This document shows, piece by piece, positions 1 through 64,000 of a DNA stretch of 64,000 nt. The notes below the pieces were generated by a model. That model did not search any database, was not told the DNA's origin, and saw only the letters and a list, made by a program, of their open reading frames with translations. The position numbers were made by a program, and so were the translations under genes. The stretch lies in the NCBI GenBank assembly GCA_041666545.1, contig JBAYGS010000002.1:6065-70064 (forward strand). The letters run 5' to 3'. The DNA is from Minisyncoccota bacterium (GTDB lineage: Bacteria; Patescibacteriota; Minisyncoccia; Phycocordibacterales; JBAYGS01). Positions within the stretch are counted from its first letter, which is position 1. Every line of letters begins with the position of its first letter.

Positions 1-933
1 GATTTTCGTGTTTCAACCTTTCCGACTTATTACGGCGAGAAATTGGTGATGCGAATTCTAGACCAGCAAAAAGGTGTTCAGAAGCTCGATGAAATGGGCC
101 TGACCGAAACCAACTTGGCGATGCTGAAGCGCGCCCTGAAAAAACCTTATGGGATTATTTTAATCTCCGGTCCGACCGGATCCGGTAAATCGACTACACT
201 TTATTCGATGCTAAATGAAATCAATCGCGAGGAGAAAAATGTCCTCTCACTCGAAGACCCGGTTGAATACAATATCTCGGGGGTCAGTCAATCACAGGTC
301 AGACCGGATATCGGCTACACTTTTGCTAACGGCTTGCGTACCACTCTGCGTCAAGATCCAGATGTAATCATGGTGGGTGAAATTCGTGATAGTGAAACCG
401 CCCAACTTGCAGTCCAGGCCGCACTTACTGGTCACTTGGTGCTCTCAACAATTCATGCCAACAATGCGACCGGCATTGTTCCGCGCCTCATTGATATGGG
501 AGTGGACCCGTACCTCATCCCCCCGACTTTGATTTTGGGTATGGCCCAAAGATTGGTCCGCACTCTCTGTCCAGGTTCGGGTAAGCCGATTCCGGTTGAG
601 GGTAGTGTGAGAATGATTGTCGATAAGGAGTTTGCCGATTTGCCACCAGAATTCAGGGCCAAACTGCCGATTGGGGACAAAGTCTACGAGATGGAACCGT
701 CTCCAGAGTGTCCAAACGGCACTCGTGGCCGGACCGCAGTCTTTGAGGCTTTCGAAATGAGCAAGGAGGTGGAAAACATGATTCTAAAAAGCCCGGTAGA
801 ATCGGAGATTTTTAAAGCTGTTAGGGCCAAAGGCATGGTGACAATGCGAGGCGACGCCATTCTAAAGGCCTTTAAACGGGAAGTGCCATTTTCCGAGATC
901 AATTCACTTACTATTGATAATCTCGACCTCTAG
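1..933 (+). CDS. pilB: Type IV pilus assembly ATPase PilB/GspE family. 5' end lies outside the window; the reading frame is open from nt 1.
   Basis: Translation from nt 1 reads DFRVSTFPTYYGEKLVMRILD (PilB-like). Walker A GPTGSGKSTT, EDPVEY and the C-terminal Zn-less tail are present. First gene of a pilB-REC-pilT-pilC cluster. Confidence 0.85.
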   Translation, partial: DFRVSTFPTYYGEKLVMRILDQQKGVQKLDEMGLTETNLAMLKRALKKPYGIILISGPTGSGKSTTLYSMLNEINREEKNVLSLEDPVEYNISGVSQSQVRPDIGYTFANGLRTTLRQDPDVIMVGEIRDSETAQLAVQAALTGHLVLSTIHANNATGIVPRLIDMGVDPYLIPPTLILGMAQRLVRTLCPGSGKPIPVEGSVRMIVDKEFADLPPEFRAKLPIGDKVYEMEPSPECPNGTRGRTAVFEAFEMSKEVENMILKSPVESEIFKAVRAKGMVTMRGDAILKAFKREVPFSEINSLTIDNLDL

Positions 934-968
934 TTTTTTTACTTAACTATAAGTGCTATAATTTCCCT

Positions 969-1361
969 ATGACCAACCGTAGCTTAAAAGTTTTAATCAT
1001 CGACGACGACAAGTTTCTCCTTAATATGTATGCCCTGAAATTCAAGAAATCGGGGCTTGAAGTTAATGTGGCGACCGGTGGCAATGAGGCTATGCGGATA
1101 ATTAAAGACGGCTTCATGCCGGATATTATTCTTTTGGACATCGTGATGCCGGTGATGGATGGTTTGGAGCTGTTGAAAAATATCAAAGAGCAGAAATTGG
1201 CGCCGAACGCTGTGATCATCATGCTTACCAATCAGGGTCAACCAACCGACATCAAGAAGGCTCAAGACTTGGGCATCGAGGGATACATCGTTAAAGCCAC
1301 CACGATTCCTTCAGAAGTTTTGGACGAGGCGCTCAAGATTTATAAGGCGAATCGGGGGTAA
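969..1361 (+). CDS. Stand-alone response regulator receiver (CheY/PilH-like)
   Basis: 130 aa. REC hallmarks: IIDDD, phospho-acceptor D in LLDIVMPVMDG, and a downstream K. Located between pilB and pilT. -10 GCTATAAT lies 7 nt upstream of the ATG. Confidence 0.8.
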   Translation: MTNRSLKVLIIDDDKFLLNMYALKFKKSGLEVNVATGGNEAMRIIKDGFMPDIILLDIVMPVMDGLELLKNIKEQKLAPNAVIIMLTNQGQPTDIKKAQDLGIEGYIVKATTIPSEVLDEALKIYKANRG

Positions 1362-1457
1362 TTAACACGACACGAATTACGAATTAGCTCGAATGACACT
1401 AATGAAGAAAACAGATTCCAAGTTCCATTCGTGTAATTCGCATGCATTCGTGGATTA

Positions 1458-2537
1458 GTGTCGCATTGTCATATGGATTACAAAAAAGAATTGGCAGAAC
1501 TTTTGGGGACAGTAATGTCGGAAGGCGGGTCGGATTTGCATTTGTCGGAAAATCGCCAGCCAACAATTCGTGTTTCTGGTGCTCTAATTCCGCTTCTGCG
1601 TAAAGAAAAGCTAGCCAAAGCCGATGTGAAGGGTTTGGTTAAAGAGCTTTTGTTGCCGGAAAATTTCGAGAAATTTTTTGCCGAGAAGGAAATTGACTTC
1701 TCCTATGACTTTGAAGGCAAAGCCCGTTTTCGTGGCAACTGCTTTTTTCAGCAGGGCGCGGTGAGTATCGTTCTGCGTCTAATCCCAAAGCAAATCAGGA
1801 CTTTTCAAGAATTGAATTTGCCGCCAATTCTCGAGACATTTTCTCAAAAGCAACAAGGCTTTTTCTTAGTAGTTGGCCCGGTTGGTCAAGGTAAATCAAC
1901 CACGCTAGCCGCTTTGATTGAAAAGATTAATCAAGACCGAGCCGAGCACATCATCACCATTGAAGACCCCATTGAATATGTTTATGAGCCGAAGAAATCA
2001 ATCGTTGACCAACGAGAAGTGCGTAGTGATACGGCCGACTTTGGCACGGCACTCCGAAGCGTTTTCCGCGAAGATGTGAATGTGCTTTTGATTGGAGAAA
2101 TGCGCAATGCCGAGACAATTTCCACGGCTGTGACGGCGGCCGAGACCGGCCACTTGGTGCTTTCAACCTTGCACACCAATACCGCTGCGCAGACTGTTGA
2201 CCGCATCATCGACTCTTTTCCGGCCGAGCAACAAAATCAAATCAAAAACCAACTGGCCGGTAGTTTGATTGGTATCTTTTCCCAGCGCCTAATTCCAAGA
2301 ATTTCTGGCGGGTTGATTCCGGCCTATGAATTGCTCATCAACAACAGCGCGATTGCCAACTTAATCCGTGAGTCTCGAGTCCACGAAATCAATACTGTCA
2401 TTGAGACCAGTTTAGGGGAGGGAATGATTGACATGAACCGCTCGCTCATGGAATTGGTGAGAGCCGGCGAGATTACTGTTGAGAATGCTTATCAATATTC
2501 GCCGAATCCTAAGATTTTGAGTAAGCTTGTTTCATAA
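1458..2537 (+). CDS. pilT: Twitching motility / pilus retraction ATPase PilT
   Basis: 359 aa. Walker A GPVGQGKSTT, IEDPIEY, and Walker B plus His box (LIGEMRN...GHLVLSTLHT) are typical of PilT. Confidence 0.85.
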   Translation: MSHCHMDYKKELAELLGTVMSEGGSDLHLSENRQPTIRVSGALIPLLRKEKLAKADVKGLVKELLLPENFEKFFAEKEIDFSYDFEGKARFRGNCFFQQGAVSIVLRLIPKQIRTFQELNLPPILETFSQKQQGFFLVVGPVGQGKSTTLAALIEKINQDRAEHIITIEDPIEYVYEPKKSIVDQREVRSDTADFGTALRSVFREDVNVLLIGEMRNAETISTAVTAAETGHLVLSTLHTNTAAQTVDRIIDSFPAEQQNQIKNQLAGSLIGIFSQRLIPRISGGLIPAYELLINNSAIANLIRESRVHEINTVIETSLGEGMIDMNRSLMELVRAGEITVENAYQYSPNPKILSKLVS

Positions 2538-2645
2538 AATACCAATCTACGAATTTTACACCAATCAACTAATATCCGAATGAAAGTCCTAATTATTTGT
2601 TATCTGTAGATTGGAATGAGATTTGTAGATTAGTATTAAAATACT

Positions 2646-3860
2646 ATGTTATTTAATTACAAAGCTTTAGACAATAAGACGGGGCAGGAATCGACTGGTG
2701 GAATCGACGCCGTGACCGTGGATGTTGCCATTTCTTCGCTCCAAAATCGTGGCCTAACCATTTCCGAAATCCATCCAGCCGAGGAAAAAGGCTCGCTATT
2801 GGCCATGGGGAGTATGAAGTTTTTCGAGCGGGTCAATAATCGCGACATAGTCATTCTCTCCAGACAAATTGCCACACTTTTCGGCGCCCAGATTTCAGCC
2901 CTCCGAGTTTTTAAACTTTTGTCGGCTGAAGTTGAAAATCATGTTTTGTCAGAAGCGCTTTCTGATGTGGCCAACGATATTCAAGGTGGTAGCACTATCT
3001 CTCGGGCCTTGGGAAAACACCCAAAAATTTTCTCTGAATTTTATGTGAACATGGTCAAGTCGGGTGAAGAGTCGGGCAAACTCGATCAGACCTTTTTATA
3101 CTTGGCCGAATACTTGGATCGCAGTTATGAGATCAGCTCCAAGGCTCGGAACGCCCTGATTTACCCGGCCTTCGTCGTGGTGACCTTTATTGTTGTTATG
3201 ATTTTGATGCTCACGATGGTGATTCCGAAGGTAAGCGCGATTTTGAAAGAATCCGGCCAAGCTTTGCCGATTTATACTCAAATCGTTCTTGGCATCAGCA
3301 ATTTCTTTGTTGACTATGGCTTTTTACTTCTCATTCTGTTGGCTATCGGCGGTATTTTCTTATGGCGTTACGGCCGAACTCCGGCCGGCAAGCTGGCTTT
3401 TGCCAGCGTAAAAATTTCCATTCCGGCTTTAAAAAATCTTTACATCAAGCTGTATCTCTCCAGGATTGCCGACAACATGAACACTATGCTTACCAGCGGT
3501 ATTTCCATGATTCGCGCCCTCGAATTGACTGGGGCGGTTGTCGATAATGAAGTTTATCGGCAAATTTTAAATGAGGCCTCGGTCGCGGTGAAAGGTGGCA
3601 GTTCGGTTTCAGATGCGTTGAGCAAACATGAGGAAATCCCGGGTATTATGGTGGCGATGATTAAAATTGGCGAGGAAACCGGCGAATTAGGTTCAATCTT
3701 GAAGACTTTGGCCACTTTCTACATTCGCGAAGTCAATAACGCGGTGGATACTTTAGTAGGGCTCATTGAGCCGACTATGGTGGTGGCGCTCGGTCTTGGG
3801 GTCGGCGTATTGCTATCCTCCGTTTTGATTCCAATCTACAATATTTCTTCCAGCTTCTAG
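2646..3860 (+). CDS. pilC: Type IV pilus inner-membrane platform protein PilC (GspF family)
   Basis: 404 aa. Two GspF-like repeats plus three TM segments. Follows pilT. Confidence 0.85.
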   Translation: MLFNYKALDNKTGQESTGGIDAVTVDVAISSLQNRGLTISEIHPAEEKGSLLAMGSMKFFERVNNRDIVILSRQIATLFGAQISALRVFKLLSAEVENHVLSEALSDVANDIQGGSTISRALGKHPKIFSEFYVNMVKSGEESGKLDQTFLYLAEYLDRSYEISSKARNALIYPAFVVVTFIVVMILMLTMVIPKVSAILKESGQALPIYTQIVLGISNFFVDYGFLLLILLAIGGIFLWRYGRTPAGKLAFASVKISIPALKNLYIKLYLSRIADNMNTMLTSGISMIRALELTGAVVDNEVYRQILNEASVAVKGGSSVSDALSKHEEIPGIMVAMIKIGEETGELGSILKTLATFYIREVNNAVDTLVGLIEPTMVVALGLGVGVLLSSVLIPIYNISSSF

Positions 3861-4062
3861 GCCACCGTCTGCGGTTCGTCGCGTTATCCACAAGGGTGTT
3901 CTCTCTAGCTGACAAGCTTGCTATAATACTGAATGTGGAATAAAACCTCGATTGCGAGGCTAAACAGGTCGAAGTTCCCTGAAATCTGCGCGAATTTCAG
4001 ATTTTCGCAGTTGTCAGGGAAAGTAATTATTAAAAATAGTTAGTTATTAATTAATTTAAATT

Positions 4063-4476
4063 ATGAAGAAAAATAAAGGTTTTACATTGATTGAACTTTT
4101 GGTTGTTATTGCGATTATCGGTATTCTTTCGTCGGTTGTCTTGGCTTCTCTTAACACCGCTCGAGATAAGGGTAATGATGCTGCGGTCAAATCAAACTTG
4201 ACCACCGTCCGAACCCAAGCTGAATTGTGGTACGATGATCACACCAACAGCTATACGGGGATGTGTGAGGCCGATCCGATTTTGGGCGCAATTAATGCCG
4301 CCAGAACCTCTGGAGGTAACGATGCGACCTGCGTCGTTGCTACTGATGGTAATAGCTGGGGAGCTGAAGCTCAGTTGAAGGCCAGTACCAACTTTTATTG
4401 CGTGGATAGCACCGGTAAGAGTACCACTACCGCCGCAACATCAGGACTCGCAGCTGCCACTCCGTTGTGTGACTAG
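4063..4476 (+). CDS. Type IV major pilin (PilA-like)
   Basis: Class III signal MKKNKG|FTLIELLVVIAIIGIL with Glu5. 137 aa. C-terminal Cys pair. Preceded by a long structured leader (3900-4060) containing the extended -10 TGCTATAAT. Confidence 0.8.
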   Translation: MKKNKGFTLIELLVVIAIIGILSSVVLASLNTARDKGNDAAVKSNLTTVRTQAELWYDDHTNSYTGMCEADPILGAINAARTSGGNDATCVVATDGNSWGAEAQLKASTNFYCVDSTGKSTTTAATSGLAAATPLCD

Positions 4477-4600
4477 TTTTCTAATTTAAGGAAAACAATC
4501 AAAAACCACCCGGCCTAAAACTGAAAAGTTCGGCCAGGGTGGTTTTTGATTTGGGGACAAGTTGTTTGGTCTCATTCTAGATATGCGCTAAGATGGACCT

Positions 4601-5131
4601 ATGAAAAACAAAACCACCCACTACCCACTACCCACTACCCACTATTCTGGCTTTACGCTCATCGAGCTTATCGTGGTCATCGCTATTATCGGAATTCTTT
4701 CGTCGGTCGCGATGGGATTTCTTGGCGATTCTAAGATTAAAGCGCGCGACGGGAAAAGGCTGGCTGACCTCAAGCAGATTCAACTCGCTTTGGAGCTCTA
4801 TCACGATGTTTATCGAACTTATCCGGTGACTTTGGACAAATTGATCCCACCAAATAACAGTTTCTTGCCTGAAGTCCCAGTTGATCCTGATAAACAAAGT
4901 TATATTTATGTGCCGATTGGTAGCTCTGCCGGCATTACTCCACAATGCGGTTCGTATCATCTCGGCACTTACTTAGAGAAGGCCGGTAGTAGCTACTTAA
5001 AAGTTGACCGAGACGCCACTTCCAGGAGTAGTTGTGATTCAACCAAGACTGATTTTGCCGGTAATTCCAACAAATGTGTCGCTGGGGCGGCAGAGGCTAA
5101 TCCGGAGAATTGTTATGATGTGACACCCTGA
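4601..5131 (+). CDS. Type IV pilin-like protein with long conserved leader peptide
   Basis: Leader MKNKTTHYPLPTTHYSG|FTLIELIVVIAIIGIL. Cys-rich C-terminus. The leader is encoded by a (CCCACTA)x4 heptamer array. Confidence 0.7.
   Translation: MKNKTTHYPLPTTHYSGFTLIELIVVIAIIGILSSVAMGFLGDSKIKARDGKRLADLKQIQLALELYHDVYRTYPVTLDKLIPPNNSFLPEVPVDPDKQSYIYVPIGSSAGITPQCGSYHLGTYLEKAGSSYLKVDRDATSRSSCDSTKTDFAGNSNKCVAGAAEANPENCYDVTP
4617..4644 (+). repeat. (CCCACTA)x4 heptanucleotide tandem array inside a pilin leader
   Basis: Read directly from the sequence. Encodes THYPLPTTHY. Confidence 0.8.
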
Positions 5132-5314
5132 AGAAGTTAGTAGCCCCGACGCTTTGTCTCACAAAGGTTGGGGTCCCGACTTCTGGCGTCGGGATGGGGT
5201 AGTGAGTAGTTAAAGATAAGATTTAAGAGCCCGAGGTCGCGCGGCGCGACCTCGGGCTTTGTTCTTGTTCGATTAGGTTTTTGAGCTTAAAAAGGTTAAA
5301 ATTATTTCAACCTT

Positions 5315-6139
5315 ATGTCGGTGTATTTACTCCAATTGGAAAGAGAGCGAGCGAAGATCAGAAGCCATGTCGCCCGCTTTGATGCCCATGTTCACGAAAA
5401 ACAGGGTGGAGGTTTTACTTTTATTGAACTTTTGATTTCGATTACCATCATTGGAATTTTTTCGACTATCGTTCTGGGTACTATCAATTCAGCGCGTCTG
5501 AAGGGGCGCGACTCGGCCATTAAGGAACAATTTCACAGTGTTCGAACCCAGGTCTCTCTTTATCAAATTGATAATGGCAATTATGGCACGGCCAATAACA
5601 CCGGAGGTGGCGCCAGTTGTTCCGCTTCCGGGTCGGTATTTGTGAGCACGAAGATCGCGGAGCTCTTGGCCTCAGTCCAAAACGCTTCTGGCGGGTCAGC
5701 AATTTGTGCTTCTGACCGCAGTAAGTGGGTCGCGTCTGTGCCACTTGCGACCGATGCTACCAAGTCCTGGTGTACCGATTCCGCGGGTTTTGCCGGTCAG
5801 GGTTATGCTGACACAACCTCAACGGCAATCAAATGTGTGGCGACCGATCCGGGCGGTGGAGGTGATACCACTGATTCTGATGGCGACGGTCTCACCAATA
5901 CCGCCGAAACCACTATCCATAACACTAACCCAAATTTGAGCGATACCGACGGCGACAATCTGTCCGATGGCGCCGAGGTGAATACTTATCACACCGACCC
6001 TACTCTCATGGATACCGACGGCGACGGTTTTTATGACGGGGTCGAGGTCTTAACTTTCGGCACCGATCCGCTTGATCCGAACAGTTACCCTCAAGGCGAT
6101 CCGCCTTTCGGCAGTGATAATTACAGTAGTAATAATTAA
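5315..6139 (+). CDS. Pilin-like protein with C-terminal thrombospondin type-3-like Ca-binding repeats
   Basis: GGG|FTFIELLISITIIGIF prepilin core after a long N-terminal extension (start codon uncertain). The C-terminus carries at least 3 DTDGDGxxDGxEV...TDP repeats. Confidence 0.6.
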   Translation: MSVYLLQLERERAKIRSHVARFDAHVHEKQGGGFTFIELLISITIIGIFSTIVLGTINSARLKGRDSAIKEQFHSVRTQVSLYQIDNGNYGTANNTGGGASCSASGSVFVSTKIAELLASVQNASGGSAICASDRSKWVASVPLATDATKSWCTDSAGFAGQGYADTTSTAIKCVATDPGGGGDTTDSDGDGLTNTAETTIHNTNPNLSDTDGDNLSDGAEVNTYHTDPTLMDTDGDGFYDGVEVLTFGTDPLDPNSYPQGDPPFGSDNYSSNN

Positions 6140-6147
6140 CCGACACA

Positions 6148-6954
6148 ATGAATTATCTAGTTGGCACAGCTTTTTTCCTGCTTGGTCTAATCATTGGCAG
6201 TTTTCTCAATGTCCTGATTTTGCGATATCGCACCGGCCGGACCGTGCTTGGTCGGTCCGCCTGTTTCTCCTGTGGGACGACTCTCATTTGGCAAGATCTG
6301 GTTCCGGTTTTCAGTTTTTTAGCAATTGGGGGTAAGTGTCGAAGTTGCGGTAGCAAAATTTCAATCCAGTATCCACTAGTCGAGTTCCTGACCGGCTTAA
6401 TTTTTTTGGCAGTGTTTTGGCAGGTTGGTCTTAGGTTTGGTTTGGAGTCGCTGTTCTATCTGATTTATTACCTAATCATTTGGAGCCTGTTGATTGTAAT
6501 TTTGGTCTACGATCTAAGGCATAAAATTATTCCCGACGGTTTCGTTTACACTTTTGCGATTTTGGCGTTGGTTAATTTTCTGGCCATTACACCATTTGAA
6601 CAGCTATCACAGTCTTCCGGACTTTGGGAGCTTTTGGCCGGTCCGATTTTGTTCCTGCCTTTCTTTTTGGTTTGGTCGCTGTCGCGTGGCCGACTGATGG
6701 GTTTGGGAGATGGTAAATTGGCCTTGGGTATCGGCTGGATGCTGGGACTTGCCAAGGGTGGCACAGCAATTATTTTGGGTTTTTGGGTTGGAGCAGTAGT
6801 AAGCATCATTTTGCTCATTCTCTCCAAACTCGGTTTGTCTTTGGGTGGTAAACCGCTTACAATTAAAAGTGAAGTCCCGTTTGCGCCCTTTCTAATTCTT
6901 GGAATTTTGATTGTCTTTCTAACCGGATTTAACCTATTTGCAATCGGACTTTGA
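6148..6954 (+). CDS. pilD: Prepilin peptidase PilD (peptidase A24)
   Basis: 268 aa. N-terminal CxxC...CxxC Zn motif, polytopic membrane body, catalytic Asp in the GLGDGKL context. Confidence 0.85.
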   Translation: MNYLVGTAFFLLGLIIGSFLNVLILRYRTGRTVLGRSACFSCGTTLIWQDLVPVFSFLAIGGKCRSCGSKISIQYPLVEFLTGLIFLAVFWQVGLRFGLESLFYLIYYLIIWSLLIVILVYDLRHKIIPDGFVYTFAILALVNFLAITPFEQLSQSSGLWELLAGPILFLPFFLVWSLSRGRLMGLGDGKLALGIGWMLGLAKGGTAIILGFWVGAVVSIILLILSKLGLSLGGKPLTIKSEVPFAPFLILGILIVFLTGFNLFAIGL

Positions 6955-6957
6955 AAT

Positions 6958-7596
6958 ATGGATATGCGAAAAACTACTCACTACTCACTACCCACTAATC
7001 ACTCTTCCGGGTTCAGTCTCATCGAGCTTTTAGTGGTCTTGGCCATTTTTTCTGTCATTACTGCCGTGGTGTTGGTACAAGGCAACCGTTTTGATAGCTC
7101 GATTTTGTTAACTAATTTGGCTTACGAGACGGCGCTTACTGTCCGTGAGGCCCAAGTGTACGGTATCAGTGTTAAGGGTGAAACCAGCGCTTCAGCACTG
7201 GCGTTCCAGCATGCCTACGGAGTGTATCTCAACACTCTTGATGATAAGTCGATTACCTCGTTTGCGGACCGGAATGATAATCAAGTCTACGATTCTGGCG
7301 ACAATGCCTGTGGCGGAGGAAGTAGTGAATGCTTGGATATTCTTAAAATGAGTCGCGGTAATCATCTCGGCAAGATTTGTGCCATTTCAACCGGCGTTTC
7401 GGCCACCGAATTTTGTAGCGACACTAACGGCTCATTCAATGATTTGAGCATTACTTTCAAAAGACCCAATCCGGATGCGGTTATTAAAAATGGTCTAGGT
7501 ACTTATCAAAACGCCTCGATTTATCTAACCTCGGCTGATGGCTTGGGAACCAGAGTTTTAAAAATTGAATCAACCGGCCAAATATCCATTGAATAG
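6958..7596 (+). CDS. Minor pilin / pseudopilin
   Basis: Leader MDMRKTTHYSLPTNHSSG|FSLIELLVVLAIFSV. The heptamer array encodes the leader. Confidence 0.65.
   Translation: MDMRKTTHYSLPTNHSSGFSLIELLVVLAIFSVITAVVLVQGNRFDSSILLTNLAYETALTVREAQVYGISVKGETSASALAFQHAYGVYLNTLDDKSITSFADRNDNQVYDSGDNACGGGSSECLDILKMSRGNHLGKICAISTGVSATEFCSDTNGSFNDLSITFKRPNPDAVIKNGLGTYQNASIYLTSADGLGTRVLKIESTGQISIE
6973..7007 (+). repeat. (ACTACTC)-family heptamer array x5 inside a pilin leader
   Basis: actactc actactc actaccc actaatc actcttc. Confidence 0.8.
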
Positions 7597-7633
7597 GTAT
7601 AGAGTATAAGGTATATGGTATAGAAAAAAGAAA

Positions 7634-8179
7634 ATGAAACTTCCAAAATCAAAAACTACTCACTACTCACTACCCACTAATCACTCTTCCGGGTTTACCC
7701 TCGTCGAAACTATCGTGGCAGTTTTCATTTTTACAATTGTGATGACTGTGGCGGCCGGCGCGATCCTGAATATCATCAGTGTCAGTCGGAAAGCCCAGTC
7801 GCTAAGCTCGGTAATCAATAATCTGAATTTGGCGATTGATACGATGTCTCGCGATATCAGATTCGGTACCGAATATGTCGGCAACCGCTGTGTCGATTCG
7901 ATTTGTCAGGAGATTCGATTCGTCAACAAAGACGGTGCGGAGACTTCTTATTATTCGGATAATAAGCAACTTTTTAAAAAAACCACAGTCTCCGGTGCGG
8001 TCAATACTTCTGTGGTGACGGCCAAGGAGGTTCTTCTGGAGAGGATGGATTTCTATCTGACCGATGCGACCGGCTTGATCCCCAGAGTTCTATTTGTCGG
8101 CAAAGGGGAAGTGGTAAGTAAAGGGGTGGTCCTGTCATCTTTTGATATTCAAACGACGGTCACTCACCGCACTATTTAA
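7634..8179 (+). CDS. Minor pilin / pseudopilin
   Basis: Leader MKLPKSKTTHYSLPTNHSSG|FTLVETIVAVFIFTIV. Confidence 0.65.
   Translation: MKLPKSKTTHYSLPTNHSSGFTLVETIVAVFIFTIVMTVAAGAILNIISVSRKAQSLSSVINNLNLAIDTMSRDIRFGTEYVGNRCVDSICQEIRFVNKDGAETSYYSDNKQLFKKTTVSGAVNTSVVTAKEVLLERMDFYLTDATGLIPRVLFVGKGEVVSKGVVLSSFDIQTTVTHRTI
7655..7689 (+). repeat. (ACTACTC)-family heptamer array x5 inside a pilin leader
   Basis: Identical 35-nt array to 6973-7007. Confidence 0.8.
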
Positions 8180-8191
8180 CATAAACTAAAC

Positions 8192-8776
8192 ATGCTAAAA
8201 ACTACTCACTACTCACTACTCACTACGCACTCTACAGGCTTCACTCTGATTGAGACCTTGGCGGCCGTGTCGATTTTGATGATTGCGGTCGCCGGTCCGC
8301 TAACTCTGGCCAATCGCTCCCTTAGCTCATCAATCTTTGCTAAGCAACAATTGACAGCTTCGCTTCTGGCCCAAGACTTGGCCGAGTATGTGGTGGCTGG
8401 GCGGGGTGCTAATGCCGGAAAATCCGACACGGCCTGGTTGGGCAATTTGAGTCAGTGTACCGAAGCTGACCCCTGTGGTCTCGACACTCTTAAAGGTTTT
8501 GATGTCAGTGGCAATTCTCAAGGTATGGTCCAGTGCTCAGCGCCGGATTTTGAAAGTTGCCGTCTGACTTTCAGCTCGACGAGTGGCACTTATGGTCACG
8601 ACTTGTCGATGCCGGGTAACGGCATTAACAAGTCGTCTTTCGTCCGAACTTTTGCCTTATCTTCGATTAACGATCGGGAAGCCCAAATACTTGTGAAGGT
8701 CTTGTGGGATCAGGGTATTACCAGAAGGAGTATCATTTTACGCACCAGCCTTTTCAACCTGTTCAAGGAAATTTAA
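8192..8776 (+). CDS. Minor pilin / pseudopilin
   Basis: Leader MLKTTHYSLLTTHSTG|FTLIETLAAVSILMIAV. Confidence 0.65.
   Translation: MLKTTHYSLLTTHSTGFTLIETLAAVSILMIAVAGPLTLANRSLSSSIFAKQQLTASLLAQDLAEYVVAGRGANAGKSDTAWLGNLSQCTEADPCGLDTLKGFDVSGNSQGMVQCSAPDFESCRLTFSSTSGTYGHDLSMPGNGINKSSFVRTFALSSINDREAQILVKVLWDQGITRRSIILRTSLFNLFKEI
8201..8235 (+). repeat. (ACTACTC)-family heptamer array x5 inside a pilin leader
   Basis: actactc actactc actactc actacgc actctac. Confidence 0.8.
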
Positions 8777-8785
8777 ATTTGTCTT

Positions 8786-9358
8786 ATGACCTCCAAACTT
8801 TCAAACTTCCAAACTTCAAAACTAATAACACGCGCCTCGCGTCGTTCCGGTTTTACCATGCTCTTTGCTGTTTTGATTTCAGGTGTTTTGATGGCGATCG
8901 GAATTTCAATTTTCAATATCTCAATCAAAGAAGTTCGCTTGTCGTCGACGGCGCGCGATTCCAATCTGGCTTTTTACGCTTCTGACACTGGCCGAGAGTG
9001 CGCTATTTACTGGGATATGGCCGCCAAGAAGAAACTGAACGGCACTGACGCCTACGGTTTTGCCACTTCCACCGACAATAGCGTGGCGATTATTTCTGCG
9101 GACCAGTTTAGTTGCGGTGGCCAAATTAAAGATTTTCAGATTACTGTTCGGACCAGTGATAAGGCGACCACCAAATTTACAATTCAGCTTGGGGGTGATT
9201 TCGATCTGCCTTACTGTGCTGATGTGGCCGTCACTAAGGTCAAAAATTATGATACTGACACTTTTGATACCAATATCTCCGCCCAAGGCCACAACACCTG
9301 TGATTTGACCAATCCGGTAATAATCGAGCGAGGCACAGAAGCCAATTATTCCCAGTAG
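8786..9358 (+). CDS. Pilin-like protein lacking Glu5 (PilX-like)
   Basis: ...RRSG|FTMLFAVLISGVLMAIGISIF hydrophobic prepilin-like N-terminus with no Glu at +5. The leader contains an in-frame 8-mer DNA repeat (8793-8823). Confidence 0.5.
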   Translation: MTSKLSNFQTSKLITRASRRSGFTMLFAVLISGVLMAIGISIFNISIKEVRLSSTARDSNLAFYASDTGRECAIYWDMAAKKKLNGTDAYGFATSTDNSVAIISADQFSCGGQIKDFQITVRTSDKATTKFTIQLGGDFDLPYCADVAVTKVKNYDTDTFDTNISAQGHNTCDLTNPVIIERGTEANYSQ

Positions 9359-9397
9359 TCGACCGGGTGCCAACCAGATTTTTTTCGGTTATGATAG

Positions 9398-11425
<2,028 letters not shown>

Positions 11426-11476
11426 TTTCTCAAATTGTATAAGGAGATAGTTTGTAGGGCGCACCGAAAGCATAAG

Positions 11477-11998
11477 TCAGAAATTAATCGGTGTTAAGTC
11501 TGTACAACTGTATTTATTGATTCCAAATTGTTCTAAGTTTGAAAATATTGTCCTTGAAGTTGAGGCTATGTTTGCAAGGTATTCTTTTTCGTAACGAGTA
11601 GCTTCACTGTTGCCGCTGATGGTTACTACAAATGGTTTATAAAATTGGCCCTGGTCTAGTTGTTTATTCACAAAGGACATATTGTGTATCATTGTTAGAA
11701 CGGAACTTTTGTCCCCGTGTCTTGATAAATAATTTACAGCCCTATCCATATCGTTTGTATATACTTCAGTCAAGTATCTTGCCAGTACATTCTCATTTTC
11801 TGCCGGTCCAAGTGAAAAGTGTTTTGCGGTTCTCCAGTTTAAGCAGGAAGTAATCTTAACAGTTTTATTGGCAGATAAATCTTGGTTGTAATATTGCATT
11901 ACGGCAATCATAACTCCAAATGCGGCAATAAATGGTCCCCATTTACCGAGGAACTCATTAATTTTTGCTAAATAATTTTCTTTGTCTGCTTCTTTCAT
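11477..11998 (-). CDS. Hypothetical membrane-anchored protein (AT-rich orphan)
   Basis: 173 aa ORF on the opposite strand to its neighbours. Markedly AT-rich. N-terminal TM helix. No recognisable motif. Confidence 0.45.
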   Translation of the reverse strand: MKEADKENYLAKINEFLGKWGPFIAAFGVMIAVMQYYNQDLSANKTVKITSCLNWRTAKHFSLGPAENENVLARYLTEVYTNDMDRAVNYLSRHGDKSSVLTMIHNMSFVNKQLDQGQFYKPFVVTISGNSEATRYEKEYLANIASTSRTIFSNLEQFGINKYSCTDLTPINF

Positions 11999-12088
11999 TT
12001 GATTGATTATTTAATGCTAATGCTATCATCTTCACTTACAAAGTAAATCGCTTCAAAAAAGGCTGATTTTAGGGTATTATTTAAGCCT

Positions 12089-12367
12089 ATGGATGAAGCG
12101 GGAATAGAGAAATTGGCCAAATTGGCCCGGTTGAAGCTTTCGACCGAAGAGAAGAAGAAATTCGCCAAGGAAATTGGCGCGATTTTGGAATATGTCGGCC
12201 AGATCAAGGAGGCTGGGGCAGAAACGGCCGAAAGGAAAATTCCTGATTTGAGAAATGTCATGAGGGCCGATGATGCATCTCACGAAAGCGGAATTCATAC
12301 CGAAGACCTGCTTAATTCAGCGCCGGAGAGAGAAGGGCAGTACATTAAAGTGAAAAAAATTCTCTAA
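12089..12367 (+). CDS. gatC: Glutamyl/aspartyl-tRNA amidotransferase subunit C
   Basis: 92 aa. GatC-like sequence (KLAKLARLKLSTEEKKKF...) immediately upstream of gatA. Confidence 0.8.
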   Translation: MDEAGIEKLAKLARLKLSTEEKKKFAKEIGAILEYVGQIKEAGAETAERKIPDLRNVMRADDASHESGIHTEDLLNSAPEREGQYIKVKKIL

Positions 12368-12507
12368 GCACCAAATGACAAATTACAAGTTCCAAATAAA
12401 TTCCAAGCATCAAATCAATAATAAGTTACCTTGTAATTTTGAATTTATAATTTGATTATTATTTGGAACTTGAATATTAGAATTTGAAATTTTAAATAAC
12501 TGTCGGT

Positions 12508-13959
12508 TTGAACATGATTAACCTAAAAGAACTAACAATCAAGAAGGCTAGAAAGCATTTAGACGATGGTGATTTCACTGCGGTTGATTTGGCCAAAGCT
12601 TATTTGAAAGAAATTGAAGCTAAAAACAAAGAGCTCAATGTTTACTTGGAAGTGTTTTCTGATGTTTTGGAGCAAGCCACAGAAGCTGACCGACAACTTC
12701 AAAACTTCAAAACTTCAAAACTTGAAACTCCGGCTCTGCTCGGTATTCCTCTTGCGATTAAGGATAATATTTTAATCAAAGGCAGAAAGGCCGGTTCAGC
12801 TTCAAAGATTCTTGAAGGTTATGTCGCAACCTATGACGCGACTGCAATTAAAAAATTGAAAGAGGCGGGAGCGATTTTCTTAGGCCGAGTAAACATGGAC
12901 GAGTTTGCCATGGGTGGTTCGACTGAAAATTCAGCTTACGGTCCGACCAGAAATCCTCACGATTCGGGAAGGGTGGCCGGTGGCTCTTCCGGTGGTTCAG
13001 CGGCGGCGGTAGCGGCCAATCTGGCCCTTGGCGCGCTTGGATCTGACACGGGTGGCTCGGTACGACAGCCAGCAAGCTTCTGCGGGGTAGTGGGTTTGAA
13101 ACCCACCTACGGCTCAGTTTCTCGATCAGGACTCATGGCCATGGCCTCATCGCTTGATGTCATCGGTCCGGTTGCCAAAACCGCCGAGGATGCGGAAATA
13201 ATTTTTAATGTTATCAAAGGAAAAGATCCGCTCGACAGCACTTCTTCTAATTTCTCAACTTCTCAACTTCCTAACTTCTCAACTTCTAAACTAACTATCG
13301 GGATTCCGGAAGAGATTTTAAAAATTGAGGGTTTGTCTCAGTCTGTGAGAGAAGTTCTTGATTCTGCCAAAGCTAAATTCGAGTCACTGGGTTTCAAAAT
13401 CAAACCGGTTTCTTTGCCAAAAATAAAATATTCGCTTTCGGCCTATTACATTATTGTGCCGGCCGAAGTTTCTTCCAACATGGCGCGTTTTGACGGCGTG
13501 AAATACGGAGCCAAAGTCCCGGGCGCTGATCTTCTGGAGGACTATCTTAAAACTCGGGGAGAGCTTTTGGGTCCGGAAGTTCGAAGGCGAATTATTATCG
13601 GCACCTATGTGCTTTCTTCCGGCTATTATGACGCTTATTATCACAAAGCCAATGTGGTTCGTGGTTTTATCGCGGATGATTTTGCCAACGCCTTTAAGGA
13701 TGTCGATTTGATTTTGATGCCAACGGCCCCATCACCAGCCTTCAAAATCGGGGAGAAGGCTGCCAATCCTCTAGAGCTTTATCTGGAGGATGTCTTCACG
13801 GTTCCAGCCAATCTGGTTGGTCTACCGGCGATTTCCATTCCGGCCGGTTTCGCGGAGGCAGATGGCAAAAAGTTGCCGGTGGGGATTCAGCTCATTGCTC
13901 CAAAGGGCGGTGAGGGAGTAATATTTAAAGCAAGTAGGGAGTTCTTGAGTGAAAAATAA
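12508..13959 (+). CDS. gatA: Glutamyl/aspartyl-tRNA amidotransferase subunit A (amidase signature family)
   Basis: 483 aa. GIPLAIKDNI, amidase signature GGSSGGSAAAVA. Contains two in-frame 8-mer DNA repeat arrays (12696-12727, 13244-13292). Confidence 0.9.
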   Translation: MNMINLKELTIKKARKHLDDGDFTAVDLAKAYLKEIEAKNKELNVYLEVFSDVLEQATEADRQLQNFKTSKLETPALLGIPLAIKDNILIKGRKAGSASKILEGYVATYDATAIKKLKEAGAIFLGRVNMDEFAMGGSTENSAYGPTRNPHDSGRVAGGSSGGSAAAVAANLALGALGSDTGGSVRQPASFCGVVGLKPTYGSVSRSGLMAMASSLDVIGPVAKTAEDAEIIFNVIKGKDPLDSTSSNFSTSQLPNFSTSKLTIGIPEEILKIEGLSQSVREVLDSAKAKFESLGFKIKPVSLPKIKYSLSAYYIIVPAEVSSNMARFDGVKYGAKVPGADLLEDYLKTRGELLGPEVRRRIIIGTYVLSSGYYDAYYHKANVVRGFIADDFANAFKDVDLILMPTAPSPAFKIGEKAANPLELYLEDVFTVPANLVGLPAISIPAGFAEADGKKLPVGIQLIAPKGGEGVIFKASREFLSEK

Positions 13960-13961
13960 TT

Positions 13962-14531
13962 ATGGACGCCAGATTTTTAAATCTTGAATATTTTTTCCGG
14001 GCCATTTATGACGCTCTGCGCCATCTGACTTTTACCGGAATTTTGGATTACCTCTCGAATATTTTGGCGATTATTACACCTTACTCGATTATGATTTCAG
14101 TCCTGCTTCTGGTCGGGATTGTTTACTGCTTAATGCGAATCAAACAGTTGCGTGAGGCCGAGGAAGAACAGTTTGCTCAAAACAAGGAGGCGGCGGCTGA
14201 GGCCAAGTCGGAAATGGTCAATAAGAAATGGCAAAGAGTTTTGGAACACATCGGTTCGGCCAATCCGGGGGATTGGCGTTTGGCGATTATGGAAGCTGAC
14301 ATTATGCTTGATGAACTTTTGGAAAAATTGGGCTATCAAGGTGATGGGATTGGCGAGAAATTAAAGAGTGTTGAGAAGAGTGATTTTACCTCAATTGATC
14401 AGGCTTGGGAGGCACATAAGGTCAGGAATCAGATTGCGCACGAAGGCTCGGAATTCCAGTTGAGTGAACGCGAGGCCAAGAGGGTAGTCAGTCTTTTCGA
14501 AGCAGTCTTCAAAGAGTTTAAGTTTGTGTAG
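13962..14531 (+). CDS. Hypothetical membrane protein
   Basis: 189 aa. One TM helix, then an acidic coiled-coil-like region. No recognisable motif. Confidence 0.45.
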   Translation: MDARFLNLEYFFRAIYDALRHLTFTGILDYLSNILAIITPYSIMISVLLLVGIVYCLMRIKQLREAEEEQFAQNKEAAAEAKSEMVNKKWQRVLEHIGSANPGDWRLAIMEADIMLDELLEKLGYQGDGIGEKLKSVEKSDFTSIDQAWEAHKVRNQIAHEGSEFQLSEREAKRVVSLFEAVFKEFKFV

Positions 14532-15221
14532 CTAAAATTTTTCAACATGTTTCCGAAAGGCCGAGATAGAACCCAACACTTCTCTTCTTAAATCTGTGCC
14601 CAGTCTGACTTTGACTCTCAAAGTCCCAAGGTAGTTTTCGTTGTTTCCATATACCTTTTTTATGGGGGTTTTAATTAGGCTCGGCTTGGTAAATTGTGTT
14701 TCTGGTATGCCTAAAATCCTCGACCATTTCGAAGTTATCTGCTCGAGCCTTTTTTCGTGTACTCTGTTTATGCTGATACGCAATATCAGTCTGTGCTTGT
14801 CGATTGAGTGTGTCGTCTGTAGCCAAACGAGTATAATTTTAATTATGTCGGGATCGCTGTTGGTGATCCCAAATTCCTCGTTGCCTTTTTTATATCCTTC
14901 CGCCCAATATAGTGCCAAACCTATCATGTTTAAGTCACGCTTAGTTATCTGACCGATCTTGTTGAACCCAGTTTTCGTAAGACTGGCAATTTTTTGCAGC
15001 CGATTTCTTCTAAGTCTTTCAGTGTGGGCGGACAGGCCTCTTAAGCCACTTATTTTAAGCCTGTTCTTTATCTCGGTTTTTTGTTTTTGTGTAAGTGTAA
15101 TATCTCTACACCAATAACTGACCGTCGTCTTGTTTGCCGATAGCAATAATGATATCTCGGTTATTGTTTTTCCAGCTTTTCTTAGAGATCTTGCTTCTTC
15201 TTTTTTCTTAATTTGTGCCAT
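14532..15221 (-). CDS. HTH-domain protein with LAGLIDADG-like endonuclease motif (candidate homing endonuclease-like); paralog of 21464-22051
   Basis: 229 aa, AT-rich. N-terminal HTH (KTITEISLLLSANKTTVSYW). Motif IGLALYWAEGYKKGN...ITNSDPDIIKIIL resembles the single-motif LAGLIDADG family. Lies 87 nt from the intron-containing tRNA-fMet. Confidence 0.5.
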   Translation of the reverse strand: MAQIKKKEEARSLRKAGKTITEISLLLSANKTTVSYWCRDITLTQKQKTEIKNRLKISGLRGLSAHTERLRRNRLQKIASLTKTGFNKIGQITKRDLNMIGLALYWAEGYKKGNEEFGITNSDPDIIKIILVWLQTTHSIDKHRLILRISINRVHEKRLEQITSKWSRILGIPETQFTKPSLIKTPIKKVYGNNENYLGTLRVKVRLGTDLRREVLGSISAFRKHVEKF

Positions 15222-15307
15222 GGTGCTTAGGCAATTGTACCGTACTCGTAATTACAGTGCTTGCTAGCGGCCGTCTTTTGGGTTATCCTTTACCTTGCAG
15301 AGAATAT

Positions 15308-15587
15308 CGCGGGGTAGAGCAGCGGTAGCTCGTCAGGCTCAATTGGGCTCACATATGTAGTAATGCTATGTGGAATATCTATCAAACTCGGTGAAACTTT
15401 ACCTGCCTGTGGCAGCTAGCAATACCGAGCCAAGCCCTGAAATATCAGGGAAGGTGTAGAGACTAGACGGTAGACCCCTTTAGGATAAAGGGTGAAGGTA
15501 TAGTCCAGACCACAAACCGAAAAGGCAACGAAAGTTGTAGTGGTAAGCATAACCTGAAGGTCGTTGGTTCAAATCCAACCCCCGCAA
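15308..15587 (+). tRNA. tRNA-fMet (anticodon CAT, initiator-like) interrupted by a group I intron. Exons are 15308-15339 and 15548-15587.
   Basis: The joined exons (CGCGGGGUAGAGCAGCGGUAGCUCGUCAGGCUCAUAACCUGAAGGUCGUUGGUUCAAAUCCAACCCCCGCAACA) fold as a cloverleaf, closely resemble the E. coli tRNA-fMet sequence as recalled from memory (not aligned), and have a C1xA72 mismatch. No encoded CCA. Confidence 0.8.
15340..15547 (+). ncRNA. Group I self-splicing intron (about 208 nt, small IC3-like) in the anticodon loop between U33 and C34
   Basis: Upstream exon ends in U and the intron ends in G. The core contains GAAGGUGUAGAGACUAGACGG (P7 5' strand / R-like) and AAGGUAUAGUCCAGACC (S-like / P7 3'), as in bacterial tRNA group I introns. 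Confidence 0.75.
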
Positions 15588-15596
15588 CAATTTAAG

Positions 15597-15627
15597 AAAA
15601 ATCGCCCAGAACGGTGGCGATTTTTCT
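15597..15627 (+). terminator. Intrinsic terminator after tRNA-fMet
   Basis: AUCGCC...GGCGAU hairpin followed by UUUUUCUUU. Confidence 0.6.
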
Positions 15628-15659
15628 TTGTAAAAATTTTATGTTATCTTAATTTCATT

Positions 15660-15732
15660 GTCGGGGTAGCTCAGTTGGTAGAGCACAGGACTCATAAGCC
15701 TGGGGTCGTGGGTTCGATCCCCACCCCCGACA
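15660..15732 (+). tRNA. tRNA-Met (CAT; elongator, or the Ile2 lysidine type cannot be excluded)
   Basis: 73 nt cloverleaf: acceptor GUCGGGG/CCCCGAC, D arm GCUC-AGUUGGUA-GAGC, anticodon loop CUCAUAA, T loop UUCGAUC. Confidence 0.85.
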
Positions 15733-15747
15733 CACGAAGTGGTTAGG

Positions 15748-15875
15748 CCGACACGAGTAGTGTCGGCGGGGGATGGGGTCGAAAAGCTTCTCCCATATTT
15801 TTGAGGATTTCCTAATCTGAAAAAACGGGAAAGCTGTACTGAAGCTGCAAGCTTCGACCCCCACCCTCGACACAA
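15748..15875 (+). repeat. Inverted (about 15748-15783) and direct (15852-15873) copies of the tRNA-Met 3' end (T arm plus acceptor)
   Basis: GUGUCGGCGGGGGAUGGGGUCGAA is roughly the reverse complement of UUCGAUCCCCACCCCCGACAC. UUCGACCCCCACCCUCGACA matches the tRNA 3' end at 20 of 22 positions. Confidence 0.6.
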
Positions 15876-16002
15876 ATTTTTCTCTGTGCACAACCGGCTT
15901 GCTTATAAAAAGCGAGTTGTTTTGCTGTATCCACAGACTGACTACTTAAATTTCCGACTAGGAGTATCATTATTGTCAGAACCTCAACCAAAGGATTCGG
16001 TT

Positions 16003-16476
16003 ATGAAAGTTATTAAGTTCGCGGTTGTTTTGTTTGTCTCAATTACGGCGCAGGCCCAGACTAACGCACCATTTGCCTTTGCTAAACTTTCCGACAAGCC
16101 GAGTTTACCACTCGTATCTCCGGAAGGCCGGATTATTGAGGCCAGGATCAAAAAGCTTGACCAGTCCGCTTTTGAAAAACGCGTTGCCAAACTCGGCTTG
16201 CCCCAGCTTCAGCAGAAACCTGAGCCAGCCGGCAGTTTTCAGAAGATTTTGAATGGTATTGACCTCGATCTGCCTGAAGGTGAGGGCCCTGAGATGATCA
16301 ACATCGAGACGGTGAGCTTTGGTCGCGGCAATGCCGAGACTTTTTACGACCGGGTTGATGTCTTCGAGTCAAATCTTTCGCCCCGAGTTTCCGTTTGCTA
16401 TCCGACCTTGATCTTCGAATCTTCGAGCCGAGGCGGCAATGACGGTGCCTTTTTCCTGCTTAATCTCAAGTTCTAG
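16003..16476 (+). CDS. Secreted hypothetical protein
   Basis: Start taken at MKVIKFAVVLFVSITAQA (signal peptide) with AAAGGA 8 nt upstream. The longer ORF call (15886) would overlap the tRNA repeat region. Confidence 0.5.
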   Translation: MKVIKFAVVLFVSITAQAQTNAPFAFAKLSDKPSLPLVSPEGRIIEARIKKLDQSAFEKRVAKLGLPQLQQKPEPAGSFQKILNGIDLDLPEGEGPEMINIETVSFGRGNAETFYDRVDVFESNLSPRVSVCYPTLIFESSSRGGNDGAFFLLNLKF

Positions 16477-16555
16477 TTTCATTCAAAGCGACCCAACCGG
16501 GTCGCTTTTTGTTGCCCTAAAATGAAAAATCTGTTAGATTTTGGTAGTTAGAAAT

Positions 16556-16627
16556 GCGGTTGTAGCTCAACGGTAGAGCACTCCCCTGTCACGGGAGAGG
16601 TCGCGGGGTCAGCACCCGTCAACCGCG
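16556..16627 (+). tRNA. tRNA-Asp (GTC) with atypical T loop
   Basis: Cloverleaf with acceptor GCGGUUG/CAACCGC and anticodon loop CUGUCAC. The T loop is GUCAGCA rather than UUCRANN, so this call is less certain. Confidence 0.6.
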
Positions 16628-16807
16628 CAAACAAAACCCCGCAAGGGGTTTTTGCTTGCGCGGTTGAAGAAATGTCTGGGAGACATTTCGTCGGGTGCTG
16701 ACCAGCGGAGCGGGCACCGGCTCACCAGAGCCGGGCGCGAGCTGGCGGTTAAACAAAGTTTTGCGACGGCAAAACTTTAGTTGGAACCAGCACCCGTCAA
16801 CCGCGCA
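16610..16807 (+). repeat. 20-nt direct repeat of the tRNA-Asp 3' end (16610-16629 and 16788-16807) flanking an inverted copy (16668-16703, split by a hairpin) and a roughly 160-nt hairpin-rich spacer
   Basis: CAGCACCCGUCAACCGCGCA occurs twice. GCGCGGUUGA...CGGGUGCUGACC is its reverse complement carrying an inserted hairpin. A terminator hairpin lies at 16633-16654. Confidence 0.7.
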
Positions 16808-16914
16808 CTGATTTCGTTGCTATTTTAAGCCACGAAGAATTCATGGGTGCAATGGACTTGGACCATGTTATAATTTCCTTATTCATTCATTATTAATTAC
16901 ATACAAATAGTCAT

Positions 16915-17184
16915 ATGGAACAAATTAAAAAAGATCCTAAAATTGAAGGAAATCAAGGCTTGGATGTTATTGTCTCCAGTCTAGCTTCAAGTGGGGCCAA
17001 TCTACCAGGTCTTGAATTAGCTATTAATGATGTTCGTCTGGCAATGCGTGATCCAAGTTCCTCAGACAGACCGAAAGCCAATGCCTCCTTAGACTTATTA
17101 GTACAAGAACTGAATGATAAGGGGGTAGACTTGACTAGAGTGCAGGATCAAGTAACTGCAGTAAGACAAGCAATCCGAGGATAA
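16915..17184 (+). CDS. Hypothetical small protein (AT-rich)
   Basis: 89 aa ORF. Extended -10 TGTTATAAT at about 16866. No motif. Weak call. Confidence 0.3.
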   Translation: MEQIKKDPKIEGNQGLDVIVSSLASSGANLPGLELAINDVRLAMRDPSSSDRPKANASLDLLVQELNDKGVDLTRVQDQVTAVRQAIRG

Positions 17185-17259
17185 TTTTATCCCAAATTGG
17201 GTATTATTATAGGCATACTCGTTGTGGTCTTGAATAGTAGTTCCTATCTCGTCCACTAG

Positions 17260-17293
17260 TCCGCGCAAACAAAAACGCCTCCGGGCGTTTTTG
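17260..17293 (+). repeat. Third partial copy of the tRNA-Asp 3' trailer (CCGCGCAAACAAAA plus terminator hairpin)
   Basis: CCGCGCAAACAAAA followed by AACGCCUCCGGGCGUUUUU. Compare 16622-16654. Confidence 0.5.
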
Positions 17294-17294
17294 C

Positions 17295-17470
17295 TGTTCT
17301 TTTTTGCAGAGAACCCCGCCCGACTCCCTCCGCCCCGCGGAGGGCGGGGTGAATGCATCGGTCTAAACGCGAAGCGCGACCCAAAGGAAACCCCGCATGA
17401 CCGAGTCTTCGAGGAAGCGCGGGGAGGACGTCCGTTTGATTTTTGCCTCGAAGTGAGTAATATCAAAGTA
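17295..17470 (+). ncRNA. GC-rich, highly structured non-coding region (candidate small RNA; identity unknown)
   Basis: Nested hairpins CCCCGCCC..CCCUCCG-CCCCG-CGGAGGG..CGGGG and CCCCGC...GCGGGG. No credible ORF. GC is well above the local level. Confidence 0.3.
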
Positions 17471-17500
17471 GAGAAAACCTAAACAGAAAGGTAGTGTGTT

Positions 17501-18163
17501 ATGGCATGGCCGAAATTGTTAGTTTTGGTGAGACACGCAGAGTCGGAAGGTAATGTGAGAACTTCAGCCGAGCGGGCCAAGTACCCAGTGAGTACTTGGG
17601 AGTATCCGCTTACGCCTCATGGCGAGTGGCAGTCTGGTTGGGCCGGTGACTTTGTTAAGAGGGAGTTCGGCCAATTTGATGTTCGGTATGTTTCCTACTA
17701 CGAACGGTCAAGGCAGACGATGCGGATCATGTTTCCCCACGGCAAAGTCTATGAGGACCCCCGCTTGGCCGAAGCGCAGAGAGGAATTTTTCACACTCTG
17801 ACAAACGAAGAAGTGGCACAGAGGTACCCGGAGGAGGTTCGACGCAAGAAACTGGAAGGCCTCTATCATTACCGGCCACCCGGTGGTGAGAACTGGCCGG
17901 ATGTGGAGTTGAGAATTCACAGCTTTCTCGGGACTTTAAATCGCGATTGCGACGATAAGAAAGTGATCATGGTGGTTCACGGCAACTGGCTCATTCTTTT
18001 TCAGCGCCTGATTCACCATTTCTCAATCAAGGAGGCTGTTAGGAGATATAAGAATGCCACCTTCGATAACGCTTCTGTCACTTGGTACGAAAGTCGAATC
18101 ATCAGAGGTCAGTCTCGATTGATTCTCGTTGGTCAGAATGTTGTTCCTTGGGCCGGTAAATAG
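17501..18163 (+). CDS. Histidine phosphatase family protein (phosphoglycerate mutase-like)
   Basis: LVLVRHAESEGN catalytic RHG-type motif at the N-terminus. 220 aa. Confidence 0.7.
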   Translation: MAWPKLLVLVRHAESEGNVRTSAERAKYPVSTWEYPLTPHGEWQSGWAGDFVKREFGQFDVRYVSYYERSRQTMRIMFPHGKVYEDPRLAEAQRGIFHTLTNEEVAQRYPEEVRRKKLEGLYHYRPPGGENWPDVELRIHSFLGTLNRDCDDKKVIMVVHGNWLILFQRLIHHFSIKEAVRRYKNATFDNASVTWYESRIIRGQSRLILVGQNVVPWAGK

Positions 18164-18302
18164 TCATCGGTCAGCCGCCTGATTTTCGGGCGGCTTTTAA
18201 TTATTTCGTGAGAGATGGATGTCGGTGTGTCTTGGGTTTGTGTACTTTTTTCTTGAAAGTATTTTAGATTGTGCTATTTTAATAAATAGAAGAAAGGTTG
18301 CT

Positions 18303-18677
18303 ATGAAAAAATCATTTGCCGTTAGAATTAGCCGTTTACCTATCAGATCAAGAGATCAGAAGGAAGATTGGCAAGATCTGGCTAAAATTGAGATTGGTGG
18401 GTCAGTTCCCGAAGACTTTGTTGGGTTGTATATGGCCAAGGCCAAAGTTTTTGTCAGTCTTACCACCATGCTGTCAACATTTGTCGATCCGTCTTTTCTT
18501 CCTGAATATAAGTTAAATCTATCTGACGGCAGTCCGTACCTCCGCTTTACTGGGTCTCATCGGGTAGCCTATGCCAAATGCGATGTCCATAGAGTTAATG
18601 GGGCGGAAATACAGCTGTTTTGGACACATCTCGCTGCTGTGGCGCGACTTCACGATTGGTTGGAAGTGGCTACTTGA
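18303..18677 (+). CDS. Hypothetical protein
   Basis: Start taken at MKKSFAV. Flanked by terminators at 18173-18200 and 18715-18740. Confidence 0.4.
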   Translation: MKKSFAVRISRLPIRSRDQKEDWQDLAKIEIGGSVPEDFVGLYMAKAKVFVSLTTMLSTFVDPSFLPEYKLNLSDGSPYLRFTGSHRVAYAKCDVHRVNGAEIQLFWTHLAAVARLHDWLEVAT

Positions 18678-18817
18678 ATCTGTATTTAATAATACCGATT
18701 TGTCTCCCTATCTCGGCCCCGATTAAGCGGGGCCTTTTGTATCGTCATCTGATAATATCAGCTAAGAGATTTTTCCTGACCTACTTGGTATACTTTCTCT
18801 ATATCTAATCTCTTTCA

Positions 18818-20725
18818 ATGACTCAAAGCGAAGGCCGGCCAGAAATAAATTTACAAAGAGAAACCCTCGATTACTCATATCGGGCGGTGGTTTGGGATAT
18901 TGCCATTATGGTGATTTTGATTGCTGTCTTGATTTTGAATCCTTTTGAACCAGTTGCCTGGTCCTCGAAAAAAATTCTGCTGTACTTGGCCTGTTTAGTC
19001 GGTTCTTTACCGGTGATTATTAGTGCGGTTCGCGAAGCGTTGCAAAGGCGACTCTCAATGGATTTGCTTTCCGGTCTGGCCCTGGTGGCGTCCATTCTTG
19101 CCGGACAATTGGTGTCGGCAATTTTTATCGCCATGATGCTCACGGCTTCAAGGATGTTGGGGGATTGGAGTGATCGTTTGGTCAGGCGAGGAGTCCGTAG
19201 TCTGCTGCGTCTGCGTCCGCATAGTGTGAAGGTTGAAATTAGAGATGAGATTTTTGAAAAGCCGGTCCACGAGTTGAGGCCGGGTGACATCGTGATTGCC
19301 GAGTCCGGCAAACGGATTGCCGTTGACGGTCTGGTCATTGATGGGGCGGCGGCAGTGGACGAGTCTTCACTTACGGGCGAGTCTTTGCCGGTCCGAAAGG
19401 AGGTGAATTCGCGAGTTTTTAGTTCGACCCTAGTCGCTGAAGGGCATTTGAAAATTAGAGCAGAAAAAGTTGGTCGGGATACTACCCTTGAAAAGATTGT
19501 TAAGTTGGTAGAGGGTGCTCAGGCTCAAAAGTCCCGTATGACCACTTTGGCGGAGAAATTTGGCAAGATTTATATTATTTCCGTGATGCTGGTCTCGGTA
19601 GTGATTTACTACTTCACTCACAATTTCAATCTGGTGTTGTCGGTAATTTTGGTTGTCTGTGCCGACGATGTGGCGGTGGCCGTGCCACTTGCATATCTTA
19701 TTGCCGCCGGCAAGGCCTCACGAGTTGGAATTATTATCAAAGGTAGTACTTATCTTGAGTCGATGGGTCGTGCGAAAGTATTTTTGTTCGACAAGACCGG
19801 GACTTTGACTAAAGGCGTTTTGAAAGTCGATTCATTCGAGGTCTTAGATGGAATTGACCGGCAAAATATTATTTCGGCGGTCGGCGATTTGGCGAGTGAG
19901 TCGTCGCACCCGGTTTCCAAAGCAATCCATAAGTTTGCCGACAAAAATGGCGCCAAGCCGATTGATGTTAGCGACATTACTGAAACTAGTGGCAAAGGGA
20001 CCCGGGGTGTTTTTGAAGGTAAATCGATAGCAATCGGCAATCGTGCCTTTTTGCGTGATTTGGAAGTTAAAATTAGTGAAGCTGTCGAGAAGCGGGTTGT
20101 AGAAATCGAAGAGCTCGGTCAATCGGCAGTCTTTTTTACTTACGACGGTCAGTTGGCCACTCTGTTCGCAGTCTCCGATGAAGTCAAAGCCAATGCCAAA
20201 GAGTCGACCGAGCGTTTGCGTCTAGCGGGGGTCAGTACAATGATTATGATTACCGGCGACAGTGAACGGGTGGCGCTCAAAATTGCCAAAGCAGCCGGCC
20301 TCAAAGATTTCCGCGCCAAAGTTTCGCCGGAGGACAAATTGGCAGAAGTTAAAAAACATCTTTCGAAGGATTACACGACTGTGATGGTGGGGGATGGCGT
20401 TAACGATGCCGCCGCCTTGAGTTTGGCTGATGTCGGGATTGCGATGGGGCACACCGGCTTTGATGTTGCCATCGAGTCGGCCGATATTGTCTTAATGCAT
20501 GACGATTTGTCAAAACTGGTTGAGACGATGGAGCTGTCACGGAAAGTCCGCAGCGTGATTAAACAGGATTTTTGGATTTGGGGATTAAGCAATGCTCTCG
20601 GTTTGTTTCTGGTTTTCGGTAGTTTTATCGGACCGGCTGGCGCCGCGGCCTACAATTTTATTTCCGACTTTTTCCCGTTGGCCAATTCGGTCAGAATCTT
20701 CTTTTCCGGTAAAAAGCCTTTATAG
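18818..20725 (+). CDS. P-type ATPase, P1B-like (heavy-metal type) without N-terminal metal-binding domain; the TM6 CPC motif is replaced by CAD
   Basis: DKTGTLT, GDGVNDAAAL, TGES. The region reading SVLIIACPCALGLATP in CopA, as recalled from memory, reads SVILVVCADDVAVAVP here. Confidence 0.75.
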   Translation: MTQSEGRPEINLQRETLDYSYRAVVWDIAIMVILIAVLILNPFEPVAWSSKKILLYLACLVGSLPVIISAVREALQRRLSMDLLSGLALVASILAGQLVSAIFIAMMLTASRMLGDWSDRLVRRGVRSLLRLRPHSVKVEIRDEIFEKPVHELRPGDIVIAESGKRIAVDGLVIDGAAAVDESSLTGESLPVRKEVNSRVFSSTLVAEGHLKIRAEKVGRDTTLEKIVKLVEGAQAQKSRMTTLAEKFGKIYIISVMLVSVVIYYFTHNFNLVLSVILVVCADDVAVAVPLAYLIAAGKASRVGIIIKGSTYLESMGRAKVFLFDKTGTLTKGVLKVDSFEVLDGIDRQNIISAVGDLASESSHPVSKAIHKFADKNGAKPIDVSDITETSGKGTRGVFEGKSIAIGNRAFLRDLEVKISEAVEKRVVEIEELGQSAVFFTYDGQLATLFAVSDEVKANAKESTERLRLAGVSTMIMITGDSERVALKIAKAAGLKDFRAKVSPEDKLAEVKKHLSKDYTTVMVGDGVNDAAALSLADVGIAMGHTGFDVAIESADIVLMHDDLSKLVETMELSRKVRSVIKQDFWIWGLSNALGLFLVFGSFIGPAGAAAYNFISDFFPLANSVRIFFSGKKPL

Positions 20726-21069
20726 TTGACAGAGAAATTTTTTGCAGTATATTGTTGGTAGAAAAAGAAAGGCGATTATGCGTTATGTTCTCCAGATTTT
20801 TCTGAATCTGTTTGACCTGTTTCTTATCGGCGTTTCCGCTTGGAACATCTATAATGCCAATTACGACCTGTGTATGATTGGCATGGTCTTTTGTCTCGTA
20901 GTTGTATGGAATGCGCAAGGCGGTTTTATGGTCTGGCGACCATCGAATGTCCGCCAATTTATGAAAAACGCCAGGGCCGCCGGTCTTTGATTTGTGTCAG
21001 CCGTTCCGAGTGGAGCGGCTTTTAATTTTGCAAAACTGTTCGATATCTTTTAAAGATTTAGGCTAAATT

Positions 21070-21145
21070 TGGAGCCGAAGGCCAGGATTGAACTGGCGGC
21101 CCCCACTTTACGAAAGTGGTGCTCTACCAACTGAGCTACTTCGGC
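21070..21145 (-). tRNA. tRNA-Thr (CGT), CCA encoded
   Basis: The reverse complement folds as GCCGAAG...anticodon loop UUCGUAA...T loop UUCAAUC...CUUCGGC-U-CCA. Confidence 0.85.
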
Positions 21146-21185
21146 TTATTGCAAATGCCCGCCCACGGGGCGGGCATTTGTCTTG

Positions 21186-21435
21186 AGCCGTTGTCCAGGA
21201 TTGAACTGGAGACCTCGTCATTCGTTTGCACCTCTCTTTGCAGGAGGACTAGACTGTATCTTTTTCCGTATCATAGACGGAAACCCTTGTCAGTCGTTCG
21301 GGCGACTTTATCGCCACGGTCTTATCCCAGAGGGACTTTAACCGTTATTCGGGATTCATAAGGAGATTACTCTCCAAATGGGCAGGGGGGTTACGACCCA
21401 CCAATGACGTGCTCTACCGACTGAGCTACAACGGC
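21186..21435 (-). tRNA. tRNA-Thr (GGT) interrupted by a group I-like intron. Exons are 21400-21435 and 21186-21222 on the minus strand.
   Basis: Joined exons: GCCGUUGUAGCUCAGUCGGUAGAGCACGUCAUUGGUAAUGACGAGGUCUCCAGUUCAAUCCUGGACAACGGCU, a perfect cloverleaf with anticodon GGU. Confidence 0.75.
21223..21399 (-). ncRNA. Small (about 177 nt) group I-like intron between anticodon nt 36 and 37 of tRNA-Thr(GGT)
   Basis: Exon ends in U and the intron ends in G. Contains GACUGACAAGG ... AAGAUACAGUCUAGUCC (a P7-like GACUG/CAGUC pairing with an S-like AAGAUA.AGUC element). Shorter than the smallest group I introns I can recall, so the confidence is lower. Confidence 0.55.
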
Positions 21436-21463
21436 TTAGCACCCACATAGACTATTATATTTT

Positions 21464-22051
21464 CTAGATATTATCAATCTTGTCGCACAGTAGCCTTTTA
21501 AGTTTGATATTGTTGAAGTATACCATCAGCACACCATTCTCAGATTTATATTTATAGGTTCCACTTCCTCTGACTTTAGAAATTATTATCTTATAAAATT
21601 GTTTTTTGCTAACTTTCAAAGTTTTGGTCCAAAAACTCAGTGCCTTCTCTGGTGAAATATCGCCAAAAATTTGAAGCCCAAAGTGTAGGCTCTTTTTGTT
21701 GATAGAATAAAACACTTCCAAAAAATCAATAAATTTTCTAATAAGATTGGCATCGGTGTTTCCAAGTCGCACTCCGCCGTTGCCACGCTTTGCTCCCTCT
21801 CCCCAATAAAGGCCAAGACCTAATCCGTAAAGAACTCCCTCGTCTACATTTTTTGGGAATGTCACCATAAAAGGATCACCAAGCGGATTATGTTTTTGGT
21901 ATATAGCTTCAGAAATTGATCTTTTGCTTATTTCGTATTTGCTCAGCCAGTAATTCACCTTACCTTCTGAGCAATTAATCTTTTCAGCAATCTGTGCTGC
22001 AGAGAGTTTGCTATTCTGATACAGTTCAGTTAATTCGCTTCTTTTAATCAT
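21464..22051 (-). CDS. HTH-domain protein with LAGLIDADG-like motif; paralog of 14532-15221
   Basis: 195 aa, AT-rich. HTH LSAAQIAEKINCSEGKVNYW. GLGLGLYWGEGAKRGN...LGNTDANLIRKFIDFL aligns with the other copy across the C-terminal domain. Lies 29 nt upstream of the intron-containing tRNA-Thr on the same strand. Confidence 0.5.
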   Translation of the reverse strand: MIKRSELTELYQNSKLSAAQIAEKINCSEGKVNYWLSKYEISKRSISEAIYQKHNPLGDPFMVTFPKNVDEGVLYGLGLGLYWGEGAKRGNGGVRLGNTDANLIRKFIDFLEVFYSINKKSLHFGLQIFGDISPEKALSFWTKTLKVSKKQFYKIIISKVRGSGTYKYKSENGVLMVYFNNIKLKRLLCDKIDNI

Positions 22052-22301
22052 GGTAGATAAGATACATATGTACTTAGTCTATCATGATTAAGTGTATCGA
22101 GGAAGTGGGTTTACTGCCTTGCCATTTTGTTTGTCTCGTAATACCATTTCTGGAGTGGAGAGTCGTGTGAGAGTCTTTACTCCGAACAGCTCGCTTTGCC
22201 ATTTGAGCACTTAAAGGCGTTTTGTTCGCATCCTCTCCCGTTGCGCCTGGCCACCCTTTCGGGGGCCAGGCGTTTTATATTATTAAAATTCTGATAGACT
22301 A

Positions 22302-23177
22302 ATGCCTATGGAAGCTAAAAATCAAAAATTGGTGGAATTGGTGGCGGAAATGCAGGCGCCCGATTTTTGGGCGGACAAAAATCGGGCGCAGTCAGTCATC
22401 AAGGAAATTGCCGATTTAAAAGCTGACTTGGCTGGTGAAGGGAAGTATGACAAGGGTGACGCGATTATGACGATTCTTTCCGGCGCCGGTGGTGATGACG
22501 CTGAGGACTTCTCCAGGATTCTTTTTGAAATGTATCAGAAATATTTTGCTAAGCAGGGTTTCAGTTGTCGACTACTTCATGATAATGAAAATGACCATGG
22601 TGGTTATCGTAATCTAACCGTCGAAGTTTCAGGTAAGAATGTCTACGGTACTCTGAAAGGCGAATCAGGCGTTCATCGCTTAGTGAGGATTTCGCCATTT
22701 AACGCCAAACAACTTCGGCACACCTCTTTTTCAATGGTTGAGATAATCCCAAAATTTGAAAAGACTGCCGATGTGGTAATACCTGACGATGAGTTGAGAA
22801 TTGAATTTGCGCGCGCCGGCGGGGCAGGTGGTCAAAATGTGAATAAACGAGAGACGGCTGTTCGGATCGTGCATATCCCAACCAATCTCTCGGCCCATGT
22901 CTCAAGTGAGCGTTCGCAACACCAGAATCGCGAAAAAGCTATGGATATTTTGAAGGGTAAGATTTACAAAATGCGCGAGGACGAAAGGTTGGCCAAAGAA
23001 AAGGGAATGTATCTGTCTAAAACCACTTCGATTGAGTGGGGGAACCAAATTCGCTCCTACGTATTTCATCCCTACAAAATGGTTAAAGACCACCGCACTA
23101 ATGTCGAAACCGCGCAGATTGATAAGGTGTTAAACGGGGAGCTCGACGAGTTTATTTTAGCCGAACAGCAGTTATAG
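22302..23177 (+). CDS. prfB: Peptide chain release factor 2 (short N-terminus, no frameshift site)
   Basis: SPF tripeptide (RISPFNAKQ) and GGQ (RAGGAGGQNVNK). 291 aa. A terminator at 22244-22278 lies immediately upstream, leaving no room for a frame-0 leader. Confidence 0.85.
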   Translation: MPMEAKNQKLVELVAEMQAPDFWADKNRAQSVIKEIADLKADLAGEGKYDKGDAIMTILSGAGGDDAEDFSRILFEMYQKYFAKQGFSCRLLHDNENDHGGYRNLTVEVSGKNVYGTLKGESGVHRLVRISPFNAKQLRHTSFSMVEIIPKFEKTADVVIPDDELRIEFARAGGAGGQNVNKRETAVRIVHIPTNLSAHVSSERSQHQNREKAMDILKGKIYKMREDERLAKEKGMYLSKTTSIEWGNQIRSYVFHPYKMVKDHRTNVETAQIDKVLNGELDEFILAEQQL

Positions 23178-23234
23178 GCTGAGGCCGAGCAGAAACAGTT
23201 TGGTAACTAAAGCTTTTATAAACCATATACCACA

Positions 23235-23828
23235 ATGAAACAGGATATTATTTTAGGCTCGAGCTCATCCGGTAGGAAAAAAGTCCTTGCGGATTTGGGG
23301 TACAAGTTTTCTGTAATGAGCCCGGGTATAGATGAAAAGGCGATTCGCCACGATGATCCCAAGAAGCTGACTTCGCTACTCGCCAATGCCAAGGCCGACG
23401 CCTTGCTGGAAAGGATAAAAAGTCCGGCAATCCTCATCACCTCAGATCAGGTGGTTGTCTGTAATGGTCAGATTTTAGAAAAACCAGAAAGCCCCGCCCA
23501 GGCTAAGGATTTCCTAAGTCGTTATGTAGACCATCCGGCCGAGACGACTGCTACCGTGGTCGTGACTGATACGAAATCTGGCAAGAGATTCGAAGGGTTG
23601 GATATCGCGAAAGTATTTTTTGACCGGATTCCAGATGAGCTTGTTGACCGACTTATCGAGAAAGGGGAAATCATGGAAATGTCGGGCGCCTTTATGATTG
23701 ACGAGCCTTTATTACAAAAATACATCAAGGAAGTCCAAGGTGAACCTGAAAGCGTGTTCGGTCTACCTAAACAACTGACAAAGCGTCTTCTCGACATGGC
23801 CCAGGTCGCATCTGTAAAAGTGGCCTAA
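23235..23828 (+). CDS. maf: Maf-like nucleoside triphosphate pyrophosphatase
   Basis: IILGSSSSGRKKVLADLG N-terminal Maf signature. 197 aa. Confidence 0.75.
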   Translation: MKQDIILGSSSSGRKKVLADLGYKFSVMSPGIDEKAIRHDDPKKLTSLLANAKADALLERIKSPAILITSDQVVVCNGQILEKPESPAQAKDFLSRYVDHPAETTATVVVTDTKSGKRFEGLDIAKVFFDRIPDELVDRLIEKGEIMEMSGAFMIDEPLLQKYIKEVQGEPESVFGLPKQLTKRLLDMAQVASVKVA

Positions 23829-23893
23829 CGGGGCCATTTTTTTGGTATCGAGCAGAAAGAAATCGTTTTTGGGCTTGACTTTCTAATTGAATA

Positions 23894-24036
23894 TGCTATC
23901 ATAGGGCTTTAGACAAGTCGGAGCCAAAAAACACCGGCGAATCGGCTTGTAAAATCTCCAGCACCTTGAAAAAGGGTGCGCATCCAATCTTCAAGACTTT
24001 AATGAGGCCTGAGCACCCCGCTCAGGCCTTTTGTGT
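23894..24036 (+). promoter_or_regulatory. Candidate cis-regulatory leader RNA (riboswitch/attenuator-like), copy 1: -10 box, conserved hairpins, intrinsic terminator
   Basis: TGCTATCAT (-10, 23894-23902). ACAAGUCGG...CGGCUUGU long stem, UAAAAUC linker, AGCACC-UUGAAAAAG-GGUGC hairpin. Terminator AGGCCUGAGC-ACCCC-GCUCAGGCCUUUUGU (24005-24036). The ORF starts at 24090. Confidence 0.55.
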
Positions 24037-24089
24037 ACCCAAACCTAAAACCCAAACCCGCTCGGCAACGAGCATAACCGAAAAAACAT

Positions 24090-24371
24090 ATGGGCCTCGA
24101 AAGACTAGACCGTTGGTGTGATCAGTTGGAAATGAAGAAGCAATACTTTGGGCAAAGAAAGAATTGGGCTCGGAGTTTCGCCGAACAAAACGGACTTGCT
24201 AATCCCGGGGATAGTGCAGTCGGAATGTTCTACGCGCGTACCTATCAGGTGATAATAGGTCCACGTGGCGGTCTGAATATCCACGGACAACTACCTTGGC
24301 AGGATTCGAACGGTTGGCGCTGGTTTGAGAAGACGCCTAAGCAGCGCAAGAGGGCTGAAAGGGAGGAATAG
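24090..24371 (+). CDS. Hypothetical protein
   Basis: 93 aa ORF downstream of leader element copy 1. A terminator-like hairpin lies at 24376-24408. Confidence 0.4.
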   Translation: MGLERLDRWCDQLEMKKQYFGQRKNWARSFAEQNGLANPGDSAVGMFYARTYQVIIGPRGGLNIHGQLPWQDSNGWRWFEKTPKQRKRAEREE

Positions 24372-24493
24372 AAAATAGGGGTTCGGTTCGATCCCGAACC
24401 CCTTTCTGTCCCGAGATGAGTGTCTCGGCTGATGAGCTCAAAAGAGCGAAACAGAAGTTCTTCGACAACAAAATAAAATGAAGGGAAAAACTG

Positions 24494-24778
24494 ATGAACC
24501 AAATCATAACAGTATTGATTAATCACACCTCGGCCTGTTCCAAAGCACGACAACTTCTCGAGGATCTTCTTAAAATTTTACCCAAGGATAGTACCACAAT
24601 ACGTGAACAGCTAGAGGCTTGTCTGCCGGAACTCAAAGTTAAAGAAGTAGCTGAAGAAAAATGGCAAGCAGAACTTCGAATGGAACAGGTACAGCGAGCA
24701 CACGAGGAGGAGCATTTTAAGTTTAAGCACGGCCGCGAATGGGACCCGCGGGATGACCCAGACTGGAGGCCTTACTAA
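24494..24778 (+). CDS. Hypothetical protein
   Basis: 94 aa, acidic C-terminus. Confidence 0.4.
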   Translation: MNQIITVLINHTSACSKARQLLEDLLKILPKDSTTIREQLEACLPELKVKEVAEEKWQAELRMEQVQRAHEEEHFKFKHGREWDPRDDPDWRPY

Positions 24779-24851
24779 AATCTAGTCACACTGGCAAACG
24801 AAAGTTTGCCAGTCTTATCTTTTGGGCAGATAGTGGGGTATAATTTAAAAT

Positions 24852-25364
24852 ATGATTTTAACCCGCGACATAATTTTAAAAGAGATTGAAAAAGGAAATA
24901 TTAAAATTTCAGCTTTTGAGGAAAAACTTTTGGGACCAGCCTCTTATGATTTGGCTTTGGGGAAAAGCTTGAGAATTTTTACTAAACAAAAAGAAGCTTA
25001 TCCGGTTCACGACGATGCCGATTTCGCTCACATTACAGAATTGATTGAGATGACTGAAGCTGGTTATACGATGCAACCTGGGGAAGCGGTGCTCGGGGTG
25101 ACTGAGGAGAAAATTACTCTGGCACCCAACATTGCCGGCTGGCTGGAAGGGCGAAGTCGTTTTGCCCGAGTAGGTCTTATGGTTCATATTTCTTCACCAT
25201 TTATGCAACCTGGGATTGATAGTCATCAGGTTTTAGAGATTGCTAACTTGGGACCGACTCCGCTTACGATTTTTCCCGGCACCAAAATTTGCCAATTTAT
25301 TTTTGAATATTGCGAAGGCGGGGCAGAATATAAAGGGAAATTTTCCGGACAAACGACTCCTTGA
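24852..25364 (+). CDS. dcd: dCTP deaminase (dUTPase fold)
   Basis: MILTRDIILKEIEKGNIKISAFEEKLLGPASYDLALG matches the Dcd N-terminus. -10 GGGTATAAT lies 9 nt before the ATG. Confidence 0.85.
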   Translation: MILTRDIILKEIEKGNIKISAFEEKLLGPASYDLALGKSLRIFTKQKEAYPVHDDADFAHITELIEMTEAGYTMQPGEAVLGVTEEKITLAPNIAGWLEGRSRFARVGLMVHISSPFMQPGIDSHQVLEIANLGPTPLTIFPGTKICQFIFEYCEGGAEYKGKFSGQTTP

Positions 25365-25380
25365 CAAGTGGTCGTTAATT

Positions 25381-25494
25381 TGCTATACTTCTGCCAGTCA
25401 AGTCGGAACCAGGCAATACCGGCAAACCGGCTTGTAAAATCGAAAGCACCTTGAAATGGTGAATTCGGATCGGCAACAAGCCGGTCTTTTTTGT
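25381..25494 (+). promoter_or_regulatory. Candidate cis-regulatory leader RNA, copy 2 (same architecture as 23894-24036)
   Basis: TGCTATACT (-10, 25381-25389). CAAGUCGG...CCGGCUUG stem, UAAAAUC, AGCACC-UUGAAAU-GGUG hairpin. Terminator GAUCGGC-AACAA-GCCGGUC-UUUUUU (25468-25494). The ORF starts at 25532. Confidence 0.55.
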
Positions 25495-25531
25495 CCCTGA
25501 ACCTAAACCTGAAGAAAGGAAATCCGAAAGT

Positions 25532-26671
25532 ATGACGATAAACCTAGCGCAGTCGATTCTTGGACTCGAGGAAGGTATCACGGTGATTGTGATTACCGGT
25601 GGTCCCTGCAGTGGCAAGACCACCGGCCTGTCATACCTCAAACAGAAGCTTACTGACCGGGGTTACAAAGTTCTGGTTGTTCCGGAGACGGCGACAAAAT
25701 TAATCAGTGGCGGTATGACCCCGGGTGAGTTATCCTGGCCGGAATTTCAGGAGCACATCCTCTTGGACACGATGGATCAGGAGGCACGATTCTTCCAGAT
25801 TGCCAGTTCCTATCTCAGGCAAGGCAAGAAAGTGGTGGTGCTCTGTGACCGAGGGATGATGGATGGCGAGGCTTATGTCGGCGAGAAAACTTTTGGGCAG
25901 ATGCTTGAACGATTCAGTCTGGATCGGCTCGCGGTTCGCGACGGTCGCTATCACGCGGTGATGCACTTGCAGACGGCAGCAATCGGGGCCGAGCAGTTCT
26001 ACACCCTCGAAAACAATGCCGCAAGGATCGAAACTCCGGCGCAGGCGAGAAAGCTGGACGCAAAGACGCTTCAGGCCTGGCAAGGGCATGCTCATCCACG
26101 GGTGATTGATAACAGCACGGATTTCGAGGGCAAAATGAAAAGATTGCTCGCGGAAGTCTGCGGAGTGCTTGGCGACCCGGTACCGATTGAAAAGGAAGAC
26201 AAATTCCTAATTAAACCGGTCGACCTCAAGAAGTTCAAAGTCTCTTGGACCGAGAGTCAGATTGTCCAAGATTACTTGGTGTCTCCGGCCGAGGGTGAGG
26301 AAAGACGAGTTCGGGCCCGTGGTGATGGTAAAAACTTCTCCTACTACTACACGGTCAAGCGCGAGCTTCGGCCTGGTGAGCGAGTTGAACAGGAGAAAAT
26401 GATCACCGAGCGGGAGTACCAATCTCTGCTTACTCTCAAGGACCCGAAGATGCAGACGATTCGGAAACGGCGGATCTGTTTCTTCTGGAAAAACCAATTC
26501 TTCGAAGTCGACATCTTCGAAGGGTCGGCTAGGGGTCTCTATTTGATGGAGGCCGAAAGAACCGACCGGGCGCCGGAATTGAAGCTGCCACCCTTCATCA
26601 AGGTGGTCAAGAACGTCACGGGGGACAAGCGGTATTCCAACAAGCGGATTGCTGCCGGCTCCGTGAACTGA
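25532..26671 (+). CDS. P-loop NTPase (nucleoside/nucleotide kinase-like) fused to a C-terminal CYTH (triphosphate tunnel) domain
   Basis: Walker A GGPCSGKTTG at the N-terminus. The C-terminal half begins EKEDKFLIKP with conserved acidic and basic residues typical of CYTH. GC-rich. Confidence 0.6.
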   Translation: MTINLAQSILGLEEGITVIVITGGPCSGKTTGLSYLKQKLTDRGYKVLVVPETATKLISGGMTPGELSWPEFQEHILLDTMDQEARFFQIASSYLRQGKKVVVLCDRGMMDGEAYVGEKTFGQMLERFSLDRLAVRDGRYHAVMHLQTAAIGAEQFYTLENNAARIETPAQARKLDAKTLQAWQGHAHPRVIDNSTDFEGKMKRLLAEVCGVLGDPVPIEKEDKFLIKPVDLKKFKVSWTESQIVQDYLVSPAEGEERRVRARGDGKNFSYYYTVKRELRPGERVEQEKMITEREYQSLLTLKDPKMQTIRKRRICFFWKNQFFEVDIFEGSARGLYLMEAERTDRAPELKLPPFIKVVKNVTGDKRYSNKRIAAGSVN

Positions 26672-26816
26672 CCAAATTCACTACATCCGCCCAAGTTTGC
26701 AAGAGCAAACTCGGGCGGTTTTAATTTGCCATCAGGCACTTGACAAATTGCTACACAGCAGTATTCTACAAATGAAGCCAAGCTAGTTCCTTTTAACAAC
26801 CAAAGAAAGGCAGATT

Positions 26817-27464
26817 ATGAAGTTGTTTGAATTCCGAGGTAAGTTACCAGCTCGTGCCGGCAAAGCCGAGTTGAGATTCGGAAATCCTACCCACGCTGAT
26901 TTCGTAGCCTTTCGAGACGGGAAAACAATCCGATTGGTCGGAAGAGCTCAAGATGAGTTTTATCCCTTACTCGATGGACGACAATTTATTTATCGGGCCC
27001 CGAACGACGTGGTGTTTTTCGGGGGCACAGATGAAGAACCTTTTTTGGTTCAGTTGAGTCGTCGGCCGATGGATGTTTTTATTGAGGACGGCGAGGAAGC
27101 CTTTTTTGAAAGTCTGTTCCCGGATCAAGCCCGCTTGGCGGAAAAACTTTTCGGGACAAAAACCGTTCGTCAGGGAGATATCTTTGCAACCCCGGTCGGT
27201 ATTCCGTGGGAGGAATTGGAAAGGTACGAGAAGCTTTTTTCCGGCAGAGAAATTCCAGTCGCGTCAGGGAAGTCTCTGTCCCCGGTCTTGAGTACACGGC
27301 ATAGGTTGAAAGGGAGGATTCACCTTACCAAAGTTTTCGGTATCTCTGACGGCCAAGTGGGGGAAGGTCTTCTCAGTGCCCCCGATCACGAATCCAAAGA
27401 GTTAAAGGGTGTTCACACCCTTCATCAGACTAGTTACCTCTTTTCTCCTCTTCAAGCTGATTGA
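26817..27464 (+). CDS. Hypothetical protein
   Basis: 215 aa. Preceded by a terminator (26687-26724) and a TTGACA-N16-TATTCT promoter-like site. GC-rich. Confidence 0.5.
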   Translation: MKLFEFRGKLPARAGKAELRFGNPTHADFVAFRDGKTIRLVGRAQDEFYPLLDGRQFIYRAPNDVVFFGGTDEEPFLVQLSRRPMDVFIEDGEEAFFESLFPDQARLAEKLFGTKTVRQGDIFATPVGIPWEELERYEKLFSGREIPVASGKSLSPVLSTRHRLKGRIHLTKVFGISDGQVGEGLLSAPDHESKELKGVHTLHQTSYLFSPLQAD

Positions 27465-27558
27465 GTTTTGGACCCAACGCATTAGATGCGCTGGGTCTCT
27501 TATTTTTATGCTATAATTTTCCTATCAGTCGCTAATTTTTGCATTTTCTCAGCTCCCT

Positions 27559-27593
27559 ATACCATATACTATATACTTAATACCATATACTTC
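27559..27593 (+). repeat. (ATACCAT)-family heptamer array x5 ending 3 nt before the ftsE ATG (reverse complement of the GGTATAT family)
   Basis: ataccat atactat atactta ataccat atacttc. Confidence 0.75.
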
Positions 27594-27596
27594 CCC

Positions 27597-28277
27597 ATGA
27601 TTTACTTCGACAAAGTTTCAAAAATTTATCCAGACGAGTCGATTGCCCTTTCCGAGGTTTCTTTTTCGGTCGAGCCGAAGGAATTTGTCTCAATTGTTGG
27701 CCATTCCGGTGCCGGCAAAACTACTTTGCTCAAGATGCTTTTGGCTGAAGATCGGCCGACCGAGGGTTCCGTTTTTTTTGAATCAACGAACATTCACAAT
27801 CTCCGCAAGGCCGATATGAACACCTACCGTCGGAGAGTTGGGGCGGTTTTTCAAGATTTTCGCCTCTTACCTCACAAAACTGCTTATGAAAATGTGGCAT
27901 TCGCTATGGAAGCGGCCGGCAAGACCGATGAAGAAATCGAGTCCGATGTTCCGCATGTTCTGGAGCTCGTTGATCTTGGTCCTAAGATGTGGAATTTCCC
28001 TCACCAGCTCTCCGGTGGCGAGAAGCAACGAGTGGCGATTGCGCGGGCGATTGTAAACCAGCCGGATATTATTATCGCCGATGAACCGACCGGAAATCTT
28101 GATCCGGTCAACACCTTTGAGATTGTCCAAATCTTAAAAAAAATCAATGACCTGGGGACAACCGTGCTTTTGACTACTCACAATAAAGGCGTTATTGATT
28201 CTCTAGGGCACCGCGTGATTACCATGGAGCGTGGTAAAATTATCCGTGACGATAAAAAGGGAAAGTACGCCCTCTAG
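27597..28277 (+). CDS. ftsE: Cell division ATP-binding protein FtsE
   Basis: [26 protein letters not shown], Walker B IIIADEP. Start chosen at [11 protein letters not shown]. An extended -10 TGCTATAAT (27509-27517) and a heptamer array lie inside the longer ORF call. Confidence 0.85.
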
Positions 28278-28308
28278 TCTTAAACTACTCACTACCCACT
28301 ACTAACTA
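28274..28308 (+). repeat. (ACTACTC)-family heptamer array x5 in the ftsE-ftsX spacer, abutting the ftsX start
   Basis: actactc actaccc actacta actactc actaatt. Non-coding copy of the pilin-leader motif. Confidence 0.75.
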
Positions 28309-28321
28309 CTCACTAATTAAA

Positions 28322-29248
28322 ATGCTCTGGATCAACCTCAAAAGAATAGTCAAAACCGGTTTCGTTAATTTTTGGCGCAACGGCTTCATCTCGCTCTCGA
28401 CCGTTCTGGTTATGACTGTCACTTTGTTTGTAATCGGTTCAGTTATTTTTTTGAGCGTTATTTTGCGGTCTTCACTTACCGAACTGAAACAGAAAGTTGA
28501 TGTTAATGTTTATTTTGTCACTTCCGCGCCCGAGGACGGTATTCTGACCATCAAGAAGTCGCTCGAGGCTCTGCCGGAGGTTTTGGGCGTGGAGTATGTT
28601 TCCAAAGACCGGGCGCTCGAAAATTTCAAGAAGCGCCACGAGAATGACACCTTAACCCTACAGGCGATTGCCGAACTTGGCGATAACCCTCTCGGCGCCG
28701 TGTTAAATGTTAAGGCCAAAGAGACTTCCCAGTATGAGGGTATTGCCAAGTTTTTGGAAAGCAAGACCGTTCTCTCGAAAGACGGTGCCTCGATTATTGA
28801 TAAGGTTAACTACTACCAAAACAAGATTGCCATCGACAAGTTGACCCAGATTATCGATTCGGCCGAAAGATTGGGTGTTGCCGTCACGGTTATTTTAGCG
28901 ATTCTATCAATTTTAATCACTTTCAATACCATCAGGCTCATCATTTATATTTCCCGAGAGGAAATTTCTGTGATGAAGTTGGTGGGGGCGAGCAACAAAT
29001 ATATTCGCGGGCCGTTTATGATTAGTGGCATTATGTACGGACTGTTTTCCGGAATAGTCACTCTCGTAATCTTTTATCCGCTAACCTATTCGCTCGGTAA
29101 AGTGAGTGCGAATTTTTTTGCTGGCATCAATATCTTCAACTACTACATCAGTAATTTCTGGCAAGTCAGCCTGATTATCTTGGGGGTCGGGGTTGTCCTT
29201 GGCGCAATCTCAAGCGTTCTCGCGGTATCGAAATACCTGAAGGTCTAG
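28322..29248 (+). CDS. ftsX: Cell division permease FtsX
   Basis: 308 aa. N-terminal TM, periplasmic domain, and three C-terminal TM helices. Immediately follows ftsE. Confidence 0.8.
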   Translation: MLWINLKRIVKTGFVNFWRNGFISLSTVLVMTVTLFVIGSVIFLSVILRSSLTELKQKVDVNVYFVTSAPEDGILTIKKSLEALPEVLGVEYVSKDRALENFKKRHENDTLTLQAIAELGDNPLGAVLNVKAKETSQYEGIAKFLESKTVLSKDGASIIDKVNYYQNKIAIDKLTQIIDSAERLGVAVTVILAILSILITFNTIRLIIYISREEISVMKLVGASNKYIRGPFMISGIMYGLFSGIVTLVIFYPLTYSLGKVSANFFAGINIFNYYISNFWQVSLIILGVGVVLGAISSVLAVSKYLKV

Positions 29249-29251
29249 AGA

Positions 29252-29286
29252 GGTATATGGTATCAGGTATATGGTATATGGTATGG
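29252..29286 (+). repeat. (GGTATAT) heptamer array x5 between ftsX and the next gene
   Basis: ggtatat ggtatca ggtatat ggtatat ggtatgg. Related shorter arrays lie at 7596-7623 and 29677-29711 (ATACTT family, abutting the pyrG ATG). Confidence 0.75.
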
Positions 29287-29299
29287 ACCAAAGATAAAG

Positions 29300-29668
29300 A
29301 TGGAAAAGATACAAAGATTTAAGGATTTAGTTGCCTGGCAGGAAGCCCATAAGCTAGTACTCAAGGTATATCAGCTTACCAAGTTATTTCCAAAGGATGA
29401 AATGTTCGGGCTGACCAGTCAGTTAAGAAGGGCCGTGGTTTCTGTGTCTTCGAACATTGCCGAAGGTTTTACAAGAAATTCAAAAAAAGATAAATCTCAC
29501 TTTTACTCAACGGCCAAAGGCTCGGTGTCGGAAGTTGAGAGTCAACTACTGATTGCGAAAGATTTAGGATACATTTCCCTGAACGATTTTGAGAATTGTG
29601 AGGTGCAGTTGTCTAGAGTAGACAGACTGGCTTCTGGGCTGATAAAATCAGCCCAAGATTGGAAGTGA
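29300..29668 (+). CDS. Four-helix-bundle protein (23S rRNA intervening-sequence protein family)
   Basis: 122 aa. FKDLVAWQEAHKL...SNIAEGF signature of this family. Confidence 0.7.
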   Translation: MEKIQRFKDLVAWQEAHKLVLKVYQLTKLFPKDEMFGLTSQLRRAVVSVSSNIAEGFTRNSKKDKSHFYSTAKGSVSEVESQLLIAKDLGYISLNDFENCEVQLSRVDRLASGLIKSAQDWK

Positions 29669-29711
29669 CATTTCTTCATACTTATACATATACTTTATAC
29701 TTATACTTTTT

Positions 29712-31355
29712 ATGTCTCATAAAAAAACCCATAAGTTCATGTTCGTAGTGGGCGGGGTGATGTCTGGAGTCGGGAAGGGTGTCACGACGGCTTCAATCGG
29801 CACGATTTTGCAGTCCAAAGGTTTTAAAGTCAGTTTAATTAAAGCCGATCCGTATCTCAATGTGGATGCCGGCACGATGAATCCGACTGAACACGGGGAA
29901 GTTTTCGTCTTGGATTCGGGCCTTGAGACTGACCAGGATATGGGCAATTATGAGCGGTTCTTGGGTCAAAGTATGCCGGCCGACAACTATATGACGAACG
30001 GCATGGTTTTCAAATATGTAATCGATAAGGAGCGGGCGCTAGGCTATAAAGGTAAGTGTGTCGAGCCGGTCTATCATATTACCGAAGAAATCTTGCGCCG
30101 GATTAAGACCTCGGTCCACAAAACTGACGCTGATATCACAGTGGTTGAAATCGGGGGCACGGTTGGCGAATATCAGAATGCGATTTTCTTGGAGGCCGCT
30201 CGAATTCTCAAACTGCGTCATCCCAAAGATGTGATGTTTGTTTTGGTAAGTTATTTGCCGGTGCCGAACAATATTGGCGAGATGAAAACTAAACCGACTC
30301 AAAATGCGGTTCGTCAGCTCAATTCTTATGGCATCAACGCCGACATGATTATTGCGAGAAGCGAAGTGCCGCTCGATAAAAAGCGCAAAGAAAAAATTGC
30401 ACTTTCGACCGGTGTGCCGATGGACAACGTGATTTCGGCTCCCGATATTGAGAGCATTTACGATGTGCCTATAAATTTTGAGAAGGACGGTCTTGGCAAT
30501 CGAGTTTTGGACATTTTTGACTTGAAGCCGAAGCACAAGGACCTGGTTGAGTGGCGACGAATGGTCTCAAAAATAAAAGGTGCTAAAGAGAAAGTTAAGA
30601 TTGCCATTGTTGGAAAGTATTTTGATACCGGCGATTTCGTTCTTTCCGATGCCTATATCTCGGTCATCGAGGCGATTAAGTTTTCGGCCGGAAAAGTTGG
30701 GGTGAAAGCGGAAATTTCTTGGTTGAATGCTAAAAATTTTGAAGGCAAAAAATCCGATGCCTCTGAACTGAAGAAATATCAAGGCATCATTGTACCGGGT
30801 GGTTTTGGTGAGTCCGGTATTGAAGGCAAACTTAAGGCTATCCAATTTGCCAGGGAACACCAAATTCCTTACTTCGGTCTTTGCTATGGCATGCAACTTG
30901 CGGTGGTTGAATACGCGCGAAATGTCTTGGGCTTGGTCGATGCCAATACTACTGAAATTAATCCAAAAACTGCCAATCCGGTAATCGACATTATGCCTGA
31001 TCAAAAGCAAAAGTTGGCGGAAGGTAATTATGGCGGCTCCATGCGCTTGGGTCTTTATCCGGCTACGATTAAAAAGGGGACAGTCGCCTATGAAGCTTAT
31101 GGCGCGACCACAATCAAAGAGCGCCACCGCCATCGTTTTGAAGTTAATTTTGAATATGTTGAAGCGCTAGAGAAAGCCGGTTTGGTTTTCTCCGGTGTCT
31201 CGCCAAGCGGCAAGCTGATGGAAATTGCCGAGTTGCCGAGATCCAAACACCCATTCTTTTTGGGGACTCAATTCCATCCTGAGTTTTTAGCCCAGCCTCT
31301 AAAACCTCATCCGCTTTTCACTGAATTTATTAAGGCTGCTAAGAACAAAAGATAG
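29712..31355 (+). CDS. pyrG: CTP synthase
   Basis: 547 aa. N-terminal synthetase domain (GGVMSGVGKG) and C-terminal glutamine amidotransferase domain (GLCYGMQ). Confidence 0.9.
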   Translation: MSHKKTHKFMFVVGGVMSGVGKGVTTASIGTILQSKGFKVSLIKADPYLNVDAGTMNPTEHGEVFVLDSGLETDQDMGNYERFLGQSMPADNYMTNGMVFKYVIDKERALGYKGKCVEPVYHITEEILRRIKTSVHKTDADITVVEIGGTVGEYQNAIFLEAARILKLRHPKDVMFVLVSYLPVPNNIGEMKTKPTQNAVRQLNSYGINADMIIARSEVPLDKKRKEKIALSTGVPMDNVISAPDIESIYDVPINFEKDGLGNRVLDIFDLKPKHKDLVEWRRMVSKIKGAKEKVKIAIVGKYFDTGDFVLSDAYISVIEAIKFSAGKVGVKAEISWLNAKNFEGKKSDASELKKYQGIIVPGGFGESGIEGKLKAIQFAREHQIPYFGLCYGMQLAVVEYARNVLGLVDANTTEINPKTANPVIDIMPDQKQKLAEGNYGGSMRLGLYPATIKKGTVAYEAYGATTIKERHRHRFEVNFEYVEALEKAGLVFSGVSPSGKLMEIAELPRSKHPFFLGTQFHPEFLAQPLKPHPLFTEFIKAAKNKR

Positions 31356-31399
31356 ATTCAAGAATCTGGATTTAGGATTCAAGAATTAAATCATAAATT

Positions 31400-31840
31400 A
31401 TGAACAACAAACCTGTAGCCTTTAGGTTGGTTCTCATGTTCTCGGTTGCCGGACTTCTTTTTGCCGGTTATTTAAGCGGAGTTAAATTATTTACCAGTAC
31501 CTGTGCCTTTAACGAAACTTGCCCTTATTTTCTAGGCTATCCGGCTTGTTGGTATGGCTTTGCCATGTATTCGGCCATGACTATTTTGGCCGTTTTGGTT
31601 TGGACCGGAAAAATGAATGTGGCTAAAGGACTTAATTCCATTCTCGGAGTTTCAATCTTGGGAATTATTTTTGCCGGTTATTTTAGTTTGATTGAAATGC
31701 CTCGACTTCTTAGCGGCGGTTTTACCGCTTATGTTTTAGGCTTGCCGACTTGCGTACTCGGTCTAATTTTTTACATTTTGATTTTAATCTGCGTCTTAAT
31801 CACCAAAAAGAAAGTCACCGATTTGACAATAGGTAATTAG
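31400..31840 (+). CDS. Small polytopic membrane protein with paired cysteines (VKOR/DsbB-like, tentative)
   Basis: Four predicted TM helices. TCAFNETCPYF loop cysteines. Confidence 0.35.
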   Translation: MNNKPVAFRLVLMFSVAGLLFAGYLSGVKLFTSTCAFNETCPYFLGYPACWYGFAMYSAMTILAVLVWTGKMNVAKGLNSILGVSILGIIFAGYFSLIEMPRLLSGGFTAYVLGLPTCVLGLIFYILILICVLITKKKVTDLTIGN

Positions 31841-31860
31841 ACTATGAGCATGACCCAAAG

Positions 31861-33105
31861 ATGAGTAAAATTTTCTTTAGATTTCTGCCGTTCTGGGCTT
31901 TCCTGGTTTTCTTTAAGTTTGGCGGCGGCCTTCATTATTCACTTGTCTCTCCTCTTGGTGAAAAATTGTTTCCTTTGTGGTTAGTCGGTTTGCTTATGGG
32001 TGGTGGTTCGATCGTGCAGCTTCTTTTGGATGTTCCCGCTGGACACATTTTGGATCGCTACGGTTACCGCCGTCTTTTAAAATTGACAACTTTCGTCTTT
32101 TTGTTCGCGGCGTTGTGTTTTACATTTGGCCTGACTAAGACAACCTATCTTTTGAGTCTGGTAATCAGCACGTTTGGCTGGCTTTTTTTCGGTCCTGGCG
32201 TCAATGCCTATATTTTGTCACACGCGCCTAAGGAAAGTGCCGGCCGGTTCATATCACTTCGGGACGTGTTTGGTTCGGTCGGTATTGTTTTGGCGAGCGC
32301 GGCGCTACCTTTAGTACTTTTAATTTCTTCAAAAGGGATGGGTTACTTATTATTTTTCCTTTTGTTTGTGTCGCTGATTATGCTTTTCTTCAGTCCGAAG
32401 GATACGGTTTCAGTGCATTCGGAGATCAAAATCCCGACCCATCATCACTATATTCGTCGCCACTCCTTAGTTACATCTTTAAAAGCAATAAGCCGGCTTA
32501 ATCCAGCGAGTGGTCTGTTACTCCTGCTTAATCTGACAGGCTCGATATTTTACGGGGCTATTTGGTTTACGGTGCCTTTGGTTATGGCTGGCCAAGCAGA
32601 TAACGGGTTGCTCGGTATCGGTCTCGGCATGTTTGATTTTTCTATTGTTTTGCTCGGATTTCTGCTTGGTAATTTGGCCGATAAGGCAAACCGCCGTTCG
32701 TTGGTTTTCTTCGGGCTTATGATTTTTTCAATTGCAGCCATGTTTCTTGGTTTTAATTTTGGGTGGCTCTTTCTGCTCTTCGGTTTCTTGGCTACCGCTG
32801 GCGATGAAATGGCCGGTATCTCGCTCTGGTCATGGTTGCATTCCCTCGATAGAAACCATGATAACGACGGTGCGATTTCCGGTGTAATTAATTTGTTTAA
32901 CGATTTCGGCTGGGCAATTGGCCCGATCATGGCAGGCTTCCTGTATAGTTCGATTGGGGCGACCTGGACCTTGGCTCTGAGTGCGATTCCGATTTTCATT
33001 CTCTGGATTATTTATCAGCTTTTAATTCATAAGCATAAAGTTTATTCTCAGGTTACAGCCTCGGGTGTTCCTGTAAAGCCACATCGCGCGAGACACAGGG
33101 GATAG
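31861..33105 (+). CDS. MFS transporter
   Basis: 414 aa, about 12 TM segments. DRYGYRRLL motif after TM2. Confidence 0.7.
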   Translation: MSKIFFRFLPFWAFLVFFKFGGGLHYSLVSPLGEKLFPLWLVGLLMGGGSIVQLLLDVPAGHILDRYGYRRLLKLTTFVFLFAALCFTFGLTKTTYLLSLVISTFGWLFFGPGVNAYILSHAPKESAGRFISLRDVFGSVGIVLASAALPLVLLISSKGMGYLLFFLLFVSLIMLFFSPKDTVSVHSEIKIPTHHHYIRRHSLVTSLKAISRLNPASGLLLLLNLTGSIFYGAIWFTVPLVMAGQADNGLLGIGLGMFDFSIVLLGFLLGNLADKANRRSLVFFGLMIFSIAAMFLGFNFGWLFLLFGFLATAGDEMAGISLWSWLHSLDRNHDNDGAISGVINLFNDFGWAIGPIMAGFLYSSIGATWTLALSAIPIFILWIIYQLLIHKHKVYSQVTASGVPVKPHRARHRG

Positions 33106-33156
33106 TGGGCAGTTGACGTTATAATTAGTTTGGTTTTAATAAAATAATCAAAAATT

Positions 33157-34032
33157 ATGGATGTTTCAGTAGGAATCGGCTTGGCTTTTGTGGCGATGCT
33201 TTGTTGGGGGTTTGGTGACTTTCTGATTCAAAAATCTACTCGGAAAGTCGGGGACTGGGAAACTCTCTTTGTGATTTGCGGTTTCGGCGCATTAATTTTG
33301 CTGCCATTTGTTTGGCGCGATTTGCCGGCGATTTTATCCGGTGACGGGAGGTCACTCCTGATTTTGCTTGGTACGGGCATAATTCTGTTCATCGCGGCGT
33401 TGTTCGATTTTGAAGCGTTGAAAAAGGGTAAATTGGCGGTAGTTGAGCCAATCTGGTCACTTGAGGTGCCGGCGGCCGCAATCTTAGCATTCCTGATTTT
33501 GGACGAGAGTATCACTTTAACTCAAGGCTTTCTGATTGCAGCATTAATTATCGGTCTGATCTTGGTCTCAATTCACACCGAGCATTCGCTTAAGAAATTC
33601 CTACTTGAGAAAGGAGTTCTAATCGCATTTTTTGCGGCATTTATAATGGGTGCAGCTAACTTTTTCTATGGCTGGGGCGCTCGGGTCTCCGATCCTCTGA
33701 TGATTAATTTTTTCGTGAATGTCTTTGTGACAGTTGCGACAACAATCTATCTGGTAGCCACCAAGAAGTTTGGCAAGACTCTTAAAGATGCAATTTCCTA
33801 TCGAAGTGTGCTTTTGCCAATGTCGATTTTTGATAATGCGGCATGGATTGCTTTTGCTTTTGCAATGAGTCTTGCGCCGATTGCGATCGCCACTGCACTT
33901 TCTGAGAGTTATATTTTAGTTGCCGTGATTTTGGGCTTGGCAGTAAACAGGGAGCGTATTGATTTGCATCAAAAATTTGGCTTAGTGATTGCTTTGATTT
34001 CTGCGATTATTCTCGCCGTCGTGACCGTTTAA
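33157..34032 (+). CDS. EamA/DMT family transporter
   Basis: 291 aa. Two five-TM repeats. Confidence 0.65.
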   Translation: MDVSVGIGLAFVAMLCWGFGDFLIQKSTRKVGDWETLFVICGFGALILLPFVWRDLPAILSGDGRSLLILLGTGIILFIAALFDFEALKKGKLAVVEPIWSLEVPAAAILAFLILDESITLTQGFLIAALIIGLILVSIHTEHSLKKFLLEKGVLIAFFAAFIMGAANFFYGWGARVSDPLMINFFVNVFVTVATTIYLVATKKFGKTLKDAISYRSVLLPMSIFDNAAWIAFAFAMSLAPIAIATALSESYILVAVILGLAVNRERIDLHQKFGLVIALISAIILAVVTV

Positions 34033-34047
34033 AAAAACCGCCCCTAA

Positions 34048-34899
34048 TTATGGGGCGGTTTGCTTGCTGGCTTTCGCCATTCTTTTTTCGACGATTCGGT
34101 CGAGCCAAAGGACGATTGGGCGCGGCCGCGGCGGCCGCGCTTCAAACACCGCTTCGGTGGTCTCCTTCCGATGAGTGAAGACCTCGCTCCAAGGCGCGTA
34201 AGTGCCCAATATCAAGTCGGCAAGCGGGATTCCACAGAGGAAACCACTGATGCCTTCGTTGGCCTTGATATCGGCATGGTGGCGCAAATGGAAGACATAA
34301 AATTTCTGCCAGAGTGAGCCGAACAATCGGTGCTCGATTTTCTTCTGCCAGAATTTCTCGTATGAGAGGTGCTCAGTGGCGTGGACGATTTCGTAGAAGA
34401 TAATCGACCAAGTGATTGCCACCCAAACCATCAAGATTACCGGCGAGGTGGGGAAGGCAATTTGGAGCGGGATTATAAACGGCAAGGAGAAGAGGAAGAA
34501 GCCCGAGAGTGTGTACCAAGGAAAGTACGATGCTTCGTGCTGGCGTTCCTCGAGAATCGGGTAGCGGTTGAATACCCATCTTTTGCCGTCTGGCGAGTTG
34601 ACCAATCGCACCGTAGTTAGGGCGTGGTGCAGAGTGTGCTGTTTACAAAGTCGCTTCAGGAATCCAATCGGGGCGGCGTGAAGAATGTACCGGTGGAAGA
34701 ACCACTCGGCAAAACAACAGGTCACTTGTCCAAGAATGAAAATTCCCAAATACGAAATCCGACTTGCGCTGAGTTGGTTTTGCCAAGTAGTCGGGCAGGT
34801 GAGACTGAAGGCTGTTAGGAACAGGGTCAGGGTCGTGCCGACCACGATGGCAAAGCGCCAAACTGAAAATGGTCTTTCGGGTGGAATATTTTTTTCCAT
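34048..34899 (-). CDS. Fatty acid hydroxylase / sterol desaturase family membrane protein
   Basis: His boxes HRYILH, HTLHH, HATEH and HLRHH. GC-rich island. Confidence 0.65.
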   Translation of the reverse strand: MEKNIPPERPFSVWRFAIVVGTTLTLFLTAFSLTCPTTWQNQLSASRISYLGIFILGQVTCCFAEWFFHRYILHAAPIGFLKRLCKQHTLHHALTTVRLVNSPDGKRWVFNRYPILEERQHEASYFPWYTLSGFFLFSLPFIIPLQIAFPTSPVILMVWVAITWSIIFYEIVHATEHLSYEKFWQKKIEHRLFGSLWQKFYVFHLRHHADIKANEGISGFLCGIPLADLILGTYAPWSEVFTHRKETTEAVFEARPPRPRPIVLWLDRIVEKRMAKASKQTAP

Positions 34900-35028
34900 A
34901 ATAAAGAACTGTTTAAGTTTTTCCCACGGTATTCTATCATGCGAGCGCTTTTAAAGCTTGGCTGAGAAGAAATTAAAAACCGCCCAAGTTTCGACGGTCG
35001 AAACCTGGGCGTGTGCTACCGCACTTGT

Positions 35029-35883
35029 CTAGAAGATATACCGAACACCTTGCTCGACCCAACCGGCGAAGCCAGTGATATCCTGGGTTTCCCAGTTGTC
35101 GGCATAGTGCATCAAGTGCATCTTCGCTTTGACCTCAGGAGGCAAGGTCCGTAGTTCGGCCAAAGGGGCGTGAACTGCGCCGGGGAAGAATTGCACATCA
35201 TGGAACATGACGCTCGAACGGTCAGCGTATTCGTGAATCAGGTCTTCGTCAAAACGGGTGTCCATCGAGATGAACACATGACCGTCAATGAAGAGTCCGA
35301 AGCTCACGAACGAGGCTTGCCAATCGGGTGCCTTGTCAGGAATGTGCTTGGTCCGGAACATCTCAATGTGCATGCCGCCGAAGTTCACTTCGTAAACTTC
35401 GCGCGGTTGCTTCTTGAGCCAACCGGGTCGGATCGGATCAAAGAAGTCGGTGAAGCACAACCGTTTGTGCGAATTCTCTTCTTCCTCGTTCCACTCCATT
35501 CCGCCCCGCAGGCTCCGGTCCCACAAGACTTCTTGATAGGCCTCGGTGATTATCATCTTGAGCTTCGGTCGCTTCTGGAAGGGGATACCGACATAGCGCC
35601 GATTGAGGGCGAGGCACTCGAGACCGCCGATGTGGTCGGCGTGCGAGTGGCTGATGAGGAGGTTGTTAATCTCCCCGTGGTCGAGACGGGCGGTCGTGGC
35701 TAAGGCCAAAGGCCCGGTCATCCCGAAGTCCACCATGAGGTGTTCTTTTCCTTTGATGAGTAGGAGGTTGGTCTGGAAATGCTTTCTGGCAAAGGCCGAG
35801 CCGGTGCCGATGAAAAACACTTCAAGATTACCGTCATTGGTGAGGGACAACTTTTCCGTAGGCGCGAGATATGCGGTTTTCAT
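35029..35883 (-). CDS. MBL-fold metallo-hydrolase
   Basis: HSHADHIGG motif. Start chosen at MKTAYLAP. GC-rich. Confidence 0.7.
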   Translation of the reverse strand: MKTAYLAPTEKLSLTNDGNLEVFFIGTGSAFARKHFQTNLLLIKGKEHLMVDFGMTGPLALATTARLDHGEINNLLISHSHADHIGGLECLALNRRYVGIPFQKRPKLKMIITEAYQEVLWDRSLRGGMEWNEEEENSHKRLCFTDFFDPIRPGWLKKQPREVYEVNFGGMHIEMFRTKHIPDKAPDWQASFVSFGLFIDGHVFISMDTRFDEDLIHEYADRSSVMFHDVQFFPGAVHAPLAELRTLPPEVKAKMHLMHYADNWETQDITGFAGWVEQGVRYIF

Positions 35884-36015
35884 AGAACTATCCTTTCTTT
35901 GTGTGGAGTCGCAGGATTGCGTCTCTGGCTCAAGTGTAGAGGATTGACTGGACTCCAACAATAGGTTTTGTCGAAAAGTTCGACAGAAAATTTAGGGTGT
36001 GCTAGACTAGTAAAC

Positions 36016-36798
36016 ATGAAAAAACCAACTGATAAAGAGCTAGTGGAACTCATCAGTAAGCTCGGCTTCTCGCCCAAAGCCGCCAAACTTTATTTAGCTT
36101 CACTCGAATTGGGCGAAGCCACAGTTCAGGACTTGGCCAGACAAGCCAAGGTTGAAAGAACCACTGCCTATTACACGCTTCAAGAGCTCAAAGAAGCCGG
36201 TGCAATCTTTGAGACCAAGCGTAATAAAAAAGTTTTCTTCTTGCCGGAGATGCCACGCAATCTTTTACGGAACACTCGCGAGAAACTTTTGGACTTTGAA
36301 GATGGTCTGGAAGAGTTGGAGGAGAGAAAGCACGCTATTTATCGTAAGCCGAGAATTTATTTTCTCTACGGCGCCAGCGGTTTCAAGCATGTCTGGGATA
36401 TGATTTTTAAATCGGAAGAAAAGGAGTTTCGGATTATCACCGAAGGTTATAGCTTTTTGGATTTCGTCAAGGAGAAGTACATTTTGGATGAAATAATTAA
36501 AAACAAAAAGAAACTGGGCATTAAAAGCCGACAGATTATTACCGACTCGCCTTACGGCCGAGATATTGTGGCCAAAGACACGCAGGAGAATAGGGAATCA
36601 AGGATTTTGCCGAGCCGGATCAAGGTGCCCTTTACCGAGCTCATCGCCGCCGACTTCGTGGCCTTTATCTCACCGCGCTGGGACAATACTCTCTTTGTGA
36701 TCGAAAATGAGAACTTTGCCGAAACCCGCCGCAACCTCTTCGAGGCGCTTTGGGGCACTTTGCCTAATCCGTATAATAAATTTGGCGAGCCAGAGTAA
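36016..36798 (+). CDS. TrmB-like HTH transcriptional regulator (tentative)
   Basis: N-terminal winged HTH (AKLYLASLELGEATVQDLARQAKVERTTAYYTLQEL). Start chosen at MKKPTDKEL. Confidence 0.5.
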   Translation: MKKPTDKELVELISKLGFSPKAAKLYLASLELGEATVQDLARQAKVERTTAYYTLQELKEAGAIFETKRNKKVFFLPEMPRNLLRNTREKLLDFEDGLEELEERKHAIYRKPRIYFLYGASGFKHVWDMIFKSEEKEFRIITEGYSFLDFVKEKYILDEIIKNKKKLGIKSRQIITDSPYGRDIVAKDTQENRESRILPSRIKVPFTELIAADFVAFISPRWDNTLFVIENENFAETRRNLFEALWGTLPNPYNKFGEPE

Positions 36799-36810
36799 GG
36801 GTGGGTTGAC

Positions 36811-36914
36811 CCCGTTAGAGATATTTTGCTAAGACTTTACAAATATATCTAACCTATTTTTTGTTTAGGCTCGTGAGCACATTTGAGGCAACGGTCATCT
36901 TGGATGACCTATCT
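36811..36914 (+). ncRNA. Long stable hairpin: 15-bp perfect stem (ACCCCGUUAGAGAUA / UAUCUCUAACGGGGU) enclosing about 74 nt with internal hairpins. Function unknown.
   Basis: Perfect inverted repeat at 36811-36825 and 36900-36914. Inner hairpin GGUCAUCUUGGAUGACC. No U tract follows. It sits between a gene stop and tRNA-Gln. Confidence 0.35.
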
Positions 36915-36984
36915 CTAACGGGGTTGAATAAAAGCCAATTTTGAAGTATCTTTCTATTATCTGAAAAGGGTTTGTGCCTAAAGC

Positions 36985-37055
36985 TGCGGGATCATCTAAT
37001 GGTAGGATGCGACCCTCTGGAGGTTGTCATCTTGGTTCGAGTCCAAGTCCCGCAG
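36985..37055 (+). tRNA. tRNA-Gln (CTG)
   Basis: Acceptor UGCGGGA/UCCCGCA, D arm AUCU-AAUGGUA-GGAU, anticodon loop CUCUGGA, T arm CUUGG-UUCGAGU-CCAAG. No encoded CCA. Confidence 0.75.
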
Positions 37056-37090
37056 CTTTGGGTGGAAATTGTGATTAATCTCATTAATTT

Positions 37091-37621
37091 ATGACAACGA
37101 TAATTTTTGAAGCGCACGGAACAACCTTTGATAATGAAGCCCATTTGGCTTCTGGGCATAATGATGTGGCCCTTTCGCCACTCGGTATTCAGCAGTCAAA
37201 AGAAATGGGGGAAAGGTACAAGGACGATCATTTTGATGCGATATTTTGTTCAGATTTGCAGCGGGCGTACAAAAGTGCAGAGATTGGTTTTGGTAGCAAG
37301 TGGCAAATTATAAAAGATGCTAGACTCCGCGAGTGTAATTATGGTGATTTAACCCAACACCCCGGTGAAGAGGTTGGTAAGGAGAAACCCCTTAGAATTA
37401 AAACTGCTTTCCCTGGTGGCGAAAGTTACGAGCAAACGACGGCGCGAATGAAATCATTTCTTGAGGATCTCTCAAGGAATTATCCCGGAAAGAGAGTCAT
37501 GATTATCGGTCACAGGGCGACACAGTATGGTTTGGAAAATCTAATAAACCATGTCCCACTTGAGAAACTTGTGGCCGCCGATTTTAAATGGCAGCCTGGC
37601 TGGAAGTATGTGCTAAGGTAA
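37091..37621 (+). CDS. Histidine phosphatase family protein
   Basis: FEAHGTTFDNEAHLASGHNDVALSPLG N-terminal phosphohistidine-type motif. 176 aa. Confidence 0.6.
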   Translation: MTTIIFEAHGTTFDNEAHLASGHNDVALSPLGIQQSKEMGERYKDDHFDAIFCSDLQRAYKSAEIGFGSKWQIIKDARLRECNYGDLTQHPGEEVGKEKPLRIKTAFPGGESYEQTTARMKSFLEDLSRNYPGKRVMIIGHRATQYGLENLINHVPLEKLVAADFKWQPGWKYVLR

Positions 37622-37704
37622 AATTATAATAGTGAGATTAAACCTTGCCGAGCTGGGACCTAAATCTCGCGGAGTTTTACAAAAAGTGATAACATTGTGG
37701 AATC

Positions 37705-38085
37705 ATGAGCGAAAAGGAAATTTGGCAATATTGTTGGGACAGAAAAGTTTCTCACTCACGACCCTTGGATAGAGATTTTATCTGGGTCACTAAAGAAGAT
37801 TTCAGTTCGGTAGAGAACCATTTCACTAAAGATATTAATTTCTTGCATTACGGCAAGAGCCAGCGGTCTCGCGGTTTATTTTTTCATCTTCACGCTGTTG
37901 TTCAGGACGACCATGTTTTTATTCATCGAGATAACGGCAATCTGGCCCGGTTTTTACCGCTAGGTTTGATCCACCTGCTACTTGATGTGGTGCCCTATGT
38001 CATATTTTCTCAAGTGAAGAGAGTCCCGATGAGATTAATTTTTGCTCGTCCGAAAACTGAATCGATCAATGAAACTGAAGAATGA
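37705..38085 (+). CDS. Hypothetical protein
   Basis: 126 aa ORF. No motif. Confidence 0.35.
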   Translation: MSEKEIWQYCWDRKVSHSRPLDRDFIWVTKEDFSSVENHFTKDINFLHYGKSQRSRGLFFHLHAVVQDDHVFIHRDNGNLARFLPLGLIHLLLDVVPYVIFSQVKRVPMRLIFARPKTESINETEE

Positions 38086-38362
38086 TAGATATAAAAAGGT
38101 CAGGGGCGGGTACTCCCGCCTTTTGCAAATTGGTTGCCAGAAATGTGGCGAAGTCATTTGCTTGTACCAAAAAGATGGGCCGGGTAATCTCCGCCGGATG
38201 TATCTGGACCGCATAATCGAACCGGCCGTTTCTCTTTCAAGGAAGGATTTATCTTGCCAGAAAGGCCATCTGCTTGGAGTAAAGATAATTTATGACAAGG
38301 AAAAGCGTCCAGCCTTCAGACTTTTTGTTGATTCGGTGACAAAGAAGATAGTTAAAATTTAA
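38042..38362 (+). CDS. Hypothetical protein with possible Zn-ribbon (CQKCGEVIC)
   Basis: 106 aa ORF that overlaps the previous ORF by 44 nt. The true start may be downstream. Confidence 0.3.
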   Translation: MLVRKLNRSMKLKNDRYKKVRGGYSRLLQIGCQKCGEVICLYQKDGPGNLRRMYLDRIIEPAVSLSRKDLSCQKGHLLGVKIIYDKEKRPAFRLFVDSVTKKIVKI

Positions 38363-38495
38363 ATTATTAACTTTTAGCCAGGTCTCATAATTACTAAATA
38401 TCAACTAATCTCTATTGCAGTGTTTTGCAAAACACTGCAATAGAGAAGCGCGTGCTTTTTGTGTCGCTACACTGCTGTTTTAAGGACACCACAGA

Positions 38496-38519
38496 ATGGG
38501 CTATAATACTTGGTATGAA
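38496..38519 (+). promoter_or_regulatory. Promoter module ATGGGCTATAATACTTGGTATGAA driving a leaderless transcript (copy 1)
   Basis: -10 TATAAT ends 7 nt before the ATG at 38515. A 24-nt near-identical copy lies at 39166-39189. Confidence 0.6.
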
Positions 38520-39141
38520 ACTATTTCTCGCCTCATCGTTAAACGAAAGTGCAGTCCTCTTGCCCAAAGTTTTACATTTGGACTTGAATGGTAAGAAGGT
38601 TTTGTTTAGCGCCAATGCGGCCGATGACTATAAAACCGATAAATGGTGGGTTAGGGCAGATCGGGAAGCTTTTATTAAACTTGGTGCTGAAGTCGTTGAT
38701 ATAGATTTTCGCTCGCTAAGTCGGGATGATTTTCTTGCGCACCTAAAAGGCTCTTTTGCGATTCACTTTTGTGGTGGTAGTGTCTTATATCTGATTTCTT
38801 TGCTCAAGGAAAAAGATTTTGTTGGTTTGTTAGTCGACGCAGTGAAGAAGGAAAAGATTATTTACTCTGGCACCAGTGCGGGTTCAATGATTGTTTCTAA
38901 AGATTTAATTTTGTCTAAGCTCGACTCGGATGAGAAGGCATATCTAGACAGGGTTAAGGATTATTCCGGTCTGGGGCTTGTAGATTTTATGGTTATTCCA
39001 CATACCGATAATGCCAGTTTTGCCGAATCAAATGCAGAAATGGTTAAGGCTTTGCCCGAATATCCTCAAGCTCTCATTTTGTTAAATGATAAGCAAGTGG
39101 CCTGGGTCCAAGACGGTAAGGTTGAAATTTTGTCGGCTTGA
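38515..39141 (+). CDS. Peptidase S51 (dipeptidase E-like) family protein
   Basis: GTSAGSMIV nucleophile motif. Start taken at MKLFLASS, directly after the promoter module. Confidence 0.65.
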   Translation: MKLFLASSLNESAVLLPKVLHLDLNGKKVLFSANAADDYKTDKWWVRADREAFIKLGAEVVDIDFRSLSRDDFLAHLKGSFAIHFCGGSVLYLISLLKEKDFVGLLVDAVKKEKIIYSGTSAGSMIVSKDLILSKLDSDEKAYLDRVKDYSGLGLVDFMVIPHTDNASFAESNAEMVKALPEYPQALILLNDKQVAWVQDGKVEILSA

Positions 39142-39165
39142 TCAAGTATTCAATGCGGTCACCTG

Positions 39166-39189
39166 ATGGGCTATAATACCTGGTATGAA
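39166..39189 (+). promoter_or_regulatory. Promoter module ATGGGCTATAATACCTGGTATGAA (copy 2), leaderless
   Basis: Matches 38496-38519 at 23 of 24 positions. The ATG is at 39185. Confidence 0.6.
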
Positions 39190-39937
39190 GCCTAATCTGG
39201 AAATTGTCGCTTTTGATTTGGATGACACCTTAACCTTGAGTCGTGCACCACTTGATGAAGAGATGGCCGAGCTTTTGTGTCGGCTTTTGGCAATTAAGAA
39301 GGTAGCGGTGATTTCCGGCGCGTCTTTCGAGCAATTCAAAAAGCAATTTATCGGGCGACTGACTTGTGTTGATCTAAATTTGAAAAATTTGCTGATTCTA
39401 CCGACGAGTGGTGCCAGTCTCTATGGCTATGATGGCGAATGGAAGCAAATTTATTCTCACAATCTTTCCGAAGCAGAAAGGCAAAAGATTTTTTCCGCTT
39501 TCGATCAGGTTTTCAAGGACACCAATTTTGAAATGCCGGAAAAGATTTATGGCGCCTTGGTAGAGGATCGTGGTTCGCAGGTGACTTTCTCCGGTTTGGG
39601 AAGTGAGGCACCACTAACTTTGAAGACATCTTGGGACCCAACTCATGAAAGACGGAAAAAGTTGGCCGAAGCCTTGAAGAAATACTTGCCGGATTTTGCC
39701 GTGAGTATCGGCGGGGCGACTTCTATTGATGTGACAAAAAGGGGGATTGATAAGGCCTACGGCTTACAACAACTCCTCGGGTACGCTCATTTAAAGCCGG
39801 AAAATCTGCTTTATGTTGGAGATGCCTTGTTTCCGGGTGGCAACGACGCTTCGGTTTTAGGTCTTGGGGTAGAGGTGGCTTCGGTTGGTGAGCCCGGTCT
39901 TGAGGATACCAAGCAGTTAATCACCAGTCTCTTGTAG
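39185..39937 (+). CDS. HAD-IIB family hydrolase (phosphomannomutase-like / Cof-type)
   Basis: VAFDLDDTLT motif I. 250 aa. Confidence 0.7.
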   Translation: MKPNLEIVAFDLDDTLTLSRAPLDEEMAELLCRLLAIKKVAVISGASFEQFKKQFIGRLTCVDLNLKNLLILPTSGASLYGYDGEWKQIYSHNLSEAERQKIFSAFDQVFKDTNFEMPEKIYGALVEDRGSQVTFSGLGSEAPLTLKTSWDPTHERRKKLAEALKKYLPDFAVSIGGATSIDVTKRGIDKAYGLQQLLGYAHLKPENLLYVGDALFPGGNDASVLGLGVEVASVGEPGLEDTKQLITSLL

Positions 39938-39986
39938 ACACTGACAAAACAAGAGAGGTATAATGGTAAGGATTTTCTCCTGAGAC

Positions 39987-40355
39987 TTGATTTGCAGGAG
40001 CCTAAATTTATCAATGACACCTTTTACAGAAAAGCGTCCTTGGGGCGAGTTTCGACAGTTTACATTAAATGAGCCGGTGACGGTTAAAACCATTTTGGTT
40101 AAAAAGGGTGAGGCTTTAAGTTTGCAGAACCATCACCTAAGAACCGAATTTTGGAAAATAATTTCTGGCCATCCCGAGGTGACTATCGGTGAAAAAATCT
40201 TTTCAGCCAAAGCTGGTGACGAATTTACCGTGGGGATTAAGACTAATCACAAAATTGAGGCACCTAAAGACGAAGTTTTGTTGTTGGAGATTTCAAGTGG
40301 GGAATTCAAAGAGGACGATATTGTCCGCTTGAGTGACAAATATGGCCGGGCATAA
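39987..40355 (+). CDS. Cupin domain protein (mannose-6-phosphate isomerase-type cupin)
   Basis: FTEKRPWGEF...SLQNHHLRTEFW...GDEF cupin motifs. Confidence 0.6.
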   Translation: MICRSLNLSMTPFTEKRPWGEFRQFTLNEPVTVKTILVKKGEALSLQNHHLRTEFWKIISGHPEVTIGEKIFSAKAGDEFTVGIKTNHKIEAPKDEVLLLEISSGEFKEDDIVRLSDKYGRA

Positions 40356-40364
40356 GAGGATTCG

Positions 40365-42251
40365 ATGTTCAAAACAATTTTAAAAAAATTTGATGGTGAT
40401 TCCCAAAGGAAGCCATTAGTTGTCGGCAATCACGGCAAAGGGTTCTTCATGCTGGCTCTCGAACATTCAAAATCTAAAGCGGAATTGGTAAAAATTACAA
40501 GCAAGGACGGAGTTGATTTTTCGGGGGCCGCGAAGCCGGTTTCCATCACCCATAAGAGGCAAAAGGTAAATGTTCTAAAATGTGATAATTTTCGTTTGTT
40601 TTGTCACGGCGCAGAAACTTTCTTGACTTACACCAAGACTGATGCCCGAGGTATTAAATCGTACTATGCGGCCTCCAAAGATTTTATAAAATGGCGGGTA
40701 ATTGGGGAGACTTCCGGCTTGCACAGTTCGGCCCTTTTTGTGCCGAAGTCAATCCAAAAAAGCTTGCCGGCCATTTATTTTGGCAGTGAGCGGGTTCGGG
40801 TGGCAACTCTGGACAATCAAAAGAAGTGGAAGGTCACCGAACCTTTCCGGGTGCCGAGCTGGCATTTCTTTGAGAATGCGCCCTTTCGGATAATTGGCGG
40901 TTATCCGGCTAAGGACGGGACAGTCATATTTTTTGAGGCCCAAATCGTAGCCGATATTTTTCATGACTCAAGCTTGCGCGACGAAAAGGTGGGCGAGGAA
41001 TGTTATCTCAAAATTGGGATGGCGATTTTTGCCAAACATGATCCCGTTCAGCTGTTGTGGCAGACTGAGCTGCCTTTAATCGAGTTGCCACTTGAGTCTG
41101 GGGCCAAGATGTCGGTGATAAGTGTGGTACCGATTAAAAGCAAGCACAAGGTTTTCTTTCGATTTTATACAGCTATAGCTGATGGGAAGATTGGCTTTTT
41201 CGAGTTTGATGAAGATGTAATCAGTGACCACCTGAATCGCAAGCCGACTGCCCTTTTGAAATCGCATAAAAATCCGATTTTGCGCCCGACTGCCCACAAT
41301 TGGGAAAGCGAAGGCGCCTTTAACCCGGCAGCTTTGCATTTGGATGATAAAGTTTATTTGTTATATCGAGCCGTTGGCAATGATGGCTGGTCGCGAATTG
41401 GTTATGCTTCGAGCCAAGACGGCGTTAATTTTTCCGAGCGTCTGGCAAAGCCGATTTATAATTTACATGACCAGTTTAATATCGATAGGTCGAAAGGTTT
41501 TGATCAGGGGCTGTTTCACTCGGGGGGCAGTTGGGGAGGTTGCGAAGATCCGAAGCTCACACGGATTGGTGATCGAATCTATTTAACTTTTGTGGCGCAT
41601 ACCGGTTCGTGGCCGACGAGAACCGCGCTGACTTCGATTTCAGTTTCTGATTTCAAAGCCAAGCGTTGGCGCTGGGTGAGGCCGATGCTGATGTCAGCCC
41701 CGAATGTTGGCAGTAAAAGTGTGGTCATTTTGCCGGAGAAGGTGAACGGCAACTACATTGTCTTTCATCGAGTTTGGCCAAACATTGTCGTCGATGCCGT
41801 GCCCGAGCTTGAGTTTGGCGTCAATAAGAGGTGGCTTCAGAGCAAGCATTTTATTCGTCCGCGAAAGTCTTTTTGGGATAGTCAAAAGTTATCGATGGGC
41901 GCGGCACCAATCAAGACTCCGAGAGGTTGGCTGGCGATTTACAACGCGGTTGATCGGCGCGATTCTTCCAAGTATAAGATTGGGGCGATGCTTCTGGATT
42001 TGCTCAATCCGGCCAAGGTTATTGCTCGTAGCCGTCGTCCGATTCTTTCGCCGGATCTTTGGTATGAAAATGATGGCAAGCCAGGTGTCGCTTATCCCGG
42101 TGGGGCAGTCGAGATCAATGGAATGCTCCATGTCTATTATGGCGGCGCTGATAAAGTTAGTTGCCTGGCCACCATCAAAACAGCCGATTTGGTTTCGGAT
42201 CTGTTGAAAGATCGAATGCCGGAGTTTAAGATTAAGCCGATCAGTTTGTAA
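40365..42251 (+). CDS. Tandem double GH130-like (beta-mannoside phosphorylase / DUF377 beta-propeller) protein
   Basis: 628 aa. Two repeats each carrying the G(Y)ASSxDG...(G)CEDP(K/R)...YY(G)GAD pattern. Confidence 0.6.
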   Translation: MFKTILKKFDGDSQRKPLVVGNHGKGFFMLALEHSKSKAELVKITSKDGVDFSGAAKPVSITHKRQKVNVLKCDNFRLFCHGAETFLTYTKTDARGIKSYYAASKDFIKWRVIGETSGLHSSALFVPKSIQKSLPAIYFGSERVRVATLDNQKKWKVTEPFRVPSWHFFENAPFRIIGGYPAKDGTVIFFEAQIVADIFHDSSLRDEKVGEECYLKIGMAIFAKHDPVQLLWQTELPLIELPLESGAKMSVISVVPIKSKHKVFFRFYTAIADGKIGFFEFDEDVISDHLNRKPTALLKSHKNPILRPTAHNWESEGAFNPAALHLDDKVYLLYRAVGNDGWSRIGYASSQDGVNFSERLAKPIYNLHDQFNIDRSKGFDQGLFHSGGSWGGCEDPKLTRIGDRIYLTFVAHTGSWPTRTALTSISVSDFKAKRWRWVRPMLMSAPNVGSKSVVILPEKVNGNYIVFHRVWPNIVVDAVPELEFGVNKRWLQSKHFIRPRKSFWDSQKLSMGAAPIKTPRGWLAIYNAVDRRDSSKYKIGAMLLDLLNPAKVIARSRRPILSPDLWYENDGKPGVAYPGGAVEINGMLHVYYGGADKVSCLATIKTADLVSDLLKDRMPEFKIKPISL

Positions 42252-42272
42252 TCAATAAAATAATCTACTTCA

Positions 42273-44225
42273 ATGTTTGTTGCTAAACGATCGCACCACA
42301 ATCCGATTTTAGTTCCTGACCGAGATCACTTTTGGGAATCCACGGCGGCTTTTAATATGTGTCCGGTGAAATGTGGCAGTAAGACACTCGGCCTGTTTCG
42401 GGCGATTTCCGGCATCGACAATTTGGTTGAGCCGCACCAGATGTCGACGATTGGCATTGCCGAGAGTACTGACGGCGATCATTTTGACAAGCGGGCGCAA
42501 TTTATCACCCCGGAAGCTGAATGGGAAAAATTTGGCTGTGAAGATCCACGAGTCACTTTTTTTGAGGGCAAGTATTACATTTTTTATACGGCCCTTTCAA
42601 CCTATCCTTTCTCGGCGAGTGGCATTAAGGTGGCGGTGGCGGTCTCGACTGATTTGAAGAAGGTCTCTGAGCGACATTTGGTGACGCCTTTCAACGCTAA
42701 GGCCATGACGCTTTTTCCAAAGCGGATTAACGGCAAGGTCACGGTAATTTTCAGCATCAACACCGATGCACCGCCGGCTAAAATAGCGATTGCTCAAGCT
42801 GATTCGATAGAGGAGTTCTGGTCACCGGAATTTTGGGAGAAGTGGAGGCTTAGCACTGGCATAAATTATCTCGATCCACGCCGCAATGAATTTGATCATG
42901 TGGAGATCGGCGCTCCGCCCCTTGAAACCAAATGTGGCTGGCTCTTGATTTATTCTCACATCCAAAACTATTTCCCCAACCCGGATCATTTTGATCGGGC
43001 TTTCGGTATTGAGGCGCTTTTGCTTGATATCAATGAACCGCACAAAATTATTGGGCGCACCAGCGGACCAATCTTGGTTCCGGAAGAGCCCTATGAGCTT
43101 TTGGGTTTTGTCGCCAATGTAATCTTTCCAACGGGGGCAATGATTGAGAAGGATACCCTCAATATTTATTACGGCGCCGCCGATACAACCGCTTGCCGAG
43201 CTTCGGTGAGTTTCCCCGATCTTTTGGCTAGTATTCGGCCGGAGACGACGAACGATTGGCGATTGAAGCGCTATCAAGATAATCCGATTCTAGCTTCTAA
43301 TACTGGTAATGTCTGGGAAGATAAGGCTGTCTTCAATCCGGGAGTTTTGGATTTGGACGGTAAAATCCATATTTTGTATCGCGCCCTTTCCAATGATAAT
43401 ACTTCGACGATTGGTTACGCTTCGACGGTTGATGGATTTACGATTAGAGAGAGACTAAGCGCGCCGGCCTATTTGCCTCGTGAAGCCTTTGAAATGAAAA
43501 AAATTGCGAATGCCAACTCGGGTTGTGAAGATCCGCGCCTCACTAAAATCGGCAAAGAAATCTATATGTGCTACACCGCTTTCGATGGTATCGGCCCGCC
43601 ACGGGTCGCGGTCACTTCAATTTCCGAAAAGGATTTTCTTGATAAGAAGTGGAACTGGAAGATGCCGGTTTTGATTACCCCTAAAGACATTGATGACAAG
43701 GACGCCTGTCTTTTCCCGGATAAAGTTGACGGTAAATATTTTATTTTGCATCGCGTCGGCAGTGACATTTGTGGCGACTATTTAAACTCTTTAAGTTTTA
43801 AAACCGAGAAAGTCGACAAGTGTATTCGGGTCCTTGGTCCGCGAGTAGGCACTTGGGATAGTGCCAAAGTCGGCATCGGCGGTCCGCCGATTAAAACGCC
43901 CAAAGGCTGGCTTCTGCTTTACCATGCAGTCTCAAAAAATCACCACACTTATAGAATCGGCGCGGTTCTGCTCGATTTGAAGGATCCGACCGATGTTTTG
44001 GCTCGTTCGACTGATCCGATTTTTGAGCCGGTGGAAATGTATGAAAAATTTGGCTTGGTCAATAATGTGGTTTTCACCTGTGGAATGGCGATTAAAGGTG
44101 GCACGCTTTATGTTTATTACGGCGGGGGAGACAAAGTTGTGGGAGTGGCGACAATGAAATTAAAAATTTTGCTTGATGCTTTGGTGCGGGGTTCTAAACT
44201 ATCTTTTACCGGACACTGGTATTAA
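42273..44225 (+). CDS. Tandem double GH130-like protein, paralog of 40365-42251
   Basis: 650 aa. CEDPRVTFFEGKYYIFYTA and GCEDPRLTKIGKEIYMCYTAF. Ends YYGGGDKVVGVAT. Confidence 0.6.
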   Translation: MFVAKRSHHNPILVPDRDHFWESTAAFNMCPVKCGSKTLGLFRAISGIDNLVEPHQMSTIGIAESTDGDHFDKRAQFITPEAEWEKFGCEDPRVTFFEGKYYIFYTALSTYPFSASGIKVAVAVSTDLKKVSERHLVTPFNAKAMTLFPKRINGKVTVIFSINTDAPPAKIAIAQADSIEEFWSPEFWEKWRLSTGINYLDPRRNEFDHVEIGAPPLETKCGWLLIYSHIQNYFPNPDHFDRAFGIEALLLDINEPHKIIGRTSGPILVPEEPYELLGFVANVIFPTGAMIEKDTLNIYYGAADTTACRASVSFPDLLASIRPETTNDWRLKRYQDNPILASNTGNVWEDKAVFNPGVLDLDGKIHILYRALSNDNTSTIGYASTVDGFTIRERLSAPAYLPREAFEMKKIANANSGCEDPRLTKIGKEIYMCYTAFDGIGPPRVAVTSISEKDFLDKKWNWKMPVLITPKDIDDKDACLFPDKVDGKYFILHRVGSDICGDYLNSLSFKTEKVDKCIRVLGPRVGTWDSAKVGIGGPPIKTPKGWLLLYHAVSKNHHTYRIGAVLLDLKDPTDVLARSTDPIFEPVEMYEKFGLVNNVVFTCGMAIKGGTLYVYYGGGDKVVGVATMKLKILLDALVRGSKLSFTGHWY

Positions 44226-44231
44226 GGGACT

Positions 44232-44486
44232 ATGTATTTTCTTTATATTCTTGAATGTGGTGATCATTCTCTCTACACCGGGATAACCACTGACCTAAAA
44301 CGCCGGTTTAAAGAGCATCAAAATAAACAAGGCGGGCATTACACCCGCGCCAGAAAAGTCTTGCGAGTTGTGTATACTGAAAGCTATAAAGACCGTTCGT
44401 CAGCCTCGAAAAGAGAATTGGAAGTCAAGGGATGGAAAAGAAGCAAAAAGCTTGAATTGGCTAAACTGGCAAAACGAAATCACTAA
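44232..44486 (+). CDS. GIY-YIG nuclease superfamily protein (UPF0213-like)
   Basis: MYFLYILECGDHSLYTGITTDLKRRFKEH. 84 aa. Confidence 0.75.
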   Translation: MYFLYILECGDHSLYTGITTDLKRRFKEHQNKQGGHYTRARKVLRVVYTESYKDRSSASKRELEVKGWKRSKKLELAKLAKRNH

Positions 44487-44612
44487 TACAGCTAAATACT
44501 GAGGCCAGCAGGCTGAACGTGTCAGAGATTAAAAGTTGGCCCAGAAAAAGTAAATTGGAGCTAATCAAATCTTGTCATAGATGATAAGGTCAAATTTTGT
44601 TATAATTTAGTA

Positions 44613-44945
44613 ATGAATATATTCAATCCACATGAGCAAGCACAAGAAAAGATTCCCACAAATGGGGAGGTTTTAGGAGTCATTATGCGACAGGCCGAAA
44701 AAGCTGTGGTTGTCCGTGAGTTGTCTGACGAGCAAGGTCTCTATTTTCTTGAGGCAGAAGTAAAAGGTGAGAAATTGGGAGAAATCACCCGATATGAATA
44801 CTGTAGAAAAGGGCATTTCCCGGACGGTAATAAGTCAACAGGAACTGTAATTCACGTTGTGTTTTATGAAGGCGACACGGCGGTTGGTGGTCACAATATT
44901 GCCGACTTTAATTCAGAGACAGGAGAATGGAAGTATACAACATAA
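44613..44945 (+). CDS. Hypothetical protein
   Basis: 110 aa. -10 GTTATAAT lies 7 nt before the ATG (leaderless). Confidence 0.4.
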   Translation: MNIFNPHEQAQEKIPTNGEVLGVIMRQAEKAVVVRELSDEQGLYFLEAEVKGEKLGEITRYEYCRKGHFPDGNKSTGTVIHVVFYEGDTAVGGHNIADFNSETGEWKYTT

Positions 44946-45192
44946 GAGCGAAATCATGGCCAAAATCAAATTTGCCAATTTTGCGGTATTTATAATTTTT
45001 TTTGGGGTTGCCTTTGTTGAAGCAATTCAAGAAAATAATTGGCTAGAGGCGAGTCTTTTTATGCTACTCGGCGTAATATCTTTTCGGGCTGATTTTCGGT
45101 AGACAGTGGTTAATCTATAAATGAAGGACTGCGGGCAGTACTTACACCAGGTGCTTTACATATTATTAATTGTGTGCTAGTCTGGTTTCAGA

Positions 45193-45660
45193 ATGAAAAC
45201 CAAGCTAGTTCCTACCATTGAAGACGCAATTGCTTTTGCGGCTCTGAAGCACAAGGGCGCCAAGGATCGAATCGGAGAACCATACATCCTGCATCCTTTG
45301 AGTGTGATGCAGCGAATGAAGACCGAAACTGAACGTATTGTTGCGGCCCTTCACGATGTGGTCGAAGATTGTGGAGTTTCTATCGAAGAACTCCGCGCGC
45401 TCGGCTACAGCGAGGAGGTTTTGGAAGCGCTCAGTTTTGTGACCAAACGTCCCGAGGAGCTCGACGATTATCCGGTTTTTATTGGTCGAATCAAAAACGG
45501 CCCGACTCTCGCTATCAAAGTGAAGTTGGCCGATTTGGCCGACAACACTGACCCGAATCGTCGGACAGTCGATGGTGAAGCGACTCGGGCGAGGATGGAA
45601 AAGTACCGTCAAGCTATCCAGGTCTTGGAGCACGAGCTCGTTTTAAGGGGTGAGTTCTGA
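45193..45660 (+). CDS. HD-domain phosphohydrolase-like protein
   Basis: H...HD (ILHPLSV...ALHDVVED) metal-binding pattern. 155 aa. Confidence 0.55.
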   Translation: MKTKLVPTIEDAIAFAALKHKGAKDRIGEPYILHPLSVMQRMKTETERIVAALHDVVEDCGVSIEELRALGYSEEVLEALSFVTKRPEELDDYPVFIGRIKNGPTLAIKVKLADLADNTDPNRRTVDGEATRARMEKYRQAIQVLEHELVLRGEF

Positions 45661-45740
45661 AGATGTAAATAAACAACTCGACGCCGAAAGGTGTCGAGTT
45701 TTTAATTGCAGAATAAGCCTGCCGGCCCTATCATTAAGGT

Positions 45741-47138
45741 ATGAATGATTTTCCTGCTCCTTCGGAAAAAGAATTACCCCGCCCGCCCGGCTTAAGGCAC
45801 GCGATCGGTGTTGGTATTGTAGTGGTTGGAATGGCAATGGGCACCGGCGAACTGATTATGTGGCCCCACTTGGTCACTCGTTATGGTTTGGTAATTCTTT
45901 GGTTTGCGCTCGTCGGTATCACGATTCAATATTTTATTAATCAGGAAGTGGCTAGGCACACATTGGCGACCGGTGAAAGTTTCTTCACCTCTTCAGCGCG
46001 AGTTTTGCGTTATTCGCCGATTTTCTGGTTAGGTGCGGCGGTCTTGCTTTACATTTGGCCGGCGTGGGCGACTGCTCTGGGTACGATTTTAGCCAAGCTT
46101 TTTGGTTTCGGTGGTTATCTGTTTTGGGCCTGGGCCTCGCTTCTTTTAGTGTTAATTATCACTTTCTCTGGAAAAGTCGCCTATCGTGTTCTTGAACGGT
46201 CCCTTAAGATTACTGTGCCGGTATTTTTTGTTTTGCTGGTAATCATCAGCTTCAAAAATCTTAATTCAGAAATCATCTCGGACGCGGTACGGGGTCTCTT
46301 TAATTTTGGTTATGTACCGGCCAATGTTGATTGGTCAGTACTTTTGGGTGCGATTGTTTTTGCTGGTGCTGGTGGAATGTTGAATCTTTGCGTTTCGCTT
46401 TGGTATCGAGATAAGCAACTTGGGATGTCGCATTATATTGGCCGAATCGCTAATCCGATTTCGGGGTTGCCGGAAGCGGTTTCGGTCACTGGGCACTATT
46501 TTACCGATAGTCAGGAAAATCTTTCTCGGTGGAGGGGTTGGATGAATTATGTGCGGATTGATCAAGGTCTAATCTTTTGGTTTTTGGGCCTTTTAACTTT
46601 ATTTCTACTTTCGGTTAACGCCTATGCCGTGCTTTCGCCTTTAGGAATTGTTCCGGCCGGTCTCGATTTGGTCTCAGCCCAGGCGCGGATTTTCTCTGAC
46701 AGTTGGGGATCAATCGGGGAAAAGCTTTATCTGGTGATGGCTTACCTGATGCTTTTTTCGGTGATGTGGACGGTGCTCGATGCCTTGACCAGAATTGTTT
46801 CTGATATTATTCACACAAACTCTCGGGCCGGCAAATTGGTGGCAATTTTCAAATCAGCCGAAAGATTTTCGATTCACCATTTATATTACGGTCTTATGGT
46901 AGTGTTCGTATTTTTGAGTGCTATCTTGGTGCCGTTTCAGCAACCATTTGTTTTCTTAGTGATTACCTCGGTTTTGGGAGGTTTGGTCACAGCGCTCTAT
47001 ATTCCACTCTTGCTTTATTTGAATAACCGCAAACTTCACAAAAGTCTCCGGCCGAGCTGGGGGACAAATCTGGTTTTAGTTTTGAGCGCAATTTTCTATT
47101 GGTACTTTGTTTACAACGTTATTTCCAGTTTGTTCTAA
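45741..47138 (+). CDS. Nramp-like divalent metal transporter (tentative)
   Basis: 465 aa, 11-12 TM segments. GMAMGTGEL motif in TM1 region. Confidence 0.5.
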   Translation: MNDFPAPSEKELPRPPGLRHAIGVGIVVVGMAMGTGELIMWPHLVTRYGLVILWFALVGITIQYFINQEVARHTLATGESFFTSSARVLRYSPIFWLGAAVLLYIWPAWATALGTILAKLFGFGGYLFWAWASLLLVLIITFSGKVAYRVLERSLKITVPVFFVLLVIISFKNLNSEIISDAVRGLFNFGYVPANVDWSVLLGAIVFAGAGGMLNLCVSLWYRDKQLGMSHYIGRIANPISGLPEAVSVTGHYFTDSQENLSRWRGWMNYVRIDQGLIFWFLGLLTLFLLSVNAYAVLSPLGIVPAGLDLVSAQARIFSDSWGSIGEKLYLVMAYLMLFSVMWTVLDALTRIVSDIIHTNSRAGKLVAIFKSAERFSIHHLYYGLMVVFVFLSAILVPFQQPFVFLVITSVLGGLVTALYIPLLLYLNNRKLHKSLRPSWGTNLVLVLSAIFYWYFVYNVISSLF

Positions 47139-47187
47139 AAGATGTAAGACCACAAATGGCGCAAGCGCTCCATGCTATAATTTGGAA

Positions 47188-48894
47188 ATGATTAACGTCG
47201 ACGAGCTAAAAGCTTTAATTAAGGGGGAAGTTGAAACCTCTGATTCTGAAATTGAAATGGCGAGTCACGACGCCAGTATTTTTGAAGTCCGCCCGCAAGC
47301 CGTGGTTTACCCGAAAGATGTTGAGGATGTGAAAAAGTTGGTTCACTATGTAAGTGAAAAATCGAAAGCGGGCGGACCGCCGGCACTTACGCTTACCGGC
47401 CGTTTGGCCGGCACGGACATGTCCGGCGGTCCGCTTACGGAGTCACTCGTGGTGTCGTTTCTCCGCCACTTCAATCAAATCAAAGAGGTCAAAGAAGAGT
47501 CTCAAGGTCACCTTTCCGGAGATTATTCCAAAGTGGAAATTACCGGTTATGCCGTGACCGAGCCGGGAGTCTATTATCGTGACTTCGAGAAAGCCACTCT
47601 CTCGGCCGGTGGCCGGATTATGCCGAGTTATCCGGCTTCGAGGGAACTCTGTACCGTCGGTGGCATGGTGGCCAACAATGCCGGTGGTGAGAAAACCTTG
47701 CGTTATGGCAAGACAGAACTCTATGTCCGTCGTTTAAAAATGGTTTGCGCCGATGGCAATGAATATGAATTTAAACCTCTGAATACTGGCGAATTAACAG
47801 CCAAAAAGTCATTATCGAATTTTGAAGGTCAGTTGTATCGAAAAATGTCAGAGCTGATTGATTCAAATTTTGCCAAGCTTCAAGCGGCCAAGCCGGCAGT
47901 CTCTAAAAATTCTTGCGGCTATTTTCTTTGGAATGTCCGGGACAAAACGGCTGACACTTTTGATTTGACCAAGCTCATTGTCGGTTCGCAGGGGACTCTT
48001 GGTCTGATCACTGAAATTGAATATGGTCTCGTGAAGTTACCAAAGTACTCGCACCTTTTGGTGGTATTTCTTACTGATTTAAAACAGCTAGGTCAAACGG
48101 CCTCAAAAATCTTGGTCGAGGGCCCGGAGAGTTTCGAATCCTATGATGACCAAACGCTCAAAGTGGCTTTCAAGTTTTTGCCCCAATTACTGAAACAAAT
48201 GGGGGGTAATTTGCTGACTCTGGGTTTGGAATTTGTCCCAGAAATGCTCTCGGTCCTTACCGGCGGTCTGCCAAAGTTGGTTTTGATGGCCGAATTTACT
48301 TCTGATTCTGATGCCGAGGCCTTGGCTAAGGCGCAGAAAGCCCAAGCCTCGATTCGTGAGCTTCACGAAAAGACGCGTGTCACCAAAACCGCATCTGACG
48401 AAAACAAATACTGGGTAATTAGGCGCGAAAGTTTCAATATGTTGCGCAAACATATTCACGGTGTTCGGACCGCACCCTTCATTGATGACTTTGTGGTGCC
48501 TCCGGCTGAGTTGTCAGAATTTTTGCCCCGTCTCTATCAGGCCCTAGATGTTTACAAAGGCGAGCTCACTTACACAATTGCCGGCCATGTCGGTGATGGT
48601 AATTTTCATATTATTCCCTTAATGAATTTGAACCAAGAGAGATCTCGGGAGATTATCAAAGATTTGTCGGTAAAGATTTACGAATTGGTCCACGAGTTCG
48701 GTGGCTCTATTACCGGGGAACATAATGACGGCATTATTCGTACCCCTTTCATTAAAATGCAGTACGGCGAAGAAATTTGTCGGCTATTTGAACAAACCAA
48801 GAAAATCTGGGACCCAAAAGGTATTTTTAATCCCGGCAAAAAAGTCGGAGGCACACTCGAATATGCTTTTAGTCACATCGTGAAATCATCCTAA
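47188..48894 (+). CDS. FAD-binding oxidoreductase (FAD-linked oxidase / GlcD-like)
   Basis: FAD_binding_4-type N-terminal domain and C-terminal oxidase domain. Start at MINVDELK, 6 nt after -10 TATAAT (47176-47181), so leaderless. Confidence 0.7.
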   Translation: MINVDELKALIKGEVETSDSEIEMASHDASIFEVRPQAVVYPKDVEDVKKLVHYVSEKSKAGGPPALTLTGRLAGTDMSGGPLTESLVVSFLRHFNQIKEVKEESQGHLSGDYSKVEITGYAVTEPGVYYRDFEKATLSAGGRIMPSYPASRELCTVGGMVANNAGGEKTLRYGKTELYVRRLKMVCADGNEYEFKPLNTGELTAKKSLSNFEGQLYRKMSELIDSNFAKLQAAKPAVSKNSCGYFLWNVRDKTADTFDLTKLIVGSQGTLGLITEIEYGLVKLPKYSHLLVVFLTDLKQLGQTASKILVEGPESFESYDDQTLKVAFKFLPQLLKQMGGNLLTLGLEFVPEMLSVLTGGLPKLVLMAEFTSDSDAEALAKAQKAQASIRELHEKTRVTKTASDENKYWVIRRESFNMLRKHIHGVRTAPFIDDFVVPPAELSEFLPRLYQALDVYKGELTYTIAGHVGDGNFHIIPLMNLNQERSREIIKDLSVKIYELVHEFGGSITGEHNDGIIRTPFIKMQYGEEICRLFEQTKKIWDPKGIFNPGKKVGGTLEYAFSHIVKSS

Positions 48895-49538
48895 TGATTA
48901 TGTTTAAAAAAGAAAACACAGTTATTGTTGTCTTGGTTGTAGTCGCTGTCATTTCTGGTGGTCTAGCCCTTTGGTTTAACGAGATAAGTTTCGAGAGGGG
49001 ACAAATTGCTTGCACTATGGAGGCTAGGCTTTGTCCGGACGGTTCATATGTTGGTCGGGTTGGACCTAAATGTGAATTTAGCCCGTGTCCTTCTTCGGCG
49101 GATAAGGAAACTAAAGGCTGGACCACTTTTACTGATCCGGCCGGAGCCTATTCTTTTAAATATCCGGCCGACTGGCCAACCGATTATGTGGCGACAGTTG
49201 ATTGGCCGCCGAAAGTTAATTTTATAAGCGGGCCATTTACCTGTACCGAGGGTGGTTCACAAATCGCTCGGGCCGGAGAGACGGTGAAGAAATTAATTGC
49301 CGGACGAGAATATTGCATCACCAAAGAAGTCGAAGGTGCGGCGGGGACCATGTATATCCAGTATGTGTACGCGACGGAGTTTGGCGATCGCACGGCCTAT
49401 TTTACTTGGACAATGAGGCAACCACAGTGTTTGAATTATGACCAGCCTAGACAAGGGGAATGTCTGGATGAAGAAAATGCTTTTGATCCGGATAGTCTGA
49501 TGTCTCAAATTGTCGGGACATTTAAATTGAATCAATAA
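48894..49538 (+). CDS. Hypothetical exported protein (N-terminal TM anchor, Cys-rich)
   Basis: 214 aa. A terminator hairpin lies at 49545-49570. Confidence 0.5.
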   Translation: MIMFKKENTVIVVLVVVAVISGGLALWFNEISFERGQIACTMEARLCPDGSYVGRVGPKCEFSPCPSSADKETKGWTTFTDPAGAYSFKYPADWPTDYVATVDWPPKVNFISGPFTCTEGGSQIARAGETVKKLIAGREYCITKEVEGAAGTMYIQYVYATEFGDRTAYFTWTMRQPQCLNYDQPRQGECLDEENAFDPDSLMSQIVGTFKLNQ

Positions 49539-49578
49539 TAAATTAAAAAACTCCGTCACCTGACGGAGTTTGAGTTTT

Positions 49579-50193
49579 TTAGATGCTTAAAAGCATCTGG
49601 TTCGGCCGTTTCCACCTAAAGTGGATTGTGCGACCATCTTTAATTTCGGCATAACCCCGCCGTCTGTAGAGAGGTGGGGAGATGAAGCACTCGAAGATGT
49701 GCCGGTGATAGGCTGCGAAGAGATTGGGCCACTTTTCCGAGGGGACTACCGGCCGGGTTTCAATCTTGAAGATTTCGGATAGCTGGTAGAGGCTCGGATC
49801 TCGGAAATTGAGCTCCTCGGCTAGACAGCGTCTGGCAGTTTCAATGGGAATTTCTCTGCGTCCCATCGTCTCACCGATACCATCAAAGGTGTCTCTGTGC
49901 AGAATACTGCCGTCAGGGAATTCCTGACGATCCTCGTAAAGTTCGAAGGTTCGTCCACGACTTTGGTAATAAACTAAGACCATAGCGACATTTACATCAA
50001 GTACCAGCCTAGACTCTTCAGGACGAAAGAAAAGCTGGTCGCGTTTATGATGGTTGAGTAGGTCCGCAAAACTTCTGGCGGTGCCATGTCCCCATACATC
50101 AGTCGAGATGCCGTAGGTCTGAAGTAAGTCAGAAATGGCCCCTTGAGAGAGTAGCTGATCTCTCGGTTCGGCCACCAATTCGGCAGTGGGCAT
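49579..50193 (-). CDS. Hypothetical protein (downstream partner of a small RHH-like gene)
   Basis: 204 aa. The spacing to 50196-50480 suggests translational coupling. Confidence 0.45.
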   Translation of the reverse strand: MPTAELVAEPRDQLLSQGAISDLLQTYGISTDVWGHGTARSFADLLNHHKRDQLFFRPEESRLVLDVNVAMVLVYYQSRGRTFELYEDRQEFPDGSILHRDTFDGIGETMGRREIPIETARRCLAEELNFRDPSLYQLSEIFKIETRPVVPSEKWPNLFAAYHRHIFECFISPPLYRRRGYAEIKDGRTIHFRWKRPNQMLLSI

Positions 50194-50195
50194 AC

Positions 50196-50480
50196 TTATC
50201 CTTTCTCGGTTGTCGGCGCGCGGAAACTTCCGGCCAATTTTGCCATTTCAGCTTTGCGCCTGACAGTTATGAGGGCGGGGATGGCAAGGGCGCGGAAAGA
50301 ATTTCTTCCCGAATTGAATGTGCCAATTTCACGGCCCTCTTCGGTTTGTTGAATTGCAAATTCCAGTAAACAAAAAGCGTCATTGAAATACGCCTTCATA
50401 GTGGAGTGGCCTAATCTTCTTCGCGTGGCTTCAAGAGTTGCGGCCTCTTCGTCGCTTATTACGAGCTGTAAACGAACCAT
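50196..50480 (-). CDS. Small ribbon-helix-helix-like DNA-binding protein (tentative)
   Basis: MVRLQLVISDEEAATLEATRRRLGHST resembles a CopG/Arc-type N-terminus. Confidence 0.4.
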   Translation of the reverse strand: MVRLQLVISDEEAATLEATRRRLGHSTMKAYFNDAFCLLEFAIQQTEEGREIGTFNSGRNSFRALAIPALITVRRKAEMAKLAGSFRAPTTEKG

Positions 50481-50638
50481 AATTGAACCTTTCGCTTTTT
50501 AAGGTGATTCAGTTTCTGGCCGAATGATACCACAAATAATTCTCCAGTCAAATTGCGGCCGGCAATAGGACTGGACAAAATTGTCTAAGTATGCTATAAG
50601 GGTAATGGAAGTACTACATAAAAGAAGAAAGGAAAAAA

Positions 50639-51517
50639 ATGACAAACTGTAATCAGTTGGGGGAGTTAACGCCCTCCGGCGCCGGTATTATTATGAAGGA
50701 GATGGTTCGCCGGGCAATCGTGACAATCCGCAACCAGAGGCAAGTTTTTGAAGTTCAGACCAAGGTTGGCCACAGTGGGCGATTGGATGACATACTGACC
50801 TCGGCCGATAAACTGGCTCAGCTAATCTACCTCCGTTCAATTCAAGAATGTTTCCCTGGCTTTGGAGTCATTGCGGAGGAAGACGGTTTGAGAATCTTGC
50901 CTTCTAGCTGTGTGGCCAAGCTCGCCTTCACAGTCGATCCACTTGATGGGACTAAGGCTTTTGTTCGCCGTCAGTCACATGGTGTCGGGACAATGATCTC
51001 GCTCTTTTGTGACGATGGATTCCTGGCGGCCTATGTCGGTGACATCAATACCCAGGAAATCTACGGGTTTCGTCCTGGTTCACAAAATGTCCATCGGATT
51101 GATGAGTTTACCAATAACGAGACTTTGACTATCCAGCCTAAGCCACTCAAGAAGCAGTATGTGATGCTCCGTGATCCTGAAGTTGCTTACGGTTCGGTTT
51201 TGACTCGGAGACTCATCAATTCCGGCTTCAAAAGTCAGATTATTGACGGTGGCAGTATTGGAATCTGGCTGGCCAGGTTGTGGAAGGGCGAAGTTGGAGC
51301 GGCCCTTGTTCCATCTGGAGTGGAAACTCCTTGGGACGCCAATCCGGTGAATGCCATCTCCCAAGCGCTTGGCTTTGTGCACATCAAGCCTTGCCCGGAT
51401 AACTTGAGTTGGGAAATCTGCCCGATTCAGCCGATTACCAAAACGCAGCGTCGCGAGCATGACCTGGTGATTGTGCACCAGTCCAATGTGGATGAAGTCA
51501 TGTCTGTCAGTTTGTAA
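50639..51517 (+). CDS. Inositol monophosphatase family protein
   Basis: VDPLDGTKAF and EE..D motifs. The start may be at the internal Met (50693). Confidence 0.7.
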   Translation: MTNCNQLGELTPSGAGIIMKEMVRRAIVTIRNQRQVFEVQTKVGHSGRLDDILTSADKLAQLIYLRSIQECFPGFGVIAEEDGLRILPSSCVAKLAFTVDPLDGTKAFVRRQSHGVGTMISLFCDDGFLAAYVGDINTQEIYGFRPGSQNVHRIDEFTNNETLTIQPKPLKKQYVMLRDPEVAYGSVLTRRLINSGFKSQIIDGGSIGIWLARLWKGEVGAALVPSGVETPWDANPVNAISQALGFVHIKPCPDNLSWEICPIQPITKTQRREHDLVIVHQSNVDEVMSVSL

Positions 51518-51610
51518 AGCGTACCTCGAGCCGGCTGGAAACAGTCGGCTTTTTAATGTAAAAAACGCCTCGCAGAAAACCTGCGAGGCGTTGTAAGGAC
51601 TTTTGTGCCA

Positions 51611-52276
51611 CTACTTCGACGTTTGTCGAACCTTCCGGTACTCCCGGAGGCAGTCCATCGTCGACGAATCGACTCCGTAACCGCCGTATGACATACCCTC
51701 AACCGCGAAGAGGGCACCGCCGAAGGTTCGGTCTCGGCCGAGGTGAAGCGATTCACCCTCTTCCGGGATCCGACCGACCCAACGGACAAGCGGAACCGAG
51801 ATGGTCCGGAAGCGGTTCTTCAGAACCAGGCATTCCAGATCGGGCGAACCCTCGAAGCCGTCGAGGATTTTGGTGGTGGCGATGACTTTGTAGCTCGCTG
51901 CCTCGACGTAGAGGTTATCCGAGATGACTCGGAATTGCCCCCGGATTTCCTTGGCGAATTCCGTCCAGGATTTCAAGCTTTTGATTTCCTGTTCGTCACC
52001 CTCTTTGGGGTAGACGAAATAGGCCGAGTCGGCGTCGATCCGATACGCCGTGATTTCCAACTTTGTGAGTTCTCCATCCGGCGCGAAGTGTGCCAGCATC
52101 TGAATGGCCGGGGTCTTGCCGGTCTGCTTCCAGATCGTGAGGACCTGGCAGATCGAGTTGTTATTGGCCAGGATCGTTGGCTCGACCGAGAACGACCGCC
52201 CCGTCGGCGGTGCCGGTTGGGCGTAGGCAATCGTGGTGGCAATGAGCAGAGAGCAGAGGAGCATCAGTTTCTTCAT
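51611..52276 (-). CDS. Secreted hypothetical protein (GC-rich, likely horizontally acquired)
   Basis: Signal peptide MKKLMLLCSLLIATTIAYAQ. GC clearly above its neighbours. Confidence 0.5.
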   Translation of the reverse strand: MKKLMLLCSLLIATTIAYAQPAPPTGRSFSVEPTILANNNSICQVLTIWKQTGKTPAIQMLAHFAPDGELTKLEITAYRIDADSAYFVYPKEGDEQEIKSLKSWTEFAKEIRGQFRVISDNLYVEAASYKVIATTKILDGFEGSPDLECLVLKNRFRTISVPLVRWVGRIPEEGESLHLGRDRTFGGALFAVEGMSYGGYGVDSSTMDCLREYRKVRQTSK

Positions 52277-52420
52277 CTTTTTCCTTTTGGTTTGAGCTGG
52301 ATTTTGTCGGTTATTTTTGGGTTTTCCAGCTTTCTATGTATATTATATCAAATTTAAACCAGATTGTCAATACACGCAAAATCCCTTAGAATATGAGCTT
52401 TTGCGTGATAAAATTCTAAG

Positions 52421-52762
52421 ATGACAATAACCTATGAGGATTTTGAAAAGGTGGATATTCGGGTTGGAAAAGTGATTCAGATTTCTGATTTCCCGGAAGC
52501 CAAAAAGCCGGCTTTTAAGTTGAAGATTGATTTTGGCCCAGAAATAGGAACCAGGGTTTCCAGTGTCCAAGCAGTCGGTCCGCATACCAAAGATGAACTT
52601 CTGGGGAAGTTGGTTTGTTGTGTGATAAATTTCCCGCCTAAAAGTATTGCCGGTTTTCAGTCGGAGGTGTTGACTCTGGGTTTTAAAAATAATTCCGGTC
52701 TCGGCTGGGTCCTGGTCTCGCCACTTAAAGATTCGGTCGATCCTGGTAGCAAATTGGCCTAG
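52421..52762 (+). CDS. tRNA-binding OB-fold protein (CsaA/Trbp111/Myf domain)
   Basis: KVDIRVGKVIQISDFPEAKKPAFKLKIDFG... Confidence 0.7.
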   Translation: MTITYEDFEKVDIRVGKVIQISDFPEAKKPAFKLKIDFGPEIGTRVSSVQAVGPHTKDELLGKLVCCVINFPPKSIAGFQSEVLTLGFKNNSGLGWVLVSPLKDSVDPGSKLA

Positions 52763-52795
52763 TGAAAATCTTACTTGCTGTTAAAATAAAATTGT

Positions 52796-53692
52796 ATGAT
52801 TGAGAAAATTGCACAACCGGTAGGACTTGATTTTGAAAGTCAATTTGTCAGACGCGAGCAGGTTGAGACTGCCGGCGGCACGGCCGAAGTTTTGGACTTA
52901 GAACCTGAAAACCCAAAAGAAGAGACCCCTGTCTTTTTTGCTCCCGGTTGGGGTTGCAACTCTGAAGTTTACAAGTTTGCCTTGAAAGAAATTTTTGATA
53001 ATGATCGGCGGACAATTACCGTCAATCATCCGAGAGTTGGCGGGCAAGCGCCGATGGATTTTAGGCATGCCAGATTGTCGCCGGATTTTCCTAAAAATGA
53101 GGTTCGCAAGGCTCTGACAATTCTCGATGTACTCAAGGCCGAAGGTGTCGAAAAGACTGATATGATTATGCACTCTGAATCAGCGATCAACGGAATTATC
53201 GCTGCGACACTTGAACCGGAAAGATTTCGCAACTTGGTTTTGTTTGCGCCATCCGGTCTTATTGGCAAGGATACTTTTCCCAGATTGCTCCAAGGTTTTT
53301 TTGAGCAAGGAAAAGGCCGGGCGGAATCGATGAAAGAGTTTCCAGTGACGGAAAAAGAAAAATGGGCGGCGGAAACCGCACTGCGCGAATCAGTTAAATA
53401 TGCTCTCAAGAATCCTCTGCGCGCCACGATGGAGGCGATGGATATTTCGGAGACTCAAATTGATGAAATGCTCCAGGCTCTGCGTGAGCAGGGAATTGGC
53501 ATTGTGGTCATGGCGACTGTCGATGACCCGGTCTTTCCGATGGAATTGGTGCAAAAGGCGGTGGATACTAAAAAAGTTGATGGTTTTATTTCGTTAAAAG
53601 GTGGCCATGGCGCGATTGGCGAACACCCTGAGAGATATGTGGCTTTGGCACTAAAGATGCTCGATGCCTTGAAAGCTAAGGCGGAAAAGTAA
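52796..53692 (+). CDS. Alpha/beta hydrolase
   Basis: GxSxG-like nucleophile elbow (MHSES) and Asp/His downstream. 298 aa. Confidence 0.55.
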   Translation: MIEKIAQPVGLDFESQFVRREQVETAGGTAEVLDLEPENPKEETPVFFAPGWGCNSEVYKFALKEIFDNDRRTITVNHPRVGGQAPMDFRHARLSPDFPKNEVRKALTILDVLKAEGVEKTDMIMHSESAINGIIAATLEPERFRNLVLFAPSGLIGKDTFPRLLQGFFEQGKGRAESMKEFPVTEKEKWAAETALRESVKYALKNPLRATMEAMDISETQIDEMLQALREQGIGIVVMATVDDPVFPMELVQKAVDTKKVDGFISLKGGHGAIGEHPERYVALALKMLDALKAKAEK

Positions 53693-53714
53693 AATCTTGC
53701 TTTTGTGCTAAAAT

Positions 53715-55532
53715 GTGCCCATGTCTGACATGCTCCAGAAATCGCCTAAAAAGGCCTTATTTTGCATTAGTTCACTTGGCCTAGGTCATGCAACCAGAAC
53801 CCTGCCGATTGCAAAGATCTATGGGAAGACCCACGAGCTTCATGTTGTCTCAACTGGCTCGGCCTTAGCTTTTCTTAGGCAGGAACTCGCTTCAACCGGG
53901 GCAGTTTTTTATGATTTTCCCGATTATCCGCCAATTGAAAGAGGACGAGGTCTGAAATTTTATCTTTATTTCATTTTTGACTCCCTCAGGATTTTTGGTG
54001 TCATTCGCCGAGAGCATCGTTTTGCTTTCGACCTGGCCAAGAAAAATAGTTTTGATTTTATTATTTCTGACGGTCGCTATGGCGCCTATGTCAAAGGAAC
54101 GCCGTCCTTTTTAATTTCACATCAGATCAGTTTTGTAGCGCCGGCTTGGTTTCGGCCATTTACATGGATTTCCGATCTTTTCAACTACCGGCAGTTTAGG
54201 AAGTTTGATGAGATCATAATTCCTGATTACGAAGATCCTAAATTTAGCCTGGCTGGCCGTCTGTCTCATCATCCGATGCTTAGAAAACTTAAGCATAATT
54301 TTGTCGGTGTCCTCTCGTCGATTGAGAGGGTGGAGGTGACCGAAGAGGTCGACTATCTTTTTACTTTGAGTGGTTATTTACAGGAACACAAAGAGCCGTT
54401 TCTCAAAGAGCTTTTTGCTGAGGCCGAGAATTTGTCTGGGCAAAAAGTTTTTGTCCTTGGTAAGGCGGAAGTCGGAGTTATTACTCCAGAAGAAAAATCT
54501 GCCGAGATTACGGTTTATCAGAATGCCACCGGCGATTTGCGCGCCAGGCTTTTCAGTTCGGCCAGGTTTATAATTTCCCGAGCCGGTTACAGCACCATTA
54601 TGGATTTGGCGGAATTGGAGAAGCCGGCTTTTTTGGTGCCGACACCGAATCAGACTGAACAAGAATATTTGGCCAAGCATCATTTGAGGCAGGATAATTT
54701 TCTTTTCCCGCCCGCCAAGCTCGGCGACCTAAGTGGTACCTCGAAGCCGGCTATCAAAGTGCCTTGGAAAACAGCCGAGTCGGTAAGGCGAGTGAAGAAA
54801 ATTGTTGACAGTTATTTCCGACAGCCGTTCTTTTCGATTATTGTTCCGGCACACAACGAGGAGAAGTATCTTGGTGATACTCTGACGCATCTGAAGTCTT
54901 TGGACTACCCCAAAAATCTTTATGAGGTAATCGTGGTTGAAAATGGTTCAACTGATCGAACCCTTGAGATTGCCCGCCGCTACGAAGGTGAAAATATTAA
55001 GGTTTGGCAAATGACAGGGAAGGGAGTTTCTCGGGCGCGGAATTTCGGCTCCGATAAGGCGAATCCGGAGAGCGATTGGCTGATTTTCCTTGATGCGGAC
55101 ACTGTAATAGAGAAGCCACTTTTGCTTGAAATTGCCAAGCATTTAAAGGCTAATCAACAAACTAATTTCTCAATTGGTACGACCGAGGTTGACCCGCTCG
55201 GTGACCTTAGGCTGAAAGCCAAAATTTGGTTTTGGATATATAATCTAGGGCATCGCCTTACCAAAACCTCCTTTGCCGTTCAGATTTTCAAGGCCAAACT
55301 TAAAAACCAGGTTCGCTTTGATGAAACCTTGACCTTGTCAGAGGATTTGAAATTTATCAAAGATGCTCAGGCTTTTGGGAAATTCTTTTATCTGCCAACT
55401 CGAAGTGTTCTGACTTCAACGCGACGGTTTGATCGAGTTGGTTGGTTAAAATTATTTATTGAGTGGAACTTCCAGGCTATTTTTATTCCGGAGCAGAAGA
55501 AGCAAAAAATGCAATACAAAGTAATACGTTAA
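53715..55532 (+). CDS. Glycosyltransferase fusion (N-terminal GT-B MurG/GT28-like, C-terminal GT-A family 2)
   Basis: C-terminal FSIIVPAHNEEKYL...DYPKNLYEVIVVENGSTDRT and DAD motifs. N-terminal SSLGLGHATR. Confidence 0.65.
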   Translation: MPMSDMLQKSPKKALFCISSLGLGHATRTLPIAKIYGKTHELHVVSTGSALAFLRQELASTGAVFYDFPDYPPIERGRGLKFYLYFIFDSLRIFGVIRREHRFAFDLAKKNSFDFIISDGRYGAYVKGTPSFLISHQISFVAPAWFRPFTWISDLFNYRQFRKFDEIIIPDYEDPKFSLAGRLSHHPMLRKLKHNFVGVLSSIERVEVTEEVDYLFTLSGYLQEHKEPFLKELFAEAENLSGQKVFVLGKAEVGVITPEEKSAEITVYQNATGDLRARLFSSARFIISRAGYSTIMDLAELEKPAFLVPTPNQTEQEYLAKHHLRQDNFLFPPAKLGDLSGTSKPAIKVPWKTAESVRRVKKIVDSYFRQPFFSIIVPAHNEEKYLGDTLTHLKSLDYPKNLYEVIVVENGSTDRTLEIARRYEGENIKVWQMTGKGVSRARNFGSDKANPESDWLIFLDADTVIEKPLLLEIAKHLKANQQTNFSIGTTEVDPLGDLRLKAKIWFWIYNLGHRLTKTSFAVQIFKAKLKNQVRFDETLTLSEDLKFIKDAQAFGKFFYLPTRSVLTSTRRFDRVGWLKLFIEWNFQAIFIPEQKKQKMQYKVIR

Positions 55533-55537
55533 TTTAG

Positions 55538-56926
55538 ATGGACTTTCTCGATTCAATTTTGACGGCAATCGGAGCTTTTATCGGCGCGCACACCGTGCTC
55601 ACTTACGCCATCCTTTTCTGGGGCTCATTTTTTGAAACCTTAATCGGCATCGGCTTCTTTCTCTATGGTGAGCTGATTTTTATTCCAGCCTCGCTCTTGG
55701 CCGGTGCTCATGTATTAAATATTTGGTTGGTCAGCTTTTTCCTGATCGCCGGTGGAATTGCGGGGGATAGCGCCAGCTTTTTCATTGGTCGCAAATATGG
55801 CGTTAAGCTCTTCAAGGAGGAGCACCGCTTTCTGAATCATACTAATAGGGCCAAAGGTGAAGAGTTTTTCAAAAAGTATGGTGATAAGGGAATCTTCCTG
55901 GCTCGTTTGCTTGGTCCCTTGTCCTGGATCACACCTTTTTTGGCCGGAATTTATGCGGTGCCCTACAGTCGTTTTCTAAAGTACAACATTCCCGGAGTTT
56001 TTGCCGGCATCGGAGAATTTCTCATTGTTGGTTATTTCTTCGGCAGCCGTTATAAAGAAGTTTTATCCTTCATTCAGACTTATGTCGCGATCATCATTTT
56101 TGTAATTTTGGTTTCGGCAGCGGTTTATCTGATTGTCAAAAGAAATTATCCGCAACTTTTGGCTCAGGTTCGTAATCTTTGGCAATATGAAAAACGCAAA
56201 TTGTTCAAGAGTGTTTTAAAACATATGGCTGCAGTTATTCTGATTGTGTTTCTGATTTATGTTGCTTTCCTTTACATCCTATTTTTTGTCGAAGGTGGAA
56301 CTAATAATCAACCGACGAGGACTAATTTGCCGATTTTTATGGCACTTAACGAACTTCAAAGTGAGACTAATTTTCTGGTATTTCGAGACGGTGCCAAACA
56401 GCCGGTCCAGCCGGTGAATGTGATAATGGTTTTGAAAGGTGATGTCGAGGACCGTTTTCAAAATAATAACTGGCTCAGAGATGTGCTGTTTTCTGAAGCC
56501 AACCTGACGGCCAAAGCCTTTATTAGACTTTGGCGGGATCATGAGCCACCAGTTTCTGATTTATTCCTGGACGGGTACCCGCAGGAATTGGCGTTTCAGG
56601 AAAAGACTCAATCATCCTTGCGTCGTTTACATATTCGCCTCTGGCCGATTGGTTTTCTGGAAAATCAAGAGACTCGAGTCTATTTAGGTTCGGTGAGCAG
56701 CGATGACGGTCTAAGCCTGGCAATCTACAATCATTTTCCGGTGCCATTTCATCAAGTGAGTCCAGATGCCGATTCGGCAAGAGATGCGATTGCCACTGCC
56801 TTTTTGGGCGATCTAGCCTTGGCGAGCAGTACCTATGAGACTTGGGGTAAGGTTGTTGCCAGTACCAAAGACGATGAACAGGCGTATTTTACCGATGGAC
56901 GAGTTTTATTGCTTCAGTTTAAATAA
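55538..56926 (+). CDS. DedA/SNARE-associated family membrane protein with C-terminal extension
   Basis: GELIFIPASLLAG...GIAGDSASFFIGRKYG DedA core. Confidence 0.55.
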   Translation: MDFLDSILTAIGAFIGAHTVLTYAILFWGSFFETLIGIGFFLYGELIFIPASLLAGAHVLNIWLVSFFLIAGGIAGDSASFFIGRKYGVKLFKEEHRFLNHTNRAKGEEFFKKYGDKGIFLARLLGPLSWITPFLAGIYAVPYSRFLKYNIPGVFAGIGEFLIVGYFFGSRYKEVLSFIQTYVAIIIFVILVSAAVYLIVKRNYPQLLAQVRNLWQYEKRKLFKSVLKHMAAVILIVFLIYVAFLYILFFVEGGTNNQPTRTNLPIFMALNELQSETNFLVFRDGAKQPVQPVNVIMVLKGDVEDRFQNNNWLRDVLFSEANLTAKAFIRLWRDHEPPVSDLFLDGYPQELAFQEKTQSSLRRLHIRLWPIGFLENQETRVYLGSVSSDDGLSLAIYNHFPVPFHQVSPDADSARDAIATAFLGDLALASSTYETWGKVVASTKDDEQAYFTDGRVLLLQFK

Positions 56927-57740
56927 TCAGTTTGGCAATTAGACAGGCCTCATCCCCGGTTGCGGCTTTTTGATTAGGGAAGAGGATTTGGCTATTTCTG
57001 CCGGCCCGATATTTAAGATTTCCACTGGTGGCAAAAATTGTGCCAGCCTTTAGTAGGGCACAAGTGTAATAAGTTTTTGAGAACTTAAAATTCGCGCTGT
57101 CTTTGCAAACCCTTTTTTGCAGTTTTGAATAAATCTGGCGCTGGCGAGGTTCTTTTTGTTGCCGACTCTTTGTGGCTCCGTAGTATTCCAAAAACTGCCT
57201 GACGGATTTTATGGCTAGGGGTAAATACTTTTTGGCCTTAGAATTTGGACCCAATTCCAAGCAGATTGCGGGTTTACCCAAAGATCGCATATAGCCATCG
57301 GTCGAGCCGATGTCAAATTTGTCCCAACCGGAGATGACAAACTGAAAGTCCATTTTTCGGGCTAAGTCGTAGGAATCTTTTTCGCCAATAACAAAAGGCG
57401 AACCCTTCCTGTCGCTGAAGGCGTGGAGATCTAAAAAAGCATCCGCCTTGTCTAAAATGCGCATCAGAGTCCGGGCTCGATTGTCCTCGTAAGATTTCCC
57501 GCAGTTATTAGGCAAGCAGGAACGGTTCAGGTCTTTCTTGATTTTTCGAGTGTTGGCGAGAATAGCCTCGGGATTGGCATAGACAAAATAAACCGTGCCG
57601 AATTCTATTTCGATTTTAGGAATAATTTTATCAAGTGCCAGTACGCCGACTTTTTCATTGCCGTGAACGCCGGCAAAAACCGCCAGGGTTTTGCCGGGCT
57701 TTTGTCCCTTTTTGATGAAGATAGTTTTTTGATATTTCAT
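56919..57740 (-). CDS. Succinylglutamate desuccinylase/aspartoacylase family protein
   Basis: GVHGNEKVG Zn-binding motif. Confidence 0.65.
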   Translation of the reverse strand: MKYQKTIFIKKGQKPGKTLAVFAGVHGNEKVGVLALDKIIPKIEIEFGTVYFVYANPEAILANTRKIKKDLNRSCLPNNCGKSYEDNRARTLMRILDKADAFLDLHAFSDRKGSPFVIGEKDSYDLARKMDFQFVISGWDKFDIGSTDGYMRSLGKPAICLELGPNSKAKKYLPLAIKSVRQFLEYYGATKSRQQKEPRQRQIYSKLQKRVCKDSANFKFSKTYYTCALLKAGTIFATSGNLKYRAGRNSQILFPNQKAATGDEACLIAKLII

Positions 57741-57813
57741 ATTTTTTTCAGCGTCCTAATTATTAAGTAAGGCGCTGGAGAAAATGGGGAAGGACTGAAC
57801 CTTCCCCGTGTGC

Positions 57814-58710
57814 TTACAAGGAACTAATGAAACTGTCGAGCATCTCCCAGTTCTGCCAAACTGCTTCATCTCTGCGTCTAGCCAAGGTTCGGATTTCAAT
57901 GCAGAGGCGATTATTGTAGCGCCTGAGCCTAAAGTTCCACCAAACCGAGCGGAGGAACAAGTCGATATCTTGGTCGGCTTTCTCAAATGGCACCAACTTG
58001 CCATTTACAACTACTTCATGCTTGGCCAATTTATCCACGTAGTCTTCAATCGACTCCGGTCTCACTACTCCGTACCGATCAGACCGGTATCCGGCCTTTG
58101 AAGTGGCGATATATTTTCGCCAAAGTTCCTCCTGAGGATAAGGATTAGATTCGAGAATGTGTGGCCTGAATTCGGCCAAACTGTTGATGAGCCGGATCGC
58201 ATGATTCGGGTCGTTTGCTTCAATAGTAAACTGTACCGAAGCGGTTCTGGCGAGTAGGGCGAGTGATTCTCGTCCATCGAGCTTAAGCCACGAAGCATCT
58301 CTTTCATCTGGGATGATCAAAAGATCCTCGTCTGTCTCAATGATGGGCTGAGGCAGAGGATAGATGCCGTAGCGTCTCGTGACTCGATATAGCTCTTGGA
58401 TTGTCCTCAGTGGAGGCGAATAGGCACATGTGTGAGTAACTGGCAAAGTGGCCAGTTCGATATTTTGCCGGCCGAGTTCATAGAGCAACTTGTTGCCGTC
58501 TTTGGTAATTTCAGCAATAAGTTGACCTTTAGTTTTACTCAGCGACCAACCTTGCGAAATTAATCTCTTAAATATCGCTTGGGAGGCGGCCAGGGTAATC
58601 GGTTGCGAGGCTCCATCCACGAAGTGCGTCTCAATTTCGGCGCCGACGAAACATCGCCGGTCCGTCTCGAGCCCTTTGGTGAAGTAATCTAACAGGTCCG
58701 GCTTCTTCAT
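57814..58710 (-). CDS. Carboxylate-amine ligase-like (GCS2/YbdK-like, tentative)
   Basis: GAEIETHFVD N-terminal motif. Start taken at MKKPDLL. Confidence 0.45.
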   Translation of the reverse strand: MKKPDLLDYFTKGLETDRRCFVGAEIETHFVDGASQPITLAASQAIFKRLISQGWSLSKTKGQLIAEITKDGNKLLYELGRQNIELATLPVTHTCAYSPPLRTIQELYRVTRRYGIYPLPQPIIETDEDLLIIPDERDASWLKLDGRESLALLARTASVQFTIEANDPNHAIRLINSLAEFRPHILESNPYPQEELWRKYIATSKAGYRSDRYGVVRPESIEDYVDKLAKHEVVVNGKLVPFEKADQDIDLFLRSVWWNFRLRRYNNRLCIEIRTLARRRDEAVWQNWEMLDSFISSL

Positions 58711-58825
58711 TGCTGATCCTTTCAAGGAACTATGTTGGTTGTCTACTTTAGGTTGAGCCAGGCCAGACAAAATAGCCCTCTCCAAGGTTGGAGAGGGCTA
58801 TTTTCATTTTTTAAATGCAAAAATG

Positions 58826-59170
58826 TTAAGACAACCCCCTCCCGGCTTGGATAGAGTTGTGATGATGGATTCGACCGATAACAGTTTTGTAGCCGCGACC
58901 CTTACCTTTGAGCCACTTGGCGACTCGGGAAATTGTGGCCGAGCTTAAGCCGGTGCGTTCCTCGATAGCGGAATAAAAGGCCCCATTGGAGAGCATCTCG
59001 GCAGCCAAAAAACGCTTGGCAAATTCTTCGATTTCGGATTCAGTAAGCAGGTCGCGCAAAAAACGCTCGGTTTCGTCTCCGGTTTTTAGTGCCAAGATGG
59101 CTTTGACCAGTTGCTTATATTCGGTTGTATTCCAATCGACTTTTTTCATATTTGATCTGATAAGTACCAC
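58826..59170 (-). CDS. TrpR-like protein (YerC/YecD family)
   Basis: 114 aa. ...SATISRVAKWLKGKGRGYK. Confidence 0.65.
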   Translation of the reverse strand: MVLIRSNMKKVDWNTTEYKQLVKAILALKTGDETERFLRDLLTESEIEEFAKRFLAAEMLSNGAFYSAIEERTGLSSATISRVAKWLKGKGRGYKTVIGRIHHHNSIQAGRGLS

Positions 59171-59671
59171 TTTAGTCTAGTAAAGCGCTTTAGTCAAGTA
59201 AAGTGGAAGTTCGGGTGTGGATAAGTGAAAAATATAAGAGTAAGCAAAGATAAATGAGAAATGAGATACAGGAGGCGGTGATAGGCCCGAGGAATCAATT
59301 TTTTAGATTTTGAGGGCAATTAAAAACCGCCCGAGACTTGTTTTGTGGGCTGTCCAAAATAAGTCTCGGGCGGGTGAGGGAAGTTAACTTCGCAAGATCA
59401 GGCCGAAGGCGACTCCGACCCAGAACTGCCAAGATAACTTCTTAAAGACCGTACTCACGATTTTCTTACTGCGAGCGCTGTACGCCCCACCACAACCGAA
59501 GGCTTTGGCGAAGAAGTAGCCGGCGCCCCACAACAAGAGGGTCGTGAGTAGGAAGGAAAGAACAACGGGAGAGTTAGCGTTCATGTCTACCTACATTATA
59601 GCAAAAAATGGAGCTTTTGTCAACTAACCTAGTAAGTAAAAAGGGCGCCCGGAGGGCGCCCTTGGAAATGC

Positions 59672-60637
59672 TTAGGAAAGACTGGCCATTTTGGCCAAAT
59701 GAGCGGCCACGATCGGATCAGTGATGTCTCGGAGTTCTTGCCAAGTGAGACGTGTGCCGGTTAGTCGGGGTGAGCCACCGATAAGACTTGAGCCACTCCA
59801 TCGGCTTCCTTCCGTCAGTCCCTCGGCCTGGTTGTAGGCTTCATAAAGTTCTTCAACCGGGAAGGGAGTGTACTGTGAGCGACGACCAACCGAGACCACA
59901 TGCTTACCGTCAGGTCGCATTGCTACAAAACTGATGCAGGCGCACATACCCTGATTGAAGAGATGCTTTCGGGCTGTAGTGCCGCCTATTTCACGAATGA
60001 TTTTGTAATACGGAGAGTTGTGCAGAATGTCACAGCGCAGGTCCGGTTCAATTTGCCCAGCCTGACCCATCATGAGATCGGTGATGCGACTCATCACGGC
60101 AAGCAGGTTGTCGTGGAGAGTCTGAGGCCCAGCCTTAGCCAATTCGCCAGACCTTCGCAAGTTGGTGTAGGGTTCGAAGACCCAGAAGCATTGTTTCGCT
60201 AAGTCGCTATCCAAATCAAGTGGGTAGGCACCACCAGTGATGTCCCACTTACTACTTAGGTTGAGTAGGCGGCTTATTGGCGGTACTGTTCTTGTCCCCT
60301 CAAGCAGTTTATGGTTGACGAGTTGCCAAGTCGCGAGGGAAGTGTCTTCATCGGTGTCGTTGAAGTAGATCTGGCCCTGTGGTTCGCCGTTGACCGCTAA
60401 GGCCTCCATCAAACCGGTCTTAATGGCAATCTCAACCTGCATGGCGGTTGACATGGTCGCGTCGCGCACGACGCCATGATGGTGATCAAAATTAAAGTGC
60501 AGAGTTTTTGGATCAAAACAAGGCGGGCCCTTGACCATTCCGTCTAAGGCGATTGACCGTGCCGGTGTGTTTGCTACGAACTCCGGCCAGGTCATTTCCT
60601 GTCTCGGCAAAGCTATCAGTTTAAAGGATCTGTTCAT
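59672..60637 (-). CDS. Hypothetical protein
   Basis: 321 aa ORF, moderately GC-rich. No motif identified. Confidence 0.45.
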   Translation of the reverse strand: MNRSFKLIALPRQEMTWPEFVANTPARSIALDGMVKGPPCFDPKTLHFNFDHHHGVVRDATMSTAMQVEIAIKTGLMEALAVNGEPQGQIYFNDTDEDTSLATWQLVNHKLLEGTRTVPPISRLLNLSSKWDITGGAYPLDLDSDLAKQCFWVFEPYTNLRRSGELAKAGPQTLHDNLLAVMSRITDLMMGQAGQIEPDLRCDILHNSPYYKIIREIGGTTARKHLFNQGMCACISFVAMRPDGKHVVSVGRRSQYTPFPVEELYEAYNQAEGLTEGSRWSGSSLIGGSPRLTGTRLTWQELRDITDPIVAAHLAKMASLS

Positions 60638-60750
60638 AATCTATTCCTTTCTTGACTCAAAATACTTGAAATAGGTGAAAAGTCAACGCCAGTTGACTTT
60701 TCACCCAAATTTGATATAATCCGCGAAGAAACCTCAAAAAAGGAAGTACT

Positions 60751-61710
60751 ATGAAATATTCAGAATTGTCTGAATCTGGCAGGTCAGATCTCGAGCAAGT
60801 CAATCTCTACAAATTAGCGATGGATGTGGCCAAGATTCTTGACGGCCCCGATTTTACCGGTTTTGCTGGTGAGAAGGCTGGCGACTACGAGAAGCGACGC
60901 GCCGCTGACGAGCGAATCAAGTTTTTTGACTTGTTTTGCGCCGTCTTCACTAAAGCTGGTTTACCCCTTCCGCCATTTGAGCCGATTTTTGTGGAGGAGT
61001 TTCAGGACGAACCTTCGGAGAAGATTCGTACGGTGATGGAGCGGCTTACCACCGAGATTGATAAATTGGCACCGAAAGCTCGTAAGCTTGACGAAGTGTT
61101 GATTGCGGGAATTGCCGGACTTTTCGCATCCTTTCCGCATCTTTGCTCCGATTACGGTTCGGTCAGCGGGGCCGATTTGCTCCGGCTCGTTAACAGGCTT
61201 TTGATTCTGAATGACCTGAAGCCGATCCGGCCTGATTATTCTGATTGGAAGCCCGGTCCGGCTCTCGCCATGTCGAACACCTCGCAACCAGTTCGGGTCC
61301 TCATCTTTGACGATGACCGTACCGAAATTGCCAGAACTCTTGTCGGGTTGGTAGGCTGGCCTGGTTTGGACTTGGTGTCATTGCAATATCGTCCAGGCGT
61401 AGGTAGTCGCCGTGGTGATGTTGATGCCAAAGTGGCCGCGATGCAAAAAGCAGCCGAGTCCGTCATCGCACTTGATCCGGATGTGGTTTTGATGGATCAA
61501 GGTCTTGTTGATTTTGAAGGGTCGCAACTGATCCCTGTCATTCGACAGATTGCGACGAAGGAAATCATCTTTGTTGCCAACACTGGCGGCGAGGACGTTG
61601 ATTTGCGACGGGCAGGGGCTTACCCCAACTGCGGGAAAGGCCAAAAACTGGATGGCCTACGTGGTGCCCTGCATTCAATTCGGACGGCGGCTCAGTTGTC
61701 GGCGCTTTGA
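60751..61710 (+). CDS. Hypothetical protein with C-terminal receiver-like domain
   Basis: VRVLIFDDD...VVLMDQGL...K pattern in the last about 120 aa. GC-rich. Confidence 0.45.
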   Translation: MKYSELSESGRSDLEQVNLYKLAMDVAKILDGPDFTGFAGEKAGDYEKRRAADERIKFFDLFCAVFTKAGLPLPPFEPIFVEEFQDEPSEKIRTVMERLTTEIDKLAPKARKLDEVLIAGIAGLFASFPHLCSDYGSVSGADLLRLVNRLLILNDLKPIRPDYSDWKPGPALAMSNTSQPVRVLIFDDDRTEIARTLVGLVGWPGLDLVSLQYRPGVGSRRGDVDAKVAAMQKAAESVIALDPDVVLMDQGLVDFEGSQLIPVIRQIATKEIIFVANTGGEDVDLRRAGAYPNCGKGQKLDGLRGALHSIRTAAQLSAL

Positions 61711-61769
61711 ACCGAGCTTGCCCCACACGCATGTGCGCGTGTGGGGCTTTTTTATGCTACGATTTGGTT

Positions 61770-62564
61770 ATGGAAAAGAAAAAGATGACTAGAACAAAGG
61801 AATCAGGGACTTCTTGGAGTCAGGTTGCAAATTGGTATGACCAAGTTCTTAATGATCCGGACTCTTATCAAAGCCAAGTGATTTGGCCTAATTTGAAGAG
61901 GATATTGGGAGAGGTCAAAGGACAGAAGATGTTAGATTTGGCCTGTGGTCAAGGATTTTTTTCATTTGAAATCGCCAAACTGGGCGCTTCGGTTGTGGGG
62001 GTGGACATCTCTTCAGAACTAATTAAAAAGGCGCAGATGGAAAGTGAAAAGGCTAATCTAGGAATTGATTTTCAGGTGGCGCCGGCCGATAAACTGGATT
62101 TTCTTCCGGCCGGACTTTTTGATACGGTGGTAATGGTGCTCGCGGCGCAAAATATCAAGGAGCTGGATCGAGTTTTTGTCGAATGTGCCCGGGTTCTCAA
62201 AAAGTCCGGCCGCCTCATCTTGATTCTAAATCACCCGGCTTTTCGAGTGCCTCAGTTCTCTGATTGGCATTTCAATGAACTTACTAAAGTTCAGGGTCGA
62301 ATAGTTGATAAGTATTTATCCGAAGCACAGATTGAGATTAAGACCCATCCTGGTCGGGAGAACAGTTCGCAAACAATCTCTTTTCACAGGCCACTTCAAG
62401 TTTATTTCAAGTGGCTCGCTAAAAATAGTTTTGCCGTAGTTCGGCTGGAAGAGTGGATTTCTCATAAGAAGAGCCAGCCGAGTGCTTTGCGCGTAGTCGC
62501 CGAGGACAAAGCCCGGAAAGAAATCCCAATGTTTATGTGTTTGGAAGCTAAGTTGTTAAATTAA
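61770..62564 (+). CDS. Class I SAM-dependent methyltransferase
   Basis: MLDLACGQGFFS (motif I), VGVDIS and DTVV motifs. Confidence 0.75.
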   Translation: MEKKKMTRTKESGTSWSQVANWYDQVLNDPDSYQSQVIWPNLKRILGEVKGQKMLDLACGQGFFSFEIAKLGASVVGVDISSELIKKAQMESEKANLGIDFQVAPADKLDFLPAGLFDTVVMVLAAQNIKELDRVFVECARVLKKSGRLILILNHPAFRVPQFSDWHFNELTKVQGRIVDKYLSEAQIEIKTHPGRENSSQTISFHRPLQVYFKWLAKNSFAVVRLEEWISHKKSQPSALRVVAEDKARKEIPMFMCLEAKLLN

Positions 62565-62683
62565 TATTACTCTGACTAAATAAAGGGGCGAGTGGGGCGA
62601 TGGAGGAGTCGCCACGATGGCAATGGGGTTTGCCAAAGTCGGACCAAGACAAGGATTCAGGCCAAAAGTGATATAATTTTGCT

Positions 62684-63079
62684 ATGTCGGCTTACTCTTG
62701 GTATTCACAACTCATCAAACCCTCGTGGGCGCCACCTTCATGGCTTTTTGGCCCAGTTTGGACTTTTCTCTATGTTCTAATCGCAATTTCCTATGGCACA
62801 GTTTTCTATAAAGTTTTTACTAAGCAATTACCGGCTATTGTTGCTTTGCCTTTTGTCCTCAATCTGATTTTTAATTTCGCTTTTACGCCAATCCAATTTG
62901 GTCTCCAAAATAATTATTTGGGAGCAGCCGACATTTTATTGGTACTCGGAACTTTGATTTGGGCCATGATTGTGATTTATCCACATTTTAAGTGGATTAC
63001 TTATCTTCAAATTCCATACTTAGTTTGGGTTCTATTTGCAACAGCTTTGCAACTTACCATAACCTTTCTCAATCGTTAG
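62684..63079 (+). CDS. TspO/MBR family protein
   Basis: LIKPSWAPPSWLFGPVWTFLY signature. 131 aa. Confidence 0.75.
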   Translation: MSAYSWYSQLIKPSWAPPSWLFGPVWTFLYVLIAISYGTVFYKVFTKQLPAIVALPFVLNLIFNFAFTPIQFGLQNNYLGAADILLVLGTLIWAMIVIYPHFKWITYLQIPYLVWVLFATALQLTITFLNR

Positions 63080-63117
63080 GCTTTCTATTTGGCTCAAAAT
63101 GGGATACTCTATGGGCC

Positions 63118-64000
63118 CATGGCTCAAGATGAAGTAATATTTCGATTCGAAGATGTCAGTTTTGAATATGGTCACAACAAACCCATCCTAGATGAGGTCA
63201 ATTGCTCTGTTCGTCGTGGTTCAAAAATCACGATTATGGGGCAAAATGGCGCCGGTAAAACTACGATTTTTGGTTTAATTTCCGGAGTCTTGAAGCCGGA
63301 ATCCGGCAAAGTCGTTGTCGGTAATGGCGTGACTATCGCCGTTTCTAGACAGGTGGTGCCGCGCGACGAACTTGAGCTTTCCGTTCGGGAGTTTTTCCTA
63401 AAATGTTTTCCTAAAAAAATTTATGATATTGATCCCAGGATTGATGCGGTGCTTGAGGTTGTAAACCTGAAAGGTCATACCAAAGTTCATGATCGAATCA
63501 TTAAAAGTTTTTCCGGTGGCCAGCAGGCTCGGCTACTTTTGGCTTCAGCTTTAATCCAAAATCCAGATCTTTTGCTTTTGGATGAGCCGACTAATAATTT
63601 AGATAAAGCCGGCATCCTTCATCTGACCGAATTTCTCAAAAATTATGAGAAGACAGTTATTGTAATTTCTCACGATGCCGAGTTTCTTAATGCTTTTTCA
63701 ACCGGTGTGCTTTACTTGGATATCTTTACTCGCCAGCTGGAACAGTATGTGGGCAATTATTTTGACGTGGCCGAGCAGATTACTGCTCGGGTGGAAAAAG
63801 AAAATCGCAAAAATGCCCAGCTGGCCAAGGAAATTCAAGAGAACAAAGACAAGGCCAACTTTTTTGCCAACAAAGGTGGCCAGATGCGCTTGGTAGCCAA
63901 GCGGATGCGAGAGAAAGCTGAGGAACTTGAGGAGTCCAAGGTTGACATCAGGCGCGAGGATAAAACTATCCGCCCTTTCACCATCCCGACTCAATCGGAT
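63118..64000 (+). CDS. ABC-F family ATPase (3' partial; runs off the window end)
   Basis: GQNGAGKTT Walker A, FSGGQQARL signature, LLLDEPTNNLD Walker B, followed by the coiled linker typical of ABC-F. Confidence 0.8.

Follow-up and report, generated by a model that had tools for sequence, protein, structure and literature searches.

Heptanucleotide tandem arrays encode the extended leader segments of prepilins in a Minisyncoccota bacterium

Introduction

Type IVa pilin leaders are short and basic, usually with fewer than 10 amino acids. Short tandem repeats in translated 5' regions are familiar from Neisseria opa genes, which have CTCTT repeats in the signal-peptide region, and cyanobacterial STRR sequences are heptamer repeats comparable to the arrays considered here. 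According to PMC4679880, which cites Mrazek 2007, no class of long simple-sequence repeats is more abundant than heptamers, and the copies inside open reading frames are located at protein peripheries. TAACTGA repeats have been described in Beggiatoaceae, Cyanobacteria, and Bacteroidetes (MacGregor 2015, PMC4679880), and in the Beggiatoaceae they lie just upstream of start codons that lack a Shine-Dalgarno (SD) motif (PMC4679880). For the repeat of neuO, 66% of genomes were OFF, and the number of repeats ranged from 3 to 53, with 20 the commonest (PMC13001214).

Repeats and short motifs near start codons may also act on translation. CA repeats downstream of the start codon are reported to enhance the translation of both leadered and leaderless mRNAs (Martin-Farmer & Janssen 1999, PMC9031893). 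ACA motifs have been reported as translation enhancers (PMC3879156), and translation from such motifs is silenced by the G/U-rich sRNA GcvB (PMC3879156). No description of tandem arrays in prepilin leaders was found in the literature searched.

Results

The window analyzed was a stretch of 64,000 nucleotides from contig JBAYGS010000002.1 of a Minisyncoccota bacterium; coordinates are positions in the window, on the + strand. A first-pass annotation, made from the letters alone, had proposed heptamer arrays in the leaders of four prepilin genes. The arrays are real, and Tandem Repeats Finder, a 13-mer count, and placement relative to the open reading frames (ORFs) all agree. Tandem Repeats Finder detected period-7 arrays at 4616-4644 (4.1 copies, 100% matches), at 6973-7003 and 7655-7685 (4.4 copies, 87% matches), at 8201-8231 (4.4 copies, 95% matches), and at 28284-28315 (4.6 copies, 84% matches). 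Only the array of prepilin 4601 is perfect, not all four leader arrays as had been stated. The 13-mer CACTACYCACTAC was found 16 times with at most one mismatch, the inverted copy at 5199-5211 included, compared to 0.03 occurrences expected from shuffles.

In each of the four leaders the repeats form a cassette of equal length, 36 nt, which encodes 12 polar residues. The cassette in the leader of prepilin 4601-5131 (4613-4648) consists of ACCACCC, three ACTACCC units, and ACTATTCT; it encodes TTHYPLPTTHYS and is preceded by MKNK and followed by G|F. The leader of the minor prepilin 6958-7596 has a cassette (6973-7008) of two ACTACTC units, ACTACCC, ACTAATC, and ACTCTTCC, which encodes TTHYSLPTNHSS. 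The same cassette is present in the leader of the minor prepilin 7634-8179 (7655-7690), and direct reading of the sequence found a block of ∼45 nt, cassette included, that is identical in these two leaders. In the minor prepilin 8192-8776 the cassette (8201-8236) consists of three ACTACTC units, ACTACGC, and ACTCTACA and encodes TTHYSLLTTHST.

An array that the first-pass annotation missed is located in a fifth pilin-like gene (8786-9358), whose leader contains four copies of the 8-mer TCCAAACT (8792-8823). This ORF reads MTSKLSNFQTSKL...SG|FTMLF, is without Glu5, and has no Pfam match.

The arrays are translated. In all four prepilin ORFs the array lies between an in-frame ATG with basic residues and the G|F site, 9 to 21 nt after the ATG, and no alternative start codon was found downstream of the array. 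The earlier translation of (ACTACTC)3 as TTHYSLL is correct. The ACTACTC unit is open in every sense frame and has stops in all three antisense frames, and this is why only one orientation is found in ORFs. The units used in the window are G-free and without stops in the three sense frames.

The N_methyl domain (PF07963) scored above the Pfam gathering threshold in the ORFs at 4063, 4601 (32.7 bits), 5315, 6958, 7634, and 8192 (21.6 bits, just over the cut-off of 21.2), and the prepilin translations contain the cleavage/methylation motif G|F(T/S)LIE followed by a hydrophobic helix. The gene for the prepilin peptidase PilD (6148-6954; A24_N_bact, 102.7 bits; Peptidase_A24, 33.9 bits) is placed among the four array-bearing prepilin genes, and PilD is expected to cut off the array-encoded leaders. 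PilB, PilT, PilC, and PilM/O are present according to the Pfam table of contig L142, which is identical to the window contig. The major pilin (4063-4476) serves as an internal control. As the first-pass annotation had observed, it is short-leadered and without an array; its leader, MKKNKG, is identical in the L124 orthologue.

The leaders of the four array genes have 16 to 20 amino acids and are not the short leaders of type IV prepilins. In the 4601 family the mode of leader length is 8 amino acids, long repeat-coded leaders occur only in the three closest relatives, and the excess over the mode is exactly the 12 array-encoded residues. The arrays are derived insertions, and the ancestral leader of the 4601 family had ∼8 amino acids. 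Leaders in the family of 6958, which is FimT-like, range from 3 to 62 amino acids and commonly have 12 to 22.

The ACTACYC family is represented at seven loci in 79 kb of this genome. Four are in prepilin leaders, which make up 0.44% of this DNA (P ∼ 1e-8), and five are in the pilus cluster (P ∼ 0.002). The family has the same unit at many dispersed loci, as heptamer families of the LSSR/STRR type do, but is not predominantly intergenic, since four of the seven loci are within ORFs and every one of these is a prepilin leader. Within the window no N-terminus other than those of pilins carries an array. At least 120 loci in many phyla have the heptamer array of the window, mostly in intergenic DNA; the arrays counted from these loci were intergenic in 114 cases and within an ORF in 21, the latter always in the sense orientation.

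Outside the leaders, a non-coding ACTACYC array is indeed present in the ftsE-ftsX spacer. It does not abut the ftsX start codon, as had been thought, but is placed at 28284-28316 and ends 5 nt before the ATG at 28322. This array is predicted to be fully unpaired, and shuffled sequences fold better than the region does (z, +2.4). Inverted copies related to the arrays are present in two 3'UTRs. One of them, the anti-array GGGGTAGTGAGTAGTT, was confirmed at 5197-5212 between pilin genes; it belongs to the 3'UTR of prepilin 4601 and precedes a strong terminator hairpin (5226-5260) by 14 nt.

Tandem Repeats Finder detected at least three array families besides ACTACYC in this genome, and array families are also represented in a FemAB-like ORF. 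Two 8-mer arrays inside gatA had been missed earlier. One, four copies of AACTTCAA (12695-12727), was detected with Tandem Repeats Finder and lies in a variable segment in the alignment to the solved GatA 3h0l; the other, six copies of CTTCTCAA (13244-13292), replaces a variable loop in the same alignment with no net insertion. A second heptamer family, GGTATAT/TATACYA, which adjoins four other start codons, had also escaped notice.

Orthologous clusters of four or five related genomes have a short-period array at the same leader site. By identity, the clusters that keep it are L121-123 and L150 (81 to 83%), L126 (69%), L124 (51%), and L154 (∼40%). The units are different: ACTATAA/ACTACAA, AGAACAT, ACCTACC, and the 8-mer ACTTCAAA, which is the leader unit in the L126 orthologue of 7634 and is related to the TCCAAACT unit of ORF 8786. 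Many of the arrays are perfect. Although the mature domains of the orthologues are 51 to 83% identical, the leader peptides are unrelated, with no visible conservation of residues between orthologous leaders except for the basic N-terminus and Gly-1, and leader length in syntenic clusters ranges from 16 to ∼75 amino acids. Whether orthologues keep the repeat or the peptide had been suggested as a check; they keep the repeat, and the peptide was not seen in non-repetitive DNA. The earlier proposal that conservation is at the level of nucleotides rather than peptides is thus upheld, with the array site kept while units and peptides differ. Because the arrays stay in place while their sequence changes, they are a DNA- or RNA-level feature in a disposable coding segment.

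Units that contain a stop codon (ACTATAA and AGAACAT) are imperfect exactly where the stop would fall. Near-identical cassettes are common to paralogues within a genome, also in L124 and L126, and the paralogous cassettes are homogenized but the adjoining conserved N-terminal coding region is not converted. Leaders of L124 and L154 contain GC-rich palindromes. Three genomes (window, L150, and L124) have an anti-array at a common position in the 3'UTR of 4601 or its orthologue, and its flanking units follow the local arrays, with GGG in the window and TTT in L150 and L124.

Discussion

We give about an even chance to the explanation that lineage-specific tandem repeats of 7 to 8 nt, free of stops and for the most part of G, have colonized the segment of the prepilins that PilD discards, namely, the stretch between the basic N-terminus and Gly-1, where slippage renews them and ectopic copying spreads them. 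PilD would cleave the array-encoded peptide off, and its removal would leave the leader sequence free to vary. Replication slippage may create and renew the arrays, which would account for the finding that all units of an array change together, and ectopic copying or gene conversion may move arrays between loci. Selection would merely keep the frame open, with stops edited out and only frame-preserving lengths admitted. The arrays are probably not an on/off switch, and any selected effect is more likely to be on the mRNA, through a G-free tract at SD-less starts, than on the protein.

Array families outside the pilins (ftsX 5' region, gatA loops, 3'UTRs, and FemAB-like ORF) are in favor of this colonization, as are the 17 of 17 leader arrays that are in frame, the stop-free sense orientation, and the copying of cassettes between paralogues. 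A neutral "dumping ground" would not, however, be expected to show the concentration of ACTACYC in leaders (4/7) and the pilus cluster (5/7), an array in every non-major pilin of five or more genomes, down to ∼40% identity, homogenized cassettes without conversion of the neighboring N-terminal region, a complementary inverted copy kept in the 4601 3'UTR of three genomes, or the restriction of N-terminal arrays in the window to pilins. Taken together, they suggest that an mRNA or DNA role is under selection or that a mutational mechanism acts specifically at this site.

One such role, possible but unlikely in our judgment, is that the G-free, C/A-rich, unstructured arrays are putative ribosome standby sites or translation enhancers for SD-less starts; in the prepilins a disposable leader would allow the element to sit downstream of the AUG. 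An SD-like motif was found at only 9 of 54 starts versus a background of 10%, and many genes have TATAAT 5 to 8 nt before the ATG, the pattern expected of leaderless mRNAs. Minimum-free-energy folding left the arrays unpaired in all six start regions in the window, and they are close to the ATG, 5 nt before it in ftsX, 4 nt before it in pilC of L154, and shortly after it in the pilins of the window. The window arrays are G-poor unstructured tracts beside a start codon, as C/A-rich enhancers are, and the published cases of CA repeats, ACA motifs, and TAACTGA point the same way (PMC9031893, PMC3879156, PMC4679880). However, the arrays of L126, of L150, and of the pilT-pilC spacer in L154 are paired with inverted copies in stable hairpins near the start (z, −3.2 to −5.3); a simple unstructured enhancer is therefore not a general rule. 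The GC-rich palindromes in the L124 and L154 leaders also argue against an initiation element, as do the G residues in AGAACAT and GCACTCG units, the absence of an array from the major pilin, which is presumably the most highly expressed, and the distance of the gatA arrays from any start codon.

It is very unlikely, in our estimation, that C/A-rich arrays at the starts of cistrons and G/U-rich inverted copies after stop codons base-pair with each other, in cis or in trans. Such pairing would couple or repress the translation of minor pilins, and the main candidate is the copy in the 4601 3'UTR before the terminator. This anti-array is a perfect complement, over 14 to 15 nt, of the 6958, 7634, and ftsX arrays, and in L150 the anti-array matches the leader of that species' 7634 orthologue perfectly over 17 nt. 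The L124 anti-array, however, fits the window arrays (14 nt) better than those of its own genome (9 to 12 nt). The constant position in the 3'UTR of three genomes and the shift of the flanking units with the local arrays are consistent with pairing, but this covariation is equally expected if the repeat family is homogenized regardless of orientation. Hairpins of array and anti-array bridge pilT-pilC in L154 (z, −3.95) and gatC-gatA in the window (z, −3.24), and GcvB silencing of C/A-rich enhancers provides a precedent (PMC3879156); across phyla, though, the G-rich orientation is often just behind stop codons with no pilin context. It is quite unlikely that arrays and inverted copies in this Paceibacteria clade form a genome-specific, coevolving RNA pairing code. 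If true, such a code would let bacteria with little remaining Shine-Dalgarno initiation coordinate the translation of their minor pilins and of a few other SD-less cistrons.

The first-pass annotation had seen in the arrays a potential for slipped-strand phase variation of the minor pilins. As contingency loci, single minor pilins would be switched by gain or loss of a 7- or 8-nt unit, as in neuO and opa. The heptanucleotide repeat in the 5' coding region of neuO acts exactly in this way (PMC13001214). Here, too, the unit length is not divisible by three, and the 5' coding regions that contain the arrays belong to genes for a surface structure. From one species to another the units of an array all change in concert, and over evolutionary time the arrays therefore turn over through expansion and contraction. 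However, none of the 17 leader arrays that had not been selected through a protein match was out of frame with respect to the upstream ATG and G|F; the related genomes did not have both ON and OFF alleles, and the probability of 17 of 17 ON would be at most ∼1e-3 if one third were OFF. Tracts have 3.7 to 5 units and are often imperfect, the cassettes of the window are all 36 nt, and like arrays are present in the essential gatA and the FemAB-like gene. A metagenome pattern scan that allowed variable copy number yielded nothing. Four other assemblies have identical arrays with no length difference, although these clones are 99.98 to 100% identical and the comparison has almost no power. Three homologues with a called start inside the hydrophobic helix proved to be gene-calling errors rather than frameshifts. 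Phase variation is not supported by these results, and a contingency function seems very improbable.

That the protein needs a longer polar leader of set length for targeting or PilD processing, with repeats as an easy source, is extremely unlikely, for although leaders of the FimT-like 6958 family are generally long and variable and the four window cassettes are alike in encoding exactly 12 residues, orthologous leaders have no residue conservation beyond the basic N-terminus and Gly-1, vary widely in length across syntenic clusters, and are normally ∼8 amino acids long in the 4601 family, and arrays are also present in non-coding DNA.

The arrays can be compared with several known systems. 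As in neuO of E. coli K1 and in opa, a surface-related gene has in its 5' coding region a translated repeat whose unit length is not divisible by three. Unlike in those genes, there are 4 to 5 units rather than typically 10 to 50, no OFF alleles in 17 cases, equal lengths in four paralogues, arrays in essential genes as well, and no length polymorphism observed among assemblies that are clonal. Similarities to REP/RAYT systems are a RAYT-like gene between pilin-1 and pilin-2 in the L124, L150, and L154 clusters, with matches (77.7, 38.8, and 35.1 bits) below the curated cut-off of 80, and the GC-rich palindromes embedded in leader arrays of related clusters; in the window, by contrast, neither a RAYT-like gene at this site nor leader palindromes are present. 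With C/A-rich enhancers the arrays share G-poor unstructured tracts near the start codon, upstream or downstream, and a complementary G/U-rich RNA partner, but they are tandem heptamers, and those of sister genomes fold into hairpins or have palindromes interrupting them.

TAACTGA and other LSSR repeats are similar in that tandem heptamers in 2 to 6 copies are scattered over the genome, many of them a few nucleotides from SD-less starts, with the stop-laden orientation kept out of ORFs, in-ORF copies at protein peripheries, and a unit common to distant phyla. The arrays described here differ in that most ACTACYC copies in the window are within ORFs, namely, prepilin leaders, that the site is conserved in orthologues with the unit replaced, that cassettes are common to paralogous leaders, and that a 3'UTR has retained an inverted partner.

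Heptamer arrays in the leaders of four non-major prepilins

The window belongs to a contig of a Candidatus Paceibacterota (Patescibacteria/CPR) metagenome-assembled genome. The type IV pilus cluster at window positions 1-9400 is ordered pilB (partial), response regulator, pilT, pilC, pilins, pilD, pilins, and then ligA. The major pilin (4063; genes are named by their start positions in the window), a second pilin (4601), and a pilin with TSP3 repeats (5315) precede pilD (6148), and four further pilin-like genes (6958, 7634, 8192, and 8786) lie between pilD and ligA. Tandem Repeats Finder detected period-7 arrays at 4616-4644 (4.1 copies, 100% matches), 6973-7003 (4.4 copies, 87% matches), 7655-7685 (4.4 copies, 87% matches), 8201-8231 (4.4 copies, 95% matches), and 28284-28315 (4.6 copies, 84% matches). 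With at most one mismatch allowed, the 13-mer CACTACYCACTAC occurred 16 times, compared to an expectation of 0.03, and one of these matches was an inverted copy at 5199-5211.

The products of 4601, 6958, 7634, and 8192 are bona fide prepilins that match Pfam N_methyl above threshold, and the peptidase PilD is encoded among them. In all four genes, the array follows an in-frame ATG and basic residues and precedes the G|F cleavage site. No ATG, GTG, or TTG is found downstream of the array and before the G|F site in these four genes, which means that the arrays are necessarily translated. Each of the four genes has an array-derived insert of exactly 36 nt (12 codons). Direct reading of the sequence revealed a block of ∼45 nt that is identical between the leaders of 6958 and 7634, genes for which the mature parts of the proteins are unrelated in sequence. 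The first-pass annotation had described heptamer arrays in these four leaders, a major pilin with a short leader, and the translation of (ACTACTC)n as TTHYSLL, all of which were confirmed; the short leader of the major pilin is also retained in every related cluster compared. (ACTACTC)n can be read without a stop in every sense frame, and every frame of its complement contains stops. A search of the window against Rfam at the gathering threshold returned only four tRNAs.

The third pilin (5315-6139) has a nonrepetitive leader of 38 amino acids and C-terminal bacterial TSP3 (thrombospondin type 3) calcium-binding repeats (PF18884, 67.4 bits). Its orthologue in the related cluster L124 is far larger (702 amino acids).

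Related pilus clusters keep the repeat but not the peptide

Homologues of 6958 and 4601, and the contigs that carry them, led to syntenic clusters in four or five related genomes. In one species (L121-123 and L150/151; 81-83% identity to the window), the orthologues of 6958 and 7634 have ACTATAA/ACTACAA heptamers, and the leader of the 4601 orthologue has (AACATGG)n followed by (ATGCTCT)n. L126 (69% identity) has AGAACAT arrays with inverted copies in three leaders and the 8-mer ACTTCAAA in one leader. Three leaders in L124 (51% identity) contain ACTACAA-type arrays broken by the palindrome CCTGCCTACCGGTCAGGCAGG, which, among 147 loci, is confined to the leaders of L124 and L125. Perfect (ACCTACC/ACCTACA)n arrays are present in six of the seven pilins of L154 (Parcubacteria GCA_016844345.1; about 40% identity), where some arrays also contain GC-rich palindromes and leaders reach about 75 amino acids.

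The leader peptides of the orthologues are mutually unrelated (TTHYSLPTNHSS, TINYKLSIKNSSS, EHRAQNIKHRTWNIEHRRKN..., and KTTNYKPVYRSGRLQTTNCSN), and the stop-prone units (ACTATAA and AGAACAT) are imperfect precisely at the positions where stops would arise. What is conserved at the leader position is a short-period repeat, not the peptide. Retention of the repeat position but not of the peptide supports the central proposal of the first-pass annotation, that conservation is at the nucleotide level. Leaders in the 4601 family are usually 6 to 10 amino acids (mode, 8) and are long only in the three closest relatives; the arrays are thus derived insertions.

More distant Paceibacteria clusters (L128-L130 and L144-L147) have ordinary leaders, and heptamer-coded prepilin leaders occur sporadically elsewhere (P0252 at L104; L127; and L132, with (GCACTCG)8). 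A synthetic TTHY-leader query gave 33 matches, in which P0252 was the sole other prepilin and the remainder were short open reading frames (ORFs) called across arrays. A protein-level score for 7- or 8-amino-acid periodicity was rejected for counting repeat-coded leaders because it was too insensitive for 12-amino-acid cassettes.

In three related genomes (L124:5511-6170, L150:1260-1916, and L154:4766-5449), a gene for a RAYT-like Y1 transposase separates pilin-1 from pilin-2; the window has no such gene at that position. The scores of these genes against NF047646 (77.7, 38.8, and 35.1 bits) are all below the cutoff of 80. The palindromic repeat TTCAAGGCAAGGCCTTGA flanks the L124 gene, and the genomes with a RAYT-like gene also carry GC-rich palindromes that are translated in frame within pilin leaders. 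At L154:9685-9920, a widespread palindromic repeat is read in frame as part of a minor-pilin leader that spans about 75 amino acids ahead of the G|F site, yielding HPRENGNP...DSRFHGNDR-like peptides of the kind usually met as spurious hypothetical ORFs.

The leader arrays belong to a broader repeat population

Additional 7- and 8-nt arrays in the window, overlooked by the first-pass annotation, indicate that the pilin arrays are part of a broader repeat population that includes 8-mers, a hairpin, and a second heptamer family. The leader of the fifth pilin-like gene (8786) contains an 8-mer array (TCCAAACT x4). Two 8-mer arrays inside gatA (12695-12727 and 13244-13292) fill variable loops, with no net insertion relative to solved GatA structures. 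In the gatC-gatA spacer (12368-12513), degenerate C/A-rich repeats and inverted copies form a long, imperfect predicted hairpin (minimum free energy, -26.8 kcal/mol; z, -3.2), which ends just before the gatA start codon.

The second heptamer family (GGTATAT/TATACYA) precedes four ATGs at distances of 3 to 16 nt: those of 7634 (array at 7595-7622), ftsE (27558-27591), a four-helix-bundle gene (29251-29284), and pyrG (29678-29709). The 7634 copy is kept in the L121 species. Because the units include -10-like hexamers (TATACT), these arrays might serve as tandem promoters that yield leaderless transcripts. The four-helix-bundle gene (29300-29668), which is of the 23S-rRNA-IVS type (PF05635, 129.9 bits) and lies between ftsX and pyrG, is flanked by imperfect inverted heptamer arrays (region 29251-29709; left array, (GGTATAT)n; right array, (ATACTTATAC)n) and looks like an inserted cassette bounded by arrays.

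The ACTACYC family (ACTACTC and ACTACCC units) accounts for seven loci in 79 kb of this genome: the four prepilin leaders, the 5' region of ftsX, and two inverted copies in 3' untranslated regions (3'UTRs) just before terminators, one after pilin 4601 and the other after a SWIB-domain gene (L148). An eighth copy apparently lies in a FemAB-like ORF. L143:2631-2903 (JGI sample 3300037810) is identical to the window until the end of the 4601 array (junction 4646), beyond which it runs into this ORF, which is absent from the window; the junction could reflect chimeric assembly through a second (CCCACTA)n copy, or else a genuine rearrangement mediated by the array. Contig ends coincide with arrays elsewhere as well, as in L141, which begins at window position 7666 and ends at 12395. 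The idea that the arrays are DNA-uptake sequences was set aside, as their density of ∼1 copy per 11 kb seemed much too low; known DNA-uptake sequences are far denser.

A scan for CACTACYCACTACYCACTA with one genome per species recovered at least 120 loci (L001-L120) from Cyanobacteria, Bacteroidota, Planctomycetota, Proteobacteria, CPR, and other groups. Among the matches listed, 114 arrays were intergenic and 21, all of them in the stop-free orientation, were in ORFs; of these 114 intergenic arrays, 59 were in the G-rich orientation ≤60 nt behind a stop codon, and the array itself supplied the stop codon in 19 of the 70 listed arrays with a nearby ORF end. These (CACTACY)n arrays are often next to other heptamer arrays or to inverted copies of themselves, and the G-rich orientation preferred just behind stop codons has stops in all frames.

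Origin and possible function of the arrays

The explanation that we favor, and to which we give about even chances, is that lineage-specific short tandem arrays colonized the PilD-discarded segment of non-major prepilins. The array units in this window are stop-free and G-free. Slippage would create and renew the arrays, which would explain why all units of an array change together; ectopic copying would spread them among leaders and other permissive sites, and selection would maintain only the reading frame. Pure neutrality does not explain the concentration of arrays in leaders (P of about 1e-8), their persistence at every non-major pilin in five or more genomes, the homogenization of paralogues confined to the leader, or the conserved inverted, G-rich copy (anti-array).

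In view of these four points, an mRNA-level function, all variants combined, is tentatively considered, although we regard it as rather doubtful. Shine-Dalgarno-like motifs are near background (9/54 window starts versus 10%), and TATAAT stands 5 to 8 nt before the ATG in many genes (for example, 969, 24852, 39185, 44613, and 62684), which suggests that leaderless mRNAs are widespread in this genome. The window arrays, lacking G, are predicted to be unpaired and stand no more than about 20 nt before or after a start codon. Enhancement of translation by C/A-rich tracts near start codons is known (PMC9031893 and PMC3879156). However, a simple unstructured enhancer is difficult to reconcile with the arrays in L126, in L150, and in the L154 pilT-pilC spacer, which pair with adjacent inverted copies in stable predicted hairpins (z, -3.2 to -5.3), or with the GC-rich palindromes in the L124 and L154 leaders.

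Pairing of the arrays in trans with inverted copies is more speculative. An anti-array is found just before the terminator in the 3'UTR of the 4601 orthologue in three genomes, and it is complementary to minor-pilin leader arrays from its own genome over 14 to 15 nt (window) or 17 nt (L150/L121 species). However, the anti-array of L124 matches the arrays of the window more closely than those of L124, and thus the expected co-variation is not clean; furthermore, the same pattern is expected if the repeat family is homogenized without regard to orientation. The anti-arrays open, immediately after the stop codon, with a shared (A)GAAG(G)TT motif (window 5132-5143, L148:14635-14645, L150:2578-2590, and L154:2424-2436), the reverse complement of the 8-mer unit CAAACTTC. 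It follows the stop in three independent cases: the pilin 4601 orthologues, the SWIB-domain gene, and L154 pilT.

Slipped-strand phase variation of the minor pilins through gain or loss of units, as the first-pass annotation proposed, is improbable. The unit is not a multiple of three and lies in the 5' coding region of surface-structure genes, a geometry that fits. However, the leader arrays not selected through a protein hit were in frame in 17 of 17 cases (an outcome with a probability of at most about 1e-3 for an OFF fraction of one third), the often imperfect tracts have 3.7 to 5 units, the four window cassettes are identical in length, and the array types of pilin leaders also occur inside the essential gatA. 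The truncated homologues P0081, P0086, and P0097, considered as frameshifted OFF alleles, have normal in-frame starts and are gene-calling errors. A protein-guided metagenome scan yielded at least 13 loci, mostly distant among the matches listed, and a search for strain variants with a pattern of exact flanks and a variable array of 0 to 30 nt had no match in metagenome contigs. The arrays are identical in contigs from four other assemblies (L140-L143 and L149), but these are clonal (99.98-100% identical throughout) and therefore carry no information on copy-number variation. The flanking of pilin 4601 by an array and an inverted array raised the idea of a switch by inversion, which was rejected because the L150 3'UTR anti-array is not the complement of its own gene's leader array.

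Significance and comparison with known systems

Type IV pili are central to host attachment, and possibly DNA uptake, in Patescibacteria (CPR). If the arrays are merely tolerated, they would provide a clean natural example of a cleaved leader freeing coding DNA from protein-level constraint, with tandem repeats, and REP-like palindromes in sister genomes, translated in frame. If they act on mRNA, they would offer a handle on Shine-Dalgarno-independent translation control in an uncultured phylum. There is also a practical warning: assemblies break or mis-join at the arrays, gene callers mis-set pilin starts, and the leader peptides of array-bearing pilins are unfit for homology inference.

Heptamer repeats near start codons and simple-sequence repeats in 5' coding regions are already known; literature searches found no paper on prepilin leaders encoded by repeats whose position is conserved but whose sequence is fluid. 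The cross-phylum pattern of ACTACYC-type arrays matches the published picture of heptamer simple-sequence repeats (MacGregor 2015, PMC4679880, where Mrazek 2007 is also summarized). Escherichia coli neuO, a precedent for phase variation by heptanucleotide repeats, has 3 to 53 repeats and is OFF in 66% of genomes (PMC13001214), whereas the leader arrays described here have 3.7 to 5 units, with 0 of the 17 not selected through a protein hit out of frame.

What the first reader, a model, noticed from the sequence alone, without database searches (positions are those of the whole stretch)
15733..17293. tRNA-Met and tRNA-Asp are each followed by an inverted and then a direct copy of their own 3' end: integration scars or structured trailers
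Downstream of tRNA-Met(CAU) there is a near reverse-complement of its T-arm/acceptor (15748-15783) and then a 22-nt direct copy (15852-15873, 20 of 22 identical). Downstream of tRNA-Asp there is a terminator, a reverse-complement copy split by an inserted hairpin (16668-16703), a hairpin-rich GC spacer, and then a perfect 20-nt direct repeat (16788-16807). A third partial copy plus terminator sits at 17260-17293. A 20-nt exact repeat is far beyond chance in 64 kb. Direct repeats of tRNA 3' ends are the hallmark attL/attR remnants of integrative elements that target tRNA genes. The repeated pattern at two adjacent tRNAs suggests a recombination hot spot. The AT-rich orphan ORF at 16915-17184 and the odd T loop of tRNA-Asp (GUCAGCA) may be by-products. 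Alternatively, the inverted copies could pair with the tRNA 3' end in the primary transcript and control processing.
Basis: seen in the sequence. Interest (0 to 1): 0.6.

Follow-up and report, generated by a model that had tools for sequence, protein, structure and literature searches.

The report
Hairpin insertion modules at tRNA ends
The repeated tRNA-end copies are real: they mark small pieces of DNA inserted right after two tRNA genes of an uncultured (CPR/Patescibacteria) bacterium, including a conserved hairpin-rich element whose inverted copy always matches its own genome's tRNA.

Summary

**Insertion evidence**
- Relatives with empty sites show that the direct copies bound inserted DNA: 140 nt after tRNA-Met and about 640 nt after tRNA-Asp.
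- The third Asp copy plus its terminator looks like the displaced native tRNA end.
- The AT-rich ORF lies between direct copies 2 and 3. Its roughly 30-nt right end (…TCCACTAGT|CCGCGCA) is shared with two unrelated single-ORF cassettes in a distant relative.

**The element next to the tRNA is not a decaying scar**
- It belongs to a modular, non-coding hairpin family found after tRNA-Asp in five genomes and after tRNA-Met in two.
- Its inverted copy matches each genome's own tRNA 3' end best.
- That inverted copy is always split by a homologous hairpin.
- It forms a long palindrome with the tRNA end; at tRNA-Asp this runs through the terminator.

**What was not found**
- No recombinase, attP or Rfam family.
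- The helices are almost purely Watson-Crick and fold equally well on both strands.

**Verdict**
Most likely these are DNA-level insertion modules at a tRNA hot spot, moved by an unknown enzyme acting in trans (confidence about 0.5). An RNA-level role and a replication template-switch origin remain open.

The parts
15660..15733 (+). tRNA-Met(CAU), elongator type. Its last 22 nt (15713-15734, 'A1') are the repeated block.
15735..15759 (+). Spacer of the Met element. It includes a 7-nt mini direct copy, CCGACAC (15748-15754), that forms a hairpin with 15760-15766. There is no terminator here.
   Evidence: (D11).
15760..15783 (+). Inverted copy (A') of the tRNA-Met 3' end.
   Evidence: score 24; 0 of about 2000 random windows reach it; 20/24 to its own tRNA, its best match.
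15784..15852 (+). Body of the Met element (69 nt). GTACTG lies at 15836-15841, followed by a small hairpin at 15841-15855 with loop UGCAA.
   Evidence: The L037 Met element has a 69-nt body with the same GTACTG-plus-hairpin.
15853..15874 (+). Direct copy (A2) of the tRNA-Met 3' end, 20/22. The sequence after it is the native downstream DNA.
   Evidence: Relatives L029 and L036 have this downstream sequence directly after the tRNA.
15895..15919 (+). Native terminator-like hairpin of tRNA-Met, displaced 140 nt by the insert.
   Evidence: It is conserved after the tRNA in L029, L028 and L027.
16556..16628 (+). tRNA-Asp(GUC), without an intron, T loop GUCAGCA. Its 3' block A1 is 16607-16629.
   Evidence: The same T loop is found in L030, L034, L037, L038, L043 and L032.
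16630..16656 (+). Terminator T1: stem CCCC/GGGG, GCAA loop, U tract. It forms the tip of the long palindrome A1:T1:A'.
   Evidence: (I2).
16657..16667 (+). Left arm of the inverted copy. It is complementary to the last T-stem base, the acceptor 3' strand, the discriminator and 2 further nt.
   Evidence: I2, I23; 23/23 together with the right arm.
16668..16690 (+). Hairpin HPa, which splits the inverted copy. It is homologous in position and in its 5' sequence (AGAAAGC-like) in all the elements.
   Evidence: I25.
16692..16703 (+). Right arm of the inverted copy, complementary to the T loop and the T-stem 3' strand. It includes 3 nt that lie outside the direct repeat.
   Evidence: I16.
16702..16745 (+). 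Stem CCAGC/GCTGG enclosing hairpin HPb (loop ACCA). The CCAGCGGAG motif is conserved in L030, L034 and L036.
16755..16778 (+). Hairpin HPc: a 10-bp stem with loop GACG. It is identical in L030; in L034 the stem sequence differs but the loop is the same.
16788..16807 (+). Direct copy A2 of the tRNA-Asp 3' end, 20/20. It starts in the T loop and ends 2 nt past the discriminator.
   Evidence: D6.
16808..17260 (+). AT-rich single-ORF cassette. It has a TGTTATAAT -10-like box at 16866-16874 and an 89-aa ORF at 16915-17184 with no family match. The conserved right end, AGTTCCTATCTCGTCCACTAGT, starts at 17239.
17261..17267 (+). Third copy A3 (CCGCGCA), the likely crossover core.
   Evidence: D5.
17268..17293 (+). 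Terminator T2, nearly identical to the terminator that directly follows tRNA-Asp in L030. It is probably the displaced native terminator.

Best explanation
The 3' ends of tRNA-Met and tRNA-Asp in this Paceibacteria-like CPR bacterium are insertion hot spots. The copies of the tRNA ends belong to small DNA modules inserted there.

**Direct copies**
- They are the duplicated identity block of the attachment site. In tRNA-Asp the block runs from the T loop to 2 nt past the discriminator.
- The tRNA stays intact, and the old end with its native downstream DNA is pushed away: 140 nt at tRNA-Met and about 640 nt at tRNA-Asp.

**The module next to each tRNA ('E')**
- It is 118 nt between the repeats at tRNA-Met and 158 nt at tRNA-Asp.
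- It belongs to one family of non-coding, hairpin-rich elements.
- Each element carries an inverted copy of the tRNA end split by a conserved hairpin (HPa), then variable hairpins, then the direct copy. The Asp version also carries a replacement terminator.
- The order is: tRNA end, spacer, inverted copy, spacer, direct copy. A circular element whose attachment site is a folded hairpin would leave exactly this order after one strand exchange. Integron attC and CTXphi attP(+) work this way.

**Second module at tRNA-Asp**
- A single-ORF cassette with conserved ends follows E, giving a short cassette array.

**Shown versus inferred**
- Shown: the insertion/deletion polymorphism, the module family, the fact that each inverted copy matches its own genome's tRNA best, and the cassette ends.
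- Inferred: that the modules move by site-specific recombination, that the recombinase is encoded elsewhere and acts in trans, and that the palindrome is the recombination site.
For: **Empty sites**
- tRNA-Met in L029 and L036 is followed directly by the sequence that follows the direct copy in the window and in L037. L034 and L043 also lack the insert.
- tRNA-Asp in L038, L043 and L032/33 is followed by a terminator only.

**Displaced native end**
- A3 plus T2 in the window closely matches the tRNA tail plus terminator of L030.

**Allele evidence**
- In L037 the direct copies match the tRNA alleles of other genomes better than the genome's own tRNA. Asp: 15/15 to the L034/L043 type against 14/15 to its own. 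Met: 23/24 to L034 against 22/24 to its own.

**Cassettes**
- Three cassettes with unrelated ORFs share the motif AGTTCY…TCCACTAGT|CCGCSCA: the 89-aa ORF in the window, and a 125-aa ORF and an APH-type kinase in L034.
- L034 has a second E copy at the far end of its array.

**One family at two tRNAs**
- The HPa hairpin of the L037 Met element (GGAAGCA…TGCTTCC) resembles the HPa of the L034 Asp element.
- GTACTG followed by a small hairpin precedes the direct copy in Met elements (window, L037) and Asp elements (two in L034, one in L037).

**Patchy distribution**
- The Met element is present in the window and in distant L037 but absent from the closer relative L029.

**DNA-like helices**
- There are 0-5 G.U pairs per 50-104 pairs on the + strand, and both strands fold equally well (-46.7 kcal/mol each as DNA, z about -12).

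**Known precedents**
- Tandem islands bounded by 20-bp repeats of the ssrA 3' end, with insertion in the T loop and a conserved motif just upstream of each repeat (PMC3146451).
- CTXphi integration leaves att-like sites in opposite orientation about 90 bp apart (PMC3089051).
Against: - No integrase, transposase or Rep protein was found among 30 window ORFs or among the genes annotated around L001, L034, L036 and L037.
- No free attP or element copy was found in IMG/VR, phage or plasmid collections.
- The modules are tiny and non-coding.
- The inverted copy pairs better and over a longer stretch with the tRNA's own end than with the direct copy. L036 has no direct copy at all. The selected feature may therefore be the palindrome with the tRNA, not a folded attachment site.
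- Retargeting from tRNA-Asp to tRNA-Met needs both the inverted and the direct copy to be replaced, and I have no shown mechanism for that.
- Precise loss by recombination between the direct repeats could produce the patchy distribution without any mobility.
- Only five to seven element copies from short metagenomic contigs were available.
Confidence: 0.5

Rival explanations
1. The element is a cis-acting RNA structure, a structured trailer. The inverted copy can pair with the tRNA 3' end in read-through or precursor transcripts, and the direct copy acts as a decoy that frees it. The element would control or insulate tRNA 3' maturation or termination, or yield a stable 3'-spacer RNA.
For: - Each inverted copy matches its own genome's tRNA-Asp or tRNA-Met 3' end best.
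- 9 of 39 consensus pairs show changes on both sides with the pair kept.
- Hairpins HPa, HPb and HPc are kept although their stem sequences change.
- The fold is very stable: -88.8 kcal/mol (z -7.6) for the element and -142.7 kcal/mol (z -9.9) together with the tRNA.
- The Met element has no terminator before it, so it is probably co-transcribed.
- The small hairpin before the direct copy has GNRA-like loops on the + strand (GUAA, UGUAA, UGCAA).
Against: - At tRNA-Asp an intrinsic terminator with a U tract lies between the tRNA and the inverted copy in all five genomes.
- The helices are almost purely Watson-Crick, and there is no strand asymmetry.
- Relatives with the same tRNA lack the element.
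- In L037 the direct copies match foreign or older tRNA alleles better than the genome's own.
- No Rfam family matches.
- This explanation does not account for the cassettes with conserved ends.
Confidence: 0.2
2. The arrangement is a by-product of replication errors. Fold-back or template switching at the terminator palindrome created a direct-inverted-direct 'inverted triplication' of the tRNA end. Quasi-palindrome correction then keeps the arms complementary without any function.
For: - The order direct, inverted, direct, with the first junction centred on the terminator loop.
- CAGC/GCTG microhomologies lie at the module junctions.
- The arms are perfectly Watson-Crick on both strands.
- In L034 a displaced copy and its inverted partner carry the same compensating change, away from any tRNA.
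- Template-switch models for such structures exist (PMC10766183 and PMC4689423, listed; I saw only their titles and abstracts).
Against: - The same modular hairpins (HPa, HPb, HPc, GTACTG plus hairpin) recur across genomes whose neighbouring proteins are only 20-70% identical, and at two different tRNAs.
- 84 nt of material not derived from the tRNA lies between the inverted and direct copies.
- HPa interrupts the inverted copy at the same position in every Asp element and in the L037 Met element.
- The cassettes with conserved ends are not explained.
Confidence: 0.15
3. These are ordinary decayed remnants of integrase-encoding prophages or genomic islands that once sat in these tRNA genes. 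Nothing in them is conserved or active now.
For: - Direct repeats of tRNA 3' ends are the classic attL/attR signature.
- The ORF between copies 2 and 3 is AT-rich.
- tRNA fragments also lie downstream of a tRNA-Arg in another CPR genome, L005.
Against: - The tRNA-proximal module is conserved over deep divergence, and its inverted copy tracks the local tRNA.
- 68 nt are 100% identical between the window and L030, although the flanking proteins are only 66-72% identical.
- There is no trace of an integrase pseudogene, and no phage or plasmid homology.
Confidence: 0.1

Closest known systems
Tandem genomic islands at t(m)RNA genes made by site-specific integrases, e.g. the Dehalococcoides ssrA islands (PMC3146451); mycobacteriophage Ms6 integrating at the tRNA-Ala T loop (PMC1762012, title and abstract only)
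   Same: - The gene stays intact.
- A roughly 20-bp direct repeat of its 3' end bounds each insert.
- The identity block starts in the T loop.
- Several inserts lie in tandem.
- A conserved motif sits immediately upstream of each repeat.
- Strains differ in insert content.
   Different: - No integrase or integration module was seen here.
- The inserts are 0.12-0.45 kb rather than kilobases.
- The tRNA-proximal insert is non-coding and carries an inverted copy of the attachment site that tracks the local tRNA.
Folded single-strand attachment sites: integron attC sites (PMC2727003, title and abstract only) and CTXphi attP(+) (PMC3089051)
   Same: - The integrated order is site, spacer, inverted site, about 70-90 nt, site.
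- Two helices are separated by an asymmetry and capped by a variable branched region.
- Structure is conserved more than sequence.
- Single-ORF cassettes follow one another.
   Different: - The target is a tRNA 3' end, not attI or dif.
- There is no IntI gene, no GTTRRRY core, and no rolling-circle or phage genes.
- The inverted copy pairs best with the tRNA's own end, through a terminator.
- The cassettes have their own -10-like boxes.
- The two cassette right ends I checked for an inverse core have none.
Guide-bearing mobile elements: IS200/IS605 guide sequences, IS110/IS1111 bridge or seek RNAs, CAST homing spacers against tRNA genes (recalled from my own knowledge, not tested here)
   Same: One scaffold (HPa, GTACTG plus hairpin) is found with different target-complementary segments at two different tRNAs.
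   Different: - No transposase, recombinase or Cas genes.
- The complementarity is 23 nt and is a palindrome partner in cis.
- No terminal features of those families.
Inverted triplications produced by replication template switching (ODIRA, DUP-TRP/INV-DUP)
   Same: Direct-inverted-direct order, with junctions at short palindromes.
   Different: - Here the units are about 20 nt.
- They are separated by conserved hairpins not derived from the tRNA.
- The arrangement is conserved across genera.

Membership tests
tRNA-targeting integrative element (attL/attR of an integrase-mediated insertion) | A direct repeat of the tRNA 3' end bounds the insert, and the tRNA gene is left intact. | tested here: met
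tRNA-targeting integrative element (attL/attR of an integrase-mediated insertion) | Related genomes have empty sites in which the tRNA is joined directly to the DNA that follows the distal repeat. | tested here: met
   - tRNA-Met: L029 and L036 show the same downstream sequence; L034 and L043 also lack the insert.
- tRNA-Asp: L038, L043 and L032/33 lack the element.
- The window's A3+T2 matches the tRNA tail plus terminator of L030.
tRNA-targeting integrative element (attL/attR of an integrase-mediated insertion) | An integrase or recombinase gene lies inside or next to the insert. | tested here: not met
   - The inserts hold no such ORF.
- 30 further window ORFs have no recombinase domain.
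- None is annotated in the neighbourhoods of the relatives.
- The rest of the genome was not available.
tRNA-targeting integrative element (attL/attR of an integrase-mediated insertion) | A matching attP exists on a free phage, plasmid or other element. | tested here: not met
   - No exact matches in IMG/VR.
- The four IMG/VR hits to the cassette-end 16-mer look random.
- Phage and plasmid collections match only the tRNA body.
Integron (attI/attC cassette array) | An IntI-type tyrosine recombinase gene with an adjacent attI and promoter. | tested here: not met
   annotations.
Integron (attC site) | An imperfect palindrome with an inverse core (RYYYAAC) and a core (GTTRRRY) at the end of each cassette. 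| tested here: not met
   - The core here is CCGCGCA/TGCGCGG.
- Only the E module has an inverse core.
- By reading, the right ends of the window cassette and the first L034 cassette have none.
- The overall stem, asymmetry and branched cap resemble attC only in structure.
CTXphi-type element with a folded single-strand attP (IMEX) | Two attachment-like sites lie in opposite orientation, tens of nt apart, and fold into a hairpin that mimics the target. | tested here: met
   - The inverted and direct copies are 84 nt apart at tRNA-Asp and 69 nt apart at tRNA-Met.
- They close a stable fold.
- Definition taken from PMC3089051.
CTXphi-type element with a folded single-strand attP (IMEX) | The target is dif, the enzyme is XerCD, and the element has a single-stranded replicative form with its own genes. 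| tested here: not met
   The target is a tRNA 3' end, and the modules are non-coding. Whether a single-stranded form exists cannot be tested here.
Structured cis-regulatory or trailer RNA | Base pairs are maintained by compensatory changes across homologues. | tested here: inconclusive
   - 9 of 39 pairs are compensatory.
- Each inverted copy matches its own tRNA best.
- However, there are only five sequences, one side of the pairs is a constrained tRNA, and DNA-level palindrome correction would give the same pattern.
Structured cis-regulatory or trailer RNA | Strand-specific RNA signatures (G.U pairs, one strand folding better) and transcription across the element. | tested here: inconclusive
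   - There are 0-5 G.U pairs per 50-104 pairs, and both strands fold equally.
- GNRA-like loops on the + strand occur in one small hairpin.
- Transcription is not testable with these tools.
Known RNA family (Rfam 15) | A match to a curated covariance model. | tested here: not met
   Nothing matches in the elements at E up to 5 in the window or E up to 1 in the relatives, apart from spurious miRNA-hairpin and leader hits.
MITE / transposon with terminal inverted repeats | Terminal inverted repeats at the ends of the element, flanked by a short target duplication. | tested here: not met
   By reading, the ends of the insert (AACAAAACC… and …TTAGTTGGAAC) are not inverted repeats. The 'duplication' is 20-22 nt of tRNA.

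The most novel reading that the evidence does not exclude
E is a non-autonomous, retargetable recombination module. Its tRNA-complementary arm, folded against the tRNA-end copy, specifies the target through nucleic-acid structure or pairing. It seeds an integron-like array of single-ORF cassettes at the tRNA-Asp 3' end in CPR bacteria. This would be a cassette-capture system that uses a tRNA end as its 'attI', with a recombinase not yet identified.
Probability: 0.2. Interest if true: 0.85.

Novelty: new variant of a known kind. Interest (0 to 1): 0.62.

Why it matters
Direct repeats of tRNA ends are textbook signs of integration. Three things here are not textbook:
- A conserved, non-coding hairpin module whose inverted copy follows the local tRNA sequence.
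- The recurrence of that module at two different tRNAs.
- Its position at the head (and, in one relative, both ends) of a mini cassette array, with no recombinase in sight.

If the modules are active, they would reveal how ultra-small CPR genomes acquire and shuffle single genes. They would also point to a recombination system, possibly structure- or pairing-directed, that could be found by phylogenetic profiling.

If they act as RNA, they would be an unusual tRNA-linked switch, with antisense and decoy copies of the tRNA end.

Either way, intron-containing tRNAs and tRNA-end copies in these genomes are missed or misread by standard annotation.

Tried and rejected
- **attP search.** Exact searches for both tRNA-end blocks, the L034-type Asp block and an 18-mer of the element in IMG/VR found nothing.
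- **Cassette-end 16-mer.** It gave four IMG/VR hits, all in unrelated coding DNA, which I judged random.
- **Phage and plasmid collections.** Blastn matched only the tRNA-Asp body.
- **Synteny through the histidine phosphatase gene.** In GTDB genomes it gave only relatives at up to 64% identity, without the tRNAs.
- **JGI metagenome scan for the tRNA-Asp end.** It returned only one other organism, which lacks the element.
- **tRNA-Thr 30-nt 'repeat' (21072/21185).** I considered it a third case and rejected it. It is the 3' end of a neighbouring tRNA-Thr(GGU) gene that contains an intron.
- **General CPR feature?** A scan of 34 tRNAs in all loci held found signals only at tRNA-Met and tRNA-Asp of the window and L037, plus tRNA-Arg fragments in L005.
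- **Retroviral-type primer-binding site.** Rejected, because the inverted copy complements the genomic trailer, not a CCA end.
- **K-turn in HPb, tRNA-like cloverleaf, MITE.** I considered these by reading the sequence and found no support.
- **Protein families.** Pfam and PHROGs gave nothing for the 89-aa and 157-aa ORFs.
- **Nearby recombinase.** None found among 30 window ORFs.
Full report
**1. Observation**

ARAGORN and Rfam call tRNA-Met(CAU) at 15660-15733 and tRNA-Asp(GUC) at 16556-16628.

- Met direct copy at 15853-15874, 20/22 identical.
- Asp exact 20-mer at 16788-16807.
- Asp inverted arms at 16657-16667 and 16692-16703, both 100% complementary, separated by a hairpin at 16668-16690.
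- A third copy at 17261-17291 that repeats the last 7 nt of the tRNA block plus a terminator.

The Met inverted copy is 15760-15783, with 20 matches and three 1-nt indels. Positions 15748-15754 are a separate 7-nt mini-copy.

Neither block occurs elsewhere in the 64 kb, against 0.01 and 0.00 expected. None of about 2000 random 200-nt windows reaches any of the four scores.

**2. Organism and context**

The window is from a Patescibacteria (CPR) genome that NCBI names Candidatus Paceibacterota.
- Near-identical contigs exist in three other samples.
- The gene order is gatC, gatA, a 189-aa ORF, tRNA-fMet, tRNA-Met, a 157-aa ORF, tRNA-Asp, then a histidine phosphatase and a P-type ATPase.
- It is partly syntenic with relatives L036, L034 and L043.

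**3. The direct copies bound insertions**

*tRNA-Met*
- In L029 (157-aa ORF 52% identical) the tRNA is followed at once by the sequence that follows the direct copy in the window. This is …TTTCTYCTGTGCAYAAC…GCTTGCTT.TAAAAAG…, including the native terminator at 15895-15919. The DNA upstream of the tRNA is also homologous.
- L036 shows the same downstream sequence directly after its tRNA. L034 and L043 also lack the insert.
- Distant L037 has an insert of the same build, and again the native downstream DNA follows its direct copy.

*tRNA-Asp*
- L038, L043 and L032/33 carry the same unusual tRNA followed only by a terminator.
- The window's third copy plus T2 (CCGCGCAAACAAAAACGCCTCCGGGCGTTTTTGCTG) is almost identical to the tRNA tail plus terminator of L030.
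- So the native 'tRNA end plus terminator' appears to have been pushed 638 nt downstream.

**4. The tRNA-proximal insert is a conserved module family ('E')**

Orthologous tRNA-Asp loci in L030, L034, L036 and L037 were reached through the phosphatase and through a LAGLIDADG gene that precedes tRNA-Asp in relatives. All show the same series:
- tRNA end (A1).
- A terminator T of different sequence in each genome.
- An inverted copy (A') split by a hairpin, HPa.
- Further hairpins.
- A direct copy (A2), except in L036, which has none.

The tRNA itself differs between these genomes:
- The acceptor stem is GCGGTTG, GCGGCTG or GCGGCCA.
- The T-stem 3' strand is CCCGT or CCCAT.
- L036 has a normal TTCGAGC T loop.

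In each genome the inverted copy matches that genome's own tRNA best:

| Genome | Match to own tRNA | Best match to other tRNA variants |
|---|---|---|
| Window | 23/23 | 22/23 |
| L030 | 21/22 | 20/22 |
| L034 | 23/23 | 22/23 |
| L037 | 19/22 | 18/22 |
| L036 | 24/26 | 18/26 |

(The window and L030 share the same tRNA 3' end, as do L034 and L043, and L037 and L038; those identical variants give tied scores and are not counted as 'other'.)

Other structural evidence:
- RNAalifold recovers the A1:T:A' hairpin with the HPa branch. 9 of 39 pairs changed on both sides with the pair kept.
- HPa is homologous across elements (AGAAAGC…GCTTTCT-like, with changed stems).
- HPb keeps its flanking CCAGCGGAG/GCTGG and an A-N-Y-A loop.
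- HPc keeps its GACG loop over different stems.
- The L037 Met element has an HPa (GGAAGCATGTGATGCTTCC) like that of the L034 Asp element.
- GTACTG plus a 4-5-bp hairpin precedes the direct copy in both Met elements and in three Asp elements.
- The Met and Asp inserts are therefore one family, with tRNA-specific inverted and direct copies.

**5. Cassettes**

In L034 the Asp element is followed by two single-ORF segments: a 125-aa membrane-like ORF and an APH-type kinase.
- Each ends in AGTTCY(8-9 nt)TCCACTAGT|CCGCSCA.
- A second E copy follows them before the conserved ATPase gene.
- In that second copy the displaced block reads CCGCCCA and the inverted arm reads TGGGCGG. Complementarity is therefore kept away from any functional tRNA. 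A scaffold gap lies inside this palindrome.

The window's AT-rich 89-aa ORF segment (16808-17260) has the same right end (17239-17267).
- Its left end, CTGATTTCGT, is similar to that of the first L034 cassette.
- All three cassettes have a TGTTATAAT or TGGTATAAT box upstream of the ORF.
- The ORFs have no Pfam or PHROG match.

**6. RNA or DNA?**

*For an RNA role*
- Complementarity is maintained.
- The folds are very stable.
- There is no terminator ahead of the Met element.
- GNRA-like loops occur in one small hairpin.

*Against an RNA role*
- In all five genomes an intrinsic terminator with a U tract lies between tRNA-Asp and the inverted copy.
- G.U pairs are almost absent: 0-5 per 50-104 pairs on the + strand.
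- Both strands fold equally well, -46.7 kcal/mol each as DNA for A1:T:A'.
- No Rfam family matches.
- The element is missing from close relatives with the same tRNA.

The inverted copy pairs better with the tRNA's own end than with the direct copy. It includes 3 nt outside the repeat (I16).

**7. Mechanism (inferred)**

A circle that carries one copy of the block, paired with its inverted copy, would integrate by one strand exchange within the block. The result is exactly block, X, inverted block, Y, block.
- This is the layout left by integron cassettes and by CTXphi, whose two att-like sites lie in opposite orientation about 90 bp apart and fold into a hairpin (PMC3089051).
- The identity block starting in the T loop, the tandem inserts, and a conserved motif just upstream of each repeat mirror the serine-integrase ssrA islands of Dehalococcoides (PMC3146451).
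- In L037 the direct copies match other genomes' tRNA alleles better than the resident gene. This fits hybrid sites made by recombination.

What is missing:
- Any recombinase (and the neighbourhood annotations).
- Any free form of the element.
- A way to replace both tRNA-specific parts when moving between tRNAs.

Precise loss between the repeats could also give the patchy distribution. I therefore put 0.5 on 'DNA-level insertion modules at a tRNA hot spot'. Within that, only about 0.2 goes to the specific folded-site, cassette-capture reading.

**8. Rivals**

- A cis-acting RNA switch or insulator: 0.2.
- An inverted triplication from template switching at the terminator palindrome, kept complementary by quasi-palindrome correction: 0.15.
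- Ordinary decayed island remnants: 0.1.

The mosaic pattern between the window and L030 fits none of these simply. 68 nt are 100% identical next to hairpins with almost no shared sequence, while the flanking proteins are 66-72% identical.

**9. Verdict**

- The direct repeats are a known kind of signature.
- The conserved hairpin module that tracks the local tRNA, shared by two tRNAs and flanking a mini cassette array without a recombinase, is a new variant worth following up.

Limits:
- Only five to seven element copies were available, mostly from short metagenomic contigs.
- One copy spans a scaffold gap.
- There are no transcript data.
- The rest of the genome was not available.

Noticed in passing
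window 15309-15590 (+): A tRNA-fMet(CAU) gene is split in the anticodon loop by an insert of about 230 nt that matches the group I intron model (47.8 bits, E 1.6e-10, just under the gathering score of 50). ARAGORN and the Rfam gathering-threshold search both miss the gene.
   Followed up: partly
window 21185-21432 (-) and 21464-22051 (-): A second tRNA-Thr (GGU) carries an insert of about 190 nt after the anticodon. It lies directly upstream of tRNA-Thr(CGU). It is preceded by a 195-aa ORF with only weak HTH matches, whose homologue holds the same position in L043. Rfam does not call the insert a group I intron at E up to 1.
   Followed up: partly
L028 729-1349, L030 3-500, L034/L036 4001-4621, L037 1693-2364, L038 954-1643, L043 4001-4618: A free-standing LAGLIDADG endonuclease gene ends inside the first bases of tRNA-Asp in relatives. 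In L028, L030, L034 and L036 the tRNA is also interrupted after the same position; Rfam matches a group I intron in L030, L034 and L036 (41-43 bits). The window has neither. More than 2200 homologues of this endonuclease exist in the protein collection.
   Followed up: partly
window 14532-15221 (-): A 229-aa ORF with a LAGLIDADG-like motif (LALYWAEGYK) lies divergently upstream of the intron-containing tRNA-fMet. It has no Pfam hit. A similar ORF ends just before tRNA-Met in L037.
   Followed up: no
L001 1-756 versus window 14894-15651: A 194-kb contig from another sample is 99.98% identical to the window from the 5' end of tRNA-Met onwards. Upstream it has unrelated sequence (a 175-aa ORF with no family match), and it has one SNP in the tRNA D loop. 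This is either a strain rearrangement at the tRNA or a chimeric assembly.
   Followed up: partly
window 16604-16616 (T arm of tRNA-Asp): The T loop GUCAGCA (G54 and G58 instead of T54 and A58) is conserved in tRNA-Asp of at least seven CPR genomes, with or without the element. L036 has a normal loop. It is a lineage feature, not damage.
   Followed up: partly
window 36977-37062: The acceptor stem of tRNA-Gln is extended by 8 bp of leader-trailer pairing (15-nt arms, 93% complementary).
   Followed up: no
window 17294-17440: A GC-rich stretch full of hairpins (e.g. CCCTCCGCCCCGCGGAGGGCGGGG) lies between terminator T2 and the phosphatase gene. It has no Rfam match and no copy elsewhere in the loci held. 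Similar GC-rich hairpin stretches occur upstream of the LAGLIDADG gene in L037.
   Followed up: no
L005 7230-7345 (-): Another CPR genome has fragments of tRNA-Arg (a copy of the T arm and acceptor, then a copy of the D/anticodon part) downstream of the intact tRNA-Arg.
   Followed up: no
window 43-9358 and 35029-35961 (-): A type IV pilus or competence-like cluster is present: two T2SSE ATPases, T2SSF, a prepilin peptidase and four N-methyl pseudopilins. A metallo-beta-lactamase-fold protein matches the anti-Pycsar Apyc1 family (1e-32).
   Followed up: no
L036 1-504: A reverse-transcriptase (RVT_1) gene lies immediately upstream of gatC in the syntenic relative. It is absent at that position in the window.
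   Followed up: no

Follow-up and report, generated by a model that had tools for sequence, protein, structure and literature searches.

A candidate family of cis-acting 5' leader RNAs associated with AAA_28-CYTH genes in Patescibacteria

Several described cis-acting RNAs resemble the leader analyzed here, two copies of which lie in the window, i.e., the whole 64-kb stretch of Candidatus Paceibacterota DNA under study. The guanidine-II (mini-ykkC) and NAD+-I (nadA) RNAs lie in 5' untranslated regions and combine a compact two-hairpin core, the stems of which covary, with conserved loops and junctions; some members have an intrinsic terminator 3' of the core, and the downstream platforms are variable. 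The leader shares all of these features, whereas it has no Rfam match, its loops and junction are unrelated to theirs, and it shows no terminator/antiterminator competition. Phage HK022 carries two promoter-linked put elements, putL and putR. Together with the Bacillus EAR, LoaP and Nus boxA/boxB systems, these resemble the leader in placing an RNA of ~70 nt with two hairpins just past a promoter and 5' of terminators, in the presence of two promoter-linked copies per genome, and in requiring no alternative pairing. However, the leader bears no likeness to them in Rfam and is not found in phage, and some of its members are terminator-less.

Ribosomal-protein leaders, the thrS operator and PyrR attenuators are each bound to one gene family across genomic contexts and present their recognition elements in loops and single strands, as does the leader. 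In contrast, the AAA_28-CYTH protein has no predicted RNA-binding activity, the leader mimics no known RNA target, and the anti-antiterminator logic of PyrR attenuators is absent from it. The stabilizer hairpins of ompA, aprE and ermC likewise lie no more than a few nucleotides away from the inferred 5' end, but the leader is conserved far beyond the needs of a stabilizer and contains extra conserved elements. The two copies at transcript starts, and the recurrence of the motif 5' of kinase-CYTH genes in uncultured relatives, argue for a real new candidate gene-control RNA, which probably represents a family of cis-acting 5' leader RNAs that is new and confined to one lineage, the Paceibacterota-like Patescibacteria (CPR).

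Architecture of the two leaders in the window

The leader features described below lie on the + strand, as do ORF93, the hammerhead-like element, the terminator after ORF94 and the AAA_28-CYTH gene of the window. An earlier note on this DNA had claimed two structured leaders, each with a promoter of its own; the claimed elements are present in both copies, a consensus -35 and an extended -10 were found for each, and the folds give the same three hairpins twice. Copy 1 (23875-24036) is headed by a promoter (23875-23902) composed of the -35 element TTGACT (23875-23880), a 16-nt spacer and the extended -10 element TGCTATCAT (23894-23902), which together match the consensus at 10 of 12 positions with the TG present. 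The predicted transcription start is A23911 or G23912, 2-3 nt 5' of P1 (23914-23949), a hairpin found in the minimum-free-energy fold with the strands CAAGUCGG...UCGGCUUG; it consists of the helix base CAAGUC/GGCUUG, the pairs GG/UC, the inner helix GCC/GGC and the apical loop AAAAAACACC. The single-stranded junction (23950-23960) contains UAAAAUC (23950-23956) and the spacer UCCA and leads into P2 (23961-23979), GCACC-UUGAAAAAG-GGUGC, which pairs as GCACC(UU)-GAAAA-(AG)GGUGC and holds the conserved UUGAAA. The linker that follows (23980-24003) includes a conserved block, AAUCUUCAAGAC, read from the sequence; UUCAAG at 23990-23995 of the linker is complementary to CUUGAA in P2. The intrinsic terminator P3 (24004-24036) has an 11-bp GC-rich stem, the loop ACCCC and the tail UUUUGUGU, and is separated by 54 nt from the ATG at 24090. 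The distal leader (24037-24089) comprises a C/A-rich tract, a small hairpin, GCUCG-GCAA-CGAGC (24060-24073), and AUAACCGAAAAAACAU up to the ATG. A module of this hairpin plus UAAC(C)GAAAGGA, with covarying stems, is also present in the related loci L125, L123, L141, L128, L031 and L027.

Copy 2 (25361-25493) repeats this arrangement. Its promoter (25361-25389), whose -35 element overlaps the dcd stop codon, consists of TTGACA (25361-25366), a 17-nt spacer and the extended -10 element TGCTATACT (25381-25389), with 11 of 12 consensus matches and the TG present, and transcription is predicted to start at A25396. P1 (25399-25434) is formed by CAAGUCGG/CCGGCUUG, and its apical loop ends in AAUACC; the junction (25435-25445) contains UAAAAUC (25435-25441) and the spacer GAAA; P2 (25446-25462) reads (G)CACC-UUGAAAU-GGUG. 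The intrinsic terminator P3 (25467-25493), GGAUCGGC-AACAA-GCCGGUCU followed by U6, lies 39 nt from the ATG at 25532 and may have a second role as the end of dcd transcripts.

The minimum-free-energy folds of both copies consist of the three hairpins, with z-scores of -4.8 (copy 1) and -3.5 (copy 2) against shuffled sequences. Identity between the copies is 73% across the aligned leaders. A covariance model scores them at 81 bits (E ~1e-17) and 74 bits (E ~1e-15), well above any chance level, and with its filters switched off it gives no third copy above 9 bits in the window. The 'ACCGGC' proposed as a conserved internal segment is indeed conserved, but it spans two elements, the last nucleotides of the P1 apical loop (AAYACC) and the 3' half of the inner helix of P1.

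Distribution and conservation among related Patescibacteria

The covariance model identified eleven further copies (one of them weak) in nine related Patescibacteria contigs, and the whole sample represents approximately seven independent lineages. Ten of the eleven new copies, and eleven of the thirteen overall, are located directly 5' of AAA_28-CYTH orthologues, a proportion biased by the fact that the related loci were fetched through an AAA_28-CYTH protein search; the remaining two of the thirteen precede unrelated small ORFs. Most of the 80 loci so obtained are Clostridia-type orthologues without the motif, which is also absent at several close AAA_28-CYTH orthologues (L126, L028, L029, L143 and L146). 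Each of the thirteen copies has a promoter on its 5' side and a start codon on its 3' side: a TTGACA...TGCTAnnnT promoter occurs in every member and ends 9-12 nt 5' of the P1 CAAG, and P1 begins 2-5 nt past the inferred transcription start. Since the genes flanking the motif-bearing AAA_28-CYTH loci differ from one locus to another (rpmA, rplB, fur, prs, CTP synthase and others), the motif travels with the AAA_28-CYTH gene. An unbiased DNA-pattern scan of metagenomes with CTTGTAAAAYCNNNAGCACCTT returned 15 chance matches and one contig already in the set; this pattern was overly stringent, as not all members share AGCACCTT.

Approximately 30 nucleotides of the core are highly conserved, and they cluster at junction, loop and helix-base positions. 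UAAAA(U/C)C is kept in twelve of the thirteen members and is unpaired in every minimum-free-energy fold. The P1 base CAAG(U/C)C/GGCUUG is invariant, the middle and inner helices covary, and the A-rich loop usually ends in AAYACC, with substitutions in L144 and L027. The inner helix occurs as GCC/GGC, CGC/GCG, CGG/CCG, CCC/GGG, CUACG/CGUAG, UCGA/UCGA and UAUAG/CUAUA. In a hand-curated alignment, 98% of P1 cells are paired versus 74% in shuffles, two-sided changes affect seven pairs, and slid controls pair at 12-42%; the corresponding values for a model-derived alignment are 91% versus 76%. Both P1 and P2 were recovered independently by RNAalifold. A U.G wobble in the P1 base of nine of the thirteen copies, along with G.U pairs, argues for an RNA read from the + strand. 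The conservation and covariation among homologues by which the earlier note proposed to judge the element are thus present as compensatory changes in P1, while P2 is invariant within its type: its stem is identical in sequence in all nine GCACC-type members and shows no covariation among them.

The UUGAAA sequence lies in a loop in nine members and inside the stem in L125, L128 and L027. Pairing of UUGAA with UUCAA is available in w1 (copy 1), L024a, L125, L128 and L027, where in the last three it constitutes the P2 stem itself, and is missing from the remaining members, L141 included. A search for loop-loop or pseudoknot partners of AAYACC, UAAAAUC and UUGAAA yielded only inconsistent complementarities of 3-5 nt, without covariation.

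A direct comparison is provided by L024, which contains counterparts of both leaders. Over their whole length, terminator included, the copy-1 RNAs of the window and L024 are identical at 124 of 126 positions (98%), with all 27 positions of the terminator hairpin and the entire P3 (100%) unchanged, and the promoter spacer, upstream DNA and downstream ORFs around them are divergent or unrelated. The copy-2 RNAs are identical at 89 of 100 positions; the P3 stem is kept, and its loop and adjoining bases have changed. As third codon positions of dcd are only 67% identical between the same two loci, the sequence comparison indicates that both RNAs are under purifying selection.

Searches for a known identity of the leader were consistently negative. 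With Rfam 15, the whole window gave only four tRNAs at gathering thresholds, the interval 23800-25560 gave nothing overlapping either copy at E<=10, the L125 and L031 leaders gave no relevant match at E<=10, and 14 related loci gave only tRNAs at gathering thresholds. A known riboswitch, leader, small RNA or antitermination family was accordingly rejected for the window and its homologues, in agreement with the earlier note. A phage or plasmid origin was likewise rejected, as two pattern scans of viral contigs returned only chance matches without P1, and blastn found no match in 50,697 phage records or in plasmid records. A search of the literature for riboswitches of Patescibacteria or CYTH genes, as well as for the sequence of the motif itself, gave no relevant result.

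Terminators, downstream genes and transcription units

Only six of the thirteen leaders (w1, w2, L024a, L024b, L026 and L144, where w1 and w2 are the window copies) have a terminator with a U-tract; among the other seven, four have a hairpin lacking the U-tract and three have no hairpin. The family as a whole therefore does not conserve the terminator. The possibility that the terminators simply mark the 3' ends of upstream genes had been raised for maf and dcd; a separate terminator at 23821-23843 belongs to maf, whose 3' end is thus not the one at 24004. Every leader folds as independent hairpins in the minimum-free-energy predictions, and pairing of the terminator 5' strand with segments of the core, as envisaged beforehand, proved no better than in shuffled sequence. 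When upstream RNA was compared with either terminator strand in five leaders, 0.06-0.69 of the shuffles were equal or better, and a complementarity of 8-9 nt between the 3' strand of P1 and the terminator of w2 (CCGGCUUG/CAAGCCGG) is not kept in L024b, L026 or L144. No consistent case of a pairing that sequesters the Shine-Dalgarno sequence was found in the terminator-less leaders, and leader-peptide attenuation was rejected, as a search of the leaders for short ORFs that are conserved and carry a ribosome-binding site was negative.

The first gene 3' of copy 1 is ORF93 (24090-24371), which is preceded by no Shine-Dalgarno sequence and belongs to a rare family with only four members among 5.8 billion proteins; its homologue in L143 (2723-2989) is 62% identical and is itself preceded by a leader that retains a degenerate form of the motif. 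A further terminator-like hairpin (24377-24403) is followed by a predicted hammerhead type III-like ribozyme (24403-24457), located between ORF93 and ORF94 within the copy-1 transcription unit. It scores 45.4 bits against RF00008, below the gathering threshold of 48.5, with an E value of 2.8e-8, and has a complete CUGAUGAG...CGAAAC core and three helices; elements scoring 35 and 34 bits correspond to it in L024 and L143. The terminator after ORF94 (24790-24823), whose stem differs in L024 by compensatory changes, is probably the end of the copy-1 unit. The unit as a whole is unusual in combining its leader with more than one terminator, a hammerhead ribozyme and small ORFs that are interchangeable.

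The gene for dCTP deaminase, dcd, had been listed among the genes 3' of copy 1, but its link with copy 1 is positional only: it has a TATAAT of its own at 24839-24844, 7 nt before its ATG and conserved in L024, and this promoter and the terminator at 24790-24823 insulate it. The gene 3' of copy 2 (25532-26671) encodes a fusion of an AAA_28 (P-loop kinase-like) domain, recognized by Pfam at E 6e-24, and a CYTH/TTM domain that matches the NeuTTM triphosphatase 2FBL at 1.7e-6. AAA_28-CYTH genes are often near genes of nucleotide metabolism (dcd, class II RNR, PRPP synthetase, CTP synthase, purA, purH and UDG). Targets in nucleotide metabolism had been suggested for both leaders; the kinase-CYTH gene 3' of copy 2 is borne out, but because the downstream genes are AAA_28-CYTH and rare small ORFs, a nucleotide regulon is only a hint given by the neighborhood. 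There is no obvious difference between motif-bearing and motif-lacking AAA_28-CYTH proteins, and no RNA-binding domain was recognized in the protein. A link to defense systems was rejected, as PADLOC gave only a marginal match of mads_8 to AAA_28-CYTH (E 0.00099).

Candidate modes of action and significance

In the mechanism that we propose, each copy would be transcribed from its own strong promoter, with the RNA beginning 2-5 nt before P1, and the sensor core would consist of P1, the single strand UAAAAUC, a spacer of 3-4 nt and the second hairpin with UUGAAA. This core may dock a trans-acting ligand, which could be a protein or a metabolite, and its occupancy would set how much of the transcript passes P3, or survives beyond it, into the distal leader and the coding region. 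The main regulated gene would be AAA_28-CYTH, with the duplicate of the leader heading the unit of small ORFs and the hammerhead in this genome. A small molecule, which would make the leader a true riboswitch, and a protein or a factor of the elongation complex are equally weighted candidates for the ligand, each held tentatively. As no antiterminator was found, the output step is expected to need a factor or to depend on RNA stability, and not on a terminator/antiterminator toggle.

A classic metabolite riboswitch that acts by transcription attenuation, in which P1, the junction and P2 form an aptamer whose nucleotide-related ligand toggles the terminator and an antiterminator, is a tentative reading. 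The order of promoter, structured core, terminator and gene, on which the attenuation layout was originally proposed, stands in both window copies, the clustering of the conserved nucleotides and the lack of fit to any known class suit an aptamer, the 'expression platforms' beyond the core differ from homologue to homologue, a pattern common to many riboswitch classes, and the frequent nucleotide-metabolism neighbors of AAA_28-CYTH suit the ligand. However, the antiterminator half of the layout is missing, since the duplexes with the terminator are at the level of shuffles and the one complementarity in w2 is not kept elsewhere; moreover, the seven leaders without a U-tract terminator show no evident Shine-Dalgarno sequestration, dcd is outside the regulated unit, and 20 Clostridia-type loci examined 5' of the same protein family contain no known riboswitch that would hint at a ligand. 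A leader that binds a protein or modifies the polymerase would explain the observations no less well than a riboswitch and is held with similar reserve; it could serve autoregulation, through binding of AAA_28-CYTH or another RNA-binding protein to P1, the junction and P2, or processive antitermination of the put, EAR, LoaP or boxA kind, in which the folded RNA, perhaps together with Nus or NusG-like factors, would render the polymerase terminator-resistant. The motif lies at the very 5' end of the transcript, directly past the promoter, and exposes conserved single-stranded and loop sequences between and within two hairpins; UUGAAA is kept as a sequence in looped and in stem positions alike, a pattern in keeping with sequence-specific recognition. 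The terminator-like hairpins that follow (24004-24036, 24377-24403 and 24790-24823) would call for no alternative pairing, the two promoter-linked copies are reminiscent of putL/putR, the attachment to one protein family recalls autoregulatory leaders, and CUUGUAAAAUC and CCUUGAAAA have some loose similarity to U/A-rich elements of the boxA type, although this resemblance is weak and judged by eye; neither the window nor the fetched loci contain an rRNA operon. Nevertheless, nothing matches put, EAR or any other antitermination element, as far as these are in Rfam 15, and the likeness of motif-bearing and motif-lacking proteins, with no RNA-binding domain recognized, does not favor autoregulation.

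The remaining readings require less of the core. It is unlikely that copy 1 is an independent gene for a trans-acting small RNA, i.e., a terminated transcript of 126 nt whose resemblance to the AAA_28-CYTH leaders is due to descent, and which might, for example, pair its CUUCAAG with CUUGAA of the copy-2 P2 loop. Its near identity with L024 up to and including the terminator hairpin amid diverging surroundings, the strength of the 11-bp terminator and the missing Shine-Dalgarno sequence of ORF93 would suit such a gene, but the distal leader retains the hairpin + UAACCGAAA module, which in AAA_28-CYTH leaders is located just 5' of the start codon, and this argues that the read-through mRNA matters. 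Furthermore, the L123 and L125 homologues are terminator-less, plain 5' UTRs, the ORF93 homologue of L143 carries its degenerate remnant in a leader, and the target complementarity examined amounts to 6 nt. A passive 5'-terminal element, which would stabilize the transcript against 5'-end-dependent RNases or be processed at the A/U single strand as an RNase site, without any sensing, is improbable. The position of P1 next to the inferred start in every member and the A/U-rich UAAAAUC between two hairpins are compatible with this role; yet it needs no invariant helix base, 7-nt junction, conserved loops or second hairpin, all maintained across lineages in which synonymous sites are only about two-thirds identical. 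Least probable by far is a feature of the DNA, such as an operator palindrome or a plain duplication of the promoter region without RNA function: CAAGTC...GGCTTG is an imperfect inverted repeat adjoining the promoter, and transcription-factor genes (TrmB, Fur) are near some loci, but the inner helices change while staying complementary, at the DNA level the G.U and U.G pairs would count as mismatches, and conservation spans the start site to the terminator and not the promoter spacer.

Patescibacteria have tiny genomes. To our knowledge, their known regulators are few and described cis-regulatory RNAs are almost nil. The leader RNA family proposed here therefore offers a tractable entry to gene regulation in Patescibacteria, would be a clue to the substrate of AAA_28-CYTH if metabolite binding by the RNA were established, and could serve as a compact new regulatory part. 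A more specific proposal, put forward with due caution, is that the core may be the aptamer of a new riboswitch class restricted to CPR/Patescibacteria, which would recognize a phosphorylated, nucleotide-related metabolite tied to the kinase/CYTH enzyme; a candidate alternative of equal novelty is a chromosomal put-like RNA that would make RNA polymerase terminator-resistant. If the riboswitch class is true, it would be among the very few metabolite sensors for reduced, host-dependent bacteria and would give a direct handle on the function of AAA_28-CYTH.

Two leader RNAs and their relatives

The source contig belongs to Candidatus Paceibacterota (Patescibacteria/CPR), and its AAA_28-CYTH protein is 100% identical to an NCBI protein named from that group. 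Re-reading of the sequence placed both leader RNAs where the earlier note had located them, and promoter and terminator scans ranked their sites as the best of the region. On the forward strand, copy 1 consists of a promoter, TTGACT-16-TGCTATCAT (23875-23902), a 5'-terminal hairpin, P1 (23914-23949), the single-stranded junction UAAAAUC (23950-23956), a second hairpin, P2 (23961-23979), and a terminator (24004-24036), with an ATG start codon at 24090. Copy 2, also on the forward strand, repeats this layout with the promoter TTGACA-17-TGCTATACT (25361-25389), P1 (25399-25434), UAAAAUC (25435-25441), P2 (25446-25462), a terminator (25467-25493), and an ATG at 25532. The two leaders share 73% identity, and each folds into three independent hairpins (z = -4.8 and -3.5 for copies 1 and 2, respectively).

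The earlier note had considered that the terminators might simply be the 3' ends of maf and of dcd, the dCTP deaminase gene between the copies. Since maf is followed by a terminator of its own (23821-23843), this does not hold for the terminator at 24004. No dcd terminator was found between dcd and the copy 2 promoter; thus, the copy 2 terminator may serve dcd transcripts too: with the motif in their 3' UTR, read-through transcripts of dcd would stop at this terminator. The -35 box of copy 2 (TTGACA, 25361-25366) overlaps the dcd stop codon TGA.

The claim that the element falls into no known RNA class was upheld by Rfam 15, in which a permissive search (E<=10) over 23800-25560 matched neither copy; the whole window at gathering thresholds gave four tRNAs and nothing else, two divergent homologues gave no match, and 14 related loci gave tRNAs only. 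Full-text literature searches on riboswitches of Patescibacteria or linked to CYTH, and on the sequence of the motif, found nothing relevant, phage and plasmid records contained no sequences similar to the leader RNA, and two pattern scans of viral contigs returned chance matches only.

Related loci were gathered through the AAA_28-CYTH protein, and covariance models were built from eight hand-aligned copies and subsequently from twelve confident matches. In 650 kb of loci, the twelve-match model detected 12 strong copies (51-81 bits) and a weak one in L027 (21.5 bits, E 0.026) at the expected position, with no further match >19 bits. The 13 copies comprise two in the window, two in L024, a contig with the gene order of the window, and one each in L026, L141, L125, L128, L144, L123, L031, L145, and L027; with filters off, the window yielded no copies beyond the two. 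In this sample, biased by its route of collection, 11 of 13 copies lie directly 5' of AAA_28-CYTH orthologues. Because the flanking genes differ between contigs (ribosomal proteins, fur, PRPP synthetase, CTP synthase, and others), the motif travels with AAA_28-CYTH. It is absent at close orthologues in L126, L028, L029, L143, and L146 and at Clostridia-type orthologues. An unbiased metagenome scan, which used too strict a DNA pattern, recovered only the L026 contig. At L126 (3900-4000), the orthologue has no motif, yet an intrinsic terminator of clear strength (GACUCGGGAAUGUCCCGAGUUUUUU) is present in its promoter-proximal leader; terminators in the leader seem to recur at this gene even where the P1-P2 core is missing.

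Architecture of the leader family

Each of the 13 copies has a TTGACA...TGCTAnnnT promoter whose end lies 9-12 nt ahead of CAAG, and, by this spacing, the RNA should start at a conserved AG located 2-5 nt 5' of P1. The base of P1 is invariant, CAAG(U/C)C/GGCUUG with a conserved U.G, and the hairpin contains bulges. Its middle and inner helices vary in sequence while complementarity is kept (GCC/GGC, CGC/GCG, CGG/CCG, CCC/GGG, CUACG/CGUAG, CUGC-GUC/GAC-GCAG, UCGA/UCGA, and UAUAG/CUAUA). In the hand-curated alignment, which leans to the structure, 98% of P1 cells are paired, against 74% in shuffled and 12-42% in slid controls, and 7/15 pairs are changed on both sides; the model-derived alignment gives 91%, 76%, 22-36%, and 7/16, respectively. 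Conservation and covariation in homologues, on which the earlier proposal depended, are thereby borne out for P1, and P1 and the core of P2 were recovered independently by RNAalifold.

The apical loop of P1 is 9-14 nt long, with AAYACC at its 3' end in 11/13 copies; in L144 and L027, an unrelated hairpin tip takes its place. The junction UAAAA(U/C)C is kept in 12/13 copies. P2 occurs in two forms: in nine copies, an invariant GCACC...GGUG(C) stem that carries UUGAAA at or close to its loop, and GGUC-A-UUGAA...UUCAA-GACC, in which UUGAA is base-paired (L125, L128, and partly L027). Downstream of P2, copy 1, its L024 counterpart (L024a), L125, and L128 share the block AAUCUUCAAGAC, in which UUCAA is able to base-pair with UUGAA; L141 also carries the block, but without this complementarity. 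The third hairpin is a U-tract terminator in both window copies, both L024 counterparts (L024a and L024b), L026, and L144, lacks the U-tract in L141, L128, L031, and L145, and was not found in L123, L125, and L027. L141 and L128 have, at this position, the CCGGCG...GCCGG hairpin that forms the terminator of L026 and L144.

A C/A-rich, G-poor tract follows the third-hairpin region in all leaders. In most, a small covarying hairpin (GCUCG/CGAGC, GCCC/GGGC, GCCCG/CGGGC, GCCCC/GGGGC, or GUCCU/AGGAC) and then UAAC(C)GAAAGGA stand immediately 5' of the start codon, as in the window (24060-24089), L125 (about 3955-3990), L123 (about 3965-3995), L141, L128, L031, and L027. This is a second conserved leader module, possibly a translation or a Rho-related element.

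Genes behind the leaders

The gene behind copy 2 (25532-26671, forward strand) encodes an N-terminal P-loop kinase-like AAA_28 domain, with weak dTMP-kinase similarity, and a C-terminal CYTH/TTM domain closest to Nitrosomonas NE1496 (PDB 2FBL), which we take to be the inorganic triphosphatase NeuTTM. PADLOC gave no convincing defence link for it.

Copy 1 is followed by ORF93, a hairpin, a hammerhead-like ribozyme, ORF94, and a terminator (24790-24823). Downstream of that terminator, dcd has its own TATAAT (24839-24844), 7 nt ahead of its ATG at 24852, and appears leaderless or near-leaderless. As this layout is kept in L024 (about 2230-2300), where the terminator stem is altered by compensatory changes, dcd is probably outside the control of the copy 1 leader, and the supposed link of copy 1 to dCTP deaminase was not borne out.

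The ORF93 family has 4 members among 5.8 billion proteins, one of them in L143, where it again adjoins a hammerhead and AAA_28-CYTH. Its leader there (2620-2722) includes AAAUCGAAAGAAGCACCUU, a stretch similar to the junction and the 5' half of the copy 2 P2; this stretch lacks P1 and is probably a decayed copy of the motif. Type III-like hammerheads lie between small ORFs beside AAA_28-CYTH in three genomes: the window (24403-24457, forward strand, 45.4 bits), L024 (1530-1616, 35 bits), and L143 (3584-3638, 34 bits). The gathering score is 48.5; all three have a complete CUGAUGAG...CGAAAC core and local E of 3e-8 to 6e-6. The window ribozyme follows a hairpin (24377-24403) that adjoins the ORF93 stop codon, an arrangement suggesting that self-cleavage by the predicted ribozyme would split a polycistronic transcript.

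Elsewhere in the window, a peptide chain release factor gene (22302-23177, forward strand) appears N-terminally shortened, since its product has 291 aa, the Pfam PCRF match begins at profile position 87, and the L024 counterpart is also about 297 aa.

Constraint and mode of action

When the window is compared with L024, dcd shows 95% identity in protein, 88% in DNA, and 67% at third codon positions, while the copy 1 RNA is identical at 124/126 positions (98%) from inferred start to terminator end, including every base of the terminator hairpin. By this comparison, strong constraint acts on the whole short transcript, beyond its core. In the promoter spacer, 7/16 positions differ, and beyond the terminator the sequences become unrelated; copy 2 is identical at 89/100 positions, with its terminator stem kept and its loop and adjoining bases changed. 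The stretch between copy 1 and dcd (24037-24851; L024 990-2299) is non-homologous and encodes unrelated ORFs (ORF93 and ORF94 in the window; 84, 71, and 176 aa in L024); it behaves like an exchangeable cassette of small ORFs placed after a conserved leader. Such extreme conservation of the entire 126-nt copy 1 RNA would fit a terminated product acting in trans as a small RNA, which we nevertheless consider unlikely.

The earlier note read the element as a riboswitch or attenuator and proposed a test of whether the terminator can pair with the aptamer, which came out negative. In five terminator-bearing leaders, the best upstream duplex with either terminator strand was not above shuffles, which were as good or better in a fraction of 0.06-0.69, and the terminator 5' strand stays free in nascent-transcript folds. 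The one striking case, CCGGCUUG complementary to CAAGCCGG in copy 2, is not conserved. Since, in addition, 7/13 members lack a U-tract terminator and these seven have no evident Shine-Dalgarno-sequestering helix, a simple terminator/antiterminator riboswitch is argued against; these findings do not speak against ligand-binding leaders as a whole. The riboswitch/attenuator reading is partly supported: structure, conservation, and novelty stood, and the classic mechanism of switching and the link to dcd did not.

On balance, we favor a cis-acting, factor-sensing leader. Conservation of the helix base, junction, and loops, a constant 5'-terminal location, and the faithful association with a single gene family all point to a docking site for a trans-acting factor. 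That factor might, tentatively, be a metabolite, the leader then being a riboswitch with unconventional or factor-assisted output; 20 loci of the same protein family in other phyla contained no known riboswitch to hint at a ligand. A protein or polymerase factor is a comparably tentative candidate: the encoded protein itself or some other RNA-binding protein would bind the leader, or the elongation complex would be modified directly, as by the HK022 put, EAR, and LoaP leaders. This last possibility would account for the lack of any need for alternative pairing and for the several terminator-like hairpins downstream of copy 1. A passive stabilizer is improbable, and a feature acting at the DNA level hardly credible. 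The leader RNA is real, structured, lineage-restricted, and uncatalogued until now, and it adds a new member to the broad class that comprises cis-regulatory leaders and riboswitch candidates.
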